This document shows positions 1 to 64,000 of a DNA stretch of 64,000 nt, in pieces. The DNA is from Candidatus Latescibacterota bacterium (GTDB taxonomy: Bacteria > Latescibacterota > UBA2968 > UBA8231), in NCBI GenBank assembly GCA_965242865.1, contig CBDETK010000013.1, positions 4,256,001-4,320,000 of the forward strand. Direction: 5' to 3'. A program made the translations under genes and the position numbers. The first letter of the stretch is position 1. Every line of letters starts with the position of its first letter. The notes beneath the pieces are model-generated. The model did no database searches, was not told the DNA's origin, and saw only the letters and a list, made by a program, of their open reading frames with translations.

Positions 1-126
1 GCCATCGACCAAGTGCCGATCGGCAATGGGAAGTGCGGGCCGATCACCGCGCAAATCCAAAAGGGCTTTTTTGCGGTGGTTCGCGTCGAAGTCGAGGATC
101 GGCACGGCTGGTTGACATTCGTGTGA
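1..126 (+). CDS. ilvE: Branched-chain amino acid aminotransferase, C-terminal fragment (5' end outside window)
   Basis: Frame +1 reads AIDQVPIGNGKCGPITAQIQKGFFAVVRVEVEDRHGWLTFV*, matching the class IV aminotransferase C-terminus (IG.G..GPIT..LQ..FF...WLT.V). Confidence 0.75.
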   Translation, partial: AIDQVPIGNGKCGPITAQIQKGFFAVVRVEVEDRHGWLTFV

Positions 127-148
127 CGTATAAAGGAAAGAAGAGAAT

Positions 149-1984
149 ATGCCTGCTGTTAGAATGTCCGTAGTGGCCGCTTGGTTGGGCCTTTGCGTCG
201 TCGCCCCGGCCGCGGCCGAGGAAGGGGCGTGGGAGGTGGTGCAGAAAATGCTCATGAGTACCAAGGATATTGTCGTACTCGACGGCACCAAGAAGGTGCC
301 CCTGCGCTACGAGGGGGAAGCAGAGCCTGCCCACGGCGACTGGATGGTGCGCCACCTGCTGTCCGATCCCGAAAGGCTCAACCCGTACACCTCCAGCGAT
401 GCCGGTGCCAGCAGGGTGCTGGAGCACATCTTTGAGAGCCTGCTCGACGCCGGTCACGATCCGCCGTACAACCTGCGGGGTCGAGTCGCCAAAGAGTACC
501 CGGAGGTTTCCGCGGACAAACTCGCGTACACGTTTGAGTTGCGCGACGGGGTTTACTTTTCAGACGGCAAGCCCCTGACGGCCGCGGACGTGGTCTTCAG
601 CATGAAGGTCATCCACAATCCCCAAGTACTCGCGCCGCATCTGCGCAACTACTACGCCACGGTCCGAGACGTGCAGGTCGTGGAGACCAACAAAATTCGC
701 TTCCTTTGCCGCGAGCCTTATTTCCGCAACGACTTGATCTTGGGTGGCCTTTCTATCCTGCCCAAACACTTCTACGACCCGGAGGGGCTGATGGACCCAG
801 TCGAGCTCACCAGCTTGGTCGATGGCTCTTGGGAGGCCGGGCCGCACGCAGACCGGGTCCGGCGCTTTGCCGACCAGTTCAACCAAAACTTCAACCGCCA
901 AGCCCTCGGGTCCGGGCCGTACCGGATTGAAGACCCAGCGCGCGATTTGGTCACCCAGCAGAAAGTCGTGCTGACGCGGAATGCAAACTACTGGGGGCGG
1001 AATGTGGCAGGGCTGCTGCCGCCCGGGTTTGTCGATAAGGTGGTTTTTAAGATCATCAACAATACGGACGCCGCGTTCATCGAGTTGACCAACGGCCACC
1101 TCGACTACCACAGCTTGCGCCCGCTGGAGTTCCAGAAAAAGAGCTGGTCCGACGACTTTAACCGCCGCTTCCTCAAAGGGGTTAGCTACTCCAGCGGCTA
1201 TGTGTACATCGGGTGGAACAACGACCACCGGATTTTCGGGGATAAGCGGGTGCGCCAAGCCATGACCTACTTGACGGACCGCGAGGGCATGGTGGAGAAC
1301 ATCATGTTCGGCTTGGCCGAGACGGTAGAGGGGCCGATTCACAAATTCCGCCCCGAATACAACCACGACCTCGCGCCGTACCCGTACGACCCCGACCGCG
1401 CCCTCGACCTGCTGGCGGAGGCGGGCTGGGCGGACGCCGACGAGGACGGCATCCTCGACAAGAGCATAGACGGGGAGTTGGTGCCGTTCCGCTTTGAGAT
1501 ATTGGTCAATTCGGGCAACCAGATCCGCAAAGACATCGCCCTAACGGTCCAATACGAACTGCAAGACATCGGCATTGACTGCCGAGTGCGCGAGTTAGAC
1601 TGGTCGATCTTTCTGCAAAAGATCAAGCGCAAAAACTTTGACGCCATGGTGCTGGCCTGGACCGGCAGTTTGCGCTTCGCGCCCGATGGCTACCAGATCT
1701 GGCATTCCTCCCAAGCCGTCGAGAACGGTTCCAACCACGTAGTCTTTGTCAACGACGAAGTGGACCAAATTTTGGAGTCCTATCGCCGCGAGTTCGACGC
1801 GGACCAGCGCACCGCGCTCTACCGCCGCTTTCAGGAGATCCTGCACGAGGAACAGCCGTACACCTTCATGTGGAAGCCGCGCTCGCCCCAAGCCTACAGC
1901 CGCCGCTTCCGCGGCGTCACTTGGTATCCCCCCGGCGTCCGCTTGCAAGACTGGTGGGTCGCGCAGGAAGAGCAGCTATACTAG
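149..1984 (+). CDS. Peptide ABC transporter substrate-binding protein (SBP family 5, OppA/AppA-like)
   Basis: Signal peptide; LNPY, IFESLL, YTFELRDGVYFSDGKPLTAADVVFS, GSGPY and DKRVRQAM family 5 motifs. Confidence 0.93.
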   Translation: MPAVRMSVVAAWLGLCVVAPAAAEEGAWEVVQKMLMSTKDIVVLDGTKKVPLRYEGEAEPAHGDWMVRHLLSDPERLNPYTSSDAGASRVLEHIFESLLDAGHDPPYNLRGRVAKEYPEVSADKLAYTFELRDGVYFSDGKPLTAADVVFSMKVIHNPQVLAPHLRNYYATVRDVQVVETNKIRFLCREPYFRNDLILGGLSILPKHFYDPEGLMDPVELTSLVDGSWEAGPHADRVRRFADQFNQNFNRQALGSGPYRIEDPARDLVTQQKVVLTRNANYWGRNVAGLLPPGFVDKVVFKIINNTDAAFIELTNGHLDYHSLRPLEFQKKSWSDDFNRRFLKGVSYSSGYVYIGWNNDHRIFGDKRVRQAMTYLTDREGMVENIMFGLAETVEGPIHKFRPEYNHDLAPYPYDPDRALDLLAEAGWADADEDGILDKSIDGELVPFRFEILVNSGNQIRKDIALTVQYELQDIGIDCRVRELDWSIFLQKIKRKNFDAMVLAWTGSLRFAPDGYQIWHSSQAVENGSNHVVFVNDEVDQILESYRREFDADQRTALYRRFQEILHEEQPYTFMWKPRSPQAYSRRFRGVTWYPPGVRLQDWWVAQEEQLY

Positions 1985-1990
1985 CAGCCC

Positions 1991-2407
1991 GTGTCCTGTG
2001 CAGACACCCTCCAGTGGGAGAGCCTCCCCCTGCGCCGGGAGAAGCCAGCCAAGTCCATGCTGTTGGTCGCGCTCATCGTCGCTTCGGCCGCGGCCGCGGC
2101 CATTGGGTTTGAGCATTGGTTTTACGGGCTATTTTCTTTCGGAGCATTGACCGCCTCCCTGTCGCGCTATTTCTTTCCCACGCGCTACGTGCTCAACGGC
2201 GAAGGGGTTCACAGCGAACACCTCGGCCTCAAACGACGCCGGTTTTGGGGGGAATTTCGCCGGGCCGACGAACAGCGGGACGGCATTTTTTTGCGGCCGT
2301 CGGTCCGCCCGGGTCGGCTCGATTCCTTTCGCGGCGTTTTTTTGCGCTTCGATCAAAACCGCGCCGAAGTTGCGCGGTTCGTCCGGTGCCATGTTCCGAA
2401 TCAATAG
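1991..2407 (+). CDS. Hypothetical membrane protein (2 TM plus basic soluble tail)
   Basis: GTG start 6 nt after the SBP stop; two hydrophobic helices, then YFFPTRY...RLDSFRG. Confidence 0.7.
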   Translation: MSCADTLQWESLPLRREKPAKSMLLVALIVASAAAAAIGFEHWFYGLFSFGALTASLSRYFFPTRYVLNGEGVHSEHLGLKRRRFWGEFRRADEQRDGIFLRPSVRPGRLDSFRGVFLRFDQNRAEVARFVRCHVPNQ

Positions 2408-2729
2408 CTTAAAAGCCCAGTGGCGGCACGCTTTTGCCCTCGAAGACCCAGCGGCGGGTTGGTCTGAGGACGAGCGGGCACTCGTCGAGCGGCTGGCCGA
2501 GTTTATAGTGAGTCGCCGCTTGGGCGCGGCCGCGACCATGGCGTTGGAGGCCGGTCGCCCGCTCAACTTTTTGGGCAGCCAAGCCTTGGTTTTCTTGGCC
2601 CCGTTTGCCACGCTAATTTTTTCGCCCACCGAGTACCAGCACTTTACGCGCATGTTGGAGCGCCGCGAGTGCATAGACTTGCTCGCCGAGGCCATTGCCC
2701 AGCGCGACAGCCAAAAGCCAAAAGCATGA
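2391..2729 (+). CDS. Hypothetical protein
   Basis: ATG at 2391; stop overlaps the next ATG (ATGA); core LAEFIVSRRLG...LEAGRPLNFLGSQALVFLAPF. Confidence 0.7.
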   Translation: MFRINSLKAQWRHAFALEDPAAGWSEDERALVERLAEFIVSRRLGAAATMALEAGRPLNFLGSQALVFLAPFATLIFSPTEYQHFTRMLERRECIDLLAEAIAQRDSQKPKA

Positions 2730-4507
2730 ATGATCTCAACGTAGTTATCGCCACGGACTGCGGCAGTACCACCACCAAGGCGATCCTCATCGAAAAGAAG
2801 GACGGAGGGTATCGCCAGACCTTTCGCGGCGAGGCCCCCACCACAGTTGAGGCCCCCTTTGAGGACGTCACCCGGGGGGTGCTCAACGCCATTCAAGAGG
2901 TCGAGGAGCTTTCCGGGCGGCAGATCCTCGCGGGCGAGCGGATTATCGCGCCGGCCAACGGCGATGTCGGGGCCGATGTGTACATCTCGACGAGCAGCGC
3001 GGGCGGCGGGTTGCAGATGGTGGTGGCCGGCGTGGTGCTGGCGATGACCGGCGAGAGCGCGCAGCGCTGTGCCTTGGGCGCTGGGGCCATCGTCATGGAC
3101 GCGCTCGCCGCCAACGACGGCCGCTTGCCGCACGAAAAAATAGAGCGCATCCGTCAGTTGCGCCCCGACATGGTGCTGCTGTCGGGCGGCACGGATGGCG
3201 GCACGGTCAGCCACGTGGTTGAATTGGCCGAATTCATCCGCGCGGCCGACCCCAAGCCTCGCTTTGGCGCGGGCTTTAAGCTGCCGGTCATTTTTGCTGG
3301 CAACAAAGACGCGCGCGAGGAGGTTGAAAAGGCGCTGGGGGGGAAGGTGGCCCTGACCGTGACCGAGAATATCCGCCCGGTGCTCGAAGAGGAAAATCTG
3401 GCCCCGGCGCGGCACGTCATTCACGATCTCTTCCTCGAACACGTCATGGCGCAGGCCCCGGGCTACCGCAAGCTGATGGGCTGGACCGGTGCGCCGATTA
3501 GGCCGACGCCCGAGGCCGTAGGCCAGCTCATGCAGACCATTGCCCGCCAGCAGGAAATCAACGTCGTCGGCGTAGATATTGGCGGGGCGACGACCGATGT
3601 GTTCAGCGTCTTTGAGGGCGCGTTCAACCGCACGGTCAGCGCCAACCTCGGCATGTCCTATAGCGTCTCCAACGTGCTGGCCGAGGCCGGCCTCGACCCA
3701 ATCATGCGCTGGGTTCCTTTTGACATTGAGGAGGCCGACCTCCGCGACCGGATTAAAAACAAGATGATCCGGCCGACGACCATCCCCCAGCTCATGCAGG
3801 AGCTGCAAGTCGAGCAAGCCATTGCCCGCGAGGCCCTGCGCTTGGCCTTTGACCAGCACCGGGCGTTGGCGGTGGGATTGAAGGGGGTGCAGAGCAAGCG
3901 CACGCTGGCCGAGGTCTTTGAGCAGGGGGCCACCGGCGAGAGCTTAGTCGAGATGATGACGCTGGACCTGCTAGTCGGCAGCGGCGGCGTGCTCTCCCAC
4001 GCGCCCCGCCGGGCGCAGAGTTGCGCCATGCTCATAGATGCCTTTCAGCCCGAAGGCGTCACCCGCTTGGCAGTCGATAGCATCTTTATGATGCCGCACT
4101 TGGGGGTGCTCGCGACCGTGGACGAGCGGGCCGCGACCGAGGTTTTTGAGCGCGATTGCCTGATCTACTTGGGCACTTGTGTGGCCCCTGTGGGCGCGGG
4201 CAAGGCCGGCGAGGTCTGCCTCCAATACGAAATAGCCCAGCCCAGCGGCAGTCGCACTGGCCAGTTAGAGGTCGGCCAGCTCCAGCGGGTGCCCTTGGCC
4301 GCCGGAGAGGAGGCCGAAGTAGCCCTCCAGCCGGCCCGGCATTGGGATGTGGGGGCCGGCCCGGGGCACGCGCTCCATGCGCGGGTGCGCGGCGGGGTCG
4401 TAGGGCTCGTGTTGGATGGTCGCGGCCGCCCCATCCAGATGGCGACCGACCGCGACCGCTGGCGTCAGGTAAGCGACTGGCAGCGGGCGTTAAACCTATA
4501 CGAGTAG
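2726..4507 (+). CDS. Glutamate mutase L (GlmL/MutL reactivase family) ASKHA-fold ATPase
   Basis: DCGSTTTKA phosphate-1 and DIGGATTDVFS phosphate-2 motifs; family motifs SSAGGGL, LSGGTDGG, PTP, RTVSANLGM and GSGGVL; ATG at 2726. Confidence 0.88.
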   Translation: MNDLNVVIATDCGSTTTKAILIEKKDGGYRQTFRGEAPTTVEAPFEDVTRGVLNAIQEVEELSGRQILAGERIIAPANGDVGADVYISTSSAGGGLQMVVAGVVLAMTGESAQRCALGAGAIVMDALAANDGRLPHEKIERIRQLRPDMVLLSGGTDGGTVSHVVELAEFIRAADPKPRFGAGFKLPVIFAGNKDAREEVEKALGGKVALTVTENIRPVLEEENLAPARHVIHDLFLEHVMAQAPGYRKLMGWTGAPIRPTPEAVGQLMQTIARQQEINVVGVDIGGATTDVFSVFEGAFNRTVSANLGMSYSVSNVLAEAGLDPIMRWVPFDIEEADLRDRIKNKMIRPTTIPQLMQELQVEQAIAREALRLAFDQHRALAVGLKGVQSKRTLAEVFEQGATGESLVEMMTLDLLVGSGGVLSHAPRRAQSCAMLIDAFQPEGVTRLAVDSIFMMPHLGVLATVDERAATEVFERDCLIYLGTCVAPVGAGKAGEVCLQYEIAQPSGSRTGQLEVGQLQRVPLAAGEEAEVALQPARHWDVGAGPGHALHARVRGGVVGLVLDGRGRPIQMATDRDRWRQVSDWQRALNLYE

Positions 4508-4510
4508 CTC

Positions 4511-5626
4511 ATGGCCCACGCTTATACCCCGGGACTGCGCGTGACCCAACGCGCCGCCATCTACAAAGAGCGGCGGTTGCCCCTCCAAGGCGAAGTGGTC
4601 GTCGAGCGCGGCCAAGCCGTGCGCCGCGACCAAGTGGTGGCTCGCACCGAGCTGCCGGGCGAGGTGGCGACGCTCAACTTGGTCAACCGCTTGGGCATCG
4701 CGCCGGGCGAACTCGCCGGCTACATGCTCAAAAAAGAAGGCGACCGAGTCCAAGCCGGCGAGCCGCTCGCCGCGACGAGGCCGTTTATTCGGTGGTTCAA
4801 GACCGTAATTGAATCCCCGGTCAGCGGCACCGTCGAAAGCATTTCGCCGGTTACGGGGCAGGTGCTGTTGCGCCAAGCGCCTAAGCCGGTCGAAGTGCTG
4901 GCGTACGTCGATGGGGTCGTAGCCGAGGTTTTTGCCGACGAGGGGGTGCGCGTCGCCGCGCAAGGCGCGTACATACAGGGCATTTTCGGGGTGGGGGGGG
5001 AGTGCTGGGGTGCGCTGCACTTGGCGGTGGATGCCCCGGACGCCCGCGTCGGGCCGCTGGGCCCCGAAGTGGCGGGCAAGATCGCAGTGGTCGGCAGCCT
5101 GATTGGCGCGGAGACCGTAGAGCAGGCCCGGCAGGCTGGGGCCGTGGGGCTGATTGGCGGCGGCCTGCGCGACCGCGACCTCCGCGACCTGCTCGGGCGC
5201 GATTTGGGCGTGGCCATCACCGGGACCGAGCAAATCGGCCTGACCGTGGTGGCGACCGAGGGCTTTGGCCGCATCGCCATGGCCCGCAAGACTTTTGATA
5301 TTCTCCAAGCCTGCGCTGGCATGGATGCGTCGATGGCCGGCGCGACCCAAATCCGCGCCGGCGTGTTGCGGCCGGAAATCATCATTCCCACCGCCGCTGA
5401 CAACGGAGAAGAAGAGGGCCGGCCGGGCGCGGGCGGGTTGCAGGTGGGCGATTTGTTGCGCGTGATTCGGATGCCCTACTTTGGCCGGATCGGCCGCGTC
5501 AAGGACTTGCCGACCGAGTTGTGCGAGGTGGAGTCCGGGGCGCGGGTGCGGGTGTTGGCCGTAGAGTTTGAAGACGGGGAGCAGGCGGTAGTGCCCCGGG
5601 CAAATGTGGAGCTGATCGAGGGATAA
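4511..5626 (+). CDS. Hypothetical protein with barrel-sandwich-hybrid (lipoyl/RnfC-N-like) segments and C-terminal KOW/SH3-like domain
   Basis: LKKEGDRVQAGEPLA...ESPVSGTVESI; C-terminal LQVGDLLRVIRMPYFGRIGRV...VVPRANVELI; starts 3 nt after the GlmL-like gene. Confidence 0.75.
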   Translation: MAHAYTPGLRVTQRAAIYKERRLPLQGEVVVERGQAVRRDQVVARTELPGEVATLNLVNRLGIAPGELAGYMLKKEGDRVQAGEPLAATRPFIRWFKTVIESPVSGTVESISPVTGQVLLRQAPKPVEVLAYVDGVVAEVFADEGVRVAAQGAYIQGIFGVGGECWGALHLAVDAPDARVGPLGPEVAGKIAVVGSLIGAETVEQARQAGAVGLIGGGLRDRDLRDLLGRDLGVAITGTEQIGLTVVATEGFGRIAMARKTFDILQACAGMDASMAGATQIRAGVLRPEIIIPTAADNGEEEGRPGAGGLQVGDLLRVIRMPYFGRIGRVKDLPTELCEVESGARVRVLAVEFEDGEQAVVPRANVELIEG

Positions 5627-5630
5627 AGGC

Positions 5631-6878
5631 ATGAGAGCAAAAAGCTGGCTCGCTGCATTCGCGTTGGCGTGGCCGTTGGCGAGTGCGGCAGAAAATGCGG
5701 ACCAAGGGCTCGGCACCTTGCTGGTCCATCCTAAGCCGCCGATTGAGGTCCAAGCCTTTGACACCCCCAACGACGACGGGGGCAGCATTACCCTAACTTG
5801 GCCGCGCGACCGCCAGATCAGCGAACATGCGCTGTATCAGGTCGCCATCGCGGACTCGCCCCGCGGGCCTTTTCGCGTCGCGGCCGAGGTCGCGGCCTCG
5901 GGGAATTTGATGTCCGCAGCACCGGCGCTCTTTGGGCACGGGGCCGAGCTGGAAAATTACCATTATGTCAACATCGAGGAATTTGCCGGCGCGGGCGGCA
6001 AGTCTCCGCTAGAAGACGGCAAAACGTATTACTTCCACGTTGATGTGCGGTCCGCCGGGGGCGCGATCCGCGGCAAAGTGATCGTCCACGCCGAGTCGGC
6101 CGGCAATTTTTTCAATCGCGCCAAGGTCAACAATCTGGTGTTGTGCGTCCTGTTCTCAGGGCTTATCATGGGCTACATCGGCATTGCGCGGCGGCGCACG
6201 CTCAAAATTCGCCGCATCGCCGGGCTAGAGGCGCTCGACGAGGCCCTCGGGCGGGCAACCGAGATGGGCAAGCCAGTGCTCTTCATCCACGGCCTGCGCG
6301 ACATGAGCCAAATTTCGACCATTGCCGCAGTCAACATCTTGGGGCGGGTCGCGCGACGCACGGCCGAATACGACACCGCGCTGCGGGTGGTGGCGCCCGA
6401 TCCAGTGGTGATGTCCGTGAGTCAGGAGACCGTGAAAGCCTCGTACATCGAGGCGGGCCGGCCCGATGCCTTCAACCCGGATCACGTCTTCATCGCCGGG
6501 GCCGAGCAGTTTAGCTATGCGGCGGCCGTCGAGGGCATTATGCTCCGCGACCGGCCAGCGGCCCACATTATGATGGGGTATTTCTACGCTGAGTCCCTGC
6601 TGTTGGCCGAAACGGGTTCGACGACCGGGGCGATTCAGATCGCCGGCACCGATGCCTTCACTCAGTTGCCGTTCTTCATTACTACCTGCGACTACACCCT
6701 GCTCGGCGAAGAACTCTACGCCGCCAGTGCCTATCTATCCGGCGAGCCGCGGATGCTGGGCACCCTCAAGGGCCAAGACGCCGGCAAGGCCCTTATTTTG
6801 CTCGTCTTGGCGGTGGGCACGGTCTTGGCAACGGCCGGGCTGTTCCCCCAGCTAACGTACTTCTTCACTCCGCATTGA
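5631..6878 (+). CDS. Membrane protein with N-terminal Fn3-like domain and DUF6754-like domain
   Basis: Signal peptide; DTPNDDGGSITLTW...GKTYYF (Fn3-like); TM followed by IRRIAGLEALDEALGRATEMGKP...GEELYAASAYL and a C-terminal TM. Confidence 0.78.
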   Translation: MRAKSWLAAFALAWPLASAAENADQGLGTLLVHPKPPIEVQAFDTPNDDGGSITLTWPRDRQISEHALYQVAIADSPRGPFRVAAEVAASGNLMSAAPALFGHGAELENYHYVNIEEFAGAGGKSPLEDGKTYYFHVDVRSAGGAIRGKVIVHAESAGNFFNRAKVNNLVLCVLFSGLIMGYIGIARRRTLKIRRIAGLEALDEALGRATEMGKPVLFIHGLRDMSQISTIAAVNILGRVARRTAEYDTALRVVAPDPVVMSVSQETVKASYIEAGRPDAFNPDHVFIAGAEQFSYAAAVEGIMLRDRPAAHIMMGYFYAESLLLAETGSTTGAIQIAGTDAFTQLPFFITTCDYTLLGEELYAASAYLSGEPRMLGTLKGQDAGKALILLVLAVGTVLATAGLFPQLTYFFTPH

Positions 6879-6887
6879 GGAGGGGCC

Positions 6888-7547
6888 ATGCTGTTTTTTA
6901 GCCGCACCTTGCCGCTGGCCGTCGCCTTGGTCTTTGGCCTGCTGGGCATTGCCATCTACTACATACCGCACAGCCATGCCCAGGGCTTTGAGCGCGAGAT
7001 GGCAAAGTGGGTGCGCATCATCGCCGCGTTTGCCTACCTGCTCGGGCTGTACAGCCTGCTCAACCTGCATTGGCAGCGGATCCGCCAGCACGTCGTCGGT
7101 TGGGGCTACAGCTTGGTCGCGATCGCCAGCTTTGTGCTGATGATGGTTTTCGTCGTGTACAACGATGGCCGCGGCCCGTTTGCCGCCCAAGCCGAATCCG
7201 GGGGCTACAACTGGCTCTTCCAATACGTCCACCTGCCCTGTTCGGGCACCATGTTTTCGATCTTGGCCTTTTTCATCGCTTCGGCGGCCTACCGGACCTT
7301 TCGCGCCCGTACGCCCGAGGCCGCGCTGTTGCTGGTCGCGGCGGTGATCGTCATGCTGGGCCGGGTGCCCATTGGCCGGGAGATCTCGGAGTTTTTTCCG
7401 CTGGCGACCGACTGGCTGATGAGCGTACCGAATTTAGCGGCCAAGCGCGGCATTCTGCTCGGGGTGTCGCTCGGGGCCATCGCGACCTCGTTGCGGATCA
7501 TCTTCGGCATTGAGCGTTCGTATTTGGGCGGTGGAGGCGACGAGTGA
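6888..7547 (+). CDS. Polytopic membrane protein, unknown function
   Basis: SD GAGGAGG; about 6 TM helices; TMFSILAFFIASAAYRTFRAR and AAKRGILLG...LRIIFGIER motifs. Confidence 0.8.
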   Translation: MLFFSRTLPLAVALVFGLLGIAIYYIPHSHAQGFEREMAKWVRIIAAFAYLLGLYSLLNLHWQRIRQHVVGWGYSLVAIASFVLMMVFVVYNDGRGPFAAQAESGGYNWLFQYVHLPCSGTMFSILAFFIASAAYRTFRARTPEAALLLVAAVIVMLGRVPIGREISEFFPLATDWLMSVPNLAAKRGILLGVSLGAIATSLRIIFGIERSYLGGGGDE

Positions 7548-8362
7548 TCCAGATCGACCGCCGCATTCTCTTTGCCTTGGTGTTTTTAGGAGTGGTCGGG
7601 CCGCTCTTGATTGGGCTCCACCTGCCGGTCACCCCGAGCAAGCAGGTGCGAGCGGCGTACGACCAGTTTGAGCAGCTCGTCCCCGGGCAGGTCGTCTTAG
7701 TCTCCTTCTCCTACGGCGCCAGCACGGCCCCGGAGATGCAGCCCATGGCGCGGGCGATTTTGCGCCATGCGTTTGGCCGCGGGCTCAAGGTCGTCGCCAT
7801 CTGCCTGTGGCCCGAAGCGACCGGCCTCGCCCAAGCGGTGCTCGAGGAGATGGCGGCCGAATTCGATTTGACTTACGGCGTGGAGTACGCCTTTCTGGGC
7901 TACAAGCCCGGGACCTTTAGCGTCATCCTCAACATGGGACACGACGTCCACGGCGCATTTCCGCAGGACAATTGGGGCGCAGGTGTCGGCGAGTTGGAGT
8001 TGATGCGGAGGGTGCGCTCGTTGCGCGATTTCGACCTCGTCTTCGACCTAGGGGCCGGGGATTCGATTGAGTTTTGGTGGATCCCCTTCGGGCAGGAAAA
8101 GTACGGCTTTCCCTTTGCCGCGGGCTGCACCGCGGTCATGGCCCCGGATCTCTACCCATTTCTCGGCTCGGGCCAGCTCGTGGGCTTGCTCGGCGGCTTG
8201 GCTGGCGCGGCCGAATACGAGGTCCTGATTGGCCGCCGCGACGAGGCCAACAAGAGCATGTCCTCCCAGTCGGTCACCCATCTGGTCATTGTCGCCTTTG
8301 TGATTTTTGGCAATATCGCGTACTTCGCCGGTCGGCGGGGCCGCTCGCCGCAGGAGCGCTGA
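7544..8362 (+). CDS. Membrane-anchored alpha/beta domain protein, unknown function
   Basis: GTGA overlap with upstream gene; N- and C-terminal TM; GCTAVMAP..YPFL.SGQL.GLLGGL.GAAEYE. Confidence 0.8.
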   Translation: MIQIDRRILFALVFLGVVGPLLIGLHLPVTPSKQVRAAYDQFEQLVPGQVVLVSFSYGASTAPEMQPMARAILRHAFGRGLKVVAICLWPEATGLAQAVLEEMAAEFDLTYGVEYAFLGYKPGTFSVILNMGHDVHGAFPQDNWGAGVGELELMRRVRSLRDFDLVFDLGAGDSIEFWWIPFGQEKYGFPFAAGCTAVMAPDLYPFLGSGQLVGLLGGLAGAAEYEVLIGRRDEANKSMSSQSVTHLVIVAFVIFGNIAYFAGRRGRSPQER

Positions 8363-8365
8363 GTC

Positions 8366-9079
8366 GTGCGCGATACGTACGTCTTGTTGGGTTTTGTGCT
8401 GCTGTTTGCGGCCGGCAACATCGCCTTGGTGGCCAGCGGGACCTTGGCGGCCGACTGGACGGGGTTCGGCGTCATGGTCGCGGCCGGCATGACCTTGGCG
8501 CTCTACAGCTTCCTCTACAAGGACAACCCGCTTTTCAAGTTTGCCGAGCACGTCTTCGTCGGCGTGGCCGCGGCGTACATCTTCGGCCAGTACTGGTATC
8601 CGACGATTTACGGCGAGCTCATCGCCGAATGGACCGACCCGGGGAAAGGGGAGACGCCCAATTGGTGGCTGTTGGCCCCGACCGTGCTGGGGCTGTTGAT
8701 GCTGACGCGCTTTTCGCTGCGCTTGGGCTGGCTCAGCCGCTATGCGTTTGCATTTTTCGTCGGCCTCGGGGCCGGCTGGACGATCCCCCGCTATATTTCC
8801 TCCTTCATTCTCGCCCAAATCGAGCCTACATTGCGGCCGCTGACTTGGAGCGTAGAAGGGCTCAATTTGCTGATCGTCCTCGTGGGGGTCGTCGGGGTGT
8901 TGGTTTACTTTTTCTTTTCCGTTGAGCACACCAGCGCGGCGGGCCATATCTCCAAGGTGGGGATCTGGTTTTTGATGGTCTCGTTTGGTGCTTCGTTTGG
9001 TTACACCATTATGGCGAGGGTCTCGCTGTTGATCGGGCGCGTGACCTTTCTCTTAGAGGACTGGCTGCACCTGATGTAA
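8366..9079 (+). CDS. Polytopic membrane protein, unknown function
   Basis: About 7 hydrophobic helices; YSFLYKDNPLFKFAEH and GIWFLMVSFGASFGYTIMAR motifs. Confidence 0.8.
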   Translation: MRDTYVLLGFVLLFAAGNIALVASGTLAADWTGFGVMVAAGMTLALYSFLYKDNPLFKFAEHVFVGVAAAYIFGQYWYPTIYGELIAEWTDPGKGETPNWWLLAPTVLGLLMLTRFSLRLGWLSRYAFAFFVGLGAGWTIPRYISSFILAQIEPTLRPLTWSVEGLNLLIVLVGVVGVLVYFFFSVEHTSAAGHISKVGIWFLMVSFGASFGYTIMARVSLLIGRVTFLLEDWLHLM

Positions 9080-9112
9080 AGGAGTATCGAGAACCACTCC
9101 ACAGGAGGGATT

Positions 9113-12100
9113 ATGACCAAGTTTGCAGGTGTTTTTTGCGTCCTGCTCGCGCTGAGTGTGGCGCCGGCCGAGGCCAGTACCGGCGGCAAAATCGCCGGGG
9201 TCGTCAAGGATGCCACCACCGGCGATGGGTTGCCCCAAGCCAATGTCGCGGTGGTAGGGACCAAGCTGGGGACCACGGCCGACGAAAAGGGCCGCTTCTT
9301 CATCCTCAACGTGCCGGCCGGCACCTACGCCCTCAAGGCCACGTATATCGGCTATGCGGATTATACCGTCGAAGATGTGCGGGTTTCTACTGACCTGACT
9401 ACGAAGCTCGACATCGACCTGACTTCTGCGGACATCCAAGTCGAGGAAGTCGTCATCCGGGCCGAGCGGCCGATCATCGACAAAAACGCCACCAATGCGG
9501 TGCGGATTGTCGGAGCCGAAGACCTAGAGATTCTGCCGTTTAGAGGCGTCAGCCAAGTCTTGTCCCTGCAAGCGGGCGTGGTTGAAGACGAGGGGGCGTT
9601 GCACATCCGCGGCTCGCGCTCCGACGAAATTGGCTATTACGTCGATGGAGCCAGCGTCCGCAACATAATCACCGGCAGCTTTGCGGTCGGCCTAATTGAC
9701 GAAGCCCTAGAGGAAGTTCAGCTACAGGCTGGCGGCTTCAACGCCGAGTACGGCGGAGCCAACGCCGGCATCGTCTTGCAAGAGCTCCGCACCGGGGGCC
9801 ACGATTGGGACTTTACGATCGTGGCCGAGTCGGACAATTTCACTTCCGACTTTGAGCAGCGGTTCGGCACGTACTCTTATGGCTATTCCAACCAAGTGAT
9901 CACGGCTGGCGGCCCGGTCGCGGGCAACCAAAACATCCGCGCCTTTGTCGCCGGTCAGCGCAGGAGCGTGGACTATCGCCCGACCTACTGGTCGGGGTTT
10001 GAGTTTGAGAATTTGGTGGATACGGGCAATCGCCAAGGGCGCGTCCATTGGGCCGAAGACGAGGAAGGCAATCCCATCCCAGACGAGGTCGAGCGGCTGG
10101 AGGTCAAGCCGGGCAACATCCCGCACACCGGCAGATCGCTCCTCGACTTCAACGGCACCCTGCACTTCAACTACAATCCCATCCTGTTGCGGGTCACGGG
10201 CCTGCATTCCATCGAGGACCGCGAACTCAACATCAACCCCGTCAAAAACATCCTCAACCAAGAACGCCTCAACGAGCGGACGCTTTCTTCTAGCTTGGTC
10301 AACGTAAAGGCCATTCACTTGCTCGACCCGAGCCTGTTCTACGAAATGAATGTCAGTTTCTACAATCAGGGGCGGGAGAGTTTTGACGGGGTGTTCAAAG
10401 AGCGTTGGTGGGTGTACAACGACAGCGTGGCCGTGCAGCGCGCCCTCGAAGGCGGCCCGGAGTACACCCCCTATACGGCCAACGGCTCGATCCCCGAGCC
10501 GTACGACCTGAGCGGGTTTCCGTTCAATCGCCCGGGCTCGCCGACCAATTCTGCAACGGGCAACAGCACGGGTGCTTGGTACGACAAGGAACAGGACCGC
10601 TATTGGGGCTTGGCTGGCAGCATTACCAAGCAGACCGCGGTCCATCAACTCAAGGCCGGCTTCGACTACCAGAGGTGGACGTCGCGCCGCCACGCCATCT
10701 TCAACGGGTCCATTCGCTCGGGCATCGCCGCGACCTACCCCAAGCTAGACGCAGTGTACCAGCGGTACTACCGCGGCGAGCTCGCCGAGGGCGCGATCCT
10801 CAACGCGCTGATCGAAACCGCCGATACCCTGTCCGAAGGCGAGGGGAGCCTCGACGACCTCAGGCGGTTTTTGCGCCGCAGTTCGGGCGACTTTTTTGGC
10901 TACGACGAGTTTGGCCGCTCCATTGAGTCGTCGGGCGACCCCCTGCAAAACCCGCGCGAGCCCGTGGTCGGCTCGGCTTTTGTCCAAGACAAGATCGAAT
11001 ACAACGATCTGATCATCAACGCCGGGTTGCGCTTGGATTACTTTGATGCGGCGAGTTGGCGCTTTGTCGATCAATCGGCGCCGGTGATTGACAAACAGGA
11101 GCGCACCTTGGTGATCGAAAACTCGGCCGGCACCTATATGGAAAAGACGCCGGCCTATACGGAGATCAGCCCGCGCTTGGGCTTTTCGTTCCCAGTGTCG
11201 GATATAACGGTCTTTCACGTGCAGTACGGGCGCTTCTCCCAGATGCCGCGGATGCGCGATATGTTCACCGGCGGGGCGCGGCTGGCAGTGGAGTTGGGGG
11301 GGCAAAACTTCATCCTCACGCCCACGGCCTTTGACATTGAGCCGGTGCGCACGACCCAGTACGAAATTGGCTTTGAGCGTCAGTTTGCGGATTTTGCCTC
11401 GTTTGACGTGACGAGTTTTTACCGCGACATCAAGGGCCAGCTCCAAATCCGGCGGCAAGAGGTGTCGGGCAACGCAGTGGAGGCCGGCTCGTTTACGTAC
11501 TTGCAAAACGGCGACTTCGCCACGACCAAGGGCCTTGAGTTCCAGTTTAAGGTGCGGCGGATCAACCGCCTGCGGGCCGAGTTGAACTACACCCTGTCCG
11601 ACGCGCGCGGCACCGGTTCGACCCTGACCTCGGCGCAATCGGGCGCGGAGAACGACACGGACGTGCCGACGATCATCTCGCCGCTCGACTTCAACCAGAC
11701 GCACCGCGGCGCCCTGTTTTTGGACTATCGCTTTGCCGACAACGAGGAGAACTCGCTCGTCCGCCGCTTGGGGGCCAACCTGCTGGCGCGTTTTGCCAGC
11801 GGCTACAACTTCACGCTGGTAGATGGTTCAATCGGCCAGCGCGGGCCGGAAGAAGGCGGCATTCTCGCCAGCGATGACTCGCGCTCGCGCAAGCCGGTTG
11901 AATCCATCAATCGCTCTACGACGCCTTGGACCTTCCGGGTCGACCTGCGGATCGACAAGGGCTTTTCGCTCTACGGGGTCAATGCCCAGATTTACGCGTA
12001 CGTGCAAAACCTGTTCAACCGCAAGAACGTGATTAACGTGTACGGCCGGACCGGCAGCGACAAGGACGACGGCTTTTTGACGAATCCAGACCTGAGCCAG

Positions 12101-12250
12101 CAGATCGTCGAAGCCAGCGGCGGCTTGCAGTACCAGCAGCTCTACGAGGCGATCAACTTGCTCAACCGCCAGCACTACTGGTCCACCGAAGGCGGCGACA
12201 TTTACGACGCCCCGCGGCAGCTCCGCTTCGGGCTACAATTCGACTTCTAG
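9113..12250 (+). CDS. TonB-dependent receptor with N-terminal carboxypeptidase-regulatory-like domain
   Basis: SD AGGAGG; signal peptide; GKIAGVVKD...YIGY; plug motif HIRGSRSDEIGYYVDG...GGFNAEYG; SPRLGFSFP; C-terminal PRQLRFGLQFDF. Confidence 0.93.
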   Translation: MTKFAGVFCVLLALSVAPAEASTGGKIAGVVKDATTGDGLPQANVAVVGTKLGTTADEKGRFFILNVPAGTYALKATYIGYADYTVEDVRVSTDLTTKLDIDLTSADIQVEEVVIRAERPIIDKNATNAVRIVGAEDLEILPFRGVSQVLSLQAGVVEDEGALHIRGSRSDEIGYYVDGASVRNIITGSFAVGLIDEALEEVQLQAGGFNAEYGGANAGIVLQELRTGGHDWDFTIVAESDNFTSDFEQRFGTYSYGYSNQVITAGGPVAGNQNIRAFVAGQRRSVDYRPTYWSGFEFENLVDTGNRQGRVHWAEDEEGNPIPDEVERLEVKPGNIPHTGRSLLDFNGTLHFNYNPILLRVTGLHSIEDRELNINPVKNILNQERLNERTLSSSLVNVKAIHLLDPSLFYEMNVSFYNQGRESFDGVFKERWWVYNDSVAVQRALEGGPEYTPYTANGSIPEPYDLSGFPFNRPGSPTNSATGNSTGAWYDKEQDRYWGLAGSITKQTAVHQLKAGFDYQRWTSRRHAIFNGSIRSGIAATYPKLDAVYQRYYRGELAEGAILNALIETADTLSEGEGSLDDLRRFLRRSSGDFFGYDEFGRSIESSGDPLQNPREPVVGSAFVQDKIEYNDLIINAGLRLDYFDAASWRFVDQSAPVIDKQERTLVIENSAGTYMEKTPAYTEISPRLGFSFPVSDITVFHVQYGRFSQMPRMRDMFTGGARLAVELGGQNFILTPTAFDIEPVRTTQYEIGFERQFADFASFDVTSFYRDIKGQLQIRRQEVSGNAVEAGSFTYLQNGDFATTKGLEFQFKVRRINRLRAELNYTLSDARGTGSTLTSAQSGAENDTDVPTIISPLDFNQTHRGALFLDYRFADNEENSLVRRLGANLLARFASGYNFTLVDGSIGQRGPEEGGILASDDSRSRKPVESINRSTTPWTFRVDLRIDKGFSLYGVNAQIYAYVQNLFNRKNVINVYGRTGSDKDDGFLTNPDLSQQIVEASGGLQYQQLYEAINLLNRQHYWSTEGGDIYDAPRQLRFGLQFDF

Positions 12251-12279
12251 CTAGCCGCTTAAAAGCGAGGAAGCACACC

Positions 12280-15200
12280 ATGCGAAAACTCATTTTTGGA
12301 ATGATAGCGGCGGGGCTGGTGGTCGGCGCGGCCGAGGCGCGCGAGCCGTTTTACGGCCGGGCGGCCAAAGCCCTCCAAGAGAAGGAGGACAAGGACAAGG
12401 TCTCGACCGAGCGGACGCTGCTCAACATCAACAACATGGCCATGTGGATCAAGAGCGATGGTGCGTCGGCTCACAACCCGATCACCGGCGGCGCGGGCGT
12501 GACGTTTCCGCGCTCGACCGACCAAGTCATCTTTCAGGACGGCCTTATTTGGGGCGGGCGGGTCATGGACGGCAATCCACAGGAGGTGCGCGTCGGCGGC
12601 CAGACCTATGCCATTGGCACGGTCCCGGGCGTCATTGAGTCGAAAGGCGTGGCTCAAGACCGCGCTGCGGCGCGCCTGTACCGAATTCGCCGCGACTGGG
12701 CGACCGCGGATTTGCGGCTCGACGCCTCCGAGATCTTCAACAAGGGCCTGAGCGAAGTCTCCGCGGCTAATGAGGATTCCGTGCGCGCCCGATACGAGCG
12801 CGACTGGCTGGAGTGGCCGGCCGAGTTGGGTGCTCCCTTTTACGACAACGACGGAGACGGGCAGTACGACCCCGCGGTGGACGAGCCGGGGTTGGCCAAT
12901 GCCGATCAAGTGATCTGGTTCGCGGTCAACGATTTGGACCCAGGGGCTGTCGCTGGCCTCTACGGCGCCCTGCCGATTGGCATGGAGACGCAGGTGACGC
13001 TGTGGGGGTACGCCCGCACGGACGCGCTGGGCGACGCGATCTTTAAGAAGTACAAGGTCATTTACAAGGGCACCGAGAGTACGCCGGACACGGCGCGCGT
13101 TGAGGACATGTACTTCGCTCAGTGGTCCGATCCGGACTTGGGCGACTTTGGCGACGACTTTGCCGGGGCCGATGTCGATTTGAGCCTCGGGTACGTGTAC
13201 AACTCAATTGACGACGACTCCCATTACGTGGACTTTGGGCTGGCACCGCCGGCCGCGGGCTACGACTTTTTGCAAGGTCCGATTGTGCCGGTGCATGTCC
13301 TTGACGCGGAGGGGAATGTCGCCGTGGATGAAGAAGGCAACCCACTGCTCGACGAGAGCTCGGTGGCGATCTTCAACGACGGGCTGAGGCCCGGGTACAA
13401 AAATTTGCCGATGACTGCGTTTGTGTACTTTGCGGCGGGGTCGTCAGTTGACGACCCGGACTTGCGAGCGTACGACGGAACCTTGCAGTGGTACAACCTG
13501 CTGCAAGGCTTCAAGCCGCAGGCCAACATCGACAAGCCCGTGCCCTACACCAATCCGCTGACCAACGAGGACACCAAGTTCACGCTTGCCGGCGACCCAA
13601 CGCGGGCCACGGGCTGGAACGACGGAGTCCCCTTGCCGGCCGGCGACCGGCGCATCGTAATGGCGACCGGCCCGTTTGAGATGGCGTTGGGCGACACGCA
13701 AGAAGTAGTGGTCGCTCTGCTGGGCGGCATTTCTACCGACCGCCTGCGCAGCGTCTCCAAGCTCAAGTTCACGGACCAGTTCGTGCAGGACGCGTACAAC
13801 AGCTTCTTTGAGGTTCCCAAGCCGCCGGCTCCGCCCAATGTTCGCGTCGTTGAGCTGGATCAGACGATCGTCTTGGACTGGGGCTGGGACGACGAGTCGA
13901 TAAAGGCCGCGGAAGGCGAGGGCTCCCCCGGCTTTGATTTTGAAGGCTACAACGTCTATCAGTTGCCCTCGGCCGAAGCCACGCTTTCCCAAGGGGTCAA
14001 GGTGGCGACCTTTGATATTGAAAACGGCGTGACCGCGATCTTGGGCATTGACCTAGACGACGAGTCGGGTGTGGTGCTCGACGTGCCTCTACAGATCGGT
14101 GCCGACTTTGGGCTCAAGCGCAATATCAAGATCACCCAAGACCGCATCCGCAGCGGTCCGTTGGTCAACGGCCAGCGCTACTACTTTGCGGTGACGGCCT
14201 ACAACCGCGCCACGGCCGGAGGGGCCACCACCACGCTGGAAAGTGCGCCGCAAAACTTGATCTGCGTACCGCAGGAGCCGCCGCCGGGCACTCGCTATTT
14301 CAGCAAGGCCGCCGCCGCGATAGTCGCCGAGCACATTGCCGGTGGCAGCGATGGTGGGGTCGTGGTCACTGTAGTTGATCCGACGAGAACCACCGGGCAC
14401 GACTACGCGATCGAATACGCTGCTGACGCCGACGGCAACACGGTGTGGAATCTGATCGACAAGACTAGCGGTCAGACTCTGTTGGCCGATCAGACCGATC
14501 AGGCTGGCAAGGTCCTCTATGTTGAGGCTGCCGGCATTGAGGTCGCGGTTTCTGGTCCGCCGGCTGGCATGAAGAGTTGGGCCGGGCCGGCCATGCCGTT
14601 TGAGGCTTGGAAGGCTTCGGCTGAAGCGGCCGACTTGACGGGCGATGGCCAGATCGACGCCGCCGATTTCGCACAGGCCGTTGATCACGCCAGCGACACG
14701 CGCTGGTTCACTTGGGCTGGCGGCTCCAATAGCTGGGGTGCCGAAGGCTTCCAAGGCGCGATGACCGGCGATCCCAACCGCCAGTGGTTCGCGCCCACCA
14801 CGGTGACGCCCGATCAATTGCGCACGGTGGAACTGCGCTTTACAGATGTCATAGAAGAAGATGGCGAAGACCAGTACAAGCCGGTTGACCTCAACAACGA
14901 GAACGTCTCCTATGCCTATCGCTACTTGCGGGGGGCTGGAGCGGACCCGCCGGCACTCGCCACCCTGACGACCACGACGAACCCGTGGGACTTTGGCCAG
15001 TACATCATCAATACCGAAGGCCCGGGCGTGTACGTCTATCAAGACCGGCGGCCGATCGCGCTGTCGGCTTGGGATATTGAGAGCGATCCGCCGCGCCGCC
15101 TCGAAGTGGCCTTCCTCGAAAACAACCAACCCGGCGGCTTGGTCAACGGCGCGTACGGACCGCCTTGGTACGATGTGGTGAGCAATATCGCTGGGGCCGG

Positions 15201-15801
15201 ACCACGCGAGTGGCTGTTCATCTTTGATTTGGACTACACGGACCCCAACCAAGGCGAGAACAGCGACATCTTGTTGCGGAACGGTTTGATTCACGATGGA
15301 GGCGAAAACGAGGAATACCTGCCCTTCATGTGGATCATCTTTTCTGAGCGGCGGCGCGAAGACGACTTTCCCTCCAACGGCGACTCCTTCCTGCTCGTCG
15401 CCAACCACGTCAACACCCCAGCCGACCGCTTCGCGTTTACGATCTTAGGGTCGGAAAGCGGCGACGCCTTTCTAGCCGAGGACATCAAAAAGATCAACGT
15501 TTTCCCCAATCCCTACTTAGGGGTCAACACGGCGGAGACCAGCCGCTTTAGCCACTTTGTGACCTTCAGCCACCTGCCGCCCAAGGCGAATATCCGCATC
15601 TTCGACCTGAGCGGAACGCTGGTGCGGACGATTGAGAAAGACGATCCGTCGCAGTTCACGCGCTGGGACCTGCAAAACCACAACGAACTGCCGGTAGCCA
15701 GCGGCATGTACATCGCCCATATCGAGCTGCCGGGGACCGGCATGACCCGCGTCCTCAAGCTGGCCATCATTCAAGAGCAGCAGTTCTTGGAGAATTTCTA
15801 G
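12280..15801 (+). CDS. Large secreted protein with T9SS type A-like C-terminal domain
   Basis: Signal peptide; acidic Ca-loop motifs; Fn3-like region (FEGYNVYQ...NGQRYYFAVTAY); C-terminus INVFPNPY...IRIFDLSGTLVRTI...WDL...VASGMYI...KLAII. Confidence 0.85.
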   Translation: MRKLIFGMIAAGLVVGAAEAREPFYGRAAKALQEKEDKDKVSTERTLLNINNMAMWIKSDGASAHNPITGGAGVTFPRSTDQVIFQDGLIWGGRVMDGNPQEVRVGGQTYAIGTVPGVIESKGVAQDRAAARLYRIRRDWATADLRLDASEIFNKGLSEVSAANEDSVRARYERDWLEWPAELGAPFYDNDGDGQYDPAVDEPGLANADQVIWFAVNDLDPGAVAGLYGALPIGMETQVTLWGYARTDALGDAIFKKYKVIYKGTESTPDTARVEDMYFAQWSDPDLGDFGDDFAGADVDLSLGYVYNSIDDDSHYVDFGLAPPAAGYDFLQGPIVPVHVLDAEGNVAVDEEGNPLLDESSVAIFNDGLRPGYKNLPMTAFVYFAAGSSVDDPDLRAYDGTLQWYNLLQGFKPQANIDKPVPYTNPLTNEDTKFTLAGDPTRATGWNDGVPLPAGDRRIVMATGPFEMALGDTQEVVVALLGGISTDRLRSVSKLKFTDQFVQDAYNSFFEVPKPPAPPNVRVVELDQTIVLDWGWDDESIKAAEGEGSPGFDFEGYNVYQLPSAEATLSQGVKVATFDIENGVTAILGIDLDDESGVVLDVPLQIGADFGLKRNIKITQDRIRSGPLVNGQRYYFAVTAYNRATAGGATTTLESAPQNLICVPQEPPPGTRYFSKAAAAIVAEHIAGGSDGGVVVTVVDPTRTTGHDYAIEYAADADGNTVWNLIDKTSGQTLLADQTDQAGKVLYVEAAGIEVAVSGPPAGMKSWAGPAMPFEAWKASAEAADLTGDGQIDAADFAQAVDHASDTRWFTWAGGSNSWGAEGFQGAMTGDPNRQWFAPTTVTPDQLRTVELRFTDVIEEDGEDQYKPVDLNNENVSYAYRYLRGAGADPPALATLTTTTNPWDFGQYIINTEGPGVYVYQDRRPIALSAWDIESDPPRRLEVAFLENNQPGGLVNGAYGPPWYDVVSNIAGAGPREWLFIFDLDYTDPNQGENSDILLRNGLIHDGGENEEYLPFMWIIFSERRREDDFPSNGDSFLLVANHVNTPADRFAFTILGSESGDAFLAEDIKKINVFPNPYLGVNTAETSRFSHFVTFSHLPPKANIRIFDLSGTLVRTIEKDDPSQFTRWDLQNHNELPVASGMYIAHIELPGTGMTRVLKLAIIQEQQFLENF

Positions 15802-15823
15802 GGGAGCAACAGGAGGCCATTCC

Positions 15824-16852
15824 ATGCTTCGATACAAACTTTGCATCTCGACGATTCTGTTGGTGCTGGGGGCTGGCGTAGCGCACGCCGATGGCTACGA
15901 CCGCGCCGGTACGGCCGCGGCCCCGGAACTGCTGATTCCGGTTGGTGCCCGCGACATGGCCTTGGGCGGTGCCGCGATCGCCACCAGCTCCGGGCTGGAA
16001 GCCTTGCACTGGAACCCGGCCGGGCTGTCCAAGTCCGAAGCCAACGCGGGCATCCTGTTCTCGACGATGTCTTATCTGGCAGCCACCCGCATCAACTATC
16101 TGGCTACCGGCGCCCATTTCGAGAGCGTCGGCTCGCTGGCTTTCGACATCAAGGCCCTGAGCTTAGGCGAAATCCCGGTGACGACCGAGGCCAATCCCGA
16201 CGGCACCGGGGCGACGTTTTCGCCGACGTTCTTCACGCTGGGCCTGACCTTTGCCCGGGAACTGACCGACCGCATTGCCGTCGGCTTCACCGGCCACTAC
16301 ATAGTCAACCGCATCGTCCGGGTCGAGGCCACGGCCGCCTCGCTGAGTGCCGGTCTGCAATACGCCAATTTGGGCGGGATTGCCGGCTTGGACTTGGGCA
16401 TCGCGCTCAAGCACATTGGGACGCGGATGCAGTTTGGCGGTTCCGGCCTGTTGCGTCGCGGCCAGATTGACGGAGTGCGCCGCGGACCCGCTGATTACAA
16501 TGTACAGGCCAGTTCGGCCGACCTGCCCTCGACGTTTGAACTCGGCCTGAGCTACCGCTATATGCCCGCGAGTCTAGGGGCGCTCAACGTGTCCTCGGTC
16601 TTCCGGCACAACAACTTCGCCTACGACCAGTACCGATTGGGGGCCGAGTATCTGGTGAGCGATTTCTTGGCTCTGCGTGCGGGCTTTGATTACGCGCCCA
16701 ATTCGACCGACGACTACATCTACGGCACCAGCTTCGGCTTTGGCTTGAACCTAGCGGCCGGGACGCTCAAAAATTTGCGCGTTGATTACGCCTACACGAC
16801 GGTTGATTACTTCGACGCGCTCAACACCTTTACCTTTCAGTTCGGTTTCTGA
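15824..16852 (+). CDS. PorV/PorQ (UPF0164)-family outer-membrane beta-barrel
   Basis: AAPELLIPVGARDMALGGA...ALHWNPAGL signature; alternating beta-strand pattern; C-terminal Phe. Confidence 0.88.
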   Translation: MLRYKLCISTILLVLGAGVAHADGYDRAGTAAAPELLIPVGARDMALGGAAIATSSGLEALHWNPAGLSKSEANAGILFSTMSYLAATRINYLATGAHFESVGSLAFDIKALSLGEIPVTTEANPDGTGATFSPTFFTLGLTFARELTDRIAVGFTGHYIVNRIVRVEATAASLSAGLQYANLGGIAGLDLGIALKHIGTRMQFGGSGLLRRGQIDGVRRGPADYNVQASSADLPSTFELGLSYRYMPASLGALNVSSVFRHNNFAYDQYRLGAEYLVSDFLALRAGFDYAPNSTDDYIYGTSFGFGLNLAAGTLKNLRVDYAYTTVDYFDALNTFTFQFGF

Positions 16853-16868
16853 CATAAAGGAGATTTTT

Positions 16869-18005
16869 ATGAAATTTGCAGGTTGGCTGGCGGTGCTCGT
16901 CGCGGTCGCTGGATTGGGATGTCAGAGTTCGACCATGACGGCCGCCAAGCTCTATATCAAGCAAGAGGAGCCGCAAAAGGCCCGAGAACAACTCGCCCTA
17001 GTCTTGCAGAGCGAACCCGACAATGCCGAGGCCCACTTCCTCATGGGCCAGCTCTTAGGGGACGAGGGCCGCTACGGCGAAATGGTGGCTCACTTTAATA
17101 GTTCGGCTGCGATCAGCCCCAAGTTTGAGGCCGAAATTGAGCAAACCCGCCGCCTCTACTGGGTGCGCGAGTACAATGCCGGCGTCGGCCATGCCCAAGG
17201 CGAGTCCCCGAACTACGTTTTGGCGCGGCATTCGTTTCACAACGCCACCCTCATCGACGAGGGCGCGCTCGACGCTTGGCGCAACCTCGCGTTTGTCTAT
17301 TACCAGACCGACAGCACGGATGCGGCCATTGCCACGTACCAGCGGATCGCGTCGGCCGCGCCAGAAGACGCCCGCGCCTTTTTCAACTTAGGGTCGCTCT
17401 ACTTGCAAGAGGGACGGCTCAATGAGGCCATCCGCGCCTTGTCGCAGGGGGTCAAGATCGATCCCGAAAACCTCAACGGCCTGACCAATCTCGCCCAAGC
17501 CCAAGCCCAAGCCGAGGACTACGAGAACGCCGAGGCCAATTATCGCAAGATCATTGAGCAAACCCCGGATGATTTCAGGCCCTACTTTAACTTGGGCAAC
17601 CTCTACTGGCAGCAAGAAAAATATGCGGCGGCGAAGCGGGCTTATGAGCAGGTTCTGGCGTTTGAACCGGACGATGGGGGGACGGGGGACGATGGGGATG
17701 GGCGCGACGATGGGGACGGTACAGCGCACGACACGGGTACAGCGCACGACACGGGGGCTGCGGACACGCGCGACACGCACGACACAGGGGTCGTGCGCTA
17801 CGTGGATGCGCGTTACAATCTTGCTATGGTTTATTTGGCTACTGGTGATAGGGATGGGGCGTTGCCGTTTTTGGAGCAGCTCGCCGAGCAAATGCCAGAC
17901 AATGCGCTGGTGTGGATGCACTTGGGCACGGTTTATGCCCACAAGGATTTGGTCGAGAAGAGCGAGGCGGCGTTTGCGCGGGCCGCGGAACTAGAACGGG
18001 AATAA
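16869..18005 (+). CDS. TPR-repeat lipoprotein
   Basis: SD AAGGAG and ATG at 16869; lipobox GLGC; repeated TPR consensus (AHFLMG, AWRNLA, AFFNLG, PYFNLG, ARYNLA). Confidence 0.85.
   Translation: MKFAGWLAVLVAVAGLGCQSSTMTAAKLYIKQEEPQKAREQLALVLQSEPDNAEAHFLMGQLLGDEGRYGEMVAHFNSSAAISPKFEAEIEQTRRLYWVREYNAGVGHAQGESPNYVLARHSFHNATLIDEGALDAWRNLAFVYYQTDSTDAAIATYQRIASAAPEDARAFFNLGSLYLQEGRLNEAIRALSQGVKIDPENLNGLTNLAQAQAQAEDYENAEANYRKIIEQTPDDFRPYFNLGNLYWQQEKYAAAKRAYEQVLAFEPDDGGTGDDGDGRDDGDGTAHDTGTAHDTGAADTRDTHDTGVVRYVDARYNLAMVYLATGDRDGALPFLEQLAEQMPDNALVWMHLGTVYAHKDLVEKSEAAFARAAELERE
17718..17753. repeat. 18-bp perfect tandem repeat x2 (GGTACAGCGCACGACACG) inside a low-complexity in-frame insert
   Basis: Directly visible; encodes GTAHDT twice. 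Confidence 0.9.
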
Positions 18006-18032
18006 ATCGAATCGCCGGTGCTGTAATCCGCC

Positions 18033-19328
18033 ATGTTGCAGTACACCATTCAGCGCATTCTGCTCGCCATCCCGACGCTCCTCGGCATCACCCTGCTGAC
18101 CTTCCTGATCATGCGTTTGGCGCCCGGCGACCCGGTCGATCTCTTCTTGGGCGGGGCCGCTGGCGGCGAAGGAATCTCCACCGACCGCCAAGCGGACGTG
18201 GAGAAGACGCGCCGGGATTTGCGCCGCCAACTCGGGCTAGACCAACCGCTACACCTCCAGTATTTGCACTGGCTTTCCAGCTTGATCTTGCGCGTGGAGG
18301 ACCTCAGCGCGTTTGACCGCGGGGCCGTGTTGGCCGACGCCGTGCTCGGGGAGCTGCCAGACGCGGCGCGGGCCGAGCTGGCCTCGCTCGAAGGGGCCGA
18401 GCGCAAGGCGCGCTTCTTGGAGCACTTTCGCGGCCGGCGTCCCGAGCGCATCGACGAGCTCGTTGAGTCGCCTTTCTGGCAGAGCCGCCTTTTCTCTCCA
18501 GTCAAAAACTACGCTTATACCGGGTCGGGCTTAGAGCTGGTGCAGACGGAGGGCTGGCGGTTGGTGACCCTGAATTTGGGCCGCTCCTTCAAAGACCAAG
18601 AACCGGTCATCGACCACCTCCTCGACCGGCTGCCGATCACGCTGGAAATCAACCTCATCAGCCTAGTCTTTGCCTACCTAATCGGCGTGCCGCTGGGCAT
18701 CGCGATTGCGGTCAAGCAGAATAGCGCTGTGGACCGCTTGGTCACCACCGGGACCTTCATGCTCTGGTCGATGCCTTCGTTTTGGGTCGGCATGCTGCTG
18801 ATCTTGTTTTTTTGCAACGAGGAGTTCTTTCACTGGTTTCCGGCCTCTGGGATCCAATCCCTAGAAGCGGGGGAAGGCTGGGGATTCTGGCGGCTGTTGA
18901 CCGACCACGCCCACCATTTGGCCCTGCCGATACTGGCTTCGACCTACGCCAGCTTCGCCGGGATCTCTCGTTACATGCGCACCAGCATGCTGGAAAATTT
19001 GCGGCTGGATTACGTGCGCACAGCCCAAGCCAAGGGCTTGCGCTACCGAGTCGTAGTGCTGCGCCACGTGCTGCGTAACTCCCTGATTCCCATCGTTACC
19101 CTGCTGGCCGGGCTTTTGCCGGGGATGATCGCCGGCTCGGTGTTTATCGAGACGATCTTCACCATTCCGGGCATGGGCTTTTTGGCCTTCCAGTCGGTCA
19201 TCGTGCGCGACTATCCCATGGCCATGGCGCTCTTCACCATTGGCTCGGCCCTGTCGCTGGCGGGTATCTTGGTGGCCGATATTCTGCTCAAGGTCGTGGA
19301 CCCGCGCATCGACTTTGCGAGGGTGTAG
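18033..19328 (+). CDS. Peptide ABC transporter permease (OppB/DppB-like)
   Basis: MLQYTIQRIL...LAPGDP, LGLDQPL..QY..W, LGRSF and EAA loop DYVRTAQAKGL...HVLRNSLIP, RDYP, DPRI. Confidence 0.93.
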   Translation: MLQYTIQRILLAIPTLLGITLLTFLIMRLAPGDPVDLFLGGAAGGEGISTDRQADVEKTRRDLRRQLGLDQPLHLQYLHWLSSLILRVEDLSAFDRGAVLADAVLGELPDAARAELASLEGAERKARFLEHFRGRRPERIDELVESPFWQSRLFSPVKNYAYTGSGLELVQTEGWRLVTLNLGRSFKDQEPVIDHLLDRLPITLEINLISLVFAYLIGVPLGIAIAVKQNSAVDRLVTTGTFMLWSMPSFWVGMLLILFFCNEEFFHWFPASGIQSLEAGEGWGFWRLLTDHAHHLALPILASTYASFAGISRYMRTSMLENLRLDYVRTAQAKGLRYRVVVLRHVLRNSLIPIVTLLAGLLPGMIAGSVFIETIFTIPGMGFLAFQSVIVRDYPMAMALFTIGSALSLAGILVADILLKVVDPRIDFARV

Positions 19329-20372
19329 ATGAGTGCGGAGGGGGTTGCACAAGGGCAGTCCTACCGGCAGGTCGTCTGGAGGCAGTTCAAGAACAACAGA
19401 CCCGCTTTGCTCAGTCTCTTGGGCATCGTCTGGCTGGGACTCGTCGCCTTGAGTGCGGACTTGCTCGCCGGCGACAAGCCGTACTACATGAAGTACAAGG
19501 GCGAGATGTACTTTCCGGCCTTTCGCCAATACGCGGTCTATCTAGGGCTGATGGACTGGCCCGCAGAATTGAAGCGGCGTCGCAACTTCAAAAAGCTCGA
19601 TCTAGACGAAGCCATTTTCCCGCTGGTGCCGTATGCCCCGGGCGAAGTGCGCTTGCGGGAGAAGTACCAGGCCCCCGGAGCCGAGCACTGGCTGGGCACA
19701 GACCGCTTGGGACGCGACGTCCTGTCCGGGCTGATTCACGGTACGCGCTACGCCTTGACCATTGGCCTCGTGGCCGTGGGCATCTCGCTGGCTGTTGGCT
19801 TGGCCTTGGGCGCGTTGGCCGGCTACTTTGGCGGCTGGATCGACTTGGCGCTCTCGCGCCTTTTCGAGCTGTGGGCCGCGATCCCCAGCTTCTTCCTAAT
19901 CCTAACGGTCGCGGCGTTTTTTCCGCCGAGCCTGTTTTTCGTCATGATCATCATCGGCCTTACGAGCTGGGTCGGGATTGCCCGCTTGACGCGCTCGCAG
20001 TTTTTGCAGGTGCGTAGCTACGATTACGTGGCCGCGGCCCGCAGCCTCGGGTACTCAAACCGGCGGATCATGTTCCGCCACATCCTGCCCAACGCCATCG
20101 GCCCGATCTTGATTCCGGCGGCCTTTGGGGTGGCCGGCGCCATCCTCGCCGAGTCGGGACTGAGCTTTTTGGGCGTGGGGATGCCGGCCGAAGCGATCAC
20201 GTGGGGGGCCTTGCTGGCTGGGGCGCGCAGCAATGCGGCTGCTTGGTGGCTGGTGGTCGTGCCGGGCGTGGCCATTTTTGCCACCGTGACCCTGTACAAC
20301 CTGCTCGGCGATGGGTTGCGCGACGCGCTGGACCCCAAGCTGCGCGGCTCAGGGGCTGAGGAAAGCGGGTAG
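19329..20372 (+). CDS. Peptide ABC transporter permease (OppC/DppC-like)
   Basis: HWLGTDRLGRDVLS, DYVAAARSLG...HILPN, ESGLSFLG, GDGLRDALDP. Confidence 0.93.
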   Translation: MSAEGVAQGQSYRQVVWRQFKNNRPALLSLLGIVWLGLVALSADLLAGDKPYYMKYKGEMYFPAFRQYAVYLGLMDWPAELKRRRNFKKLDLDEAIFPLVPYAPGEVRLREKYQAPGAEHWLGTDRLGRDVLSGLIHGTRYALTIGLVAVGISLAVGLALGALAGYFGGWIDLALSRLFELWAAIPSFFLILTVAAFFPPSLFFVMIIIGLTSWVGIARLTRSQFLQVRSYDYVAAARSLGYSNRRIMFRHILPNAIGPILIPAAFGVAGAILAESGLSFLGVGMPAEAITWGALLAGARSNAAAWWLVVVPGVAIFATVTLYNLLGDGLRDALDPKLRGSGAEESG

Positions 20373-21620
20373 GGATTCGTTGGCGACGATTTGGTCGAGG
20401 GTCTGCCGCTGGCGCAGCAGGTGGAGCTCGCCGTCGGTGCCGAGCAGGACCTCGCAGGCTTCCGGGAAGGAATTGTAGTTTTTGGCGGCCATGCCCGCGC
20501 AATAGGCCCCGCTGCCGCCGATAAAAACCGCGTCGCCGATGCGCGGCTCGGCGAGGGTGCGTGGGGCCAGCTCTTCGGGGTTGCCCGGGGTTGGCGTGAG
20601 GATATCCCCGCTTTCACAGCAATGACCGGCGATTAGGTACTGGCCTTGGCCGCGCTCTTGGGGCGTGGCCGGGATGACGACGATGGGGTGTTGCGCCCCG
20701 TACAGGCTGGGGCGCAGCCCCTCGGTCATTCCGCTATCGACCTTGATGAAGCAATGCCCCTGCTGGCCGGTGTCGACCACGTCGACGACGCTGCAGACGA
20801 TGGCCCCGGCGTTGCCCACCAAGAAGGTCCCTGGTTCGATTTCGAGATGCAGGTTGCGGCCGTGCTCGCGGGCGAAGCGGTTGAATTCGGCGGCCACCGG
20901 TTGGCCGGCTTGGCGTAAGTCGGTTGACTCTTCGTCGGCCATGCGCCCGATCTTGAAGCCGCCGCCCATATTCACGCACCGGACCTCGGGCAGCTCGGCG
21001 GCCACGCCGAGCGTTAGCCGGGCGCAGTGCTGCCACACCGCGGGGTCGCTGCCCGAGCCGATATGGCTGTGCAAGCCGGTGATGCGCAAGCCGTGGGCCG
21101 CGGCGGTCGTGCTCACTTGCTCTAGGTGTTCGTGCCAGATGCCGAAGCTCGCCGAAGGGCCGCCGGTATTGGTGCGATTGCTGTGCCCCGAGCCTAGGCC
21201 TGGGTTGACGCGCACGGAGACTTCGCGGCCCGGAAAGAGCCGGCCGTAGGCTGCGAGCTGATGCAGGGAACAGGCATTGAAGAGCACGCCTTGGCGCACG
21301 AGGTCTGCTAAATTGTCGGGCAGTTGCTGGGCCGTAATTTGAATTTGGGCCGCGGGGACGCCGGCGCGCATGGCCCGCCGTGCTTCGTAGCCGCTGCTCG
21401 CGTCGATGTGCAGGCCGGCGCGATTGAGAATGCGGATCACGCCGGCGGCCGGGCAGGCTTTCACGGCATAGCGCACGGTCAGACCGTAGGCATTGGGGAA
21501 GGTTAGGGCCGTTTGGGCTTGGGATTCCAAGGTCTTTTGATCATAGACAAAGGAGGGCGTCCCAAACCGGCGTTGGACGGCGCGAACTTGGGCTTCAGAA
21601 AGGAGTGAAAGCCGTTCCAT
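20349..21620 (-). CDS. lysA: Diaminopimelate decarboxylase
   Basis: FGTPSFVYD, YAVKA (PLP Lys), HSHIGSG, MGGG, IEPG, CESGD, GAYC...NYNS. Confidence 0.9.
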   Translation of the reverse strand: MERLSLLSEAQVRAVQRRFGTPSFVYDQKTLESQAQTALTFPNAYGLTVRYAVKACPAAGVIRILNRAGLHIDASSGYEARRAMRAGVPAAQIQITAQQLPDNLADLVRQGVLFNACSLHQLAAYGRLFPGREVSVRVNPGLGSGHSNRTNTGGPSASFGIWHEHLEQVSTTAAAHGLRITGLHSHIGSGSDPAVWQHCARLTLGVAAELPEVRCVNMGGGFKIGRMADEESTDLRQAGQPVAAEFNRFAREHGRNLHLEIEPGTFLVGNAGAIVCSVVDVVDTGQQGHCFIKVDSGMTEGLRPSLYGAQHPIVVIPATPQERGQGQYLIAGHCCESGDILTPTPGNPEELAPRTLAEPRIGDAVFIGGSGAYCAGMAAKNYNSFPEACEVLLGTDGELHLLRQRQTLDQIVANESLPAFLSP

Positions 21621-21677
21621 TAAATGCCCCTAACTTGATATTTTTCAATAGAATCCGTAGGTTATGAAAGCCTTTTT

Positions 21678-21706
21678 AGTATCGCTGCCCCAGCCCATTT
21701 TGTCAA
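21678..21706 (-). promoter_or_regulatory. Candidate sigma70 promoter for lysA
   Basis: Minus strand TTGACA-N17-GATACT in the AT-rich divergent gap. Confidence 0.4.
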
Positions 21707-21713
21707 GCTCCTG

Positions 21714-23537
21714 ATGGCCACTCACATCCTCGGTATTTCCGCGTTCTACCACGATAGTGCGGCCTGTTTGGTGCGCGACGGCGCGATCGTCGCCGCGGCC
21801 CAAGAGGAGCGATTCTCGCGCATTAAACACGACCCAGAGTTTCCCGCTCGCGCGGTCGCCTACTGCCTGCGAGCGGGCGGTATTGAGGCCAAAGACCTGC
21901 ACTGCGTGGGGTTTTACGACAAACCTTTGCTGACCTTTGAACGCCTGCTAGAGACCCATCTCGGCACGGTGCCGTTGGGCCTTCGCCTCTACTGGAAGAG
22001 CATGAGGGTCTGGCTAGAAAAAAAGTTGTGGATCCCGCAGTTGATTCAAGAGCAGCTAGGCTGCGATGTCCCGGTGCTGTTCGGCGACCATCACGAGTCG
22101 CACGCGGCGTCGGCGTTTTATCCGTCTCCGTACCGAGAAGCGGCCATCGCTACTTTGGACGGGGTGGGCGAGTGGACCACTACGAGCTATGGCTATGGCC
22201 GAGATGCCGAGATTCACACGCTAGCGGACCTCAAGTTTCCCCACTCGCTCGGTCTGTTCTACTCGGCTTTTACCTATTTTGCCGGCTTCAGGGTCAACTC
22301 CGGCGAGTACAAGCTGATGGGGCTGGCCCCTTATGGCGAGCCTAAGTACGTCGATCTCATGCTTAGCGAGATAATTGACCTGAAGGACGACGGCTCTTTC
22401 AAGCTCAATACTCGTTACTTCAACTACCTATCCGGCCTGACGATGACCAGTCGGGCCATGGACGCGCTGTTCGGGCAAGGGCCGCGGCGGCCCGAGACGC
22501 CCCTGACTCAGCGCGAGATGGATATTGCGCGCTCCTGTCAGGTCGTCACCGAGGAGGTCGTGTTGCGCATTGCCCGCACGGCCCACAGAGAAACCCAGCT
22601 CAAAAACTTGTGTCTGGCCGGTGGTGTGGCACTCAATTGCGTCGCCAATGGCCGCATTTTGCGCGAAGGCCCCTTTGAAAACATCTGGGTCCAGCCGGCG
22701 GCCGGCGATGCCGGCGGGGCCTTGGGCGTCGCGCTGGCGCTGTGGTACAATCACTTGGGCCACGAGCGCGTGGCCGACGGCGAAAACGACGCGATGCGGG
22801 CGTCGCTGTTAGGGCCTGAGTACGGGGACGAAGAAATCCGCCAATCCATTGAGCAGCAGGCCGGGGTGGCGTGCAAGCTCGCCGAGGCCGAGTTGCCGGG
22901 GCGCGTGGCCGAGCTCTTGGCTGCGGGCAAGGTCGTCGGCTTTTTTCAGGGGCGGATGGAATTTGGGCCGCGGGCGCTCGGTGCTCGGTCGATTCTCGGC
23001 GACCCGCGCTCGCCGCAGATGCAGTCGGTGATGAACCGCAAGATCAAGTTCCGCGAGAGTTTCCGCCCCTTTGCCCCGACGGTCCTGCGCGAATGCGTCC
23101 ACGAGTTCTTTGAGCTAGATGCCGACTCGCCGTACATGCTGCAAGTGGCCCCCATCAAGGCGGAACGGCAGATTCCCCTGCGTGCGGACCAGCAGCGGCT
23201 GGCTGGCATTGACAAGCTAAAGGTGCCGCGCTCGGATATGCCGGCCGTCACCCACGTCGATTACTCGGCGCGGGTGCAGACGCTGCGCCGGCAAGATCAC
23301 CCGCGCTACTACGACGTGATTCGCGCCTTCGAGAGCCTGACCGGCTATCCAGTGGTCGTCAACACGTCCTTCAACGTGCGCGGCGAACCCATCGTCCAAA
23401 GCCCAGCAGACGCCTATCGCTGCTTCATGCGGACGGAGATGGATTTTTTGGTTATAGGCTCTTATCTCTTGGACAAGAAAGACCAGCCGCCGTGGCCGGA
23501 AGAGCGGGATTGGCAAGAGGAGTTTGAGCTTGACTGA
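21714..23537 (+). CDS. O-carbamoyltransferase (NodU/CmcH family)
   Basis: ILGISAFYHDSAA, QEERFSRIKHD, HHESHAASAF, DGVGE, EYKLMGLAPYG, AGGVALNC, EFGPRALG, KFRESFRPFAP, NTSFN. Confidence 0.95.
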   Translation: MATHILGISAFYHDSAACLVRDGAIVAAAQEERFSRIKHDPEFPARAVAYCLRAGGIEAKDLHCVGFYDKPLLTFERLLETHLGTVPLGLRLYWKSMRVWLEKKLWIPQLIQEQLGCDVPVLFGDHHESHAASAFYPSPYREAAIATLDGVGEWTTTSYGYGRDAEIHTLADLKFPHSLGLFYSAFTYFAGFRVNSGEYKLMGLAPYGEPKYVDLMLSEIIDLKDDGSFKLNTRYFNYLSGLTMTSRAMDALFGQGPRRPETPLTQREMDIARSCQVVTEEVVLRIARTAHRETQLKNLCLAGGVALNCVANGRILREGPFENIWVQPAAGDAGGALGVALALWYNHLGHERVADGENDAMRASLLGPEYGDEEIRQSIEQQAGVACKLAEAELPGRVAELLAAGKVVGFFQGRMEFGPRALGARSILGDPRSPQMQSVMNRKIKFRESFRPFAPTVLRECVHEFFELDADSPYMLQVAPIKAERQIPLRADQQRLAGIDKLKVPRSDMPAVTHVDYSARVQTLRRQDHPRYYDVIRAFESLTGYPVVVNTSFNVRGEPIVQSPADAYRCFMRTEMDFLVIGSYLLDKKDQPPWPEERDWQEEFELD

Positions 23538-23955
23538 GGCCAAGAGCTACTGGGGAATTGCGGTGCCCAGCCGCGGCGATTTGCGCCGATTCGGAGTCGT
23601 GCTGGCGGCGTTGCTGGCCTTGCTGGGCGGCTATCTGTGGTACGTGGAAGCTCGGGGCCCTGCCCAGCTCGTCCATGCGGTTTCGCTGGTGTTGCTCGGG
23701 GCCGGCGTAGCACTGCCCGTCGCGCTCAAGCCGATTTACTTTCCCTATATGTGGCTGGCGAAGATCGTGGCCTTTGTCAATATCCACCTGCTCTTAGGGT
23801 TGGTGTTCTACACGCTTTTTGCGCTGGTCGGGCTTGGGATGCGCCTGTTGGGGCGCGATCCGCTCGATCGCAAAATCGCCCCCGACGCAAAAAGTTACTG
23901 GCAGCGTCGGGCCTCTTCTTCGTTTCCCCGCGACCATTATCGCAAGCGTTTTTGA
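23524..23955 (+). CDS. SxtJ-family membrane protein
   Basis: Follows the carbamoyltransferase; DLRRFG, TM helices, W...A...N..LL..VFY, LGRDPL..K...SYW; exact start uncertain. Confidence 0.75.
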   Translation: MSLTEAKSYWGIAVPSRGDLRRFGVVLAALLALLGGYLWYVEARGPAQLVHAVSLVLLGAGVALPVALKPIYFPYMWLAKIVAFVNIHLLLGLVFYTLFALVGLGMRLLGRDPLDRKIAPDAKSYWQRRASSSFPRDHYRKRF

Positions 23956-23969
23956 AGGGCCCCTAAGCC

Positions 23970-23998
23970 TTGCTCTTGTTTTGGGCAGCCGTTATATT
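23970..23998 (+). promoter_or_regulatory. Candidate sigma70 promoter for the tadA-tRNA-ffs cluster
   Basis: TTGCTC-N17-TATATT, 36 nt before the tadA ATG. Confidence 0.45.
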
Positions 23999-24034
23999 TA
24001 CCCCCGCTTGGGAGGCCCCTTCAAGCGGCCTCAA

Positions 24035-24520
24035 ATGAATTATACGAAAGAACTTAGCTCATTCGCCCAAGACGATCATTGGATGCGCGAGGCCCTGCGC
24101 GAGGCCGAGCTCGCCGGCCGTCGCGGCGAGGTGCCTGTCGGTGCTGTCGTCGTTGGAGCCGGGCGAGTTTTGGGCCGGGCCGGCAACGCCATTGAAGCGG
24201 CGCAGGATCCCACGGCGCACGCGGAAATGTTGGCCTTGCGCCAAGCCGCAGCCGCGCTGGGGACGCGGCGCTTGTTGGCGACGACGCTCTATGCCACCTT
24301 GGAACCTTGCGCCATGTGCGCCGGGGCTGCGGTGTTGGCCCGAGTGCCGCGGTTGGTCTTCGGGGCCGCCGATCCCAAATCCGGTGCTTGCGGCTCGTTG
24401 CGCAATGTCGCGGAGGATCCGCGGCTCAATCATCGCTGTCAGGTCCGCGGCGGAGTGCTAAAGCAAGAATGTGCCGAGTTGCTCAAGGGCTTTTTTGCGG
24501 CCCTGCGAGCGGCCAAGTAG
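24035..24520 (+). CDS. tadA: tRNA adenosine(34) deaminase
   Basis: GEVPVGAVVV, DPTAHAE, TLEPCAMC, DPKSGACGS, LNH; ATG at 24035. Confidence 0.93.
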   Translation: MNYTKELSSFAQDDHWMREALREAELAGRRGEVPVGAVVVGAGRVLGRAGNAIEAAQDPTAHAEMLALRQAAAALGTRRLLATTLYATLEPCAMCAGAAVLARVPRLVFGAADPKSGACGSLRNVAEDPRLNHRCQVRGGVLKQECAELLKGFFAALRAAK

Positions 24521-24525
24521 ATTGG

Positions 24526-24615
<90 letters not shown>

Positions 24616-24621
24616 TTTTGT

Positions 24622-24712
24622 GGAGAGATGGCCGAGTGGTCGAAGGTGCACGACTGGAAATCGTGTGTAGGGCAATCCCCTACCGTGGGTTCGAATCCCA
24701 CTCTCTCCGCCA
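24622..24712 (+). tRNA. tRNA-Ser (anticodon GGA)
   Basis: GGAGAGA/TCTCTCC acceptor; CACGA-CTGGAAA-TCGTG; long variable arm; T-loop; CCA. Confidence 0.97.
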
Positions 24713-24726
24713 TAATTGATCCGGAT

Positions 24727-24802
24727 GGGGCAGTAGCTCAGCTGGGAGAGCGCCAGGTTCGCAATCTGGAGGTCGTGGGTTCGATCCCCATCTGCTCCAC
24801 CA
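24727..24802 (+). tRNA. tRNA-Ala (anticodon CGC)
   Basis: 76 nt; GGGGCAG/CTGCTCC acceptor with G3:U70; CCAGG-TTCGCAA-TCTGG; CCA. Confidence 0.97.
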
Positions 24803-24831
24803 TATTTCCCGGGTTTGGTAAATGTAGATTT

Positions 24832-25104
24832 AGGTCGTGCTAGATGGGGAGATAGCGGTGCCCTGTACCCGCAATCCGCTATAGCGGGATTGAATTCCCA
24901 TCCGAGGTTTTTGCACCTCTTGTTCGACCAGAGCAAAGTGGCGTTGAAGACCGGATTCTGCGCAATCAAGAACTTCTGAACCCCGTCAGGACCGGAAGGT
25001 AGCAGCGGTAGGAATGGTCTCTTGGTGTGCCGCAGAGTCGTCCGGTTGGAGCCAACTGGCCCTGGGCAGGCTTGAGGGCGGGATCGAAGATGGGTGCACG
25101 GCCT
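24832..25104 (+). ncRNA. ffs: Signal recognition particle RNA, large bacterial (Alu-domain) type
   Basis: Helix 8 motif GTCAGGACCGGAAGGTAGCAGC; 5' CGTGCTAGATGGGGAGATAGCGGTGCCCTGTACCCGCAATCCGCTATAGC resembles the Bacillus scRNA Alu domain; ends pair (AGGTCGTGC/GCACGGCCT); lies between tadA and dnaX. Confidence 0.92.
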
Positions 25105-25150
25105 TTTAACTTTTTTCTTCCCTTCAGCTTGGCTGGGTCGAGCAACGCAA

Positions 25151-26773
25151 ATGGCCTATCAGGTAACAGCGCGCAAGTGGCGTCCTCGCCAATTCGACGA
25201 AGTCGTCGGGCAGGAGCATATCACTGCCACCTTAAAGAATGCCGTCCATTCCGAGCGCGTCGCGCAGTGCTACCTGTTTTGCGGCCCTCGCGGCGTGGGC
25301 AAGACCACGACCGCGCGGATTCTCGCCAAGGTCCTCAATTGCACCGCCCCCCGCGACGGCAATCCCTGCGAGGCGTGCGATTCCTGCCAGAGCATCGCGG
25401 CCTCCATCAGCATGAACGTGCTGGAAATCGACGGAGCCTCCAACAACGGCATCGATGACATCCGCGAGCTGCGCGAAGTGGTGCGCTACGCCGCGACCGA
25501 AGGCGTCTATAAAATTTACATCATTGACGAAGTTCACATGCTCTCGACCGCGGCCTTCAATGGGCTGCTGAAGACGCTGGAGGAGCCGCCGGAGCACGTG
25601 GTTTTCATCTTCGCCACCACCGAGGTGCAAGCCGTCCCCCAAACCATTCTCTCGCGCTGTCAGCGTTTCAATTTTCGCCGCATCTCAACCGAGCAGATCG
25701 CCGCTCATCTCGCCACCATTGCCCAAGCCGAAGGCATCGCAGTTGAAGAGGGTGCGCTCCACCTGCTGGCTAGCCGGGCAGACGGCGCCTTGCGCGACGC
25801 CGAGAGCCTGCTCGACCAAGTGGTCTCATTTGGGTCGGAGGTGTCGCAGCAAGCCGTGGTTCAGGTGCTGGGGCTCGTCGACCGTGGCCTCTACTTTGAA
25901 CTGCTCGATGCCGTGCGCGAAGCGGCGCCCGCCCAGGTGCTGGCTATCGTCGCCCAGGCCGTTGACGAAGGGGTCGATATTGAGGAGTTCGTCTATGGCC
26001 TAGTTGAGCTTTTGCGCCACCTGCTCTTCGCCAAGATACAGGGCCGGGCCGATGAGCTGGACATGGCCGAAGACGCCCGCCGCCGCTGCGGCGAACTCGC
26101 AGACGCCATGGCCGTTGAGGACCTGCTTCGCATGATGCAGTCGCTCCTCGATTTAGAAGCGGATATAAAGCGCTCGGTACAGCCGCGCTTCCGCGTAGAA
26201 ATCGCCTTGGTGCATCTGGCGCTGATGGGCCGGTCTGTCGATGTGGGCGAGCTGCTGCACCGCTTGCAGTCGCTCGAAGGTGCCGCACCGCGCCCGGCCG
26301 CGCCCTCGTCTCCAAAGGTTCGCCGCGAACCGGCCGCGCCGCCAAGGGTTCGCCGCGAACCGGCTGCGGCCGCGCCTCCGCCTCCCGCCCAGCAGCAAAT
26401 CGCCGCTCCTGCTGAGTCGAGCAATGCCGCTGGTGGTCTGAGCTTTGATCAGGTGCGCACCACTTGGGCCGAGTTAGTCAATGCCGTGCGTGCCGCCCAG
26501 CCATCGCTGGCCAACTTTCTCAATGGGGCGGCCTTAGACAGTCTAGAAGGCCACGTGCTCAGGCTGAGCTTTGGTAATCGCTTTGCCATGAACCAAGTGA
26601 TCAAAAATCGAGAGAGCGTAGAGGGGATCGCCGCGGCGAAGTACGGGCAGCGACTGCGCTTGGAGGCCGTGGTAAAGAAGGGCGATCAGCCGGCCCCGCC
26701 GCCGGCGAGCCAGCCCGAGTCCGACCCCACCTTGCGCTCGGTGCTCGACACGTTTGACGGCGAGTTGGTCTGA
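25151..26773 (+). CDS. dnaX: DNA polymerase III subunit gamma/tau
   Basis: MAYQVTARKWRP, GPRGVGKTT, zinc Cys cluster, EIDGASNNGIDDIR, IIDEVHML, SRC. Confidence 0.97.
   Translation: MAYQVTARKWRPRQFDEVVGQEHITATLKNAVHSERVAQCYLFCGPRGVGKTTTARILAKVLNCTAPRDGNPCEACDSCQSIAASISMNVLEIDGASNNGIDDIRELREVVRYAATEGVYKIYIIDEVHMLSTAAFNGLLKTLEEPPEHVVFIFATTEVQAVPQTILSRCQRFNFRRISTEQIAAHLATIAQAEGIAVEEGALHLLASRADGALRDAESLLDQVVSFGSEVSQQAVVQVLGLVDRGLYFELLDAVREAAPAQVLAIVAQAVDEGVDIEEFVYGLVELLRHLLFAKIQGRADELDMAEDARRRCGELADAMAVEDLLRMMQSLLDLEADIKRSVQPRFRVEIALVHLALMGRSVDVGELLHRLQSLEGAAPRPAAPSSPKVRREPAAPPRVRREPAAAAPPPPAQQQIAAPAESSNAAGGLSFDQVRTTWAELVNAVRAAQPSLANFLNGAALDSLEGHVLRLSFGNRFAMNQVIKNRESVEGIAAAKYGQRLRLEAVVKKGDQPAPPPASQPESDPTLRSVLDTFDGELV
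26312..26368. repeat. 30-bp-period imperfect tandem duplication with internal palindrome in the dnaX linker
   Basis: CCAA(A/G)GGTTCGCCGCGAACCGGC(C/T)GCG at 26312 and 26342. Confidence 0.85.
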
Positions 26774-26781
26774 AAAACCGC

Positions 26782-27378
26782 ATGGAACCTCTGGCCCTCG
26801 AAGACTTGATCGTCGCGTTTGCCAAGCTGCCCGGCATTGGCCGCAAGACAGCACAGCGCTTGGCGCTCTATGTGGTCAAGAGGCCGCGCGAGGAAGCCGA
26901 GTTGCTCGCCCAGGCCCTCATTGCCGCCAAAGACCAGATCGAGCACTGCACAGCCTGCTATAATTTCACCCAAAAGGGCGAGCCCCTGTGCGAAGTCTGC
27001 CGAGACACCCGGCGCGACCAGCAGTTCCTCTGCGTGGTGGCCGAAGCCAGCGACGTGCTGGCCTTTGAGATGAGTCAGTTTTACTCTGGAGCGTATCACG
27101 TGCTCGGTGGAGTGCTCTCCCCCCAAGACGGAGTGCTGCCCGAAGATTTGCACCTCGAGTCCTTGGTCGAGCGCGTGCGGCAGCAGGGCGTTGAGGAAGT
27201 AATGCTCGCGCTCAACGCCAACGCCGAGGGCGATGCCACCGCTCACTTCATCGCGCAGCAGCTCATGCCGCTGACCAAGGTGTCGAGGCTGGCGCGTGGC
27301 TTGCCGGTGGGCGCGGATTTGGACTTGGCCGACAGCGTCACCCTCTCCCTCGCCTTTGCCGGCCGGTCGTCCCTGTAA
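26782..27378 (+). CDS. recR: Recombination mediator RecR
   Basis: LPGIGRKTAQRLA HhH; C4 zinc finger; YHVLGG.LSP; EGDATA; SRLARGLPVG. Confidence 0.96.
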   Translation: MEPLALEDLIVAFAKLPGIGRKTAQRLALYVVKRPREEAELLAQALIAAKDQIEHCTACYNFTQKGEPLCEVCRDTRRDQQFLCVVAEASDVLAFEMSQFYSGAYHVLGGVLSPQDGVLPEDLHLESLVERVRQQGVEEVMLALNANAEGDATAHFIAQQLMPLTKVSRLARGLPVGADLDLADSVTLSLAFAGRSSL

Positions 27379-27385
27379 GGTCGTC

Positions 27386-27988
27386 ATGCACCGGCGCGAT
27401 ATTTTTAACTTGCCCAACGGACTGACCGCGCTCAGGATCGGTTTGACGCCGCTGTTCTTGCTGTTGCTCCTCACCGATACTTGGTACTTGAAAAGCCTAG
27501 CCTTCGTCGTCTTCAGCGCGGCTTCCCTGACCGATTTCTACGACGGCAAGCTAGCCCGTGCCGGCAACCAAGTGACGCCGCTAGGGCGCTTCTTGGATCC
27601 ATTGGCCGACAAGATCTTGGTGACGTCGGCGCTCGTCGCGCTGGCGTTGGATAAGATGGTCAATTTTTGGCTGGTCTTGCCCATCGTCGGGCGCGACATC
27701 CTGATTACGGGCATGCGCCTCTACGGGCTGTACCGGGGCCGCCCCATGGTCACCTCGCGCTTGGCCCAGTGGAAGACCGCGGTCCAGCTTTTCACGGTAA
27801 TTTTCATTCTCTTCGTCATTGGCCTCGAGGAGGCTATGGGGCGTTTTGCCGCAGGTCATCTCTTCTTTCTCGACGACCAGCTAATCCAACTTTTGGCCAA
27901 TGCCTTGCTGGCGGGGGTGCTGCTGCTGACGCTGCTATCGGGGTTTCACTACCTGTTCCGCGCGACCTCTTCCTACAAGGAACCCTAA
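27386..27988 (+). CDS. pgsA: CDP-diacylglycerol--glycerol-3-phosphate 3-phosphatidyltransferase
   Basis: NLPNGLTALRI; DFYDGKLAR...GRFLDPLADK CDP-alcohol phosphotransferase motif. Confidence 0.9.
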   Translation: MHRRDIFNLPNGLTALRIGLTPLFLLLLLTDTWYLKSLAFVVFSAASLTDFYDGKLARAGNQVTPLGRFLDPLADKILVTSALVALALDKMVNFWLVLPIVGRDILITGMRLYGLYRGRPMVTSRLAQWKTAVQLFTVIFILFVIGLEEAMGRFAAGHLFFLDDQLIQLLANALLAGVLLLTLLSGFHYLFRATSSYKEP

Positions 27989-28013
27989 GCGCGGCGTAGA
28001 GGGCGCGTTTCTT

Positions 28014-28472
28014 CTGAACCGACTGATCGCCACGCTCTTTTTTAGCGGCTATGCCCCAGTGGCCCCCGGTACGGCTGGGACCGCGCTCGTCGCTCTGTTG
28101 TACTGGCTGTTTTTCCTGTTTTTCCCGCCGTTGGGGACGCTGCCGTGGCTGGGGGTGCTTTTGGCCGCTTCGGCCATTGGGGTGCATAGCGCGGGCCGGG
28201 CGGCCCCGGAGTGGGGCAAAGACCCTGGGCAGGTCGTCGTGGACGAGGGGGTGGGCTTTCTCTTTGCAGTGGCATTTTTGCCCCCGAGCGTTGGGATGGC
28301 TATCGCGGGCTTCTTGGTCTTTCGCGCCCTCGATGTGGTCAAGCCGCCCCCGGCGCGCCGGCTAGAAGCCCTGCCCGGCGGGTGGGGCATTGTGGCCGAC
28401 GACGTGGTCGCCGGCCTGTACAGCAACGCGGTCATTCGCTCGTCGTCCTATTTGGTCGAGTGGGCGGGCTAG
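28014..28472 (+). CDS. pgpA: Phosphatidylglycerophosphatase A (start uncertain: CTG 28014 or GTG 28059)
   Basis: GYAPVAPGTAGT, KDPGQVVVDE, FRALDVVKP, GGWGIVADD..AG. Confidence 0.88.
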   Translation: MNRLIATLFFSGYAPVAPGTAGTALVALLYWLFFLFFPPLGTLPWLGVLLAASAIGVHSAGRAAPEWGKDPGQVVVDEGVGFLFAVAFLPPSVGMAIAGFLVFRALDVVKPPPARRLEALPGGWGIVADDVVAGLYSNAVIRSSSYLVEWAG

Positions 28473-28505
28473 ACCGACACCACACTTTCAATTGAGGGGA
28501 TTTCC

Positions 28506-29570
28506 ATGGCAAAAGCGAACGGACACAGCGCAGACCGCAACAAGACCAGAGCGCTGGAACTGGCGATGTCGCAGATCGAAAAGCAGTACGGCAAGGGGTC
28601 GATTATGCGCCTCGGCGACGAGGGGGGGGTGCAAGAGGTGGAGGCGATCCCCACGGGATCGCTGGCGGTCGATGCCGCGCTGGGCATCGGCGGCTTGCCC
28701 AAGGGGCGGATCGTCGAAATATCCGGTCCAGAGGGGGCCGGCAAGACCATGCTCTCGCTGCACGTCATCCGCGAGGCGCAGAAGCAAAACGGCACCGCGG
28801 CCTTTATCGACGCCGAACACGCCCTCGACGTCAGCTTTGCCCGGCGCATTGGCGTCGATGTGGAAAACCTCATCATCTCGCAGCCGGATTCGGGCGAGCA
28901 GGCCCTCGAAATCGTCGATACCTTGGTGCGCAGCGGAGCCTTTGACATCATCGTGGTCGATTCGGTGGCCGCGCTGGTGCCGCAGGCCGAGTTGGAGGGC
29001 GACATGGGTGATTCGCACGTGGGCTTGCACGCGCGGCTCATGTCTCAGGCCCTGCGCAAGCTGGCTGGCTCGATCAACCGCTCGCACACCTGTCTGATCT
29101 TTCTCAACCAGTTGCGCATGAAGATCGGCGTGATGTTCGGCAACCCAGAGACCACCACCGGCGGGCGCGCCCTGCCGTTTTACTCCTCGGTGCGCATCGA
29201 CATCCGCCGCATCGCCCGCGTCAAAAGCGGCGACCTCGATATTGGCAATCGCACCCGGGTCAAGATCGTCAAAAACAAAGTGGCCCCCCCGTTTCGCGAA
29301 GCCGAATTCGACCTGATTTTTCACGGCGACCCAATTGGCATCTCTTGGGAGGGCGACTTGATCGACATCGGCGTTGACAAGGGGCTTATTGCCAAGAGTG
29401 GGGCTTGGTTCTCCTACAATGGCGAGCGATTGGGCCAGGGCCGCGACAACGCCCGAGTCTTTCTGCGCGACAATGCAACCGTGGCCACGGAGATAGAGCA
29501 CAAACTGCGCGTCGAGTTGGGGCTTGAGGTGGCGGTCGGGCGCGACGAGGCCAACAAGGCGGACGAATAG
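28506..29570 (+). CDS. recA: Recombinase A
   Basis: [69 protein letters not shown]. Confidence 0.98.
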
Positions 29571-30058
29571 TGGACGACCCACGGCAAAAGGCCAAGGACG
29601 CGGCCTATCGCTATCTCAGCTATAGAGCGCGGTCTGTCGCCGAGGTGCGCGACAAGCTAAGGGAGAAGGGCTTTGCCGCCGAAACGGTCGCCGCGACGAT
29701 TGCCGACTTACAGCGCCAGCAGCTCCTCGACGACCGCGAGTTTGCCCGGCGCTGGGTCGAGGCGCGGCTACAGCGGGTCAATGGCGCACGCAAGCTGGCC
29801 CACGATCTCCGGGGCAAAGGCGTGGCCGCCGGCGTAGTGGACGAGGTCCTCGCCGAGTTCGCCCCAATGCTCGCTGCGGGCGAACAGGCGGTCGAGCTGC
29901 TAACCAAGCAGGCTTGGCGCTACCGGGGCTTGACGCCCGACAAAGCCAAGCGTCGGATGCTGGGCTTTTTGGCCCGGCGCGGTTGCGAGGAGGAAATGGC
30001 TAGGGCCGCGGTCGAACAGGTTTGGAAGGAGCTGGAGAATGAAGTCGAGGGAGATTAG
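29570..30058 (+). CDS. recX: Regulatory protein RecX
   Basis: Directly after recA; YLSYRARSVAEVRDKL, LLDDREFA, L..KGV, FLARRG. Confidence 0.9.
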   Translation: MDDPRQKAKDAAYRYLSYRARSVAEVRDKLREKGFAAETVAATIADLQRQQLLDDREFARRWVEARLQRVNGARKLAHDLRGKGVAAGVVDEVLAEFAPMLAAGEQAVELLTKQAWRYRGLTPDKAKRRMLGFLARRGCEEEMARAAVEQVWKELENEVEGD

Positions 30059-32648
30059 AGAGACGTTCCTGCGGTTTTTTGAAGACAAGGGGCACGTGCG
30101 CGTCCCGAGCGCCCCGGTCGTGCCCCAAGACGACCCCACGCTCTATTTCACCAACGCCGGCATGAACCAGTTCAAAGATGTCTTTTTGGGCTTGGGCCGG
30201 CGCGACTACACCCGGGCGGTCGATACGCAGAAGGTCGTGCGGGTCTCGGGCAAGCACAACGACCTCGACGAAGTCGGCTACAGCCCTTGGCACCACACCT
30301 TCTTTGAGATGCTGGGCAACTGGTCCTTTGGCGACTACTTCAAAAAAGAGGCCATTGAGTGGGGTTGGGAGTTGATCACCGAGCACTTTGGCTTGGACAA
30401 GGAGCGGCTGTGGGCCACCGTCTTTGTCGGCGACGACGCGGTGGAAGCCGATGGGGAAGCCGAAGCCCTCTGGTACGAATGCACTGACTTGCGCCCGGGC
30501 CGCGTCGTTCGCCTGCCGGCCAAGGAAAACTTCTGGGAAATGGGCGCGACCGGCCCCTGCGGCCCCTGCTCCGAGATTCACTACTACTGGGGCGATGATT
30601 TAGCCGCGCAGGACCGCCGCATGATCCTCGACGACACGGGCGATCTGGTCGAGATCTGGAACTTGGTGTTCATCCAGTACAACCGCGACGAGACCGGGAC
30701 GCTGCACCCCCTGCCGGAAAAGCACGTGGATACCGGCATGGGCTTTGAGCGGATGTGCAGCCTCCTGCAAGGGACCGCGAGCAACTACGAGACCGATGTC
30801 TTTCAGCCGCTCATCGGGCGCATCGGGGAACTGACGGGCCAAGAGTACAGCGGCGAGCACCGCATCCCCATGCAGGTCGTGGCCGATCACGTGCGCACCC
30901 TCAGCTTTGCCATGGCCGACGGCGTGATGCCCGCCAACGAGGGCCGAGGGTACGTCCTGCGCCGCATCTTGCGCCGCGCCGCGCGCTATGCCCGCCAGCT
31001 CGACCAGCCCGGCCCCTTCATTCACCAGCTCGTCGGCACGTTGAGCGAAACCATGGGCCACGTCTTCCCAGAGGTCGCGGCGCGGAAAGACCACATCGCG
31101 GGAGTCATCCGCGCCGAGGAGGAGAGTTTTGGCAAGACGCTCGACCGCGGCTTGGACATCTTCGCGCGATTCGCCGCGAAGGGGCAGATCACCGGCGCGG
31201 ACGTCTTCCACCTCTACGACACCTACGGCTTTCCCCGGGACCTAACCGAGCTCATGGCCCGCGAACAGGGAATCCCGGTACAAGAGCCGGAGGGATACGA
31301 CCGTGCGCTCGCGGCCCAACGGCAGCGCTCGCGCCAAGCCACCCGCACCCAGTTTAGCGCGACCGAAGGCGTCGGCCATACCTTGGCGGCGGAGCATTCG
31401 CTCTTCGTCGGCTACGACGAGTTGGAGGCAGAAGCGCAGGTCGTACATGCCGAAGGAGACGCCGATGGCCGGGTGCGGCTCGTGCTAGATCGCACCCCTT
31501 TCTACGCCGAGGCCGGGGGCCAAGTCGGCGACCGCGGGCGCATTGAGGGCCAAGGTTTTGTCGTCGAGATCGACGATGTCCAGAAGGGGCGCGGCGGCAT
31601 CGTCCACCAAGGGCGTCTAGTGGAAGGCGAAGCCGAGGCGTTGACCGGTGCCGTGGCGGCCCGCGTCCATCGCCAAGCCCGCATAGACGCCGCACGCAAC
31701 CACACGGCCACCCACTTGTTGCACGAGTCGCTGCGGCGGACGCTCGGCGACCACGTAGGGCAGATGGGTTCGCTGGTCGCGCCAGACCGCTTGCGCTTTG
31801 ACTTTTCGCATTTCGCCGCGGTCGCGCCGGAGCAGTTGCGCGAAATCGAACAGCGAGTCAACGAGCAGATTCGCGCCGATCTAGCGGTGAGCACCTTCCA
31901 AGAAGAGTTGGAAAAAGCCAAAGCCATGGGGGCGCAGGCACTCTTCGGCGAAAAATACGAGGCCCAAGTCCGCGTAGTGCAGATCGGCGACTTCAGCCTA
32001 GAGCTATGCGGTGGCACCCACGTGCGCTCGACCGGCGAGATCGGCGCGTTCGATTTGGTCGCCGAAAGCGGCATTGCCGCGGGCGTCCGCCGCAGCGAGG
32101 CATTGACCGGCGCGGGTGCCGAGCGCGTCGCCCACCAGCGGCGGCAGGTATTGGCCGACTTGGGCACCCGACTCAACGCCGCGCCCGAAGCACTCGCCGA
32201 CAAAATCGAGGCCCTCTTGGGGCGCAATCGCCAGTTGGAGCGCACCCTCGACGAATTGCGGCGTCGAGTGGCCGCGCTAGAGACGAGCGACCTGTCGAGT
32301 GGAGCATGCCAAGTGCAAGGGGTTGCGGTCGTGGCGCGGCGCACCCAAGCAGAGGACGTGCCCAGCCTGCGGACCATGGCCGACGGATTGCGCGAGAGCT
32401 TGGGGTCCGGGGTCGGCGTCTTGGGGGCGGATATCGGCGGCAAGGTTTCCTTTGTCGCCGTTGTCACCGACGACTTAATTGCAGGCCGAGGGCTAAAGGC
32501 CGGCGACATTGTGCGCAGCGTGGCCCAGCTCGCCGGCGGGTCGGGAGGCGGCAAGGCGCACTTGGCCCAAGCCGGCGGACGCGACCCAGACAAACTCGAC
32601 GCAGCCCTCAACCAAGTGGCGCGCATCGTCGAGCAGCAGCTAACCTAG
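30039..32648 (+). CDS. alaS: Alanine--tRNA ligase
   Basis: FTNAGMNQFK, HHTFFEMLGNWSFGDYFK, DTGMGFER, TPFYAE.GGQVGD, NHTATHLLH, ELCGGTHV, GGGK...AQAGG. Confidence 0.98.
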   Translation: MKSREIRETFLRFFEDKGHVRVPSAPVVPQDDPTLYFTNAGMNQFKDVFLGLGRRDYTRAVDTQKVVRVSGKHNDLDEVGYSPWHHTFFEMLGNWSFGDYFKKEAIEWGWELITEHFGLDKERLWATVFVGDDAVEADGEAEALWYECTDLRPGRVVRLPAKENFWEMGATGPCGPCSEIHYYWGDDLAAQDRRMILDDTGDLVEIWNLVFIQYNRDETGTLHPLPEKHVDTGMGFERMCSLLQGTASNYETDVFQPLIGRIGELTGQEYSGEHRIPMQVVADHVRTLSFAMADGVMPANEGRGYVLRRILRRAARYARQLDQPGPFIHQLVGTLSETMGHVFPEVAARKDHIAGVIRAEEESFGKTLDRGLDIFARFAAKGQITGADVFHLYDTYGFPRDLTELMAREQGIPVQEPEGYDRALAAQRQRSRQATRTQFSATEGVGHTLAAEHSLFVGYDELEAEAQVVHAEGDADGRVRLVLDRTPFYAEAGGQVGDRGRIEGQGFVVEIDDVQKGRGGIVHQGRLVEGEAEALTGAVAARVHRQARIDAARNHTATHLLHESLRRTLGDHVGQMGSLVAPDRLRFDFSHFAAVAPEQLREIEQRVNEQIRADLAVSTFQEELEKAKAMGAQALFGEKYEAQVRVVQIGDFSLELCGGTHVRSTGEIGAFDLVAESGIAAGVRRSEALTGAGAERVAHQRRQVLADLGTRLNAAPEALADKIEALLGRNRQLERTLDELRRRVAALETSDLSSGACQVQGVAVVARRTQAEDVPSLRTMADGLRESLGSGVGVLGADIGGKVSFVAVVTDDLIAGRGLKAGDIVRSVAQLAGGSGGGKAHLAQAGGRDPDKLDAALNQVARIVEQQLT

Positions 32649-32659
32649 ACGAGCTCTTT

Positions 32660-33406
32660 GTGACTAGCAGGGTATTGCAGCACCTATTGGACAGCCGCCA
32701 GCGGCGCGGCGCGGGCTACCTGCCCCTGCTGGACCCCGATCGGTTGGAGCTCGACGAATTGGAGGAGCGCGCCCAGCGTTGCGTTGTGGCCGGGGCCGAC
32801 GCCATCCTCATCGGCACGAGCCTGATGTTCTCGTCGCGCAATGCGGTCTGCTTCGAGCGCGTCCGGGCGAAGGTCAATGTGCCGGTGATCAGCTTTCCCG
32901 GCAGCGCGGGCCAGATGGTGCCGACGGCCGATGCCATCCTCTTCCTGTCGCTGGTGAGCGGGCGCAACCCCGAGTTCCTGATCGGCGAACACGTCAAGGC
33001 CGCCCCGTTAATCCGCGAGTACGGCATTGAGACCATCCCCACCGGATACATGCTGGTCGAGTCCGGGACCCTGACGTCCGTAGAGTTTATGAGCGATACC
33101 CGGCCCATTCCGCGCAACAAGCTCGACATTGCCATGGCCCACGCCTTGGCGGCCCAATACTTGGGCATGCAGCTCATTTACCTAGAGACCGGCAGCGGCG
33201 CGTGTGCTGCGGTGCCCGACGACATGGTGAGCGCGGTGGCCGGTTGCGTCTCCGTGCCGGTCGTCGTCGGCGGCGGCATTCGCGACCCAAAGGTGGCGCG
33301 GGCCAAGGTGGAGGCCGGCGCGGATTTCGTGGTCACGGGCAGCGTCGTCGAAGACGATCAGCAGCGCCTGTGTGCCCTCAGTCGAGCAGTCCACGCGAAA
33401 GAGTGA
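32660..33406 (+). CDS. Geranylgeranylglyceryl phosphate synthase family protein (group II-like)
   Basis: LLDPD, FPGS, ADAILFLSLVSGRNPEFLIG, IPTGYMLV, YLETGSGA, VGGGIR, VVTG; GTG at 32660. Confidence 0.9.
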   Translation: MTSRVLQHLLDSRQRRGAGYLPLLDPDRLELDELEERAQRCVVAGADAILIGTSLMFSSRNAVCFERVRAKVNVPVISFPGSAGQMVPTADAILFLSLVSGRNPEFLIGEHVKAAPLIREYGIETIPTGYMLVESGTLTSVEFMSDTRPIPRNKLDIAMAHALAAQYLGMQLIYLETGSGACAAVPDDMVSAVAGCVSVPVVVGGGIRDPKVARAKVEAGADFVVTGSVVEDDQQRLCALSRAVHAKE

Positions 33407-33407
33407 T

Positions 33408-33434
33408 CTGGATTCCCGCTGTTGCGGGAATGAC
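33408..33434. repeat. Short intergenic palindrome of ATTCCC-N8-GGGAAT type (REP/dRS3-like)
   Basis: CTGGATTCCCGCTGTTGCGGGAATGAC directly after the stop codon. Confidence 0.6.
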
Positions 33435-33518
33435 TCTTCACAGGCAAAGAGACGGTGCCGATGAACACATTCCATGCTTTTAAGTCATTTAGGACTGCTA
33501 TAGGAGTAGCAAGAGGCC

Positions 33519-33785
33519 ATGGTTGAAAAGACGGCCACGATCAACAATCCGCTAGGCATTCACGCTCGTCCGGCCGCGCTCTTGGTGCAGACAGCGGCGC
33601 AATTCAAGGCCGAGATTTATCTGTCCAAAGGCGATGTCGATGGGGTCAACGGCAAGAGCATCATGGGCGTGATGATGCTGGCGGCCGAGCAAGGGGCCCA
33701 AGTTGCGGTGCGGGCCGAGGGCGAGGACGAGGGCGCGGCTGTCGAGGCCATGGTCTCCCTGCTGGAGAGCACATTCGAGGGATAA
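33519..33785 (+). CDS. ptsH: Phosphocarrier protein HPr
   Basis: GIHARPAA (His15) and NGKSIMGVMML (Ser46). Confidence 0.95.
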   Translation: MVEKTATINNPLGIHARPAALLVQTAAQFKAEIYLSKGDVDGVNGKSIMGVMMLAAEQGAQVAVRAEGEDEGAAVEAMVSLLESTFEG

Positions 33786-33787
33786 AC

Positions 33788-35554
33788 TTGACCACGACCA
33801 GCACCCATAAGGTTTTCAATGGTATATGCGTCTCCCCCGGCATTGGCATTGGCCGAGCGTTCGCCTACCACAAGCGGGCTCCGGTCATCACCCGCCGGCG
33901 CGTGGCGCAGCACCTCGTTGAGGAGGAGGTCGAGCGCTTTCGCAACATACTCCACCAAGCGGGCGACGAAATCCGGCGCATTCGCCGCTGGGTCGCCAGT
34001 GAGCAGGGCGAGGAGCTGGCGCAGATGTTCGACGCCCAACTCGCTATGCTAGAGGACCCATCCATCAAAGCGCAGACCGAGGCCTTGATACGCGAAGAAC
34101 ACTATTCGGCCGAGCGAGCGTACGCCGAGGAGTTGGAGAAAGTCAAAGAGGCCTTCGGCAACATTGAAAACGAATACCTGCGGGCGCGGATTAGCGATGT
34201 GGTAGATATCGAAAATCAGGTGTTGATGCGATTGGCCGGGGGCGAGGTCAAGGCGCTCGATTCGCTCCGCGCCAACGCGATCATCCTCGCGCACGACTTG
34301 CTGCCCTCGGAGATGGTGCGCCTAGAGCGCCGCCGGATCAAAGGCGTGGTGCTCGACGCTGGCGGCGCCGCGTCGCACGCAGCCATCATCGCTCGCTCGT
34401 TGCAGTTGCCCACGGTCGTCGGCACCGGCGATTGTTCGCGCCAAGTAACCGATGGCGACTTGGTCGTCGTTGATGGCAACGAAGGCCAGGTCCACCTGCG
34501 GCCCGATTCCCGCGGCGAGCGGCGCTATCGAGCGCGTCGCCGGCGTCAGCTCCGGCGCGAACGCACCTTGGAGCGGCGGCGCAACTTGCCCGCGGTCACC
34601 CGAGACGGGCAAGAAATCGCATTGATGGCCAACGTCGATGTGCAGACCGAAGTGCAGATGGCGCTCGACCACGGCGCTCGCGGCGTGGGCATGTACCGCA
34701 CCGAGTTTTTGTATCTCAATTACCGCTTGCCCGCTGAGGAGGAACAATTCAAGGTCTATTCCTCGATCGTCGAATCGCTGGCCCCGCATCCCGTGGTGAT
34801 CCGCACCATGGACTTGGGAGGAGACAAGCTGTCCCACGTCTTGGAGGTGCAGCCCGAAGCCAATCCCTTCTTGGGGTGGCGCGGCATCCGCATTTGCCTC
34901 GATGCCCCCGAGCTGTTCCAGACCCAGTTGCGCGCCCTGCTGAGGGCCGGCCTGCACGGCGAGGCTCAAATTTTGTTGCCGATGATATCGAGCTTGAACG
35001 AGCTGCGGCGCATCCGGGTGCTCGTGGAGGAAACCAAAGACGAGCTCCGCGCGGCCGGGCAGCCCTTTGCCGAGCATTGCAAGTTGGGCATCATGGTCGA
35101 AGTGCCGTCCGTGGCTTTGATGGCCGATCGCTTTGCCGGCGAAGTCGATTTTTTCAGCCTCGGCACCAACGATCTAACCCAATACGCGCTGGCGGTCGAT
35201 CGGGGCATGAGCAAAGTGGCGTGGCTCTACGACCCGTTTCACCCGGCGGTCTTGCGCTTGATCAAGATGGTCACCGACAGCGGCCAGCGCACCAACACCC
35301 CCGTGAGCATCTGCGGCGAGATGGCCGGTGACCCCTTGGCCACGACGCTCTTGCTCGGGCTCGGGCTGGATTGTCTGAGCCTAAGCCCCGGGCTCATCCC
35401 GGAAGTCAAGGAGGTCATTCGCCTCATCCGCGCGGAGAAGGCGCGGCAGATCGCCGACGAGTGCTTGGCCATGGACACCGGGGCCGAAGTGCGCCAGCAC
35501 TTGGAGGATACCGTCGGCGAGTACATGCCCTTCTGGCACCATAAGTCTCAGTGA
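33788..35554 (+). CDS. ptsI: PTS enzyme I
   Basis: [55 protein letters not shown]. Confidence 0.96.
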
Positions 35555-35573
35555 AGGAGCGCGAGAATACACC

Positions 35574-36740
35574 ATGTCCAAATCCATGTTTACTTCCGAA
35601 TCCGTGTCCGAGGGGCACCCCGACAAAGTCGCCGACCAGATTTCCGACGCCGTCCTCGACGCCATGCTCGTCGAGGACCCCAACGCCCGGGTCGCCTGCG
35701 AGGCCCTCGTCACCACCGACCGAGTGGTCGTTGCCGGCGAGGTTAGAAGCAAGGCGCGCCTAGACGTTGAGGCCCTCGTCCGGCAGGTCATCGCCGATAT
35801 TGGCTACTGCGAGCCCGGGCAGGGCTTTGACTTTCGCTCGTGCAAAATCCTCGTGGCCTTGGGCCAGCAATCGCCCGATATAGCCCAAGGCGTCAACGCG
35901 GGCGAGGGGCTGCACAAGGAAGAGGGCGCGGGCGACCAAGGCATGATGTTTGGCTATGCCTGCCGCGAAACCCCGCAGCTCATGCCGCTGCCCATCATCC
36001 TCGCGCACGGGCTTATGCAGCGCCTGACGCGGCTGCGCCAAGGCGCGAACATTCCCTATCTGCGGCCGGACGCCAAGTCGCAAGTCACGGTCGAGTACGA
36101 CGGCGATCAGCCCGTGCGCGTAGGAGCCGTAGTCCTCTCGACCCAGCACGCCCCCGAGGCCCAGCACGCGCAGATCGAACAGGACATGATCGAGCAGGTC
36201 ATAAAAGAGGTAATCCCCGCCCGGCTGCTCGACGACGACACCCAATACCACGTCAATCCCACGGGTCGCTTCGTCATCGGGGGGCCGCCCGGCGACTGCG
36301 GATTGACTGGCCGCAAGATCATCGTCGATACGTACGGGGGCGCGTGTCCGCACGGCGGCGGAGCCTTTTCCGGCAAGGACCCCAGCAAGGTGGACCGCAG
36401 TGCCCACTACATGGCGCGCTACGTGGCCAAAAACGTGGTGGCCGCCCGCTTGGCCGCCCGCTGCCAAGTGCAACTGGCGTATGCCATTGGCGTGGCCGCG
36501 CCCGTATCTGTGCGGGTCGATACCTTTGGCACGGGCGTCGCGCCCGACGCGGAGATCGCCGCGGCCGTGCCCAAGGTGTTCGGCCTAACGCCCAAGGGCA
36601 TCATCGAGGCCCTTCAATTGAGGCGACCCATCTACCGAAAGACCACCAACTACGGCCACTTTGGACGCGAGGAACCCGAGTTCGTCTGGGAACGGACCGA
36701 CAAGGCCGAGTCGTTGCGTGGGGCCGTGGGGAGCAAATAG
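35574..36740 (+). CDS. metK: S-adenosylmethionine synthetase
   Basis: [49 protein letters not shown]. Confidence 0.98.
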
Positions 36741-36804
36741 ATTCCGGGAAGGCGGGTCGCTGGTGTCGTGTACTTAGAGGGCCATAACACAAAAGGAGAA
36801 AATC

Positions 36805-38613
36805 GTGAAAGTTGGTAAGCAGTTTATTGCAGTCTTTTTTGGCGTCGTCCTCACTTGCTTCGTCTATTCTTGCGAGAGCACCGACGATGGTTCGCCTACG
36901 GGTCCGATGCGTTCCGCCAAGCTGTCTAAATCTGGAGCGCAACCCAACTCAACCTCCCAGCGGAGAGCCGCTCGCGCCCACGCAGAACTGGAGCGCGCTC
37001 TATCGGACATTTACGATGCCAGCGAAGTTGACCTCGACCGCATTGACTTCTCCGAAGCCGACCGGCTCTACCGTTGGGCCATCTCCGCCGATCCGAGTAA
37101 TACTGAAGCCCAATTCGGTGCAGCGATTACCCGCTTGCTGGTCCTCGCCCTCAACGAGGATGTGCGTGCCGTCCAAGATTCGCTTGATGCCTACGTAGAT
37201 GGCGCGGCCGTTGGCGGGGTATTCCTCAGCTATCTGGATCTCGCCGCCACCACAGAGGCCGCTGGCAAGCTGCCGCTAATGACCGCTAAAATGACCCAAG
37301 AAGCCATAACGAACCCTCGCAAGGTCAGCGACTTTCAGGAGACGATCGCCGAGGAGATTCTGCCGGCCATTGACTATTCCTTGGAACGCCTCCAGATCGT
37401 CGAGGGCGACCTCGGTTTTACCTTTGAATTGACGCCGAAAATGCAGGGGGACGAATACGAGGAGGCGCGCGAAATTGACTTGGGCGAAGCCTATATGATT
37501 GACGCCCAACTCCGCTTACTCAAAGCCATCTTTCAAGTGGCCCTCGCCTATAATTTCGATTTCGAGGACAACGGTAGCTATGGATTTTTCGACGACGACA
37601 GCGATGAGAATCTCCTGCGGCAAATGGAGCGTCTAGGCAAGACAGGCCCTTTTATGACGCTGCGATCGCCCGACGCCATGCGCGATGCCAAAGCTTCAAT
37701 TTTGACGGCGATTGACAAAATTGAGGAGGGGCTGGGAGCCATTCGCATCGAGACCGACGACCAAGACGATGATATCATCCTCGCGGAAGACCTCGACGAC
37801 TTAGACGACCAAATTGACCTTTCGGACCGAGACGACTTTCCGGTCTTTTTCCGCGGAATCCGCTCCGTCAACACCGCCTTGCGCAAGGCCCGCCAAATCC
37901 TTGAAGGCACCGTCTGAATTGAAGCCAACTTCGACGGCGACGCGTACACGCCCAAACAGACTGTGATTTTCGATGTCGGCCAATTCTTCGACAATCCGGT
38001 TGAGGACTTGCGGACCTTACTGCCTTACCACACTTGGCATCTCGACCGGCTGCAAAATCGCAACTTTGCCGACGAGTTGGTATTGACCGACGCTGCGGGC
38101 AACGCTTTGGAGGACTCTCCACCGTTGGTCTTTCCCGACCCGTCCTTTGGCGGCGTTTTCAGCAATATCAGCACCAACGATCAGGCCCTCGACCTCTTCG
38201 GCATAAACGACGCCAACCACAATCAAAAGGACCTACTCTACGAACTTGGCCTAATTCGCTGGCGCGACGGAGGCATCGTCGTTACCAATAGAGCCCCGGC
38301 CGCTGTTGAGGTGAGCTACTCCGGCGAGTTGGTGAGAAACACGAGTCTGGAGTTCCACAGCGTGACCGTGAGGCGCTGGACCACGGGTCTAGACGTGGTG
38401 CGCAGCGAATTTGGCCGGCCGTTCAAGGGTGGGCGTTGGATGGGTCTAAATATTCTGAAAGACGGCAGATACATCTTCGACGAATGGTTGTGGCTGTGGA
38501 CCGAGGGAAATGCTTACGTCACCATTTACGACGACCGCTTGACCATTGATGTGCCGGAGGATTACCACACGCCTTGGGATGTGTACGGGTCCTACATTCT
38601 CGAATTGCCTTGA
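36805..38613 (+). pseudogene. Acidic hypothetical lipoprotein interrupted by one in-frame TGA (37915-37917); pseudogene or read-through
   Basis: ORFs 36805-37917 and 37963-38613 share a frame; the gap reads open (IEANFDGDAYTPKQT) with no SD; SD AGGAG and lipobox-like VYSC at the 5' end. Confidence 0.6.
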
Positions 38614-38657
38614 AGTGGGGACCGATGCTCTTTGAGGTGGCGTTCCCGGTTATTTTA

Positions 38658-38706
38658 CGCGGGTCGTATTCCCTCGTGGGTGTGCGACCCGCGCTCCTTC
38701 TTTTTT
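38658..38706 (+). terminator. Probable intrinsic terminator
   Basis: CGCGGGTCGTA / TGCGACCCGCG stem followed by a pyrimidine/T run. Confidence 0.6.
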
Positions 38707-40111
38707 GAGTTCTTTTTCTTCTTTTCGCTCTTGGCTCCTGTGGCTGTTGCTGGCCTGTGGCTGTAACGCGGTTTCCAGTAATGCCGCTCCGCTGGACGCG
38801 CTGGCCACCCTGTGGACCTCCCGCAGCGAACCTTGGTCCCATCCCGCCGCTATGGCTCGGACGCGACCCGCGCAGACAAAGCTCGAACTCAGCCACCATC
38901 TGTTGATTCGCTCCCGCAGCCGCGAAAGCTCCGCTTGGGGGCTGTCCGCCCGTCGAGATGTGCCTCTATTCCGGGGCGTCTTACGCTTGGAATTTCGCCA
39001 TGCGGATACGGCGGCCCGCCTTTCGTCTGGCTCGATTCGGTTTTCTACTCAACAGCACAATCCCAAGCTCTTTGACCTGAGTTATGGTCGGCCCTTCAGC
39101 CACCTAGATATGGGTTTTAAGGCGCGGCTGCGACCCTCCACTGCTGATCTTGAGGGGGCTGTCGGGCTCGGTGTAAAACTCCCGGCCAACTGGAACGCCG
39201 CGGTCCATTTTAGCCGTTATGCAGTAAATCAGCAGATCGCTTTCGATTTCAAATCCGACCGCATTGATGCAGGTATTGGGGGCCATCGCAGTGCCGGTGG
39301 CTTCACCTTGCAGGGCGGCGTTTTTGACAAAATCGCAATGAAGCTGCGTGGGGACTGGGGTGGTCTGTCGGTAGATTCTCGGGAGGAGGGCTATGCTCTG
39401 GCGCCGCAAACCGACTGGGGTACTTACGAAGGGGTAGCGACCTTCTCCATTACCCCCGCTTTATCTCTGCATACTAGGGGGCGTTACCGACAATTCTCCG
39501 CTCGGCCCGAAGGCACTTTGCAGGACCGGCGTTTCATGCGCAGCCGCGCCGAGGGACGCGATGCCGCTGGCTTTCTCACGGTGCGCTACGCCTCGCAACG
39601 GGACCGGGAAATGGCATGGGGTATTTTCGCCAATCGCGGCTCGATAGAGGCTCGCGGAGGTCGCTTGGAGAGTTGGCCCTTCATCAACAGCTTCGCCTCG
39701 GTTTTGGGCGGCAAGGACTGGTCGTTCTGGGGCGATGCAGACTTGCGCCTCTACGGCACTGATTTTCGTCTTCGCCGCCGCCATGCCCGCTGGCAGTTGG
39801 AAACGGCTACCCATCTTTTTTATTTGCACGGTAGCCTATCCACGACCTCGCGGGAGCGTAGAAAATTCAATTTTTTCAGTTTGTTCTTTCCCAAAAAGCA
39901 CCGGGCCGCCGGCACTTTTGGGGCTACGGTCCTAGACCTCGCTGTCCAGATTGAGTACCAGTTTTCCGCTTGGAGTTTGCGCTACTCGGTTGCCCAGCTT
40001 TTCCCACTGGATATGCGTTCCTCCTTTGCTTCGGCCGCCGAATCGGGCGAGGACAAGCGCGGCGGAAGCCAACAGCGGCTCAGCCTGACGTACACTCCCG
40101 ACATGAAATAA
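38705..40111 (+). CDS. Hypothetical secreted protein, probable outer-membrane beta-barrel
   Basis: 468-aa ORF, signal-like N-terminus, alternating aromatic/hydrophobic beta pattern; start uncertain. Confidence 0.6.
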   Translation: MSSFSSFRSWLLWLLLACGCNAVSSNAAPLDALATLWTSRSEPWSHPAAMARTRPAQTKLELSHHLLIRSRSRESSAWGLSARRDVPLFRGVLRLEFRHADTAARLSSGSIRFSTQQHNPKLFDLSYGRPFSHLDMGFKARLRPSTADLEGAVGLGVKLPANWNAAVHFSRYAVNQQIAFDFKSDRIDAGIGGHRSAGGFTLQGGVFDKIAMKLRGDWGGLSVDSREEGYALAPQTDWGTYEGVATFSITPALSLHTRGRYRQFSARPEGTLQDRRFMRSRAEGRDAAGFLTVRYASQRDREMAWGIFANRGSIEARGGRLESWPFINSFASVLGGKDWSFWGDADLRLYGTDFRLRRRHARWQLETATHLFYLHGSLSTTSRERRKFNFFSLFFPKKHRAAGTFGATVLDLAVQIEYQFSAWSLRYSVAQLFPLDMRSSFASAAESGEDKRGGSQQRLSLTYTPDMK

Positions 40112-40288
40112 TCACAGGCGTTACGCGGTCTTGCCGAAGGCTCGCGGGTTGAGGTGGTACTCGACCGAGGCCAGTTGGCCGTGCGGCGAGCCGCCTGAAG
40201 CGGGAACCGCGATTTAGCGCTCGTAGTCTTTTTTTGTGAACCGCGAAAATTATCCGTATTTTCACACCCTTTTCAGAGAGGAAATCCC

Positions 40289-41671
40289 ATGCGGAAGTTG
40301 TGCTTTTCCCTGTTCATTTTGAGCCTCGCGGTGGCGGGCAATGCCCAGGCCAGCGACAACATGCAGCTTTTGCGCCAGATGAGCGATGGCTTTGCCGAAC
40401 TCGCCGCGCAGGTTAAGCACGGCGTCGTAAAAATCACGACCGAGGGCACCGAGGAGGGCCGCGTATTTGACCTGCCGTGGCGAAGGCCCTTCCGCGCCCC
40501 GGACCAATGGCACCGGGGCCAAGGCTCGGGCGTGATCGTCGAGTTGGATGGCCAGCAGTACATCATCACCAACAACCACGTGATTCGCAGCGCGGACAAC
40601 ATCCGCGTGGAAGCGACTGATTCGCGGTTTTTTGCCGCCGCGGTGGTCGGTCGCGATTCCTTGAGCGATGTGGCTGTGCTGAAGATCGACGCCGAAAGCC
40701 TGCCCACCTTGACCTTGGGCGACTCAGACCGGCTGCGCGAGGGCGAGTGGGTGATGGCCATAGGCAATCCCTTGGGCTTCGCTCACTCCGTGACGATGGG
40801 CACGGTCAGTGCGCTGGGGCGGGGTCGTTTCGGCCCTGAGTACGGCTCCTTCATCCAGACCGATGCCGCCCTCAACAAGGGCAACAGCGGCGGGGGCCTA
40901 ATCAACTTGCGCGGGGAGCTCGTGGGCCTCAACACCGCCATCTCCAGCAACGACGGCGGCAATATAGGCATTGGCTTTGCCATTCCGATCAACTTGGTCA
41001 AACACGTGGCCGAGCAGCTTATTGAGCACGGCGAGGTGCGGCGCGGTTTCCTCGGCGTGAGAATCGGCGACTTGGACCCGCTGTTGGCCGAAGCCCTGGG
41101 GCTGGACGACACCCGAGGCGTGTTGATCCGCAGCGTAAGCCCCGAGCGAGCAGCGGATAAGGCCGGCGTCAAACGAGACGACATCGTGCTCGAAGTCGAT
41201 GGGCAGCCCGTCCATAATACCGTCGATCTGAGGAGTCAGATCGGGCGCACCGCCCCGGGCGTGGAGGTCGAGTTGCTGGTGTTGCGCGAGGGCGCGAAGA
41301 AGCGCATCGCGGTCGAGTTGGAGGCTCTGACCGAGGAGGTCTTAGCCTCGGCCGCTGGTGCCCGCGATGCCAATGAGGCGCGTGGGCCGCTGGGGATCCG
41401 GGTGGAGAACCTAAAGGACGAGTGGGCGGAACGCTTGGGATACGAAGACGAAGTTGGGGTGTTGATCGTGCGGGTGGCCAGAGGCAGTGAGGCGGCCAAG
41501 CGGGGCTTGCGCCGATTGATGCTCATTCAGCAGATAAACGGCGAACAGGTGGAAACCGTAGCAGAGTACGAGGATGCGTTGGCAGCCATTGAGCCGGGGG
41601 ATGCGTTTATGATGCGGGTGCTGGGCGAGCAGGGGACGCGACTGGTGGGGTTGCGGATGCCGGCAAATTGA
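40289..41671 (+). CDS. HtrA/DegP-family serine endoprotease with two PDZ domains
   Basis: GSGVI, ITNNHV, SDVAVLKI, IQTDAALNKGNSGG, GIGFAIP; two PDZ domains. Confidence 0.95.
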   Translation: MRKLCFSLFILSLAVAGNAQASDNMQLLRQMSDGFAELAAQVKHGVVKITTEGTEEGRVFDLPWRRPFRAPDQWHRGQGSGVIVELDGQQYIITNNHVIRSADNIRVEATDSRFFAAAVVGRDSLSDVAVLKIDAESLPTLTLGDSDRLREGEWVMAIGNPLGFAHSVTMGTVSALGRGRFGPEYGSFIQTDAALNKGNSGGGLINLRGELVGLNTAISSNDGGNIGIGFAIPINLVKHVAEQLIEHGEVRRGFLGVRIGDLDPLLAEALGLDDTRGVLIRSVSPERAADKAGVKRDDIVLEVDGQPVHNTVDLRSQIGRTAPGVEVELLVLREGAKKRIAVELEALTEEVLASAAGARDANEARGPLGIRVENLKDEWAERLGYEDEVGVLIVRVARGSEAAKRGLRRLMLIQQINGEQVETVAEYEDALAAIEPGDAFMMRVLGEQGTRLVGLRMPAN

Positions 41672-43764
41672 GTATGCGCTCGCAAGCGATATGGCACCCG
41701 GCCGCGCGGGCCGTGTACATCCGCCTCAAATTCCACCTGACCAGCGCAGCAGTCAAAGGGCTGCTGCGCTGTGCTGCGAGTGGCCCGTACGAGGTGTATT
41801 TGAACGGCGAGTGCGTGGGCCGGGGCTTGGGGCCGGCCGTGGCCGAAGTGCCCGCGTGGGAGCGGTTCGCGCTGGAGGCCGCGCTGCAAGAGGGCGAAAA
41901 CGTGCTCTTAGTCTTTGCCATTGGCCACGGCGCAGCCGACTGGTTTTGTGCCGAGGGAAAAATCGAGCGCAGCGATGGGGCCGAGCAGGTGCTATACACG
42001 GGCGCGCCGTGGCAGGTGCAGCCGGCCCATGCTTGGCAAGGCCCGGCCGGCTACGTAGCCGCGTTGGAGCCGCCCGAGTGGCCCAAGGGGCAGTTTGCGG
42101 GATGGCGGGAAGCGGCCGTGGTGGCCGGCGTCGAGCCGAGGGATTGGTCGCCGTTGCCGGCCGAGGAAAGCATGGCGTCGGCGCGGGAAGTGGTGGCTTT
42201 TGGCGAGGTCGCCAGCGAGGAGACGCTCGAATGGATGGCGCACCCCGCCCCCATGCAGACCGCCAAGTGCGTGCGGCGGGAAGCGTTGCTGACCCCCGGT
42301 AAAACCCAGTGTTTGGTCCAGGCAACCGATCCCGCCCGAGCCGCGTATTTGATTTTGGACTTTGGGCGGCGGCTGCGCGGCTTCCCCCGGCTGCGGCTGC
42401 GGGGCCGATCTAGTGCGGTACTGGACCTAGGGTTTGCGCGGGCGTCGGGCGCGGTGGAAGCGCGCCTGCGCTACGAGTGCCGCGACGGGTTACAGGAGTG
42501 GACCGCGCCGCACTTGGCGACATGCCGCTACCTAGTGGTGCGAATCGGACCGTGCCCCGCCGAGGTAGAAATAGACAGCATCTTGCTGGTGGAGCGGCGC
42601 GTAGCGGTCGCGGGGCGCGGGTCCTTTATCACCGCAGACCAAGACTGGGAGCGGCTGTGGCGGACCGGCGAGCAAACCGTAGCCGCTAGCCGGCAAGAGG
42701 GGTACGCGCTCGGGGAAGACCGGATCCGCTGGGACCACTTCTACGTGTGGGCACTGAACGATTTGTCCACGACCGGCTGCGTGGATACCGCACGCGCCGT
42801 GCTGGCTGGCAGCAAAGCACCGCTTGGCGGGGAACAAGCCTGTTTCCACGCCCTGTTCGCCGAGTTGGCACAGCGGCACACCGGCGACCGAGCGGCTGCG
42901 GTCGCCAGCCTAGTGAGCGGCTTGCAAGCGGCCGAGGCCGCCCCGGCGACCGCTGCGACCGCGTTGCGCGCCGGGGCTTGGCAAGCGGTCGCCGCCTTGT
43001 GCCGGCGCACGGGCGACCGCCAGCGAGCCGCCCAATGCTTGCGTGCCTATCGCCGGGCGCGCCGGGGCTTGCAAGCCGCTTGGAGCGAGGAGCAGGGGCT
43101 TTTTGCCGAGGCTGCTGGGGCCGATGATTGCAGCCGCTGGGCGAATGCCTTGGTGCTCTACTTTGCTTTGGCCAACCCCAGCCAGCAGGTGCGGGTGGCG
43201 CAGCACCTCGCCGATGGCTCGGCGGACGAAGACGATTTGTGGCAGGCGTTTTTTATCGCCGGGGCGCTGTGGCGAGCGGATGCCGACGAGGCCGCCTTAG
43301 CGTACGTCCAGAGAAAGTGGGGCCGCTTGCTGGCGCGTCCGGGCCAGACGTGGGGCGAGAAGGCCGGCTCGTTGGCCGCGCAACCCGGGCCGGAGAGCTT
43401 GCTGGCGGCGCACGTGCTAGGGGTTGAGTCTAAGGCCGAGGGGATTTTGGCGATTCGCCCACAGTTGTCCGGGCTCGAACGCGCCGAAGGCGTCGTGCCC
43501 ACGCTATACGGCGATGTCGAGATCGCGTGGGGGGCATACAGCGGCGGCTTTTCCGCGCGCCTTGCCGTTCCGCACGACGGCCAAACGCACCTTGCCGTAC
43601 CCCGCTGCGGCAAGCGCTTCCCCCAAATCGAAATCAACGGCGAGACAGTGTGGCGCAATGAAAAGGTCCACCCCAACTTCCACGTGCAGAAACTAATCAG
43701 CCAAGCGGAGCGGGTGGTGATGGTATTGCGGCGGGCCGGCCGGTACGAAGTCTCGGTGGCGTAG
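41668..43764 (+). CDS. Alpha-L-rhamnosidase (GH78)-like protein, divergent
   Basis: YEVYLNG..VG, LQEGENVL, LILDFGR...GFPRL, IRPQLSGL..AEG.VPT.YG.V...W domain order of GH78. Confidence 0.6.
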   Translation: MSMRSQAIWHPAARAVYIRLKFHLTSAAVKGLLRCAASGPYEVYLNGECVGRGLGPAVAEVPAWERFALEAALQEGENVLLVFAIGHGAADWFCAEGKIERSDGAEQVLYTGAPWQVQPAHAWQGPAGYVAALEPPEWPKGQFAGWREAAVVAGVEPRDWSPLPAEESMASAREVVAFGEVASEETLEWMAHPAPMQTAKCVRREALLTPGKTQCLVQATDPARAAYLILDFGRRLRGFPRLRLRGRSSAVLDLGFARASGAVEARLRYECRDGLQEWTAPHLATCRYLVVRIGPCPAEVEIDSILLVERRVAVAGRGSFITADQDWERLWRTGEQTVAASRQEGYALGEDRIRWDHFYVWALNDLSTTGCVDTARAVLAGSKAPLGGEQACFHALFAELAQRHTGDRAAAVASLVSGLQAAEAAPATAATALRAGAWQAVAALCRRTGDRQRAAQCLRAYRRARRGLQAAWSEEQGLFAEAAGADDCSRWANALVLYFALANPSQQVRVAQHLADGSADEDDLWQAFFIAGALWRADADEAALAYVQRKWGRLLARPGQTWGEKAGSLAAQPGPESLLAAHVLGVESKAEGILAIRPQLSGLERAEGVVPTLYGDVEIAWGAYSGGFSARLAVPHDGQTHLAVPRCGKRFPQIEINGETVWRNEKVHPNFHVQKLISQAERVVMVLRRAGRYEVSVA

Positions 43765-43791
43765 CTGCTATCCTATACAATAATTTGCATA

Positions 43792-43826
43792 TTGACACGG
43801 TAATATAGTATAAATATGTTCAGTAT
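43792..43826 (+). promoter_or_regulatory. Promoter/operator upstream of Panacea module 1
   Basis: TTGACA-N17-TATGTT; 28/35 identical to 47912-47946. Confidence 0.6.
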
Positions 43827-43859
43827 TGTAGTCCGTTGCTTTGCATAGGGAGAAAGAAT

Positions 43860-44360
43860 ATGGGATACCCAGCAAAAGCTATCGCCAACTATTTTCTGGA
43901 ACTAGCCGCCAAAGAGGGTGAGAAGATCACACCCCTCAAGATGCAAAAGCTAGTCTATATCGCTCACGGCTGGTATCTGGCTCTCTACGACGACCCCTTG
44001 GTTGACGACGAGTGTGCAGAAGCGTGGGAGTATGGTCCTGTTTTCCCCTCAATCTATCACGAGTTCAAGCATTTTGGCGGAGATCCCATCGCGGAACTAG
44101 CTGTTGATCTAGATTACAATGAGCTCTCAGAGGAATGGGAGGCCTGGAAGCCTCGCATTGACGGTAGAGACAAAAACACGCGGGCTTTCCTCAACCATAT
44201 CTGGAAACTGTACAAAGGTTTCACTGGAGGCCAATTATCTGCTTTAACCCATGAAGGAGGAACGCCTTGGGAGAAAACACGCAACGAAAAGGGGCGAATA
44301 AGAAACGCCCATATCGAGAATCAGGATATACAAGAATACTATAAAGGTCGTCTCAAATGA
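43860..44360 (+). CDS. Panacea-domain (SocA/GepA/DUF4065) antitoxin
   Basis: IANYFL, ITPLKMQKLVYIAHGW, EAWEYGPV, LSALTH...TPW, I..YY. Confidence 0.9.
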   Translation: MGYPAKAIANYFLELAAKEGEKITPLKMQKLVYIAHGWYLALYDDPLVDDECAEAWEYGPVFPSIYHEFKHFGGDPIAELAVDLDYNELSEEWEAWKPRIDGRDKNTRAFLNHIWKLYKGFTGGQLSALTHEGGTPWEKTRNEKGRIRNAHIENQDIQEYYKGRLK

Positions 44361-44692
44361 CCATCGAGAATACAGAGGACTTCAAGCGAATCCCTACTGA
44401 AGACCCTTCAGAGGCCATGACACCCGAAGAATCTTTGCTTCGCCATGAGCGCCAGACACAGGCTCAAAACATAGGACGACTTGGTAAAATTTTCGGAAAC
44501 AAAGAGAATGCTCAAGGCTATCTCATTACAATTTTACTCCTAGCCTTTCTCATTCTATTGGCTGGACTAGCATACGTGGAATCTAGTATCCGAGCGGATC
44601 TAGCCAAAGGTCTTTTTACCCTCATGGCCTCTCTTGTAGGATACTTCGGGGGCAAAGCGGGCAGCAAAAATGGCGAGGCGTCCAAACCTTAA
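44357..44692 (+). CDS. Small 2-TM membrane protein, putative toxin partner
   Basis: ATGA overlap with the Panacea gene; acidic N-terminus then two hydrophobic helices; AT-rich. Confidence 0.65.
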   Translation: MTIENTEDFKRIPTEDPSEAMTPEESLLRHERQTQAQNIGRLGKIFGNKENAQGYLITILLLAFLILLAGLAYVESSIRADLAKGLFTLMASLVGYFGGKAGSKNGEASKP

Positions 44693-44748
44693 ACACCCAT
44701 CCTCGATTTAACCCAAATACAAAAAGCGCAAAGTCTCCGCTAAAAATT

Positions 44749-45858
44749 TCAAGCGAGCAGGGACTCGACCCGCGCTGGCGTGAGCCGGTGGCCGAAAAGC
44801 GGCTGCGAGCGGGTGGAGGTTGAGCGCTGCCAAGTGGCAAAGAGCCCTCCGTCCGCTTCTGTTAGTACGGATGCGTAGCGCGAGCAGCCGGTCCCTTCCG
44901 GCGAGACGAAGAGCGGCTGGAGGCGGCTGAGGCGGTACAGGCGCGGAAACTGGCGATCGAAGCCATAAGCCAAGCCGCCCAATTCCTCGCAGGAGTACCC
45001 GCGCGGCCGGACGACCCCCCTGGCATGCGCTTTGAGCGGGCGCATAGACTCGGCCCCGTCGTAGAAATAGAGCGAGAGCGAGGGCAAACGAGCGAATGCG
45101 CCCACTTTGGGCACGGGCAGCCGGCAGGTGACGCGCACGGCCGCCACATCCCAAGTGGAGCCGCGGGGAAAGAAGTCGTGGTCGTGGCTTTCGCACGAAT
45201 GCGCCGCGAGGACGCCGCGGCCCGAAGTGCTCGCCGACCAAGTGCATGGGTGGGCGCAATACAGCAGCAGGGGTTGCCGACCCATCCCGGCCGAAAGGTT
45301 GGGGTCTTTGAGGTGTAGATAGGCGGGGTCATCGCTGGTCAGCAGCGGGGCAATCGACTGCTGTGGATCGAGCCGGTCGATGGAGGGGGCAGAGAAAGCG
45401 TCAATGCTCCAGACGCCGGTGCCCGGCTTCTGAAAAGCAGCGACGGGCCGAGGGTAAAGGCGAACTTTTTCAGTGGAGACCAGCACTTGAACGCGGCGTT
45501 TGGTGAGGCGCAGCGCACTGCCTTCAATGCTGAGCACGGCCGACTTGCAGTAGAGATCGGATTTGTCCCAAGTGCGAACCTCAGCAAAGCTCCGGCCGTG
45601 GTCCGTCGAGCGCAAAATGGCTAGGGCGCGGCCTCGGGGACCCGCGCTTAGCCCGGTGCGGCTGTCGCCGGCGTCGCGGTAGCGGCCAATGAGCCAGAGG
45701 CTGCCATCGTTGGGATCGCGCACCGAGTTGCCGCCGCCAAACCAGAAGCCATCGCGGTCCTTGGTCGGCTCGACGATGCGTCGGCCGCGCTTTTGGTTGA
45801 TGAGCTGAGTGCCGAGCCGGATGAGTTTGCGTTCGAGCGCGAGGGGTAGCTTGTCCAT
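44749..45858 (-). CDS. Hypothetical beta-propeller glycoside hydrolase/sialidase-like protein
   Basis: Asp-box STDHGRSF; GFWFGGG, SIEG, HLKDP, YDGAE motifs; no signal peptide. Confidence 0.55.
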   Translation of the reverse strand: MDKLPLALERKLIRLGTQLINQKRGRRIVEPTKDRDGFWFGGGNSVRDPNDGSLWLIGRYRDAGDSRTGLSAGPRGRALAILRSTDHGRSFAEVRTWDKSDLYCKSAVLSIEGSALRLTKRRVQVLVSTEKVRLYPRPVAAFQKPGTGVWSIDAFSAPSIDRLDPQQSIAPLLTSDDPAYLHLKDPNLSAGMGRQPLLLYCAHPCTWSASTSGRGVLAAHSCESHDHDFFPRGSTWDVAAVRVTCRLPVPKVGAFARLPSLSLYFYDGAESMRPLKAHARGVVRPRGYSCEELGGLAYGFDRQFPRLYRLSRLQPLFVSPEGTGCSRYASVLTEADGGLFATWQRSTSTRSQPLFGHRLTPARVESLLA

Positions 45859-45873
45859 AGCAGAGCCGCGCTA

Positions 45874-45903
45874 AGTATGACGAAAAAGCCTCCGAACTGT
45901 CAA
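45874..45903 (-). promoter_or_regulatory. Candidate sigma70 promoter
   Basis: Minus strand TTGACA-N18-CATACT just upstream of the ATG at 45858. Confidence 0.4.
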
Positions 45904-45921
45904 GCAAATGACCCATTGCCG

Positions 45922-46938
45922 TCAGGCATCCCAGCCGGCCAGTTCTTGGCGGGCGATGGCTGCCATGGCGTCGAGCCAAGCCGGGTGGTCGTTGAGGCAG
46001 GGCACTAAGTGAAACTGTTGGCCGCGCCCGCGGGAAAACAGCTCGGCCCCTTCGCGGCCAATTTCGTCGAGCGTCTCGAGACAGTCGGCGGTAAAGCCGG
46101 GGCAAACGGCGACTAAGCGACGCACGCCCTGCCCCCCGAGGCGCGCCAGCACGTCCTCGGTGTAAGGCTCTAGCCAAGGCTCTTTGCCAAAGCGCGATTG
46201 GAAGCCGTTGGTCCACTCGTCGTCCGCAAGGCCCAGGGCTGCGGCGAGCAGCCGCGCGGTTTCCTCGCATTGGCGGCGGTAGGGATCGCCTTCGGCGACG
46301 TAGCGCTGGGGAATGCCGTGGAAGGTGATTAGGTAGCGGTCGGGGGTCCAATGGAGGCGAGCGACCGCTTCGGCCACCGACTGCTTGAGCGCGTTGATGT
46401 ACGCGGGATGGGCTGCGTAGGGCGGGACGAAGCGCAGGGCCGGCATCTGGCGTTTGCGGTCAAAAAACCAAGGACAGCGCCGGCCCAAGGCCGCGCGGTT
46501 GACCGCGTCGTAGATCGAGCCGGAGGTGGCGCAGGAAAACTGCGGGTACATGGGAAAGACGAGGACGCGCTCGACGCCTTCCTCCTCTAGGGACTGGACC
46601 GCACGGGCAATGCTCGGCTCGCCGTAGCGCATGCCGAGCACGACCCGGTAGGCCGCGCCCAACCGCTCTTGCAAGCCGCGGGTCTGCGCTTGGGAATGGA
46701 CCAAGAGCGGCGAGCCTTCGTCGGTCCAGATATTGGCGTACAGGGCGGCCGAGCGTGCGGGGCGGCGGGTGAGGACCAAGAGATAGAGAATGGGATACCA
46801 CTTGAGCGGGTGGAGGTCGATGACGCGCGGGTCCGAGAGAAATTGGCGCAGATAGGGCCGCAGGGCGCGGGCGGTGGGTGCTTGCGGCGTGCCGAGCTGG
46901 GCGACGAGGACGCCAATTTTGGCTGCACTAGCGGGCAT
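45922..46938 (-). CDS. hemH: Ferrochelatase
   Basis: LGTP, YLRQFLSDPRVI, GSPL, MRYGEPS, PMYPQFS, FHGIP, GDPY, FQSRFG..PWLEP, PGFTADCLETLDEI, PCLND. Confidence 0.95.
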   Translation of the reverse strand: MPASAAKIGVLVAQLGTPQAPTARALRPYLRQFLSDPRVIDLHPLKWYPILYLLVLTRRPARSAALYANIWTDEGSPLLVHSQAQTRGLQERLGAAYRVVLGMRYGEPSIARAVQSLEEEGVERVLVFPMYPQFSCATSGSIYDAVNRAALGRRCPWFFDRKRQMPALRFVPPYAAHPAYINALKQSVAEAVARLHWTPDRYLITFHGIPQRYVAEGDPYRRQCEETARLLAAALGLADDEWTNGFQSRFGKEPWLEPYTEDVLARLGGQGVRRLVAVCPGFTADCLETLDEIGREGAELFSRGRGQQFHLVPCLNDHPAWLDAMAAIARQELAGWDA

Positions 46939-47026
46939 AAGCGGACGGTTGCTGGAGGGTGAGCGGCGACTTACCTTTGACAATAATTCTAGAACGCCAT
47001 CTTGAAAAGCCCGGAGGGAGAATAGA

Positions 47027-47743
47027 ATGCGTAGCATTTTCGCAGGCATTGAATACGCGGGGAAAAGTACGCTGGCCACCATGCTCGGGGAGTACTATCG
47101 GCACCGCCGCGTCCCCATCCACACCGACGATCACTTCACCATCCCCGATGCGTCGCTCAGCCCGGCGTCGCGCGCGCTCATGCTCGACCTACCCGACGAC
47201 ATGAAGGAGCGCGGGCAGCGGATGCAAATCCACTACCACGTAGAAATCATCAAAAAGTACGCCTGTCCGCTGATCGTGGGCTGGCACTTAGAGGAAGCCG
47301 TGTACACGCGCTTTTACGGCGACGACCCAGACAGCTTTTACTACCCGAACTTCCACTACGGCTTCCAGCGGCTCTATGAATCGCTGGTGCTAGAGGCCCA
47401 CCTGCCCGATGTGGTGCTATTCCACGTAACGGCCTCGGACGAGGAGATCGCCCGGCGGATGCAGGACAGCCCGCACGAATATCCGGTCGTGCGCCCCGAA
47501 CACATCGCCGAGGTCAAAGCGCATTTTGAAGCGGAGATCGCCGCGTCCCTGTTTACCCACCAAAACCGCACGGTCGTCTTAGACACCACCGGCAAGACGC
47601 CCGCGGAGTCGTTTGACGAGCTGTTGTTGGCGTCCGAGCCGCTGGTGACGATGGGCGAATTGGCCGTGCGCGCCATGGCAGTGCCGGAGGGCGAGTACGA
47701 AGTGGTGTACGAGCGCGGCGTCCGCAAGACGGTGCCCAAGTAG
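47027..47743 (+). CDS. P-loop NMP/dNMP kinase-like protein
   Basis: N-terminal GIEYAGKSTL Walker A; PDVVLFHVTASDEEIARR and LDTTGKTP resemble thymidylate-kinase-fold segments. Confidence 0.65.
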   Translation: MRSIFAGIEYAGKSTLATMLGEYYRHRRVPIHTDDHFTIPDASLSPASRALMLDLPDDMKERGQRMQIHYHVEIIKKYACPLIVGWHLEEAVYTRFYGDDPDSFYYPNFHYGFQRLYESLVLEAHLPDVVLFHVTASDEEIARRMQDSPHEYPVVRPEHIAEVKAHFEAEIAASLFTHQNRTVVLDTTGKTPAESFDELLLASEPLVTMGELAVRAMAVPEGEYEVVYERGVRKTVPK

Positions 47744-47911
47744 CAGACTCCGCAGAAACTTTTTTGTGTTATCGGTCGTTGTACTTGGCCCATGGCTAGC
47801 GATTCGTACAATACCTTTAGATAAGATACTGATTGCTCGCCTCGCGTTATTTTTTATTTGAAGTTGAAGAGTCAAGAATTTTTCTAGCAAGTTAATTGCC
47901 TATTATTTTTC

Positions 47912-47946
47912 TTGACGCGGTGAAAGAGTGTACAGATGTTCAGTAT
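47912..47946 (+). promoter_or_regulatory. Promoter/operator upstream of Panacea module 2
   Basis: TTGACGCGGTGAAAGAGTGTACAGATGTTCAGTAT; 28/35 identical to 43792-43826. Confidence 0.55.
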
Positions 47947-47971
47947 AACCCTCTAACCGATTGGCTGCATT

Positions 47972-48502
47972 ATGTATCCCTCTCTAGCAGTTGCTAATTA
48001 TTTCATTGATCTTGCTGAAAGAGATAATGAGCAAATAACGCCCATGAAGATGCAAAAATTGGTGTTCTTTGCTCATGGATGGCATCTTGCTTTTTATAAT
48101 GAACCTCTTATAAGGGAATACGTAGAGGCATGGACGTGGGGACCCGTTATTAGAGAACTGTACTTTGAGTTTCGCTGTTTTGGAAAAAGCCCAATTACGA
48201 AGAAAGGGATCACTTTCCAAGTCTCTGATTTCCTAGTCTTGGATTTTGAAACTCCGGAAATCGAGGATAAAGATGAAAAAGCCAAAGATACGATTAATGC
48301 CGTTTGGGAAGCTTATGGAAAGTACGATGGTTTAACTCTTGCAAATATGACACATGTAGAAGGAACTCCTTGGAAAGAGGTATGGGATAGCTTAGAAGAG
48401 CATGAGAAAGAGGGGATAGGCCCTAAATCCGTTGTGATAGACAATAAGATCATTAGAGATTACTTCTGTTCTCTTTTACAGAAGAGTCAAGGTACGGAAT
48501 AA
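47972..48502 (+). CDS. Panacea-domain (SocA/GepA/DUF4065) antitoxin
   Basis: VANYFI, ITPMKMQKLVFFAHGW, EAWTWGPV, LANMTH..GTPW, IRDYF. Confidence 0.9.
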   Translation: MYPSLAVANYFIDLAERDNEQITPMKMQKLVFFAHGWHLAFYNEPLIREYVEAWTWGPVIRELYFEFRCFGKSPITKKGITFQVSDFLVLDFETPEIEDKDEKAKDTINAVWEAYGKYDGLTLANMTHVEGTPWKEVWDSLEEHEKEGIGPKSVVIDNKIIRDYFCSLLQKSQGTE

Positions 48503-48951
48503 TGTCCTCTTCTAATAAAGCTGATCTTATACAGCAGTCGGTAGCTACATCGTCTCAAGAATCACATCACGAGGTTGATTCGAGCCTATATAATCAAGAA
48601 TTAAGCTTCCTCGACTTTCCCATGCCAGATCGGGCTATTGAAAAAATCGCCCTCCTTCAATTCAAACAAGACCTTGACGAACGGAAAAATTATGCAAAAA
48701 AAACATATCGACTTATCACTTATTCTCTACTTTTTATTCTTTTTATAACTTGTATGCACGGTTTTTCTCATTGGACTACATTTAAGGCATCTGATAATAT
48801 TTTATTGGCTTTAATTGGAGGCGTAACTGTAAACATATTGGGAACTTACTTCATTATCTTGAAGAATTTGTTCCCTCAATATCAAATCAAGGACTCCCTA
48901 ACCAAAGACTCTCTAAAGAAAATAATTGACGCCGCCTCTAGCTTGAAATAG
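48502..48951 (+). CDS. 2-TM membrane protein, putative toxin partner
   Basis: TAATG overlap; QDLDERKNYAKKTY then two TM helices and LFP; very AT-rich. Confidence 0.7.
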   Translation: MSSSNKADLIQQSVATSSQESHHEVDSSLYNQELSFLDFPMPDRAIEKIALLQFKQDLDERKNYAKKTYRLITYSLLFILFITCMHGFSHWTTFKASDNILLALIGGVTVNILGTYFIILKNLFPQYQIKDSLTKDSLKKIIDAASSLK

Positions 48952-48979
48952 CGTCATTACCTCTATATAAATTTTACCT

Positions 48980-49333
48980 ATGAAAACCCTGCGTCCCGCA
49001 ACCACGTCTTTAGCCCTGCTGCTGGTCCTCGCCAGTAGCGGCGTACAGGTTTTCTGCGCTCCGGTCGCCGAGGCCGCGCCCATGGCCTGCCACGTCGCCA
49101 ATGCCTGCGGCGACGTGGGCCTGCAAGCAGGTTGTTGCTGTCTGCGCTCAGAAAATAGCGCGTCCCCTCAGTTCGTCCCCTTAGCCGAGCCGCCCTCGGT
49201 CCCCATGCCCTCGGGCGGCATGGCCGCGGCCGCTCCTGTGCTGCCTCGGTCGTCTGCGCTGGAGGTGCGGCCCAACCGCATTGCCCAGCCGCACCCCCCG
49301 CTCTTCCAGCTCTACTGTTCCTTCCTGATCTGA
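48980..49333 (+). CDS. Cys-rich small protein/candidate leader peptide upstream of the metal efflux operon
   Basis: Signal-like N-terminus; C, CH, C, CCC; Pro-rich linker; C-terminal HPPLFQLYCSFLI. Confidence 0.7.
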   Translation: MKTLRPATTSLALLLVLASSGVQVFCAPVAEAAPMACHVANACGDVGLQAGCCCLRSENSASPQFVPLAEPPSVPMPSGGMAAAAPVLPRSSALEVRPNRIAQPHPPLFQLYCSFLI

Positions 49334-49423
49334 TCCTCGCCGCCCCGATTTCAGTCTCACACTCCACTCAATTTGCCGGGGCCGGTGCGCCAAGCTCGGC
49401 CCCCGTGCGGCGAGGAGTATTGC

Positions 49424-50689
49424 ATGTCTAAAAATAGAACGGCCCTGCTGCTAGTCGGTCTGCTCGCAGGCCCGGTTTGGTCGCAGGAAGAAGCAGTGCT
49501 CGACCCCCGAGCCGAGCTCGCGGAGTACACGCGCTACGCCGAGCAGCACAACCCCCAGCTCAAGCAGGCTTTGGCGCGCTACAAAGCCGCCCTCGCAAAG
49601 GTGGCCCCGGCCAGTGCTTGGGCCGACCCGCGCCTGAGCTACGGCTATTTCGTGCGCCCGGTGGAGACGCGCACCGGCCCGCAAGAAATGCGCGTTAGCG
49701 CGGCGCAAACCTTCCCTTGGAAGGGCACGTTGGACCTCCAAGGGCAGATCGCCCAGCGAGAAGCCGAAGTTGAGGCCCACCGCTACGAGGCTGCGCGGCG
49801 GTCGCTGGTCTTTGAGGTCCAGGCCGCGTACTACGATTGCTACTTTTTGGCGCGCGCCATCGCCGTCACCGGGGGCAATGTGCGCCTGTTGTCTCACCTG
49901 GAAGAAGTGGGCCGCACCCGCTATCGCGGCGGCACCGGGGACCACGCGGCCGTGCTCAAGGCCCAGGTGGAATTGGGCCGCTTAGAAGATCAGCTCCGCA
50001 GCCTGCGTCAGCAGCAGCGTCCGACCTCGGCTCGGTTAAATGCGGCCCTCGGCCGCCGGGCGACCGCCCCAATAGCCGTGCCCGACTCGCTGCCCAAGGC
50101 CGCGTTGGAGCTAGACGAGGAGGTCCTAAAGGGCCGCTTGCGGTCCGCAAACCCAACGCTGCAAGTGCTGCAAGCACAAGCGCGGGCGCAGTCCCTCGGC
50201 GTCGAATTGGCCGGCAAGCGGTTCTACCCGGACCTAACGGTGAGTCTCGATTACATCCACATCGGAGCGGGCGGCGCGAACCCCCTGATGGCCATGGCGA
50301 CCGTCAACCTGCCCTTGTGGCGCTCGTCCTACAAAGCGAAAAAACGTGCGGCCAAGCTGAGCCATCAGGCCGCCTTGCAGGGCGTTGCAGACGCGGAAAA
50401 CAGGCTCATTGCCGAGCTGGAGTTGGCCCTGTATAAACAGCGCGACGCCCAAAGCCGCCGGGCACTCTACCGCGACAGCCTGCTGCCCAAGGCCGAACAG
50501 ATGCTCAACGTGACTCAACGCGCCTTTGCCGCGGACCGCAGCGATTTTTTAGCGGTCATCGACGCCCAACGCACCCTGCTAGCGTTCCAGCTAGCGTACG
50601 AACGCGCACACACCGACCAAGCCCTGCATTGGGCCGCGCTCGAAAAGCTGGTCGGCGCACTGGCAACCACAGAGGAAATCCACCCATGA
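49424..50689 (+). CDS. TolC-family outer-membrane factor (CusC-like)
   Basis: SD GAGGAG; NPQL...ADP, QTFPW.G, V..AYY, VLKAQVE, LNAALGR, NLPLW; first structural gene of the RND operon. Confidence 0.9.
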   Translation: MSKNRTALLLVGLLAGPVWSQEEAVLDPRAELAEYTRYAEQHNPQLKQALARYKAALAKVAPASAWADPRLSYGYFVRPVETRTGPQEMRVSAAQTFPWKGTLDLQGQIAQREAEVEAHRYEAARRSLVFEVQAAYYDCYFLARAIAVTGGNVRLLSHLEEVGRTRYRGGTGDHAAVLKAQVELGRLEDQLRSLRQQQRPTSARLNAALGRRATAPIAVPDSLPKAALELDEEVLKGRLRSANPTLQVLQAQARAQSLGVELAGKRFYPDLTVSLDYIHIGAGGANPLMAMATVNLPLWRSSYKAKKRAAKLSHQAALQGVADAENRLIAELELALYKQRDAQSRRALYRDSLLPKAEQMLNVTQRAFAADRSDFLAVIDAQRTLLAFQLAYERAHTDQALHWAALEKLVGALATTEEIHP

Positions 50690-52125
50690 AAGCGACAAAG
50701 CAAATAATGGCGACCGGCATCGCGGCCGGGATCGTCGGCTTGGCCGTGGGCTGGGAGTTGGGCGGCTCGGATGCCCCGCACGACCACGCCCCGGCGGCCG
50801 TTGCCGAGCAGGCCGAAACGTGGACCTGCTCAATGCACCCGCAGATCCGCCGGTCCGGGCCGGATCAGTGTCCAATCTGCGGGATGGACCTAATCCCAGT
50901 GACCGCGCCCGAGGAGGGCGACTCCTTGGCCCCGCGCCAGTTGCGCCTCTCGCTGGCCGCCCAGCAGTTGGCCAGCATCCAGACCGCGCCGGTCGAGCGT
51001 CGTGCCGCGCCGGTTGAGACGCGGATGGTTGGCAAGATCGCGGTCGACGAGACCCAAGTCCGCTCCATCACCGCGTGGGTCGCGGGCCGGATTGACCGGC
51101 TGTACGTGGACTACACGGGCGTGCGGGTCGAAGCGGGCGACCACATAGCCTATCTCTACAGTCCCGAGTTGTTGACCGCCCAAGAGGAGCTAATCCAAGC
51201 CCTGCGTGCCCGCGCCCGCGTCGCGTCGATTGGGCAGACCGCGCTGGTGGCGGCCGCGCGCGAAAAGCTGCGCTTGCTCGGACTGAAAGCGGAGCAAATC
51301 GAGCGCGTGGAGGACACCGGCCGCGCCTCCGACCAGCTAACGATCTACGCGCCCACCGGCGGCGTGGTCATAGAAAAGCATCTCAGCGAGGGCGCGTACG
51401 TGCAGACCGGGACGCCGATTTACACCATCGCAGACTTGTCGCGGCTGTGGCTAGATCTGCGCGCCTACGAGTCGGACCTGTCTTGGATCCACTACGGTCA
51501 AGCCGTCAAATTTTCGACCCAAGCCTATCCGGGTGAGGTGTTCACCGGCCAAATCTCTTTCATCGATCCCGTGCTGGACGAGCGCACGCGCACGGTGCGC
51601 GTGCGGGTCAACGTGGCGAATGAGCACGGTCGGCTGAAGCCGGGGATGCTGGTGTGGGCCGTGGCCCAAGCCGAGGTGGGGGCCAACGGACGCGCCCTGT
51701 CGCCCGCGCTCGTCGGCAAATGGATCAGCCCGATGCATCCTGAAATCGTCCGCGACCAGCCCGGCACCTGCGACATTTGCGGCATGGATCTAGTGCGCGC
51801 CGAAGAACTGGGCTATGGCACCGGCGACGAGGCGGGGCGCGAGCGACCGCTCGTGGTGCCGGCTTCGGCACCGCTGCTGACGGGCAAACGCGCCGTGGTG
51901 TACGTCGCGCTCGGCGAGGGCCTGTACGAGGGCCGCGAGGTCGTGCTCGGGCCGCGCGCCGGGGATTACTACTTGGTGCGCGAGGGCTTGCGCGAGGGCG
52001 AGCAAGTCGTAGTCAACGGCGCGTTCAAGATCGACAGTGCCCTCCAGATCCGCGCCCAGCCCAGTGCAATGTATCCAGCCGGCAGCGCGTCCTCCGCGCC
52101 CGAGCACCACCACGGAGGCCACTGA
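50686..52125 (+). CDS. cusB: RND periplasmic adaptor with heavy-metal-binding domains (CusB-like)
   Basis: WTCSMHPQI...CPICGMDL and SPMHP...CDICGMDL; YSPELLTAQEE; LKPGM; His-rich tail. Confidence 0.88.
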   Translation: MKATKQIMATGIAAGIVGLAVGWELGGSDAPHDHAPAAVAEQAETWTCSMHPQIRRSGPDQCPICGMDLIPVTAPEEGDSLAPRQLRLSLAAQQLASIQTAPVERRAAPVETRMVGKIAVDETQVRSITAWVAGRIDRLYVDYTGVRVEAGDHIAYLYSPELLTAQEELIQALRARARVASIGQTALVAAAREKLRLLGLKAEQIERVEDTGRASDQLTIYAPTGGVVIEKHLSEGAYVQTGTPIYTIADLSRLWLDLRAYESDLSWIHYGQAVKFSTQAYPGEVFTGQISFIDPVLDERTRTVRVRVNVANEHGRLKPGMLVWAVAQAEVGANGRALSPALVGKWISPMHPEIVRDQPGTCDICGMDLVRAEELGYGTGDEAGRERPLVVPASAPLLTGKRAVVYVALGEGLYEGREVVLGPRAGDYYLVREGLREGEQVVVNGAFKIDSALQIRAQPSAMYPAGSASSAPEHHHGGH

Positions 52126-55100
52126 TGGAAGGGCAAAGCTCGCTACTCGACCGCGTGGTGCGCTTCTTTCTCACGCGCAAGTTGGTCGCCGCGATCATGC
52201 TGGTCGGCCTCGTGGCTTGGGGCCTTGCGGTCGCCCCCTTTGCTTGGGAACTGGCATGGCTGCCGCGCGACCCCGTGCCCGTAGATGCGATTCCAGACAT
52301 CGGCGAGAACCAACAGATCGTCTTCAGCGAGTGGCCGGGTCGCTCGCCGCAAGACGTGGAAGATCAGGTGACCTACCCGCTGACCACGGCGCTTTTGGGC
52401 GTCCCGGGCGTCGAGACGATCCGCAGCTTCTCGATGTTTGGCTTTTCGAGCATCTATGTGATTTTTGCCGAAGAGGTCGATTTTTATTGGTCGCGTTCCC
52501 GCATCCTCGAAAAACTCAACAGCCTGTCGGCCGGCCTCCTGCCCGAGGGCGTCCAGCCGGCCTTGGGGCCGGACGCAACGGCCTTGGGGCAGGTATTCTG
52601 GTACACCCTAGAGGGCCGCGACGAACAGGGTGCGCCCACCGGCGGCTGGGATTTGCACGAGCTGCGCCGCATTCAGGACTGGCAGGTGCGCTACGCCCTG
52701 TTGGCGGCCGAGGGGGTCAGCGAGGTGGCGTCTGTGGGCGGCTTCGTGCAGGAATACCAAATCGACGTCAATCCAGACGCATTGCGCGCTTATGGGGTGC
52801 AGCTCGACGAGGTCTTTCACGCGGTGCGCATGTCCAACCGGGATGTGGGGGCGCGCACGGTGGAACTGAATCGAGCCGAGTACGTCATCCGCGGCATCGG
52901 CTTTGTCAAAGGATTAGCCGATCTCGAAAACGCCGTCATTAAAGCGCGGAACAACGTCCCGATTTACGTCAAAAACGTCGCGCAGGTCGCGCTGGGGCCG
53001 GCGCTGCGGCGCGGCGCGTTGGACAAGGAAGGCGCGGAGGTGGTCGGCGGCGTGGTGGTGGCGCGCTTCGGCGCCAATCCGCTCGCGGCCATTGAAAGCG
53101 TCAAAGCCAAGATCGCAGAAATCGCCCCGAGCCTGCCCGCGAAAACCCTGCCCGACGGGCGGGTCAGCCAAGTGCAGGTGATCCCCTTTTACGATCGCGC
53201 CGGCTTGATCGAGGAGACGCTGGGCACGCTGGAACGCGCCCTGACCGAGGAGGTGCTGGTCACGGTGATCGTGGTGCTGGCCTTGGTGATGAACCTGCGC
53301 GGGGCCGTGCTGGTCTCCGGCCTGTTGCCGCTGGCCGTGCTCGCCTGCTTCGCCGCCATGAAGGTCTTTGGCATAGAAGCCAATATCGTCGCCCTGTCCG
53401 GCATTGCCATTGCCATCGGCACCATGGTCGACATGGGTATCGTCATCAGCGAGAACATCCTCAAGCACTTAGAGGATGCCGACGCCGAGGACGACCGCTT
53501 GGAAGTAGTCTTTCGCGCCACGCGCGAGGTCGGCGGGGCCGTGCTGACGGCCGTGCTCACCACGGTCGTAGGCTTTTTGCCGGTCTTCGCGATGGAAGGG
53601 GCCGAGGGCAAGCTCTTCGCGCCGCTGGCCTTTACCAAGACCTTTGCGCTGTTGGCCGCGGTGTGGCTGTCGCTGACGGCGTTGCCGGCCTTGGCGCACT
53701 GCGCGTTTGCCGTGCGCTTGCGGCGTTGGGCCCCGGGTCTTTGGGCCATCTGTGGCCTCGGGGTGGTCGTAACCCTGTCGGCGTGGGTCGGCCTGCTGCT
53801 AATCGCGATTGGGACGTATCACCTACTCGCCGCCCGCGTACCAGAGCGGGTGCGCTGGTGGGTGGCGCGAGGTGCTATCGCGGCTGCGGCCGGCGGGGTC
53901 GTCGCGGTGTTGGCCGAACACTGGTTGCCCCTAGGCCCGGAAAAGGGCGGCTGGCGCAATGTGCTCTTCGCCGCTGGATTGATCGGCGGCCTGTTGGCGT
54001 TTTTTCGCGTCTTACAAGGCGCGTTCCCCCGCGTGCTGCGGTGGTGCTTGGACCACAAGGGCTTGGCCCTGCTGTTCCCCGCGTTGCTGTTGCTGGCCGG
54101 GGCGTCCGCGTGGCTGGGGTTTGCCCGCGTCTTTGGCTTTATGCCGCCCTCCCTGCACAATACGACGCCTTTTGCGGCCCTCGCCGAGGCCCTGCCCGGG
54201 CTGGGCAAAGAGTTTATGCCTCCTCTCGACGAAGGGTCTTTCCTGTGGATGCCGACGACCATGCCCCACGCCTCCATCGGCGAGGTGCTCGACGTCCTGC
54301 AAAAGCAAAACGCGGCCATTGCGCAGATTCCCGAAGTGGAGTCGGCCGTGGGCAAGCTCGGCCGGGCGGAGACCCCGCTGGACCCCGCGCCGATTTCCAT
54401 GATTGAGACCATCGTCAACTACCGCGCGGAATACCTCACCGACGAGGCCGGTCGCCGCGCACTATTCGCTTTTGACGAGCGCGTCCCGGACCTGTTTCGC
54501 GCCCCCGATGGCACGCCCGCGCCCGCCCCGGATGGTGCGCCCTACACGGTGCCGGGCCGCTTTCTGCGCGACGAGGCCGACCGCCTCGTGCCCAGCGCAG
54601 ATGGGCGGCCTTTCCGCTTGTGGCGTCCGCCCTTGGACCCCGCGCTCAATCCGGGCCGGGCGGCTTGGCCGGGGATCCAAAGCCCGGACGATATATGGGC
54701 GGCGATCGCCCGGGCCGGCCAGATTCCCGGCTCTACTTCGGCGCCGAAGTTGCAGCCGATTGCCGCGCGGCTCGTCATGTTGCAGAGCGGGATGCGTGCG
54801 CCCATGGGCCTTGAGATCAAAGGCCCTAGCTTGGCGGCCATTGAGCGCGCCGGCTTGGCGCTGGAGCGCTTGCTCAAGGAAGTGCCCGGGGTCGAGGCCG
54901 CGACCGTGAACGCCGACCGCATCATCGGCAAGCCCTACTTGGAGATTCACATCAACCGCGAGGCCATTGCTCGCCACGGCATCCCCCTGCAAAAGGTGCA
55001 GGACGTAATTGAGATCGCCATCGGGGGCAAGCTGGTCACCACCACGGTGGAAGGCCGCGAGCGCTATCCCGTGCGAGTGCGCTACCTGCGCGAATTGCGC

Positions 55101-55985
55101 GACAGCGTCGAGGAGCTGGTGCGGATTCTGGTGCCCGCGCCGGACGGGGCGCAGATTCCCTTGGGCGAGCTGGCCGAGATTCGCTATGTGCGCGGCCCCC
55201 AAGTCATCAAGAGCGAGGACACGTTTTTGCTAGGCTATGTGCTCTTCGACAAGAAGCCGGGGTACGCCGAAGTCGAGGTGGTGGAAGCGTGTCGAGCGCA
55301 TTTGGCCAGCAAACGGGCCAGCGGCGATCTCGTGCTGGAGACCGGCGTCAGCTATACCTTCGCCGGTAGCTACGAAAACCAGTTGCGGGCGCAGAAGAAG
55401 CTCAACGTGCTGCTGCCGCTCGCGCTGGCGACGATCTTCCTCATCCTCTATTTCCAGTTTGGCAACGCGGCCACGGCGCTGATGGTCTTTTCCGGGGTTG
55501 CGGTGGCTTGGGCTGGCGGCTTTGCCATGTTGTGGCTCTACGGGCAGGAATGGTTTTTGGATTGCTCGGTCTTTGGCACGGAGCTGCGCGCCCTCTTCCA
55601 CGTCCGTCCCTTGAACTTGAGCGTGGCCGTGTGGGTGGGTTTTCTCGCGTTGTTTGGCATTGCCTCGGACAACGGCGTGATCGCGGCGACCTATCTGGGC
55701 CAAGTCTTCCGTACGCAAAAGCCAGCGACTGTCGAGGCGATTCGCCGCGCCGCGCTCGCCGCTGGGGTGCGGCGAATCCGCCCCTGTCTGATGACGGCAG
55801 CCACCACGATCTTGGCGCTGATCCCCGTGCTGACGGCGAGTGGACGCGGCGCAGACCTCATGCTGCCGATGGCCATTCCCACCTTCGGCGGCATGATTGC
55901 GGTGGTGCTGACCGCGCCGATTGTGCCGGTGCTCTACTGCGCGGTCGAGGAGTGGAAGCTGCGTTTTAGGCGAGCTCGCGGGTGA
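52125..55985 (+). CDS. cusA: Heavy-metal RND permease, CusA/SilA-like
   Basis: DAIPDIGENQ, GRSPQDVEDQVTYPL, LGPDATALG, AIAIGTMVD, EGKLFAPLAFTKT, EFMPPLDEG...WMP, RIRPCLMT. Confidence 0.9.
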   Translation: MEGQSSLLDRVVRFFLTRKLVAAIMLVGLVAWGLAVAPFAWELAWLPRDPVPVDAIPDIGENQQIVFSEWPGRSPQDVEDQVTYPLTTALLGVPGVETIRSFSMFGFSSIYVIFAEEVDFYWSRSRILEKLNSLSAGLLPEGVQPALGPDATALGQVFWYTLEGRDEQGAPTGGWDLHELRRIQDWQVRYALLAAEGVSEVASVGGFVQEYQIDVNPDALRAYGVQLDEVFHAVRMSNRDVGARTVELNRAEYVIRGIGFVKGLADLENAVIKARNNVPIYVKNVAQVALGPALRRGALDKEGAEVVGGVVVARFGANPLAAIESVKAKIAEIAPSLPAKTLPDGRVSQVQVIPFYDRAGLIEETLGTLERALTEEVLVTVIVVLALVMNLRGAVLVSGLLPLAVLACFAAMKVFGIEANIVALSGIAIAIGTMVDMGIVISENILKHLEDADAEDDRLEVVFRATREVGGAVLTAVLTTVVGFLPVFAMEGAEGKLFAPLAFTKTFALLAAVWLSLTALPALAHCAFAVRLRRWAPGLWAICGLGVVVTLSAWVGLLLIAIGTYHLLAARVPERVRWWVARGAIAAAAGGVVAVLAEHWLPLGPEKGGWRNVLFAAGLIGGLLAFFRVLQGAFPRVLRWCLDHKGLALLFPALLLLAGASAWLGFARVFGFMPPSLHNTTPFAALAEALPGLGKEFMPPLDEGSFLWMPTTMPHASIGEVLDVLQKQNAAIAQIPEVESAVGKLGRAETPLDPAPISMIETIVNYRAEYLTDEAGRRALFAFDERVPDLFRAPDGTPAPAPDGAPYTVPGRFLRDEADRLVPSADGRPFRLWRPPLDPALNPGRAAWPGIQSPDDIWAAIARAGQIPGSTSAPKLQPIAARLVMLQSGMRAPMGLEIKGPSLAAIERAGLALERLLKEVPGVEAATVNADRIIGKPYLEIHINREAIARHGIPLQKVQDVIEIAIGGKLVTTTVEGRERYPVRVRYLRELRDSVEELVRILVPAPDGAQIPLGELAEIRYVRGPQVIKSEDTFLLGYVLFDKKPGYAEVEVVEACRAHLASKRASGDLVLETGVSYTFAGSYENQLRAQKKLNVLLPLALATIFLILYFQFGNAATALMVFSGVAVAWAGGFAMLWLYGQEWFLDCSVFGTELRALFHVRPLNLSVAVWVGFLALFGIASDNGVIAATYLGQVFRTQKPATVEAIRRAALAAGVRRIRPCLMTAATTILALIPVLTASGRGADLMLPMAIPTFGGMIAVVLTAPIVPVLYCAVEEWKLRFRRARG

Positions 55986-56289
55986 GAGGGACAGTTTTCG
56001 TTGGTAAGGGTGTTAGATATGTAGTAGCGGCACGAAGGCAGAGCCGCAGGAGAACGGAGGAAGGCCAGTGTCCGGCGCGATCCTGATTTATGAGACTGCC
56101 TTGGCTAAAAAAATCGTTAGGGGTTGACAGGGATCACAGGGTAGAGGAGGTTTTAATCAGATGAGAACCTCGTTGCTTTGATGCCTTTTGCATCTCTTCC
56201 GTTCTTGACAGTCCTTCGGTCGGGAATCCGACGGGTTCGCAATTTGGGTTTTACCCAGATTGTCCACAGGATATAGCTTGGAGTGTAGC

Positions 56290-58050
56290 ATGGGCAAAGC
56301 TGAAAATGGCCGGAACGGTCTCGTATTTCCTTCAAAAGACGACTCTTACTCAGAAGAACTGAAACAGCACCTTCAAGATGCTGGTTTCTGCGAGGCGGAT
56401 CAGAGGTGGCTAGTACAAGTCTTTGAACGTCCCGACTGTTTTGGCGACTCTGATTCTAATAGTGCCTCTATCTTCAAAGATGGTTTTGAGGACAGTTTTG
56501 AATATGTCCTGCCCAACATCTTGAAAGGCTTAAAAGGAGAAGGACAAGTTCAGATTGAGAAAGAGAAAGATCGTCAAACCCGCTTGGCATTTCTTTTTAG
56601 TGCTATGCTTGGCTTTGGACCTGGGTATTTAGGTGAGACGATTCAGCCCAATGCTAAGCCTGTGGGATCGGACGGCGTCTGGGATGTTCCGCAATGGGCT
56701 GACGAGTTTCAAAGGCAGGCAAAATTTTGCGCTGAGCGTTTGGATTGGAACAGACTAAAGTCGTCTATTCATAAACTTGATAATTTGCTTCGATTTCTTT
56801 TTCCAAATGGTATGCCTTTAGTAAAGGTCGTTGATCTCAGCCCCTTGGATCCGATTCAACGACGAAGCTGGTCCAGCGATGATTTTGAAGATCCCAAACA
56901 GCTCGAATTCTGGTTGATCCAGCGATTTCGTTCAGGCACAGACCATAGCAGCACAATCCGCTTAGATACGTTACTGGAACATTTTTCCGATGTGCCAGAA
57001 GATGTTTTAGGCGGTAAGATTCTCGGACTCTTGAATGCTATTGGTTATGCCTTGAATATGGCCGGTTTAGATTACCTGAGTGACGGATGGCGGGTTGTTG
57101 CACGCGAGTTAATTCCATTCTTGGAACTTTTGGACGAGAAAGAACCAGAGTCGAAACAGGAACGCTCCCCATTGACTAAAGCTTGGTGGCGATTAGCCAA
57201 GATAATTTACAGCGGGAGTATCGGCGGCTTGGAATCTGAACTCTCTCCAGAACTGAGAAATCGGCTCGTCGAAAGTGCCGCTAGGCATATCGGAATGTTG
57301 CGGGCGGTGTTGCGGGATAGCCCAAAAGTATTTGAGGAGGAAAATTCGACCGGAGAAGTGTGCGATTTTTACAGAAAGGCATTTGATGTTTTGCTGAATT
57401 TTGCCGACCCGTGGAAACGCCTGAAGCCTTTATTGCTAGCGTTTACGGAGATGAATGTGCCGGCCGTTACATCCGATCTTCGCCCTTGGGGCGAACTTGG
57501 AAGAGAGGCCCCTCCTCATCCGTATAGTAAAATACCTCTGTGGATCGAAATCGCCATGTATCCTCAGAACCTGCGGGCAGAACTGGACCGAGATCCGCAC
57601 TTGCAGGATTTGCGTGAAGAGCTCGCCAAGTTTTGCCTTGGATGGCTCAAAACCCAAAAAAACGACACAAATGCCAATCGTGAAGAGCTTGTAGAACCTC
57701 GGCCTATATGGCGGCAGTGCTACGTACAGGCATTGACGGTTCTGCGCGTTAATCCCGGCGGGAGGGCTCATAGAACGTTGTTTTGGCTCTCTAAAAATGA
57801 TCCCGATGAAGAGTGCCGAAAATTGGCTAAAAGGGCACATAGACAGATTCGGCATATAGACCGGAGAAAACCGAATTTAGAGCGTGGTGCATCGCCTCGT
57901 CGTCCCCTATTTGAGGCGTTTTGGTGGCTTCGCCAAGCTCACCTTTTGACTCTTGGAAAAGAAATTGATGAGGCTGGTGCTATGCGAACACGTCGAAAAG
58001 AACTGCATCGAACAAGAGAGAAAGAGGATCGTCTCAATTGGAAAGTATAG
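56290..58050 (+). CDS. Hypothetical protein (AT-richer, helical)
   Basis: Long ORF in AT-richer DNA, ATG at 56290; no family recognised; conserved-looking C-terminus RVNPGGRAH...DPDEECR...SPRRPLFEAFWWLRQAH. Confidence 0.8.
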   Translation: MGKAENGRNGLVFPSKDDSYSEELKQHLQDAGFCEADQRWLVQVFERPDCFGDSDSNSASIFKDGFEDSFEYVLPNILKGLKGEGQVQIEKEKDRQTRLAFLFSAMLGFGPGYLGETIQPNAKPVGSDGVWDVPQWADEFQRQAKFCAERLDWNRLKSSIHKLDNLLRFLFPNGMPLVKVVDLSPLDPIQRRSWSSDDFEDPKQLEFWLIQRFRSGTDHSSTIRLDTLLEHFSDVPEDVLGGKILGLLNAIGYALNMAGLDYLSDGWRVVARELIPFLELLDEKEPESKQERSPLTKAWWRLAKIIYSGSIGGLESELSPELRNRLVESAARHIGMLRAVLRDSPKVFEEENSTGEVCDFYRKAFDVLLNFADPWKRLKPLLLAFTEMNVPAVTSDLRPWGELGREAPPHPYSKIPLWIEIAMYPQNLRAELDRDPHLQDLREELAKFCLGWLKTQKNDTNANREELVEPRPIWRQCYVQALTVLRVNPGGRAHRTLFWLSKNDPDEECRKLAKRAHRQIRHIDRRKPNLERGASPRRPLFEAFWWLRQAHLLTLGKEIDEAGAMRTRRKELHRTREKEDRLNWKV

Positions 58051-58096
58051 TGTTCCCGTGAGACGATGAATTCCCACGAGAAAGGAGGTGATCGAG

Positions 58097-58267
58097 ATGG
58101 CTAAATCCCATAGCGGAGGCGGTAAAGCTGGTGCTGACAATCGCGCCAATCAGTTGAACCCCAATAACGATGTTTATTGGCAAGAGCGAGGCCACAAGCA
58201 GAGGCCCGATGATTGGGAATCGCGTAAAAGTCAAGGCCAGCAGAACCCCAAAGACAAGGGCAAGTGA
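58097..58267 (+). CDS. 56-aa hydrophilic small protein (not in the ORF track)
   Basis: Perfect SD AAGGAGGT; MAKSHSGGGKAGADNRANQLNPNNDVYWQERGHKQRPDDWESRKSQGQQNPKDKGK*. Confidence 0.75.
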   Translation: MAKSHSGGGKAGADNRANQLNPNNDVYWQERGHKQRPDDWESRKSQGQQNPKDKGK

Positions 58268-58274
58268 TTGAGTA

Positions 58275-58317
58275 GTAGGGGGTGACCGCTGTATTTCTTT
58301 TAATGGTCGCCCCCTAC
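58275..58317. repeat. 13-bp inverted repeat (GTAG...CTAC; REP-like or terminator stem)
   Basis: GTAGGGGGTGACC-N17-GGTCGCCCCCTAC. Confidence 0.65.
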
Positions 58318-58474
58318 CAATCCGCCTCATACTTGTTTTTCTCGATGCGTCGCACTTCGCGGCTCAATAGTCGCATTCTGATCCTTTTAGGATCGTGCTA
58401 TGACGCGCTTTTCAAGACACTAGCAGGGCGATATAGGATCGTCCCTGTGAGATCAATTGTGAAAAGGAGAAGTC

Positions 58475-60031
58475 ATGATCAAGCTACATTTCTTTGGAGG
58501 TGCCAACGAGGTTGGTGCTTCCTGTACGTTAGTCGAGATCGACGGATACCGTATTCTGGTAGATGCAGGCATTCGAATGGGACTTGAGAAAAGTTCAAAG
58601 TACCCTGATTTCGATGCTTTGGACAAACCCGATGCTCTACTGTTGACCCACGCTCATAGCGACCACACGGTTACTCTGCCTGTGCTTGCACAGAAGAACA
58701 GGTTGCCCGAAAAGGTGTACTGTACGCCTGTGACGCGAGAGATTGCATGGGTGCTGTTAGACGATGCTGTGAAACGGGAAGAGCGTGAGTCGCCTGAGCT
58801 ACCTGAGTACACTTTTAACGATGTTCGTGAAGCCTTAAGCCGCATGGAGTTGGTGAAGTGGATGAGACCCGTACCGATATGCGATGGCGTGACAGCTACG
58901 TGGATTCGCGCCGGTCACATTTTGGGCGCGGCAATGATCTATATCCAGGGCAAGCGGGAAAGTATTCTGATGACAGGTGATGTATCGACTGCCGATCAGT
59001 TGACTATTCCCGGCATGGTTATTCCAGAGCAGTGTCGTCCCGATGTGGTAGTGATGGAATCGACTTACGGCAATCGCCGACATAAAAATCGCGCACAACA
59101 AGAAGCTGCGCTTGTACGGGATGTGGCCAAGGTGGTTAAAGCAGGAGGCAAAGTGCTAATCCCAGCGTTTGCCGTGGCCCGTTCTCAGGAGGTCATTCAG
59201 CTCTTGAAACGGAAGCAGATTCCGGTGTACGTTGATGGGATGGTGCAAAAGGTCAATGAGGTATATTCGCGTTTTGTTCGTGATCTCTCGCCGTCCTTGC
59301 AATACAAAGCGAAAGACGGTGAGGATATTTTTTACTCATCTTTCGTGGAGAAGGTGAATCCAAACAAGCGCGATAGCATTTTGTCTGGGTCTCCCTGTTG
59401 TATTGTGGCGTCTTCGGGGATGCTGAACGGTGGTATGTCGAATTATTACGCCAAGCGTTTAGCTGGTGATCCGAAGAATCTGATCGCAATTACGGGTTAT
59501 CAGGCTGAAGGAACTCCTGGCCGCAAGTTGCAGGATGAGCATGTCCTGAATCTTGATGGACAGGAGGTGAGGGTAAAATGCAAAGTGAAGCGATACTCTC
59601 TTTCGGCTCACGCGGATCAGAAAGAACTGACGGAATTGGTCGAGAAACTGAATCCGCACACATGCTTTCTCGTACACGGTGATGACCCCGCGAGGAAGAA
59701 CTTAGCTGAATCCGTGCGAAAAAGGTCTCCGGCTGTGGATGTGCAACTCCCCGAAAATAACGGCGAATATACCTACACTAAACGAGCAGGCATTGCAGAA
59801 GGAAGACGGCTCCGTCTTGACAATCTCTCTGAGGTATATGCCTATCTGATGGCAAGAGGAGCGAAGGGGCCATTTCGCGTGCGAGAATTGGCCGAGATAT
59901 GGTTTGGAACAGAGAGGACGACGCTAAAAAAAGAGAAGCTGTTTGGGTTGCTTTTAGCGTTGGATTGGCAAACGCTTTTTGTACGAGACAGCCAATCACC
60001 CGATCTGTTCCGTTTGAGACGAACTGTTTAA
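58475..60031 (+). CDS. MBL-fold beta-CASP ribonuclease (YSH1/CPSF73-like)
   Basis: GGANEVGASC, DAG, THAHSDH, AGHILG, TGD, ESTYG, SSGML, GYQAEGTPGR, SAHAD, LVHGD. Confidence 0.92.
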   Translation: MIKLHFFGGANEVGASCTLVEIDGYRILVDAGIRMGLEKSSKYPDFDALDKPDALLLTHAHSDHTVTLPVLAQKNRLPEKVYCTPVTREIAWVLLDDAVKREERESPELPEYTFNDVREALSRMELVKWMRPVPICDGVTATWIRAGHILGAAMIYIQGKRESILMTGDVSTADQLTIPGMVIPEQCRPDVVVMESTYGNRRHKNRAQQEAALVRDVAKVVKAGGKVLIPAFAVARSQEVIQLLKRKQIPVYVDGMVQKVNEVYSRFVRDLSPSLQYKAKDGEDIFYSSFVEKVNPNKRDSILSGSPCCIVASSGMLNGGMSNYYAKRLAGDPKNLIAITGYQAEGTPGRKLQDEHVLNLDGQEVRVKCKVKRYSLSAHADQKELTELVEKLNPHTCFLVHGDDPARKNLAESVRKRSPAVDVQLPENNGEYTYTKRAGIAEGRRLRLDNLSEVYAYLMARGAKGPFRVRELAEIWFGTERTTLKKEKLFGLLLALDWQTLFVRDSQSPDLFRLRRTV

Positions 60032-60049
60032 GCGCAGTTCAGAACCTGA

Positions 60050-60090
60050 AGAAGTGCCCCGGCAAAAGCTGTCGGGGCACTTCTCATTTT
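60050..60090. terminator. Probable (bidirectional) intrinsic terminator
   Basis: AGAAGTGCCCCGGCA-aaagc-TGTCGGGGCACTTCT then CATTTT, between convergent genes. Confidence 0.7.
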
Positions 60091-60163
60091 ATAGCAGAGA
60101 TAATCTTGCCAGCAATGGGGATTCCAAAAAGATCACCGCGCCGTTTCTACTCCTGTGAATACG

Positions 60164-60788
60164 TCATAGCCGGGCGGCTGCGTCCTGTGCGGCACCGAGT
60201 GCGCGCAATGGCACGACCTTGACCTGTGCGTCAAGGGCGTATGACTTCTGGCCGGGGTACACGATAATGACCCGTTCGAGCTTTAGATCGTCGAGGGCCG
60301 TGCGGATGGAGCGGGTCAGGCGCGGCGCGTCCGTGCGCTTGCATTCGACGCCTAGCCAGCGGCCATTCTGGCGCAGCACGAGGTCTATTTCAGCCCCCTG
60401 ATGGGTGCTCCAGAAAAAGGCCTCCTCCGGCTGCAGCAAGGCAAGCAACTGCTCGATGACAAAACCCTCCCACGACGCGCCGAGGCTGGGGTGGTTCATC
60501 AGTTCGCCCTCCGTCCGAATGGCGAGCAACTGGTGCAATAGAGTCCGGTCGCCGCTGCACTTCGTCTATGACGACGAGACCGCGTAGCGTCTCCAGCGCG
60601 GTCATTGGCTGATCGAGCCGAGCGAGGCTGACCGGATCCTCCAAGTCAAAGTAGTTGGCTGAATCCTCCCGCACGAACTGGCGGGCGAGGGTGGTTTTGC
60701 CGCATTGGCGCGGGCCGACGAGCAGCACCAACGGGCTTCTGGACAGGGCCGTATGCAAACGATCAATGGGCTGTGGGCGCGGAATCAT
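60164..60788 (-). pseudogene. AAA_14/DUF4143 ATP-binding protein pseudogene (internal deletion plus frameshift)
   Basis: N-part GPRQCGKTT...IDEVQRRPD joins out of frame to C-part LLHQLL...GASWEGFVIEQ...GAEIDL...VECK; central region missing. Confidence 0.85.
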
Positions 60789-60866
60789 ACGCCAAAATAT
60801 AATGAAAATCGACAGGGCGAGCACCGATTTTCATGGTTAAAGCCCATCTGAGTGTTCGGCGCGTTC

Positions 60867-62687
60867 TCAATCGTCGTCTTCGCGCTCGCTGAGCAGCTCG
60901 CCGCGCTGGAGCCGCTCGGCGTTTTGGGTGGACCAGAGGATGTTCTTCATCACCTTTTGCGCGGTGATGTAGCGGGTTGCGGCCAACAGGTGGACGCGCT
61001 TTTCCGCCGGGTCGCTGCTCAAGTCGTAGTGCCGGAACGCGGCTTCGAGCACTTGGAACATGTGCAACTCAGCGTCTTCGCGGAGCATGATGTGGGCCAA
61101 GGCGTGGCGGAGCTGGGTGATATCGCGCTCTTCTGCGAGATACTGGCTGACGAGGAGCTCGGCCTCAAAGACCTTTTGGAAGTCGGCCAATTCCCCTAAG
61201 CGCTGGAGCATGGCCTCGCTGGAGGCGAAGTCCTCGCCAAGCGTTTGTCCAAGCTGGGGGACGCGCGCGGCCGGCATGTTGAGCCAGCGCAGGTACGTGA
61301 GAAAGACTGCGCCGTGGAAAATGGCACGCAACAGCTCCTTGCTGGCGGCGTAGTGGAAGGCCGCGTATAGCGCGTGGGCGTAGGAGTAGATGTTGGCCAC
61401 GTCGTGCCAATCGCCCTCGTTTTTGAGGTGGAAGCGCAGGGTGCGCAATGCGCTGGCATAGGTCATGGCGCGGCAGAGCTGGGTCGGCGGCACGCCGGCG
61501 CGCAGAGCCTTTTCGACGCGGGCGAGGATGGGTTCAAAGTCGTCGCCGAGCATGACTTGGGCAAAGGCGGAGATGTCGAGGGAGGCTTCGTTGCGCTGGT
61601 TGTCCTCCCAGATCGCGTCTAGGCGCGAGAAAATGCTTTCCAAGGCCGGCAGGCTGTCGGCCCAGCGCGAAGTCTCTTCGTGGCGAGTGCGGCTGACCAA
61701 ATCAACGACGATCGGGCGGAGGATCTCGTGGGCGCCGACCCAGTCCACGTAGTTGAGGGCCTCGAACATCTTGTTGGCAAAGTCGAGGGCATGCCCGTCG
61801 CCAGTGAAGTAGAAGTCCGTGGCGGCCGTAAAGACAAAATCCGCGAGGGTTTCCCGGCCGCAGTCGCGGTCGTGCAAGGTGAGCAAGATGCGCTCGGCCG
61901 CGCCGTGGTGCCGCTGATCGACAAAGGTGCGAAACCAGCGCTTGAGGGTGGCCAAATTTTGGTCGCCCTCGGTGCGGGGAAAGGGGAAGCGCTGGCGGCG
62001 CGACGAGCCAGAGGTGCGCCGCGCAATCTGGGTCAAGCCGTGGACGAGGAAGAGATTTTGGTCGGCCTCGGCAATGTCGTCCCACAAGTTCGCCGCGAGG
62101 GTTAGGATGGCGACGCCCGACGACCAGCCTTCGCTGGTTTTGTGCGCGCCGTAGTAAAGGCCCTGCTGGATGATTTCCTGTGGGGTGGCCCCGGTCTGGC
62201 GGAGGGCGGCGACCGCTTTGGCGATGAGGAAGGAACTGCGGTCCTTGAGCCCTTGCTCGAGGGTGCGCTTGCCGCGCGCCACGAGCCGCCGGCGGGCCTC
62301 TTCCCGCTCGCCGGGCGGGATGCCGACCCAGGCGCACCCGTCGTCGCGCACCTCCACGGGAAAGGCTTTTAGGTCGTCGCCCGAAGTCAGCAGGCAGCCG
62401 CCGGTCTTCAGGTCGAATTCCCAGTGGTGCCAGTGGCATATAAGCACCCCGTCGCGGATGCTGCCTTTGGACATGGGGTAGCCCATGTGCGGGCAGCGAT
62501 TGTCAACGGCGTGCAAGGACCCCTCGTAGAGAAAAACCGCGAGGTGAATGCCTGCGACGGTAAAGGCCCGGCCCTCGCCGGCGGCAAATTCGCGGGCCGG
62601 TGCGAGCCGGTGATAGACGCAGGCCGCTGGGTCGACATCAATCGGCGGCCGCACTTGGCTTAGGTCGAGCTGTGGAGCGGTGGACAT
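60867..62687 (-). CDS. Rieske [2Fe-2S] domain protein with long helical C-terminal region
   Basis: NRCPHMG...CHWHHWEFD; SD GGAGG upstream of the ATG at 62687. Confidence 0.88.
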   Translation of the reverse strand: MSTAPQLDLSQVRPPIDVDPAACVYHRLAPAREFAAGEGRAFTVAGIHLAVFLYEGSLHAVDNRCPHMGYPMSKGSIRDGVLICHWHHWEFDLKTGGCLLTSGDDLKAFPVEVRDDGCAWVGIPPGEREEARRRLVARGKRTLEQGLKDRSSFLIAKAVAALRQTGATPQEIIQQGLYYGAHKTSEGWSSGVAILTLAANLWDDIAEADQNLFLVHGLTQIARRTSGSSRRQRFPFPRTEGDQNLATLKRWFRTFVDQRHHGAAERILLTLHDRDCGRETLADFVFTAATDFYFTGDGHALDFANKMFEALNYVDWVGAHEILRPIVVDLVSRTRHEETSRWADSLPALESIFSRLDAIWEDNQRNEASLDISAFAQVMLGDDFEPILARVEKALRAGVPPTQLCRAMTYASALRTLRFHLKNEGDWHDVANIYSYAHALYAAFHYAASKELLRAIFHGAVFLTYLRWLNMPAARVPQLGQTLGEDFASSEAMLQRLGELADFQKVFEAELLVSQYLAEERDITQLRHALAHIMLREDAELHMFQVLEAAFRHYDLSSDPAEKRVHLLAATRYITAQKVMKNILWSTQNAERLQRGELLSEREDDD

Positions 62688-62940
62688 GAGGGTTGCCTCC
62701 TGTTCCTGTAGAAGAATGGATGGGTGGCAGGAATATGCGCGATTGGGTGGTGGGAGGCCAACCGGGGGCGGGGGGGGTGTGTTGACGTACGGGGGTGAGG
62801 GGGGGCATGTTCTGGAGGATGGGGTTGTTTTGTTTGTGAAACCTGTACAGCACGGGGACGGATCCGCCCCGCCCCTGAAACCCGCACAGGGGCGGGTTTC
62901 TACGGGGGGGTTGGGCAGCAAATAAAAAAAGGAGGTTTTT

Positions 62941-63435
62941 ATGACGTTGCGAATTCTGTTGGTGGGCGCGCTTTTTTTGGGGGGGGTGGTTGCCGAAGAG
63001 GGGGGGGCGCGGAGCAAGCGCGTGAGGCAGGTTCCCAATGGCTCGGCCGCGAGCTGCAACACCTGCCACACGGCGGGCAGTGGATCGCCGCTCAATCCGT
63101 TTGGCGTGGAGACCCTAAATTTCCTCACCTCGGCTGGTCCCGCCGGGGACGTGATTTGGGGGCCAGTGCTGGCGGCCTTGGACTCTGATGGCGACGGCGC
63201 GGCCAATGGCGCGGAACTGGGCGACCCCGACGGCACTTGGGTGGTGGGCGATCCCAATCCCGAAGGGACGCACGACGATGACGTAAAGGAAGACCCCGAC
63301 GAAGGCGATTCTACCGCCGGGCAGGTGTTCAATCCCGGCGATCCCGACAGCACCCCGCCGCTCGCGCCGCACGACACGGCGGTTGGGGAAGCGACTTGGG
63401 CATGGATCAAGCAGCGGCTGGACGCCCTCGACTGA
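62941..63435 (+). CDS. Secreted CxxCH protein with temptin-like DSDGDG/ELGDP motif
   Basis: SD AGGAGG; signal peptide; VPNG...CNTCH...LNPFG...W...LDSDGDG..NG.ELGDP. Confidence 0.75.
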   Translation: MTLRILLVGALFLGGVVAEEGGARSKRVRQVPNGSAASCNTCHTAGSGSPLNPFGVETLNFLTSAGPAGDVIWGPVLAALDSDGDGAANGAELGDPDGTWVVGDPNPEGTHDDDVKEDPDEGDSTAGQVFNPGDPDSTPPLAPHDTAVGEATWAWIKQRLDALD

Positions 63436-63477
63436 GGCGGGGCGGATGCGGCGGTTGAGTTGCGAGGTGGCAAGGTG

Positions 63478-64000
63478 ATGGAAAACAGCAGAGAGCAGCA
63501 TTTCGCCATTGAGGGCATGCACTGCGCGGGCTGCGTGCGGCAGGTCGAGCAGCAGGTGGCTGGTTTGGCCGGCGTGGAACAGGCCGACGTGAACTTGGCG
63601 ACCGAGCAGATGGCCGTGCGCTTTGACCCGGCGGCTGTAGATGAGGAAAGCATTGCCGCGGCCGTGGCAAAAGCGGGGTTTGCGGCGCGGCTGCAAGCAT
63701 CCGAAGCCGAAGGGGCCGCTAGGCGTCAGGCGCGCAAGCAGGCCGCGCTCGCCGCGCAGGCCGGGGCCTTGCGGTGGGCGGCTGCGTTTTGGCTGCCGCT
63801 CTTCGCGGTGGAGATGGCCGAGCAGCTGGGCGCATCGCTGGCAGCCCTGTCCTTGGCCCAGCATCCGTTGCGGGTGGGCGTTTTGCACCTGCTGTTGGTG
63901 CTGCCGGTGCTGTGGGTGGGCCGCTCGATTTACGTTGAGGGGGGACAGGCTTTGTGGCGCGGTCGCCCCAACATGTTTTCGCTAATCGCCATTGGCACGG
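63478..64000 (+). CDS. copA: Cu(I)-type P1B ATPase, 5' part (runs off window)
   Basis: Manual translation MENSREQHFAIEGMHCAGCV...ADVNLATE (HMA domain), TM helices, then RGRPNMFSLIAIGT. Confidence 0.85.
   Translation, partial: MENSREQHFAIEGMHCAGCVRQVEQQVAGLAGVEQADVNLATEQMAVRFDPAAVDEESIAAAVAKAGFAARLQASEAEGAARRQARKQAALAAQAGALRWAAAFWLPLFAVEMAEQLGASLAALSLAQHPLRVGVLHLLLVLPVLWVGRSIYVEGGQALWRGRPNMFSLIAIGT

Follow-up and report, generated by a model that had tools for sequence, protein, structure and literature searches.

On balance, we consider seven adjoining genes of this Candidatus Latescibacterota genome, g2 to g8 (Table 1), to encode one conserved and undescribed system, probably a transmembrane machine that is powered by ATP and serves transport or envelope-directed mechanotransduction, rather than a reactivase of a B12-dependent mutase. 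The preliminary description of this DNA had already supposed the system to be undescribed, and a literature search found no paper describing it. Most of its components are without a family, a solved relative, or a paper.

The genes lie in the window, here the whole 64,000-nucleotide stretch that was analyzed (4.256–4.320 Mb of the contig). The preliminary description counted eight tightly coupled genes at 1991–9079. Their layout holds, with eight co-directional open reading frames on the + strand separated by gaps of at most 9 nt (3, 4, 9, and 3 nt) or, at the remaining junctions, overlapping. The count does not: g1 falls outside the conserved core, with a homologue in 17 of the 80 most similar loci (best 80 of at least 574), each time upstream of g2, and with no family in Pfam or NCBIfam. 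Because g1 is lineage-restricted, the core comprises seven genes (2391–9079), and g1 is an accessory. The start of g2 is ambiguous (TTG at 2370 or ATG at 2391), and that of g3 is an ATG 19 codons into a 612-aa open reading frame opening at 2669.

Table 1. Genes of the cluster, with positions numbered within the window.
Gene	Position	Strand	Product
g1	1991–2407	+	138 aa, one hydrophobic segment, residues 22–40 (hydropathy)
g2	2391–2729	+	~110 aa, conserved; accompanies the ATPase gene
g3	2726–4507	+	593-aa ASKHA-fold ATPase, Pfam MutL (PF13941)
g4	4511–5626	+	371 aa; barrel-sandwich, swivelling, and KOW domains
g5	5631–6878	+	415-aa DUF6754 (PF20539) membrane protein
g6	6888–7547	+	219-aa polytopic membrane protein, six hydrophobic segments (hydropathy)
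g7	7544–8362	+	272 aa, TM segment at both ends (hydropathy), ~215-aa soluble domain between
g8	8366–9079	+	237-aa polytopic membrane protein, ~6–7 segments (hydropathy)

Conservation and co-occurrence

Of at least 574 related loci, the 80 with the greatest similarity to the query carry the labels Latescibacterota, Gemmatimonadota, Planctomycetota, Nitrospirota, Methylomirabilota, Armatimonadota, Eisenbacteria, and others; related genomes among them are not independent samples. Within these best 80 of at least 574, g6, g7, and g8 are all present in 63 of the 63 loci that extend at least 2.7 kb downstream of the DUF6754 gene. The upstream trio g2, g3, and g4 is found in 47 of the 64 loci whose upstream flank reaches 3.6 kb or more, and g3/g4 do not adjoin the membrane genes in 17 of the 64 with enough flank. 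Counted singly over the same best 80 of at least 574, g2 is present in 49 loci, g6 in 78, g7 in 72–73, and g8 in 70, its absences falling at contig ends. The recurrence of g2–g8 in other phyla is more than chance.

Where the two halves of the system are unlinked, they still tend to share a genome. In a search of five genomes with no g3/g4 near the membrane genes, g4 turned up elsewhere in all five and a MutL-type gene in four, the one miss being a 1.4-Mb assembly. In each of the four genomes with g3 unlinked from the membrane genes, g2 remains directly upstream of g3.

Profiling of PF13941 together with DUF6754 bears out the co-conservation on which the preliminary description had staked its proposal. 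Among 201 genomes of Planctomycetota, 56 have DUF6754, and of these 54 have MutL over the cut-off and 53 have g4, whereas the 145 genomes lacking DUF6754 include only three with MutL and two with g4. The Nitrospirota (151 genomes) divide in the same way: MutL is over the cut-off in 25 of 25 genomes with DUF6754 versus 1 of 126 without, and that one is a contig-end fragment. The genome's own class was sampled with 41 genomes, 40 of them with DUF6754; MutL occurs in 40 of the 41, in 39 together with DUF6754 and in the single genome without it. Exceptions run in both directions, with g3 and g4 but no DUF6754 match in one genome (G214) and DUF6754 matches but neither g3 nor g4 in two (G095 and G098). 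Because synteny crosses phyla, co-occurrence is near perfect in two sampled phyla, and the genes share a genome even when unlinked, a functional coupling of g3 to the membrane proteins, as first proposed, is supported.

The ATPase, its partners, and the membrane proteins

The assignment of g3 to the GlmL/MutL family of ASKHA ATPases is borne out by a match to PF13941 (E 2.3e-126) over residues 26–497 of the 612-aa open reading frame. Three nucleotide-binding stretches, T10–K18, D284–D291, and G418–G421, are invariant in 23 of 23 aligned sequences (alignment A6); they argue for ATPase competence, and g3 is predicted to hydrolyze ATP. A conserved C-terminal extension of ~110 aa, extra relative to mutase GlmL, had no match in a Pfam search, and a sequence search returned no solved-structure relative of g3. 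The small protein g2, whose gene ends in a 4-nt overlap with the start of g3, has a hydrophobic Pro/Gly-containing stretch in its center (alignment A7, 20 sequences); none of the 20 members has a Pfam match beyond scattered single hits.

The AF2 model of g4 (pLDDT 84.5) contains, in order, a barrel-sandwich hybrid, a small β-barrel, a swivelling β/β/α domain, and a KOW/SH3-like domain. The barrel-sandwich and KOW parts had been named in the preliminary description; the swivelling domain and the g3–g4 fusions had not. Residues 71–117 give weak Pfam matches to Biotin_lipoyl, RnfC_N, and NqrA_N. Residues 51–123 align with NqrA (4u9o, Z 7.9) and residues 307–371 with the KOW domains of NusG and Spt5 (Z 7–8). 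No Lys is invariant in the g4 alignment (A2). Across phyla, aligned columns average 66% identity in g3 and 61% in g4, which points to strong constraint on both sequences.

Fusions tie these two proteins together. Of 39 longer g4 homologues, 38 contain a g3-type PF13941 domain, 35 of the 38 are 989–1022 aa long, and the two that were checked span both proteins end to end. A second fused type, 824–911 aa, occurs as three planctomycete open reading frames. These three, and paralogous g3/g4-like pairs at four loci in the Planctomycetota, have no g5–g8 alongside, and therefore the ATPase pair can work without an adjacent membrane module. A single sequence, P0271, joins g4, via the signal anchor of g5, to DUF6754; it stops inside DUF6754 and may be an error.

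For g5, the DUF6754 assignment stands (PF20539, E 1.9e-111, residues 158–404), but the Fn3 label once given to its exported N-terminal part is unconfirmed: a Pfam search of that part, extended to E 1, gave no match. Hydropathy and charge predict a signal peptide, an exported N-domain of ~130 aa, a TM segment, a cytoplasmic Rossmann-like domain, and a second TM segment. In the AF2 model of residues 150–415 (pLDDT 91), six β-strands lie between two long TM helices in a Rossmann-like α/β arrangement, and the structural matches form a flat list of generic Rossmann-type domains (Z ~9–10). DUF6754 comprises 2223 representative clusters, with N-parts that differ in length. Its cytoplasmic domain is highly conserved.

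The other three membrane proteins are more obscure. Both g6 and g8 are polytopic, as described earlier. Mean column identity is 52% for g6 (alignment A4), where any one Pfam family matches at most 5 of 30 members and a profile search of the PDB gave no match. In g7 it is 49% (alignment A3); the N- and C-termini are Arg-rich, the central domain, for which the α/β nature given in the preliminary description is only a candidate, is predicted to be periplasmic, and searches yielded no Pfam family and no PDB match below E 0.04. Four longer g7 homologues bear N-terminal zinc ribbons. The g8 homologues (alignment A5) have no Pfam family and no PDB match. Searches with g6–g8 recovered neither a transporter nor an Rnf/Nqr family, nor any other known membrane family.

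A proposed mechanism and its rivals

We predict that the system is built of three co-inherited sub-modules: the small protein g2 with its dedicated ASKHA ATPase g3; the cytoplasmic g4, which would act with the ATPase as one unit; and the four integral membrane proteins g5–g8, always adjacent. ATP binding and hydrolysis by g3 would set the g4 swivelling domain in motion. Docking of g3/g4 would take place at the cytoplasmic side of the membrane module, with the Rossmann-like domain of DUF6754 as the likeliest site, and g6/g8 would relay the work to the g5 and g7 domains in the periplasm. As the preliminary description also proposed, g3 may be the motor of a transporter or energy-coupling complex. 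Its term "repurposed" presupposes an evolutionary direction for which the tree, being unrooted, gives no support.

It is possible, if unlikely, that g3 and g4, in analogy to ASKHA reactivases, instead form a chaperone-like service module, in which ATP would open or reload a cofactor-bearing membrane enzyme made of g5–g8 and no transport cycle would be powered. Diol dehydratase reactivase includes a swivelling-type domain, and g4, by its model, supplies one as well. Paralogues and fusions of g3/g4 without membrane genes alongside would be expected of a unit with different clients, and a nucleotide-type ligand could fit the DUF6754 Rossmann-like domain, in which Arg, Glu, and Gly residues are invariant. 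Among named families, the closest is the accessory protein of glutamate mutase, for which a figure legend uses the term chaperone for reactivation (PMC4682846). However, no cofactor-binding family was detected in g5–g8, the cluster holds no enzyme family, a profile comparison by hhalign finds no similarity of DUF6754 to GlmS, the B12-binding subunit (probability 0.2%), and the one-to-one co-occurrence suits a stoichiometric subunit equally well.

The best structural matches of the swivelling domain raise a further, improbable reading: a PTS-like, ATP-primed phosphorelay or group translocation with g3 as kinase, the swivelling and barrel-sandwich domains of g4 as carriers, the DUF6754 Rossmann-like domain as last carrier, and g6/g8 as permease. 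Kinases exist among ASKHA proteins. Residues 152–297 of g4 align best with the phosphohistidine swivel domains of Enzyme I (2wqd, Z 9.7, rmsd 2.9, 109 residues aligned by VIA-align) and rifampin phosphotransferase (5hv1, Z 9.3), but such Z values are reachable by unrelated folds, and RraA (3c8o, Z 8.9), the pyruvate kinase C-domain, and the aconitase X small subunit match about equally well. His3 of g4 is invariant in the alignment and lies, in the AF2 model, in a flexible tail at the N-terminus, and Cys204 is nearly invariant in the cytoplasmic domain of DUF6754; the swivelling domain itself, however, has no invariant His (alignment A2), and no PEP-utilizer or PTS Pfam family reaches E 0.01.

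We find it highly doubtful that g3 has a cytoskeletal or positioning role, forming an actin-like filament or a scaffold for which g2 and g5–g8 would be the membrane anchor. It does belong to the actin/ASKHA fold family, several ASKHA proteins bind membrane partners via short tails, and its constant companion g2 has a hydrophobic stretch. Nevertheless, fusion to a 371-aa multi-domain partner is atypical of filament formers, and a review counts glutamate mutase with those enzymes of the actin superfamily that do not polymerize (PMC5597319).

Still harder to credit is an ATP-driven importer of peptides or amino acids working with the neighboring solute-binding protein and outer-membrane receptor, a substrate that the preliminary description had tentatively read from the flanking genes. 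An SBP_bac_5 gene does end 6 nt before g1, and a TonB-type receptor gene begins 33 nt past g8, but these occur in only 7 and 6, respectively, of the best 80 of at least 574 loci, all close relatives, and no neighbor outside g2–g8 is common across phyla in the related loci compared. In two Latescibacterota loci (L021 and L027), g3 and g4 are separated by an SBP gene, an arrangement suggestive of insertion rather than partnership.

The PF13941 match, and the name "glutamate mutase L" that relatives carry in public sources, could recommend an ordinary GlmL reactivase whose mutase lies elsewhere and whose adjacency to membrane genes is incidental, a reading to which we give virtually no weight. 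The bit scores of g3 (227, 204, and 155) fall below the cut-offs of all three NCBIfam models (475, 600, and 204 for NF040745, NF040744, and TIGR01319), and in an unrooted tree a branch with 100/100 support and a length of 6.2 lies between the g3 clade and mutase-linked GlmL. The absence of a mutase or B12-binding subunit from the window, already pointed out in the preliminary description, extends to mutases in the genome as a whole (93.6% complete): profile searches gave no match to PF06368, PF09043, or PF01642 and no glutamate, lysine, or methylmalonyl-CoA mutase, and a six-frame phmmer search with a methylaspartate ammonia-lyase and a Peptoclostridium GlmE gave nothing. The only two B12-binding matches, at 2.08 and 3.39 Mb of the contig, look by eye like a corrinoid methyltransferase-type and a B12/radical-SAM-type protein. 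PF06368 was likewise not found in five of five other carrier genomes, and a genome of the same class (G040) has a glmS–glmL–glmE cluster alongside a system-type ATPase. The ATPase is an orphan, as first described; the clade that contains g3 stands apart from mutase-linked GlmL, and g3 is not one of those proteins.

Overall, the genes of the proposed ATP-powered membrane system stay clustered in many poorly studied bacterial phyla, or at the least occur in one genome.

Layout and conservation of the gene cluster

The source assembly is 6.0 Mb and 93.6% complete, and the cluster consists of eight plus-strand open reading frames, g1 to g8, that overlap or are spaced by 3–9 nt. The start of g3, which encodes 593 aa counted from its ATG, overlaps the stop of g2 by 4 nt. 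Two proteins have strong family matches: g3 to PF13941 (MutL; E 2.3e-126, 422.6 bits against a gathering threshold of 27) and g5, over residues 158–404, to PF20539 (DUF6754; E 1.9e-111, 371.7 bits against a threshold of 27). For g4, Pfam gives only weak matches, to Biotin_lipoyl, RnfC_N, and NqrA_N at residues 71–117, and g1, g2, g6, g7, and g8 have no family match in Pfam or NCBIfam. Hydropathy indicates a single hydrophobic segment in g1, six in g6, and about six to seven in g8; g7 has a segment at either end, and g5 has two behind a signal peptide–like N terminus. The preliminary description had presented eight tightly coupled genes and a DUF6754-like g5 with an exported Fn3 domain. The close spacing and the DUF6754 assignment hold, g1 falls outside the conserved core (17 of 80 loci), and the Fn3 label on the exported part of g5 found no confirmation in the Pfam scan.

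A promoter and terminator scan returned counts like those of shuffled sequence (2 versus 2.6 and 15 versus 14.0, respectively), and Rfam at its gathering threshold detected no riboswitch or other element in seven related loci. Within the window, the Rfam matches are confined to the three tRNAs and the signal recognition particle (SRP) RNA listed in the table. The defence models of PADLOC-DB gave no family for any of the eight proteins at E values up to 0.01. Nine public sequencing runs contain at least half of the sampled words of the cluster, and four of these runs are labelled sponge metagenome.

Features of the window and occurrence of homologues among the best 80 DUF6754 loci
Feature	Window coordinates	Description	Loci with homologue
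SBP_bac_5 gene	149–1984	solute-binding protein; ends 6 nt ahead of g1	7/80
g1–g8	1991–9079	cluster, plus strand	
g1		lineage-restricted extra gene	17/80
g2		small protein	49/80
g3	ATG at 2726	ASKHA ATPase	51/80
g4		multidomain cytoplasmic partner	52/80
g5		DUF6754 protein	80/80
g6		polytopic membrane protein	78/80
g7		transmembrane segment at each end	72–73/80
g8		polytopic membrane protein	70/80
TonB-type receptor gene	9113–12250	CarboxypepD_reg and Plug; begins 33 nt past g8	6/80
1173-aa protein gene	12280–15801	weak type IX secretion C-terminal sorting domain, sub-threshold (15 bits versus 27)	
PorV-like protein gene	15824–16852	outer-membrane protein (PF19572, E 1.3e-10); next after the 1173-aa protein gene	
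tRNA and SRP RNA genes	24526–25101	three successive tRNAs, then large SRP RNA (181 bits); far from the cluster	

Across the 185,579 species-representative genomes scanned, at least 574 relatives matched a profile built on the DUF6754 domain (A1). The best 80 of these matches, a non-random sample, were taken together with as much as 10 kb of flanking sequence in either direction, and all of their six-frame open reading frames were searched with the proteins of the window. Record titles of the 80 loci include Latescibacterota, Gemmatimonadota, Planctomycetota (anammox genera and Phycisphaerae), many Nitrospira, and Methylomirabilis, as well as WOR-3, Poribacteria, Armatimonadetes, Eisenbacteria, Edwardsbacteria, Stahlbacteria, and others. 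When contig ends are corrected for, g6, g7, and g8 are all present in 63 of the 63 loci with at least 2.7 kb of downstream sequence, and g2, g3, and g4 are all present in 47 of the 64 loci with at least 3.6 kb upstream; the other 17 have neither g3 nor g4 nearby. The gene neighborhood check proposed in the preliminary description thus finds co-conservation across phyla, and the seven-gene set g2–g8 is under unusually strong constraint. Clustering of all remaining open reading frames of the 80 loci revealed no other neighbor common to several phyla. In two loci (L021 and L027), a solute-binding protein gene is placed between g3 and g4.

Five genomes whose membrane genes are without nearby g3 and g4 were searched. 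A MutL-type gene lies elsewhere in four of them, the exception being a 1.4-Mb assembly, and g4 lies elsewhere in all five; g2 is immediately upstream of g3 in four of four cases. The parts can therefore be described as three dispersible sub-modules: g2–g3, g4, and g5–g8.

The phyletic profile extends this picture. Of 201 Planctomycetota genomes drawn evenly, 56 have DUF6754, 57 have MutL over the cut-off, and 55 have g4. The 56 DUF6754-positive genomes include 54 with MutL and 53 with g4; two positives (G095 and G098) have neither g3 nor g4, and the matches in G098 lie within a few kilobases of a contig start. Among the 145 negatives, MutL was found three times (full-length in genome G214, a partial match of 102 bits, and a contig-end fragment) and g4 twice (in G214 and as a contig-end fragment). 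DUF6754 occurs in 25 of 151 Nitrospirota genomes; all 25 also have MutL, whose only other occurrence is a contig-end fragment. In the organism's own class (n = 41), each family is present in 40 genomes and both in 39, the two single-family misses being assemblies that are 87% and 58% complete. Genome kinship makes these observations non-independent, and the figures are therefore descriptive counts, not tests. The profiling of PF13941 with DUF6754 that had been suggested as a check comes out in favor of a link (54/56 versus 3/145 Planctomycetota; 25/25 versus 1/126 Nitrospirota), and the three sub-modules co-occur obligately. The DUF6754 system was not found in any of 14 well-known control genomes, which may explain why it was overlooked. 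Planctomycetota genomes such as G058, G086, G123, G170, and G231 have two DUF6754 genes on one strand of one contig, with about 3.3 kb between them, and the DUF6754 subunit has therefore been tandemly duplicated in some lineages.

The ATPase g3 and mutase-linked GlmL

Like the GlmL/MutL proteins (NF040745, TIGR01319), which are accessory to coenzyme B12–dependent glutamate (methylaspartate) mutase, g3 has a PF13941 domain. It scores below the cut-offs of all three GlmL-type models: 227.4 bits versus 475 for NF040745, 203.9 versus 600 for NF040744, and 155 versus 204.05 for TIGR01319. Three stretches, T10–K18, D284–D291, and G418–G421, are invariant in 23 of 23 aligned sequences, and we take these to be the nucleotide-binding stretches. 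Alignment rows from Nitrospirota and Planctomycetota are 65–69% identical to g3 of the window. GlmL proteins from Peptoclostridium, Rhizobium, Prevotella, and E. coli plasmid records share the ASKHA core at about 30% identity, and the N-terminal nucleotide-binding stretch is common to both kinds. Bona fide GlmL is 461–467 aa long, with the gene order glmS-glmL-glmE-mal in four of four plasmid records, and it is encoded between glmS and glmE, as is a 470-aa form in genome G040. In contrast, the 593-aa g3 has a conserved C-terminal extension in which G556, G557, G560, D564, R566, G567, R568, and P569 are invariant. The associations differ as well, with g3 tied to g2, g4, and DUF6754 and GlmL tied to the mutase. 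In a figure legend, GlmL/MutL is described as a chaperone that reactivates glutamate mutase (PMC4682846), and a passage of a review counts glutamate mutase among actin-fold enzymes (PMC5597319).

The preliminary description had noted that the window holds no mutase, and this absence extends to the genome, which has no match to PF06368 (Met_asp_mut_E), PF09043 (Lys-AminoMut_A), or PF01642 (MM_CoA_mutase). PF06368 is also without a match in five more carrier genomes. Because PF06368 and PF09043 gave no over-cut-off match in the 14 control genomes either, six-frame phmmer searches were added with GlmS, GlmL, GlmE, and methylaspartate ammonia-lyase from one Peptoclostridium record. In the organism's own genome, GlmE and methylaspartate ammonia-lyase had no match, GlmL found only g3, and the sole match of GlmS was a B12-binding protein near 2.08 Mb (E 6e-6). 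The genome's two B12-binding matches lie beside a methyltransferase-like gene and in a radical SAM–like open reading frame, as judged by eye from the sequences. As a positive control, the same queries recover glmS-glmL-glmE in G040, a genome of the same class. This classical cluster (locus L125, G040:C4:283000-297000) lies in a genome that also has a system-type ATPase beside DUF6754; two kinds of PF13941 protein therefore coexist.

A careful maximum-likelihood tree of 37 PF13941 proteins separates 31 long forms from 6 short GlmL-type forms by a branch of length 6.22 with 100/100 support; its branches are long, composition is uneven, and the unrooted tree is placed by midpoint only. L123 and L124, which make up two of the six short forms, come from unannotated records and enter the tree by sequence alone. 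The 24 system-type rows, four natural fusions among them, are set apart as a group by a branch supported at 91/96. End branches measure 0.06–0.5 for system-type rows and 1.7–5.1 for the short forms, so that g3 evolves far more slowly than GlmL-type proteins. A placement of g3 among mutase-linked GlmL, named at the outset as an outcome that would count against a separate role, was thus not observed: g3 lies across the 100/100 branch, in a genome without a mutase. Taken together, cut-offs, lack of a mutase, tree, length, and context indicate that g3 is not a mutase GlmL. A further kind of PF13941-related open reading frame, with open frames of about 540–720 aa, was seen in five of five genomes of a small phylum (G250 and G401–G404) and covers profile positions 1–270 only (112–134 bits).

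The g4 partner and the membrane module

In an AlphaFold2 model of g4 from a 20-row alignment (pLDDT 84.5), four parts can be told apart: first a barrel-sandwich hybrid, then a small barrel, next an alpha/beta domain, and at the C terminus a KOW/SH3-like barrel. The hybrid and KOW-like parts that the preliminary description had read from the sequence are both present. Foldseek matched only these two parts. When the model was compared with 48,161 chains by VIA-align, residues 152–297 aligned with the swivelling domain of Enzyme I (2wqd, Z 9.7, rmsd 2.9, 109 aligned), rifampin phosphotransferase (5hv1, Z 9.3), RraA (3c8o, Z 8.9), the pyruvate kinase C-domain (2e28, Z 8.1), and the aconitase X small subunit (7cnr_B, Z 8.0), and residues ~49–123 aligned with NqrA/RnfC (4u9o, Z 7.9; 8a1u, Z 7.6; 8ahx_C, Z 7.5), all of these Z values being only moderately higher than unrelated models reach. 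Mean column identity of the g4 alignment is 61%, with residues 233–240, 249–253, and 277–289 and His3 invariant. No Lys is invariant or nearly so across the 20 sequences; g4 is therefore not a biotin or lipoyl carrier, and the Biotin_lipoyl match (PF00364, 26.2 bits) has no single stretch that passes alone. A gene for an LplA/LipB-type ligase recurs in six loci (L021, L022, L024, L027, L028, and L084), in L028 just upstream of g1; it was dropped as a functional lead, the missing conserved Lys making a link to lipoylation unlikely.

Natural fusions point to g3 and g4 forming one unit. Among 39 longer relatives of g4, 38 contain PF13941 and 35 are 989–1022 aa long; in the examples P0272 and P0275, the chain aligns to g3 residues 4–572 or 4–592 and then to the entire g4. 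Three shorter fused proteins (659–719 aa) are probably fragments, because their start lies inside the ATPase. Some fused proteins are labelled Planctomycetota or Neomarinimicrobiota and named "glutamate mutase L" or "TIGR01319 family." A single protein (P0271) runs from g4 into the signal anchor of g5 and the DUF6754 domain, ending at position 281 of 415, and this g4–g5 fusion is weak evidence for the system.

Paralogous two-gene units and fused versions occur in six Planctomycetota genomes (loci L106–L112; G057, G068, G092, G128, G190, and G203). In four loci, the pair combines a long MutL type with a g4-like protein that has two hybrid motifs and a swivel and no KOW part, and a second fused form is represented by three open reading frames of 824–911 aa. 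No g5–g8 genes adjoin these pairs or second fused forms in Planctomycetota. Nothing recurs among the neighbors of the pairs; two acyl-CoA dehydrogenase genes are found in one locus only.

The modelled DUF6754 domain (pLDDT 91) is a six-stranded Rossmann-like domain flanked by two long helices. Foldseek and VIA-align return a flat list of generic Rossmann folds (phosphoglycerate kinase, sirtuins, KTN/RCK, short-chain dehydrogenases/reductases, transhydrogenase dIII), and no specific family was chosen. With an exported N-terminal part and an Arg/Lys-rich stretch past the first transmembrane segment, the positive-inside rule would place this domain in the cytoplasm, and the Arg-rich ends of g7 would place its soluble domain in the periplasm. 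Four longer g7 homologues have N-terminal zinc ribbons, which fits the N-in topology. Soluble domains are thus predicted on both faces of the membrane. In 150 DUF6754 representatives (P0121–P0270), the exported part varies in length (proteins of 169–1341 aa, median 538), and 93 of them have at least one copy of a D-x-P-x-D-x-G motif, just behind the signal peptide in the examples inspected. Pfam searches of ten long DUF6754 proteins gave no informative N-terminal domain; one has HEAT repeats.

Matches of the polytopic subunits to Pfam, whose transporter families (ABC, MFS, and others) were part of the comparison, are scattered and sub-threshold, any one family occurring in at most 5 of 30 members of g6 and, at most, DUF3704 in 11 of 29 members of g8. 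Sequence and profile searches of the PDB detected no solved relative for g3, g4, g6, g7, or g8: there was nothing for g3, g6, and g8, nothing under E 0.23 for g4, and only E values of at least 0.04 for g7. In the ESM Atlas, g4 and g7 match unnamed clusters of their own kind only. By hhalign, there is no detectable relation between g5 and g7 (1.8% probability), g6 and g8 (0.8%), or DUF6754 and GlmS (0.2%).

A putative ATP-driven system and its alternatives

We lean, by a little, towards a general reading in which g3 and g4 perform ATP-driven work on g5–g8 that is transmitted across the membrane. In this scheme, g3 would hydrolyse ATP, g4 would turn the hydrolysis into movement of its swivelling domain, the g3/g4 unit would dock on the cytoplasmic face of g5–g8, and the work would be passed across the membrane through these four proteins. 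It is possible, on the doubtful side, that this is the first transmembrane machine with an actin-fold (ASKHA) ATPase as its motor, rather than an ABC, P-type, rotary, or AAA+ ATPase, with swivel movements driving a four-subunit membrane module that has domains on both faces.

The main rival, which we regard as unlikely, is that g3 and g4 service a cofactor-bearing membrane enzyme in the manner of a reactivase. DdrAB, PduGH, and EutA likewise combine an ASKHA ATPase with a swivelling beta/beta/alpha domain and perform ATP-driven conformational work on a partner. There, the ATPase chain itself carries the swivelling domain as an insertion, and a soluble B12 enzyme is the client, whereas here the swivel is on a separate protein or a C-terminal fusion, g4 adds barrel-sandwich and KOW parts, and the partner role falls to a membrane module of four proteins. 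No protein of the cluster matches the diol/glycerol dehydratase reactivase or EutA families in Pfam at E 0.01. g4 resembles NqrA and RnfC, peripheral subunits of the Na+-NQR and Rnf membrane complexes, in being a cytoplasmic protein with an N-terminal barrel-sandwich hybrid whose gene lies beside those of small polytopic membrane subunits. However, its RnfC_N (25.5 bits versus 25.6) and NQRA_N (19.3 versus 25) matches are both under the cut-off and cover only the 70-residue hybrid domain, and unlike Na+-NQR and Rnf, g5–g8 are without a flavin, Fe-S, NADH-binding, or Rnf/Nqr membrane family. Pfam searches of g6, g7, and g8 members at E values up to 1 also gave no Rnf/Nqr family. To our knowledge, an ASKHA ATPase is foreign to the Na+-NQR and Rnf complexes.

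A phosphorelay of the phosphotransferase (PTS) type is improbable. The region of g4 that shares the phosphohistidine swivel fold with Enzyme I and rifampin phosphotransferase (rmsd 2.7–2.9 over 104–109 residues) has no invariant His and no Pfam match, RraA and aconitase X are nearly as similar, and the ATP-binding partner of g4 is an ASKHA protein, whereas that of PEP-utilising enzymes is ATP-grasp. We give still less credence to an actin-like scaffold. PilM-PilN/O, FtsA, and MreB-RodZ do couple a cytoplasmic actin-fold ATPase to membrane proteins with periplasmic domains, but no sequence or profile relation to the cluster was seen, and we know of no barrel-sandwich and swivelling partner or DUF6754-type subunit in these systems. 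The importer of peptides or amino acids that the preliminary description had read from the flanking genes ranks lower again: the SBP_bac_5 and TonB-type receptor genes are kept in the closest relatives only (7 and 6 of the 80 loci), which weakens the proposed role. That g3 is an ordinary GlmL, as the shared PF13941 domain might suggest, has a negligible chance of being right given the tree and the lack of a mutase.

No described system known to us joins an ASKHA ATPase, a barrel-sandwich/swivelling/KOW partner, and a DUF6754-type four-protein membrane module. A search of literature outside subscription journals and supplements found no paper naming DUF6754 or PF13941 and none relevant to the system. 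Four of the core proteins (g2, g6, g7, and g8) have no Pfam family, the Pfam match of g5 is to an uncharacterised domain, and the weak matches of g4 concern one domain alone.

The system is large, with 2223 representative DUF6754 clusters at 50% identity and carriers in at least 574 of the 185,579 genomes. Its module is carried by Nitrospira, anammox bacteria, Methylomirabilis, Latescibacterota, Planctomycetota, WOR-3, and other phyla without model organisms; the nitrite oxidisers, anammox bacteria, and NC10 among them are of major biogeochemical interest. On the more doubtful reading of a first ASKHA-driven machine, most "glutamate mutase L" genes in these phyla would be part of the g2–g8 system, and the mutase reactivases would amount to a minor, rapidly evolving offshoot of the PF13941 family. 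If the reading favored here is true, the widespread annotation "glutamate mutase L" or "TIGR01319 family" would be corrected, and a testable seven-protein complex would be defined, one that may show a novel mechanism for putting ATP to work across a membrane.
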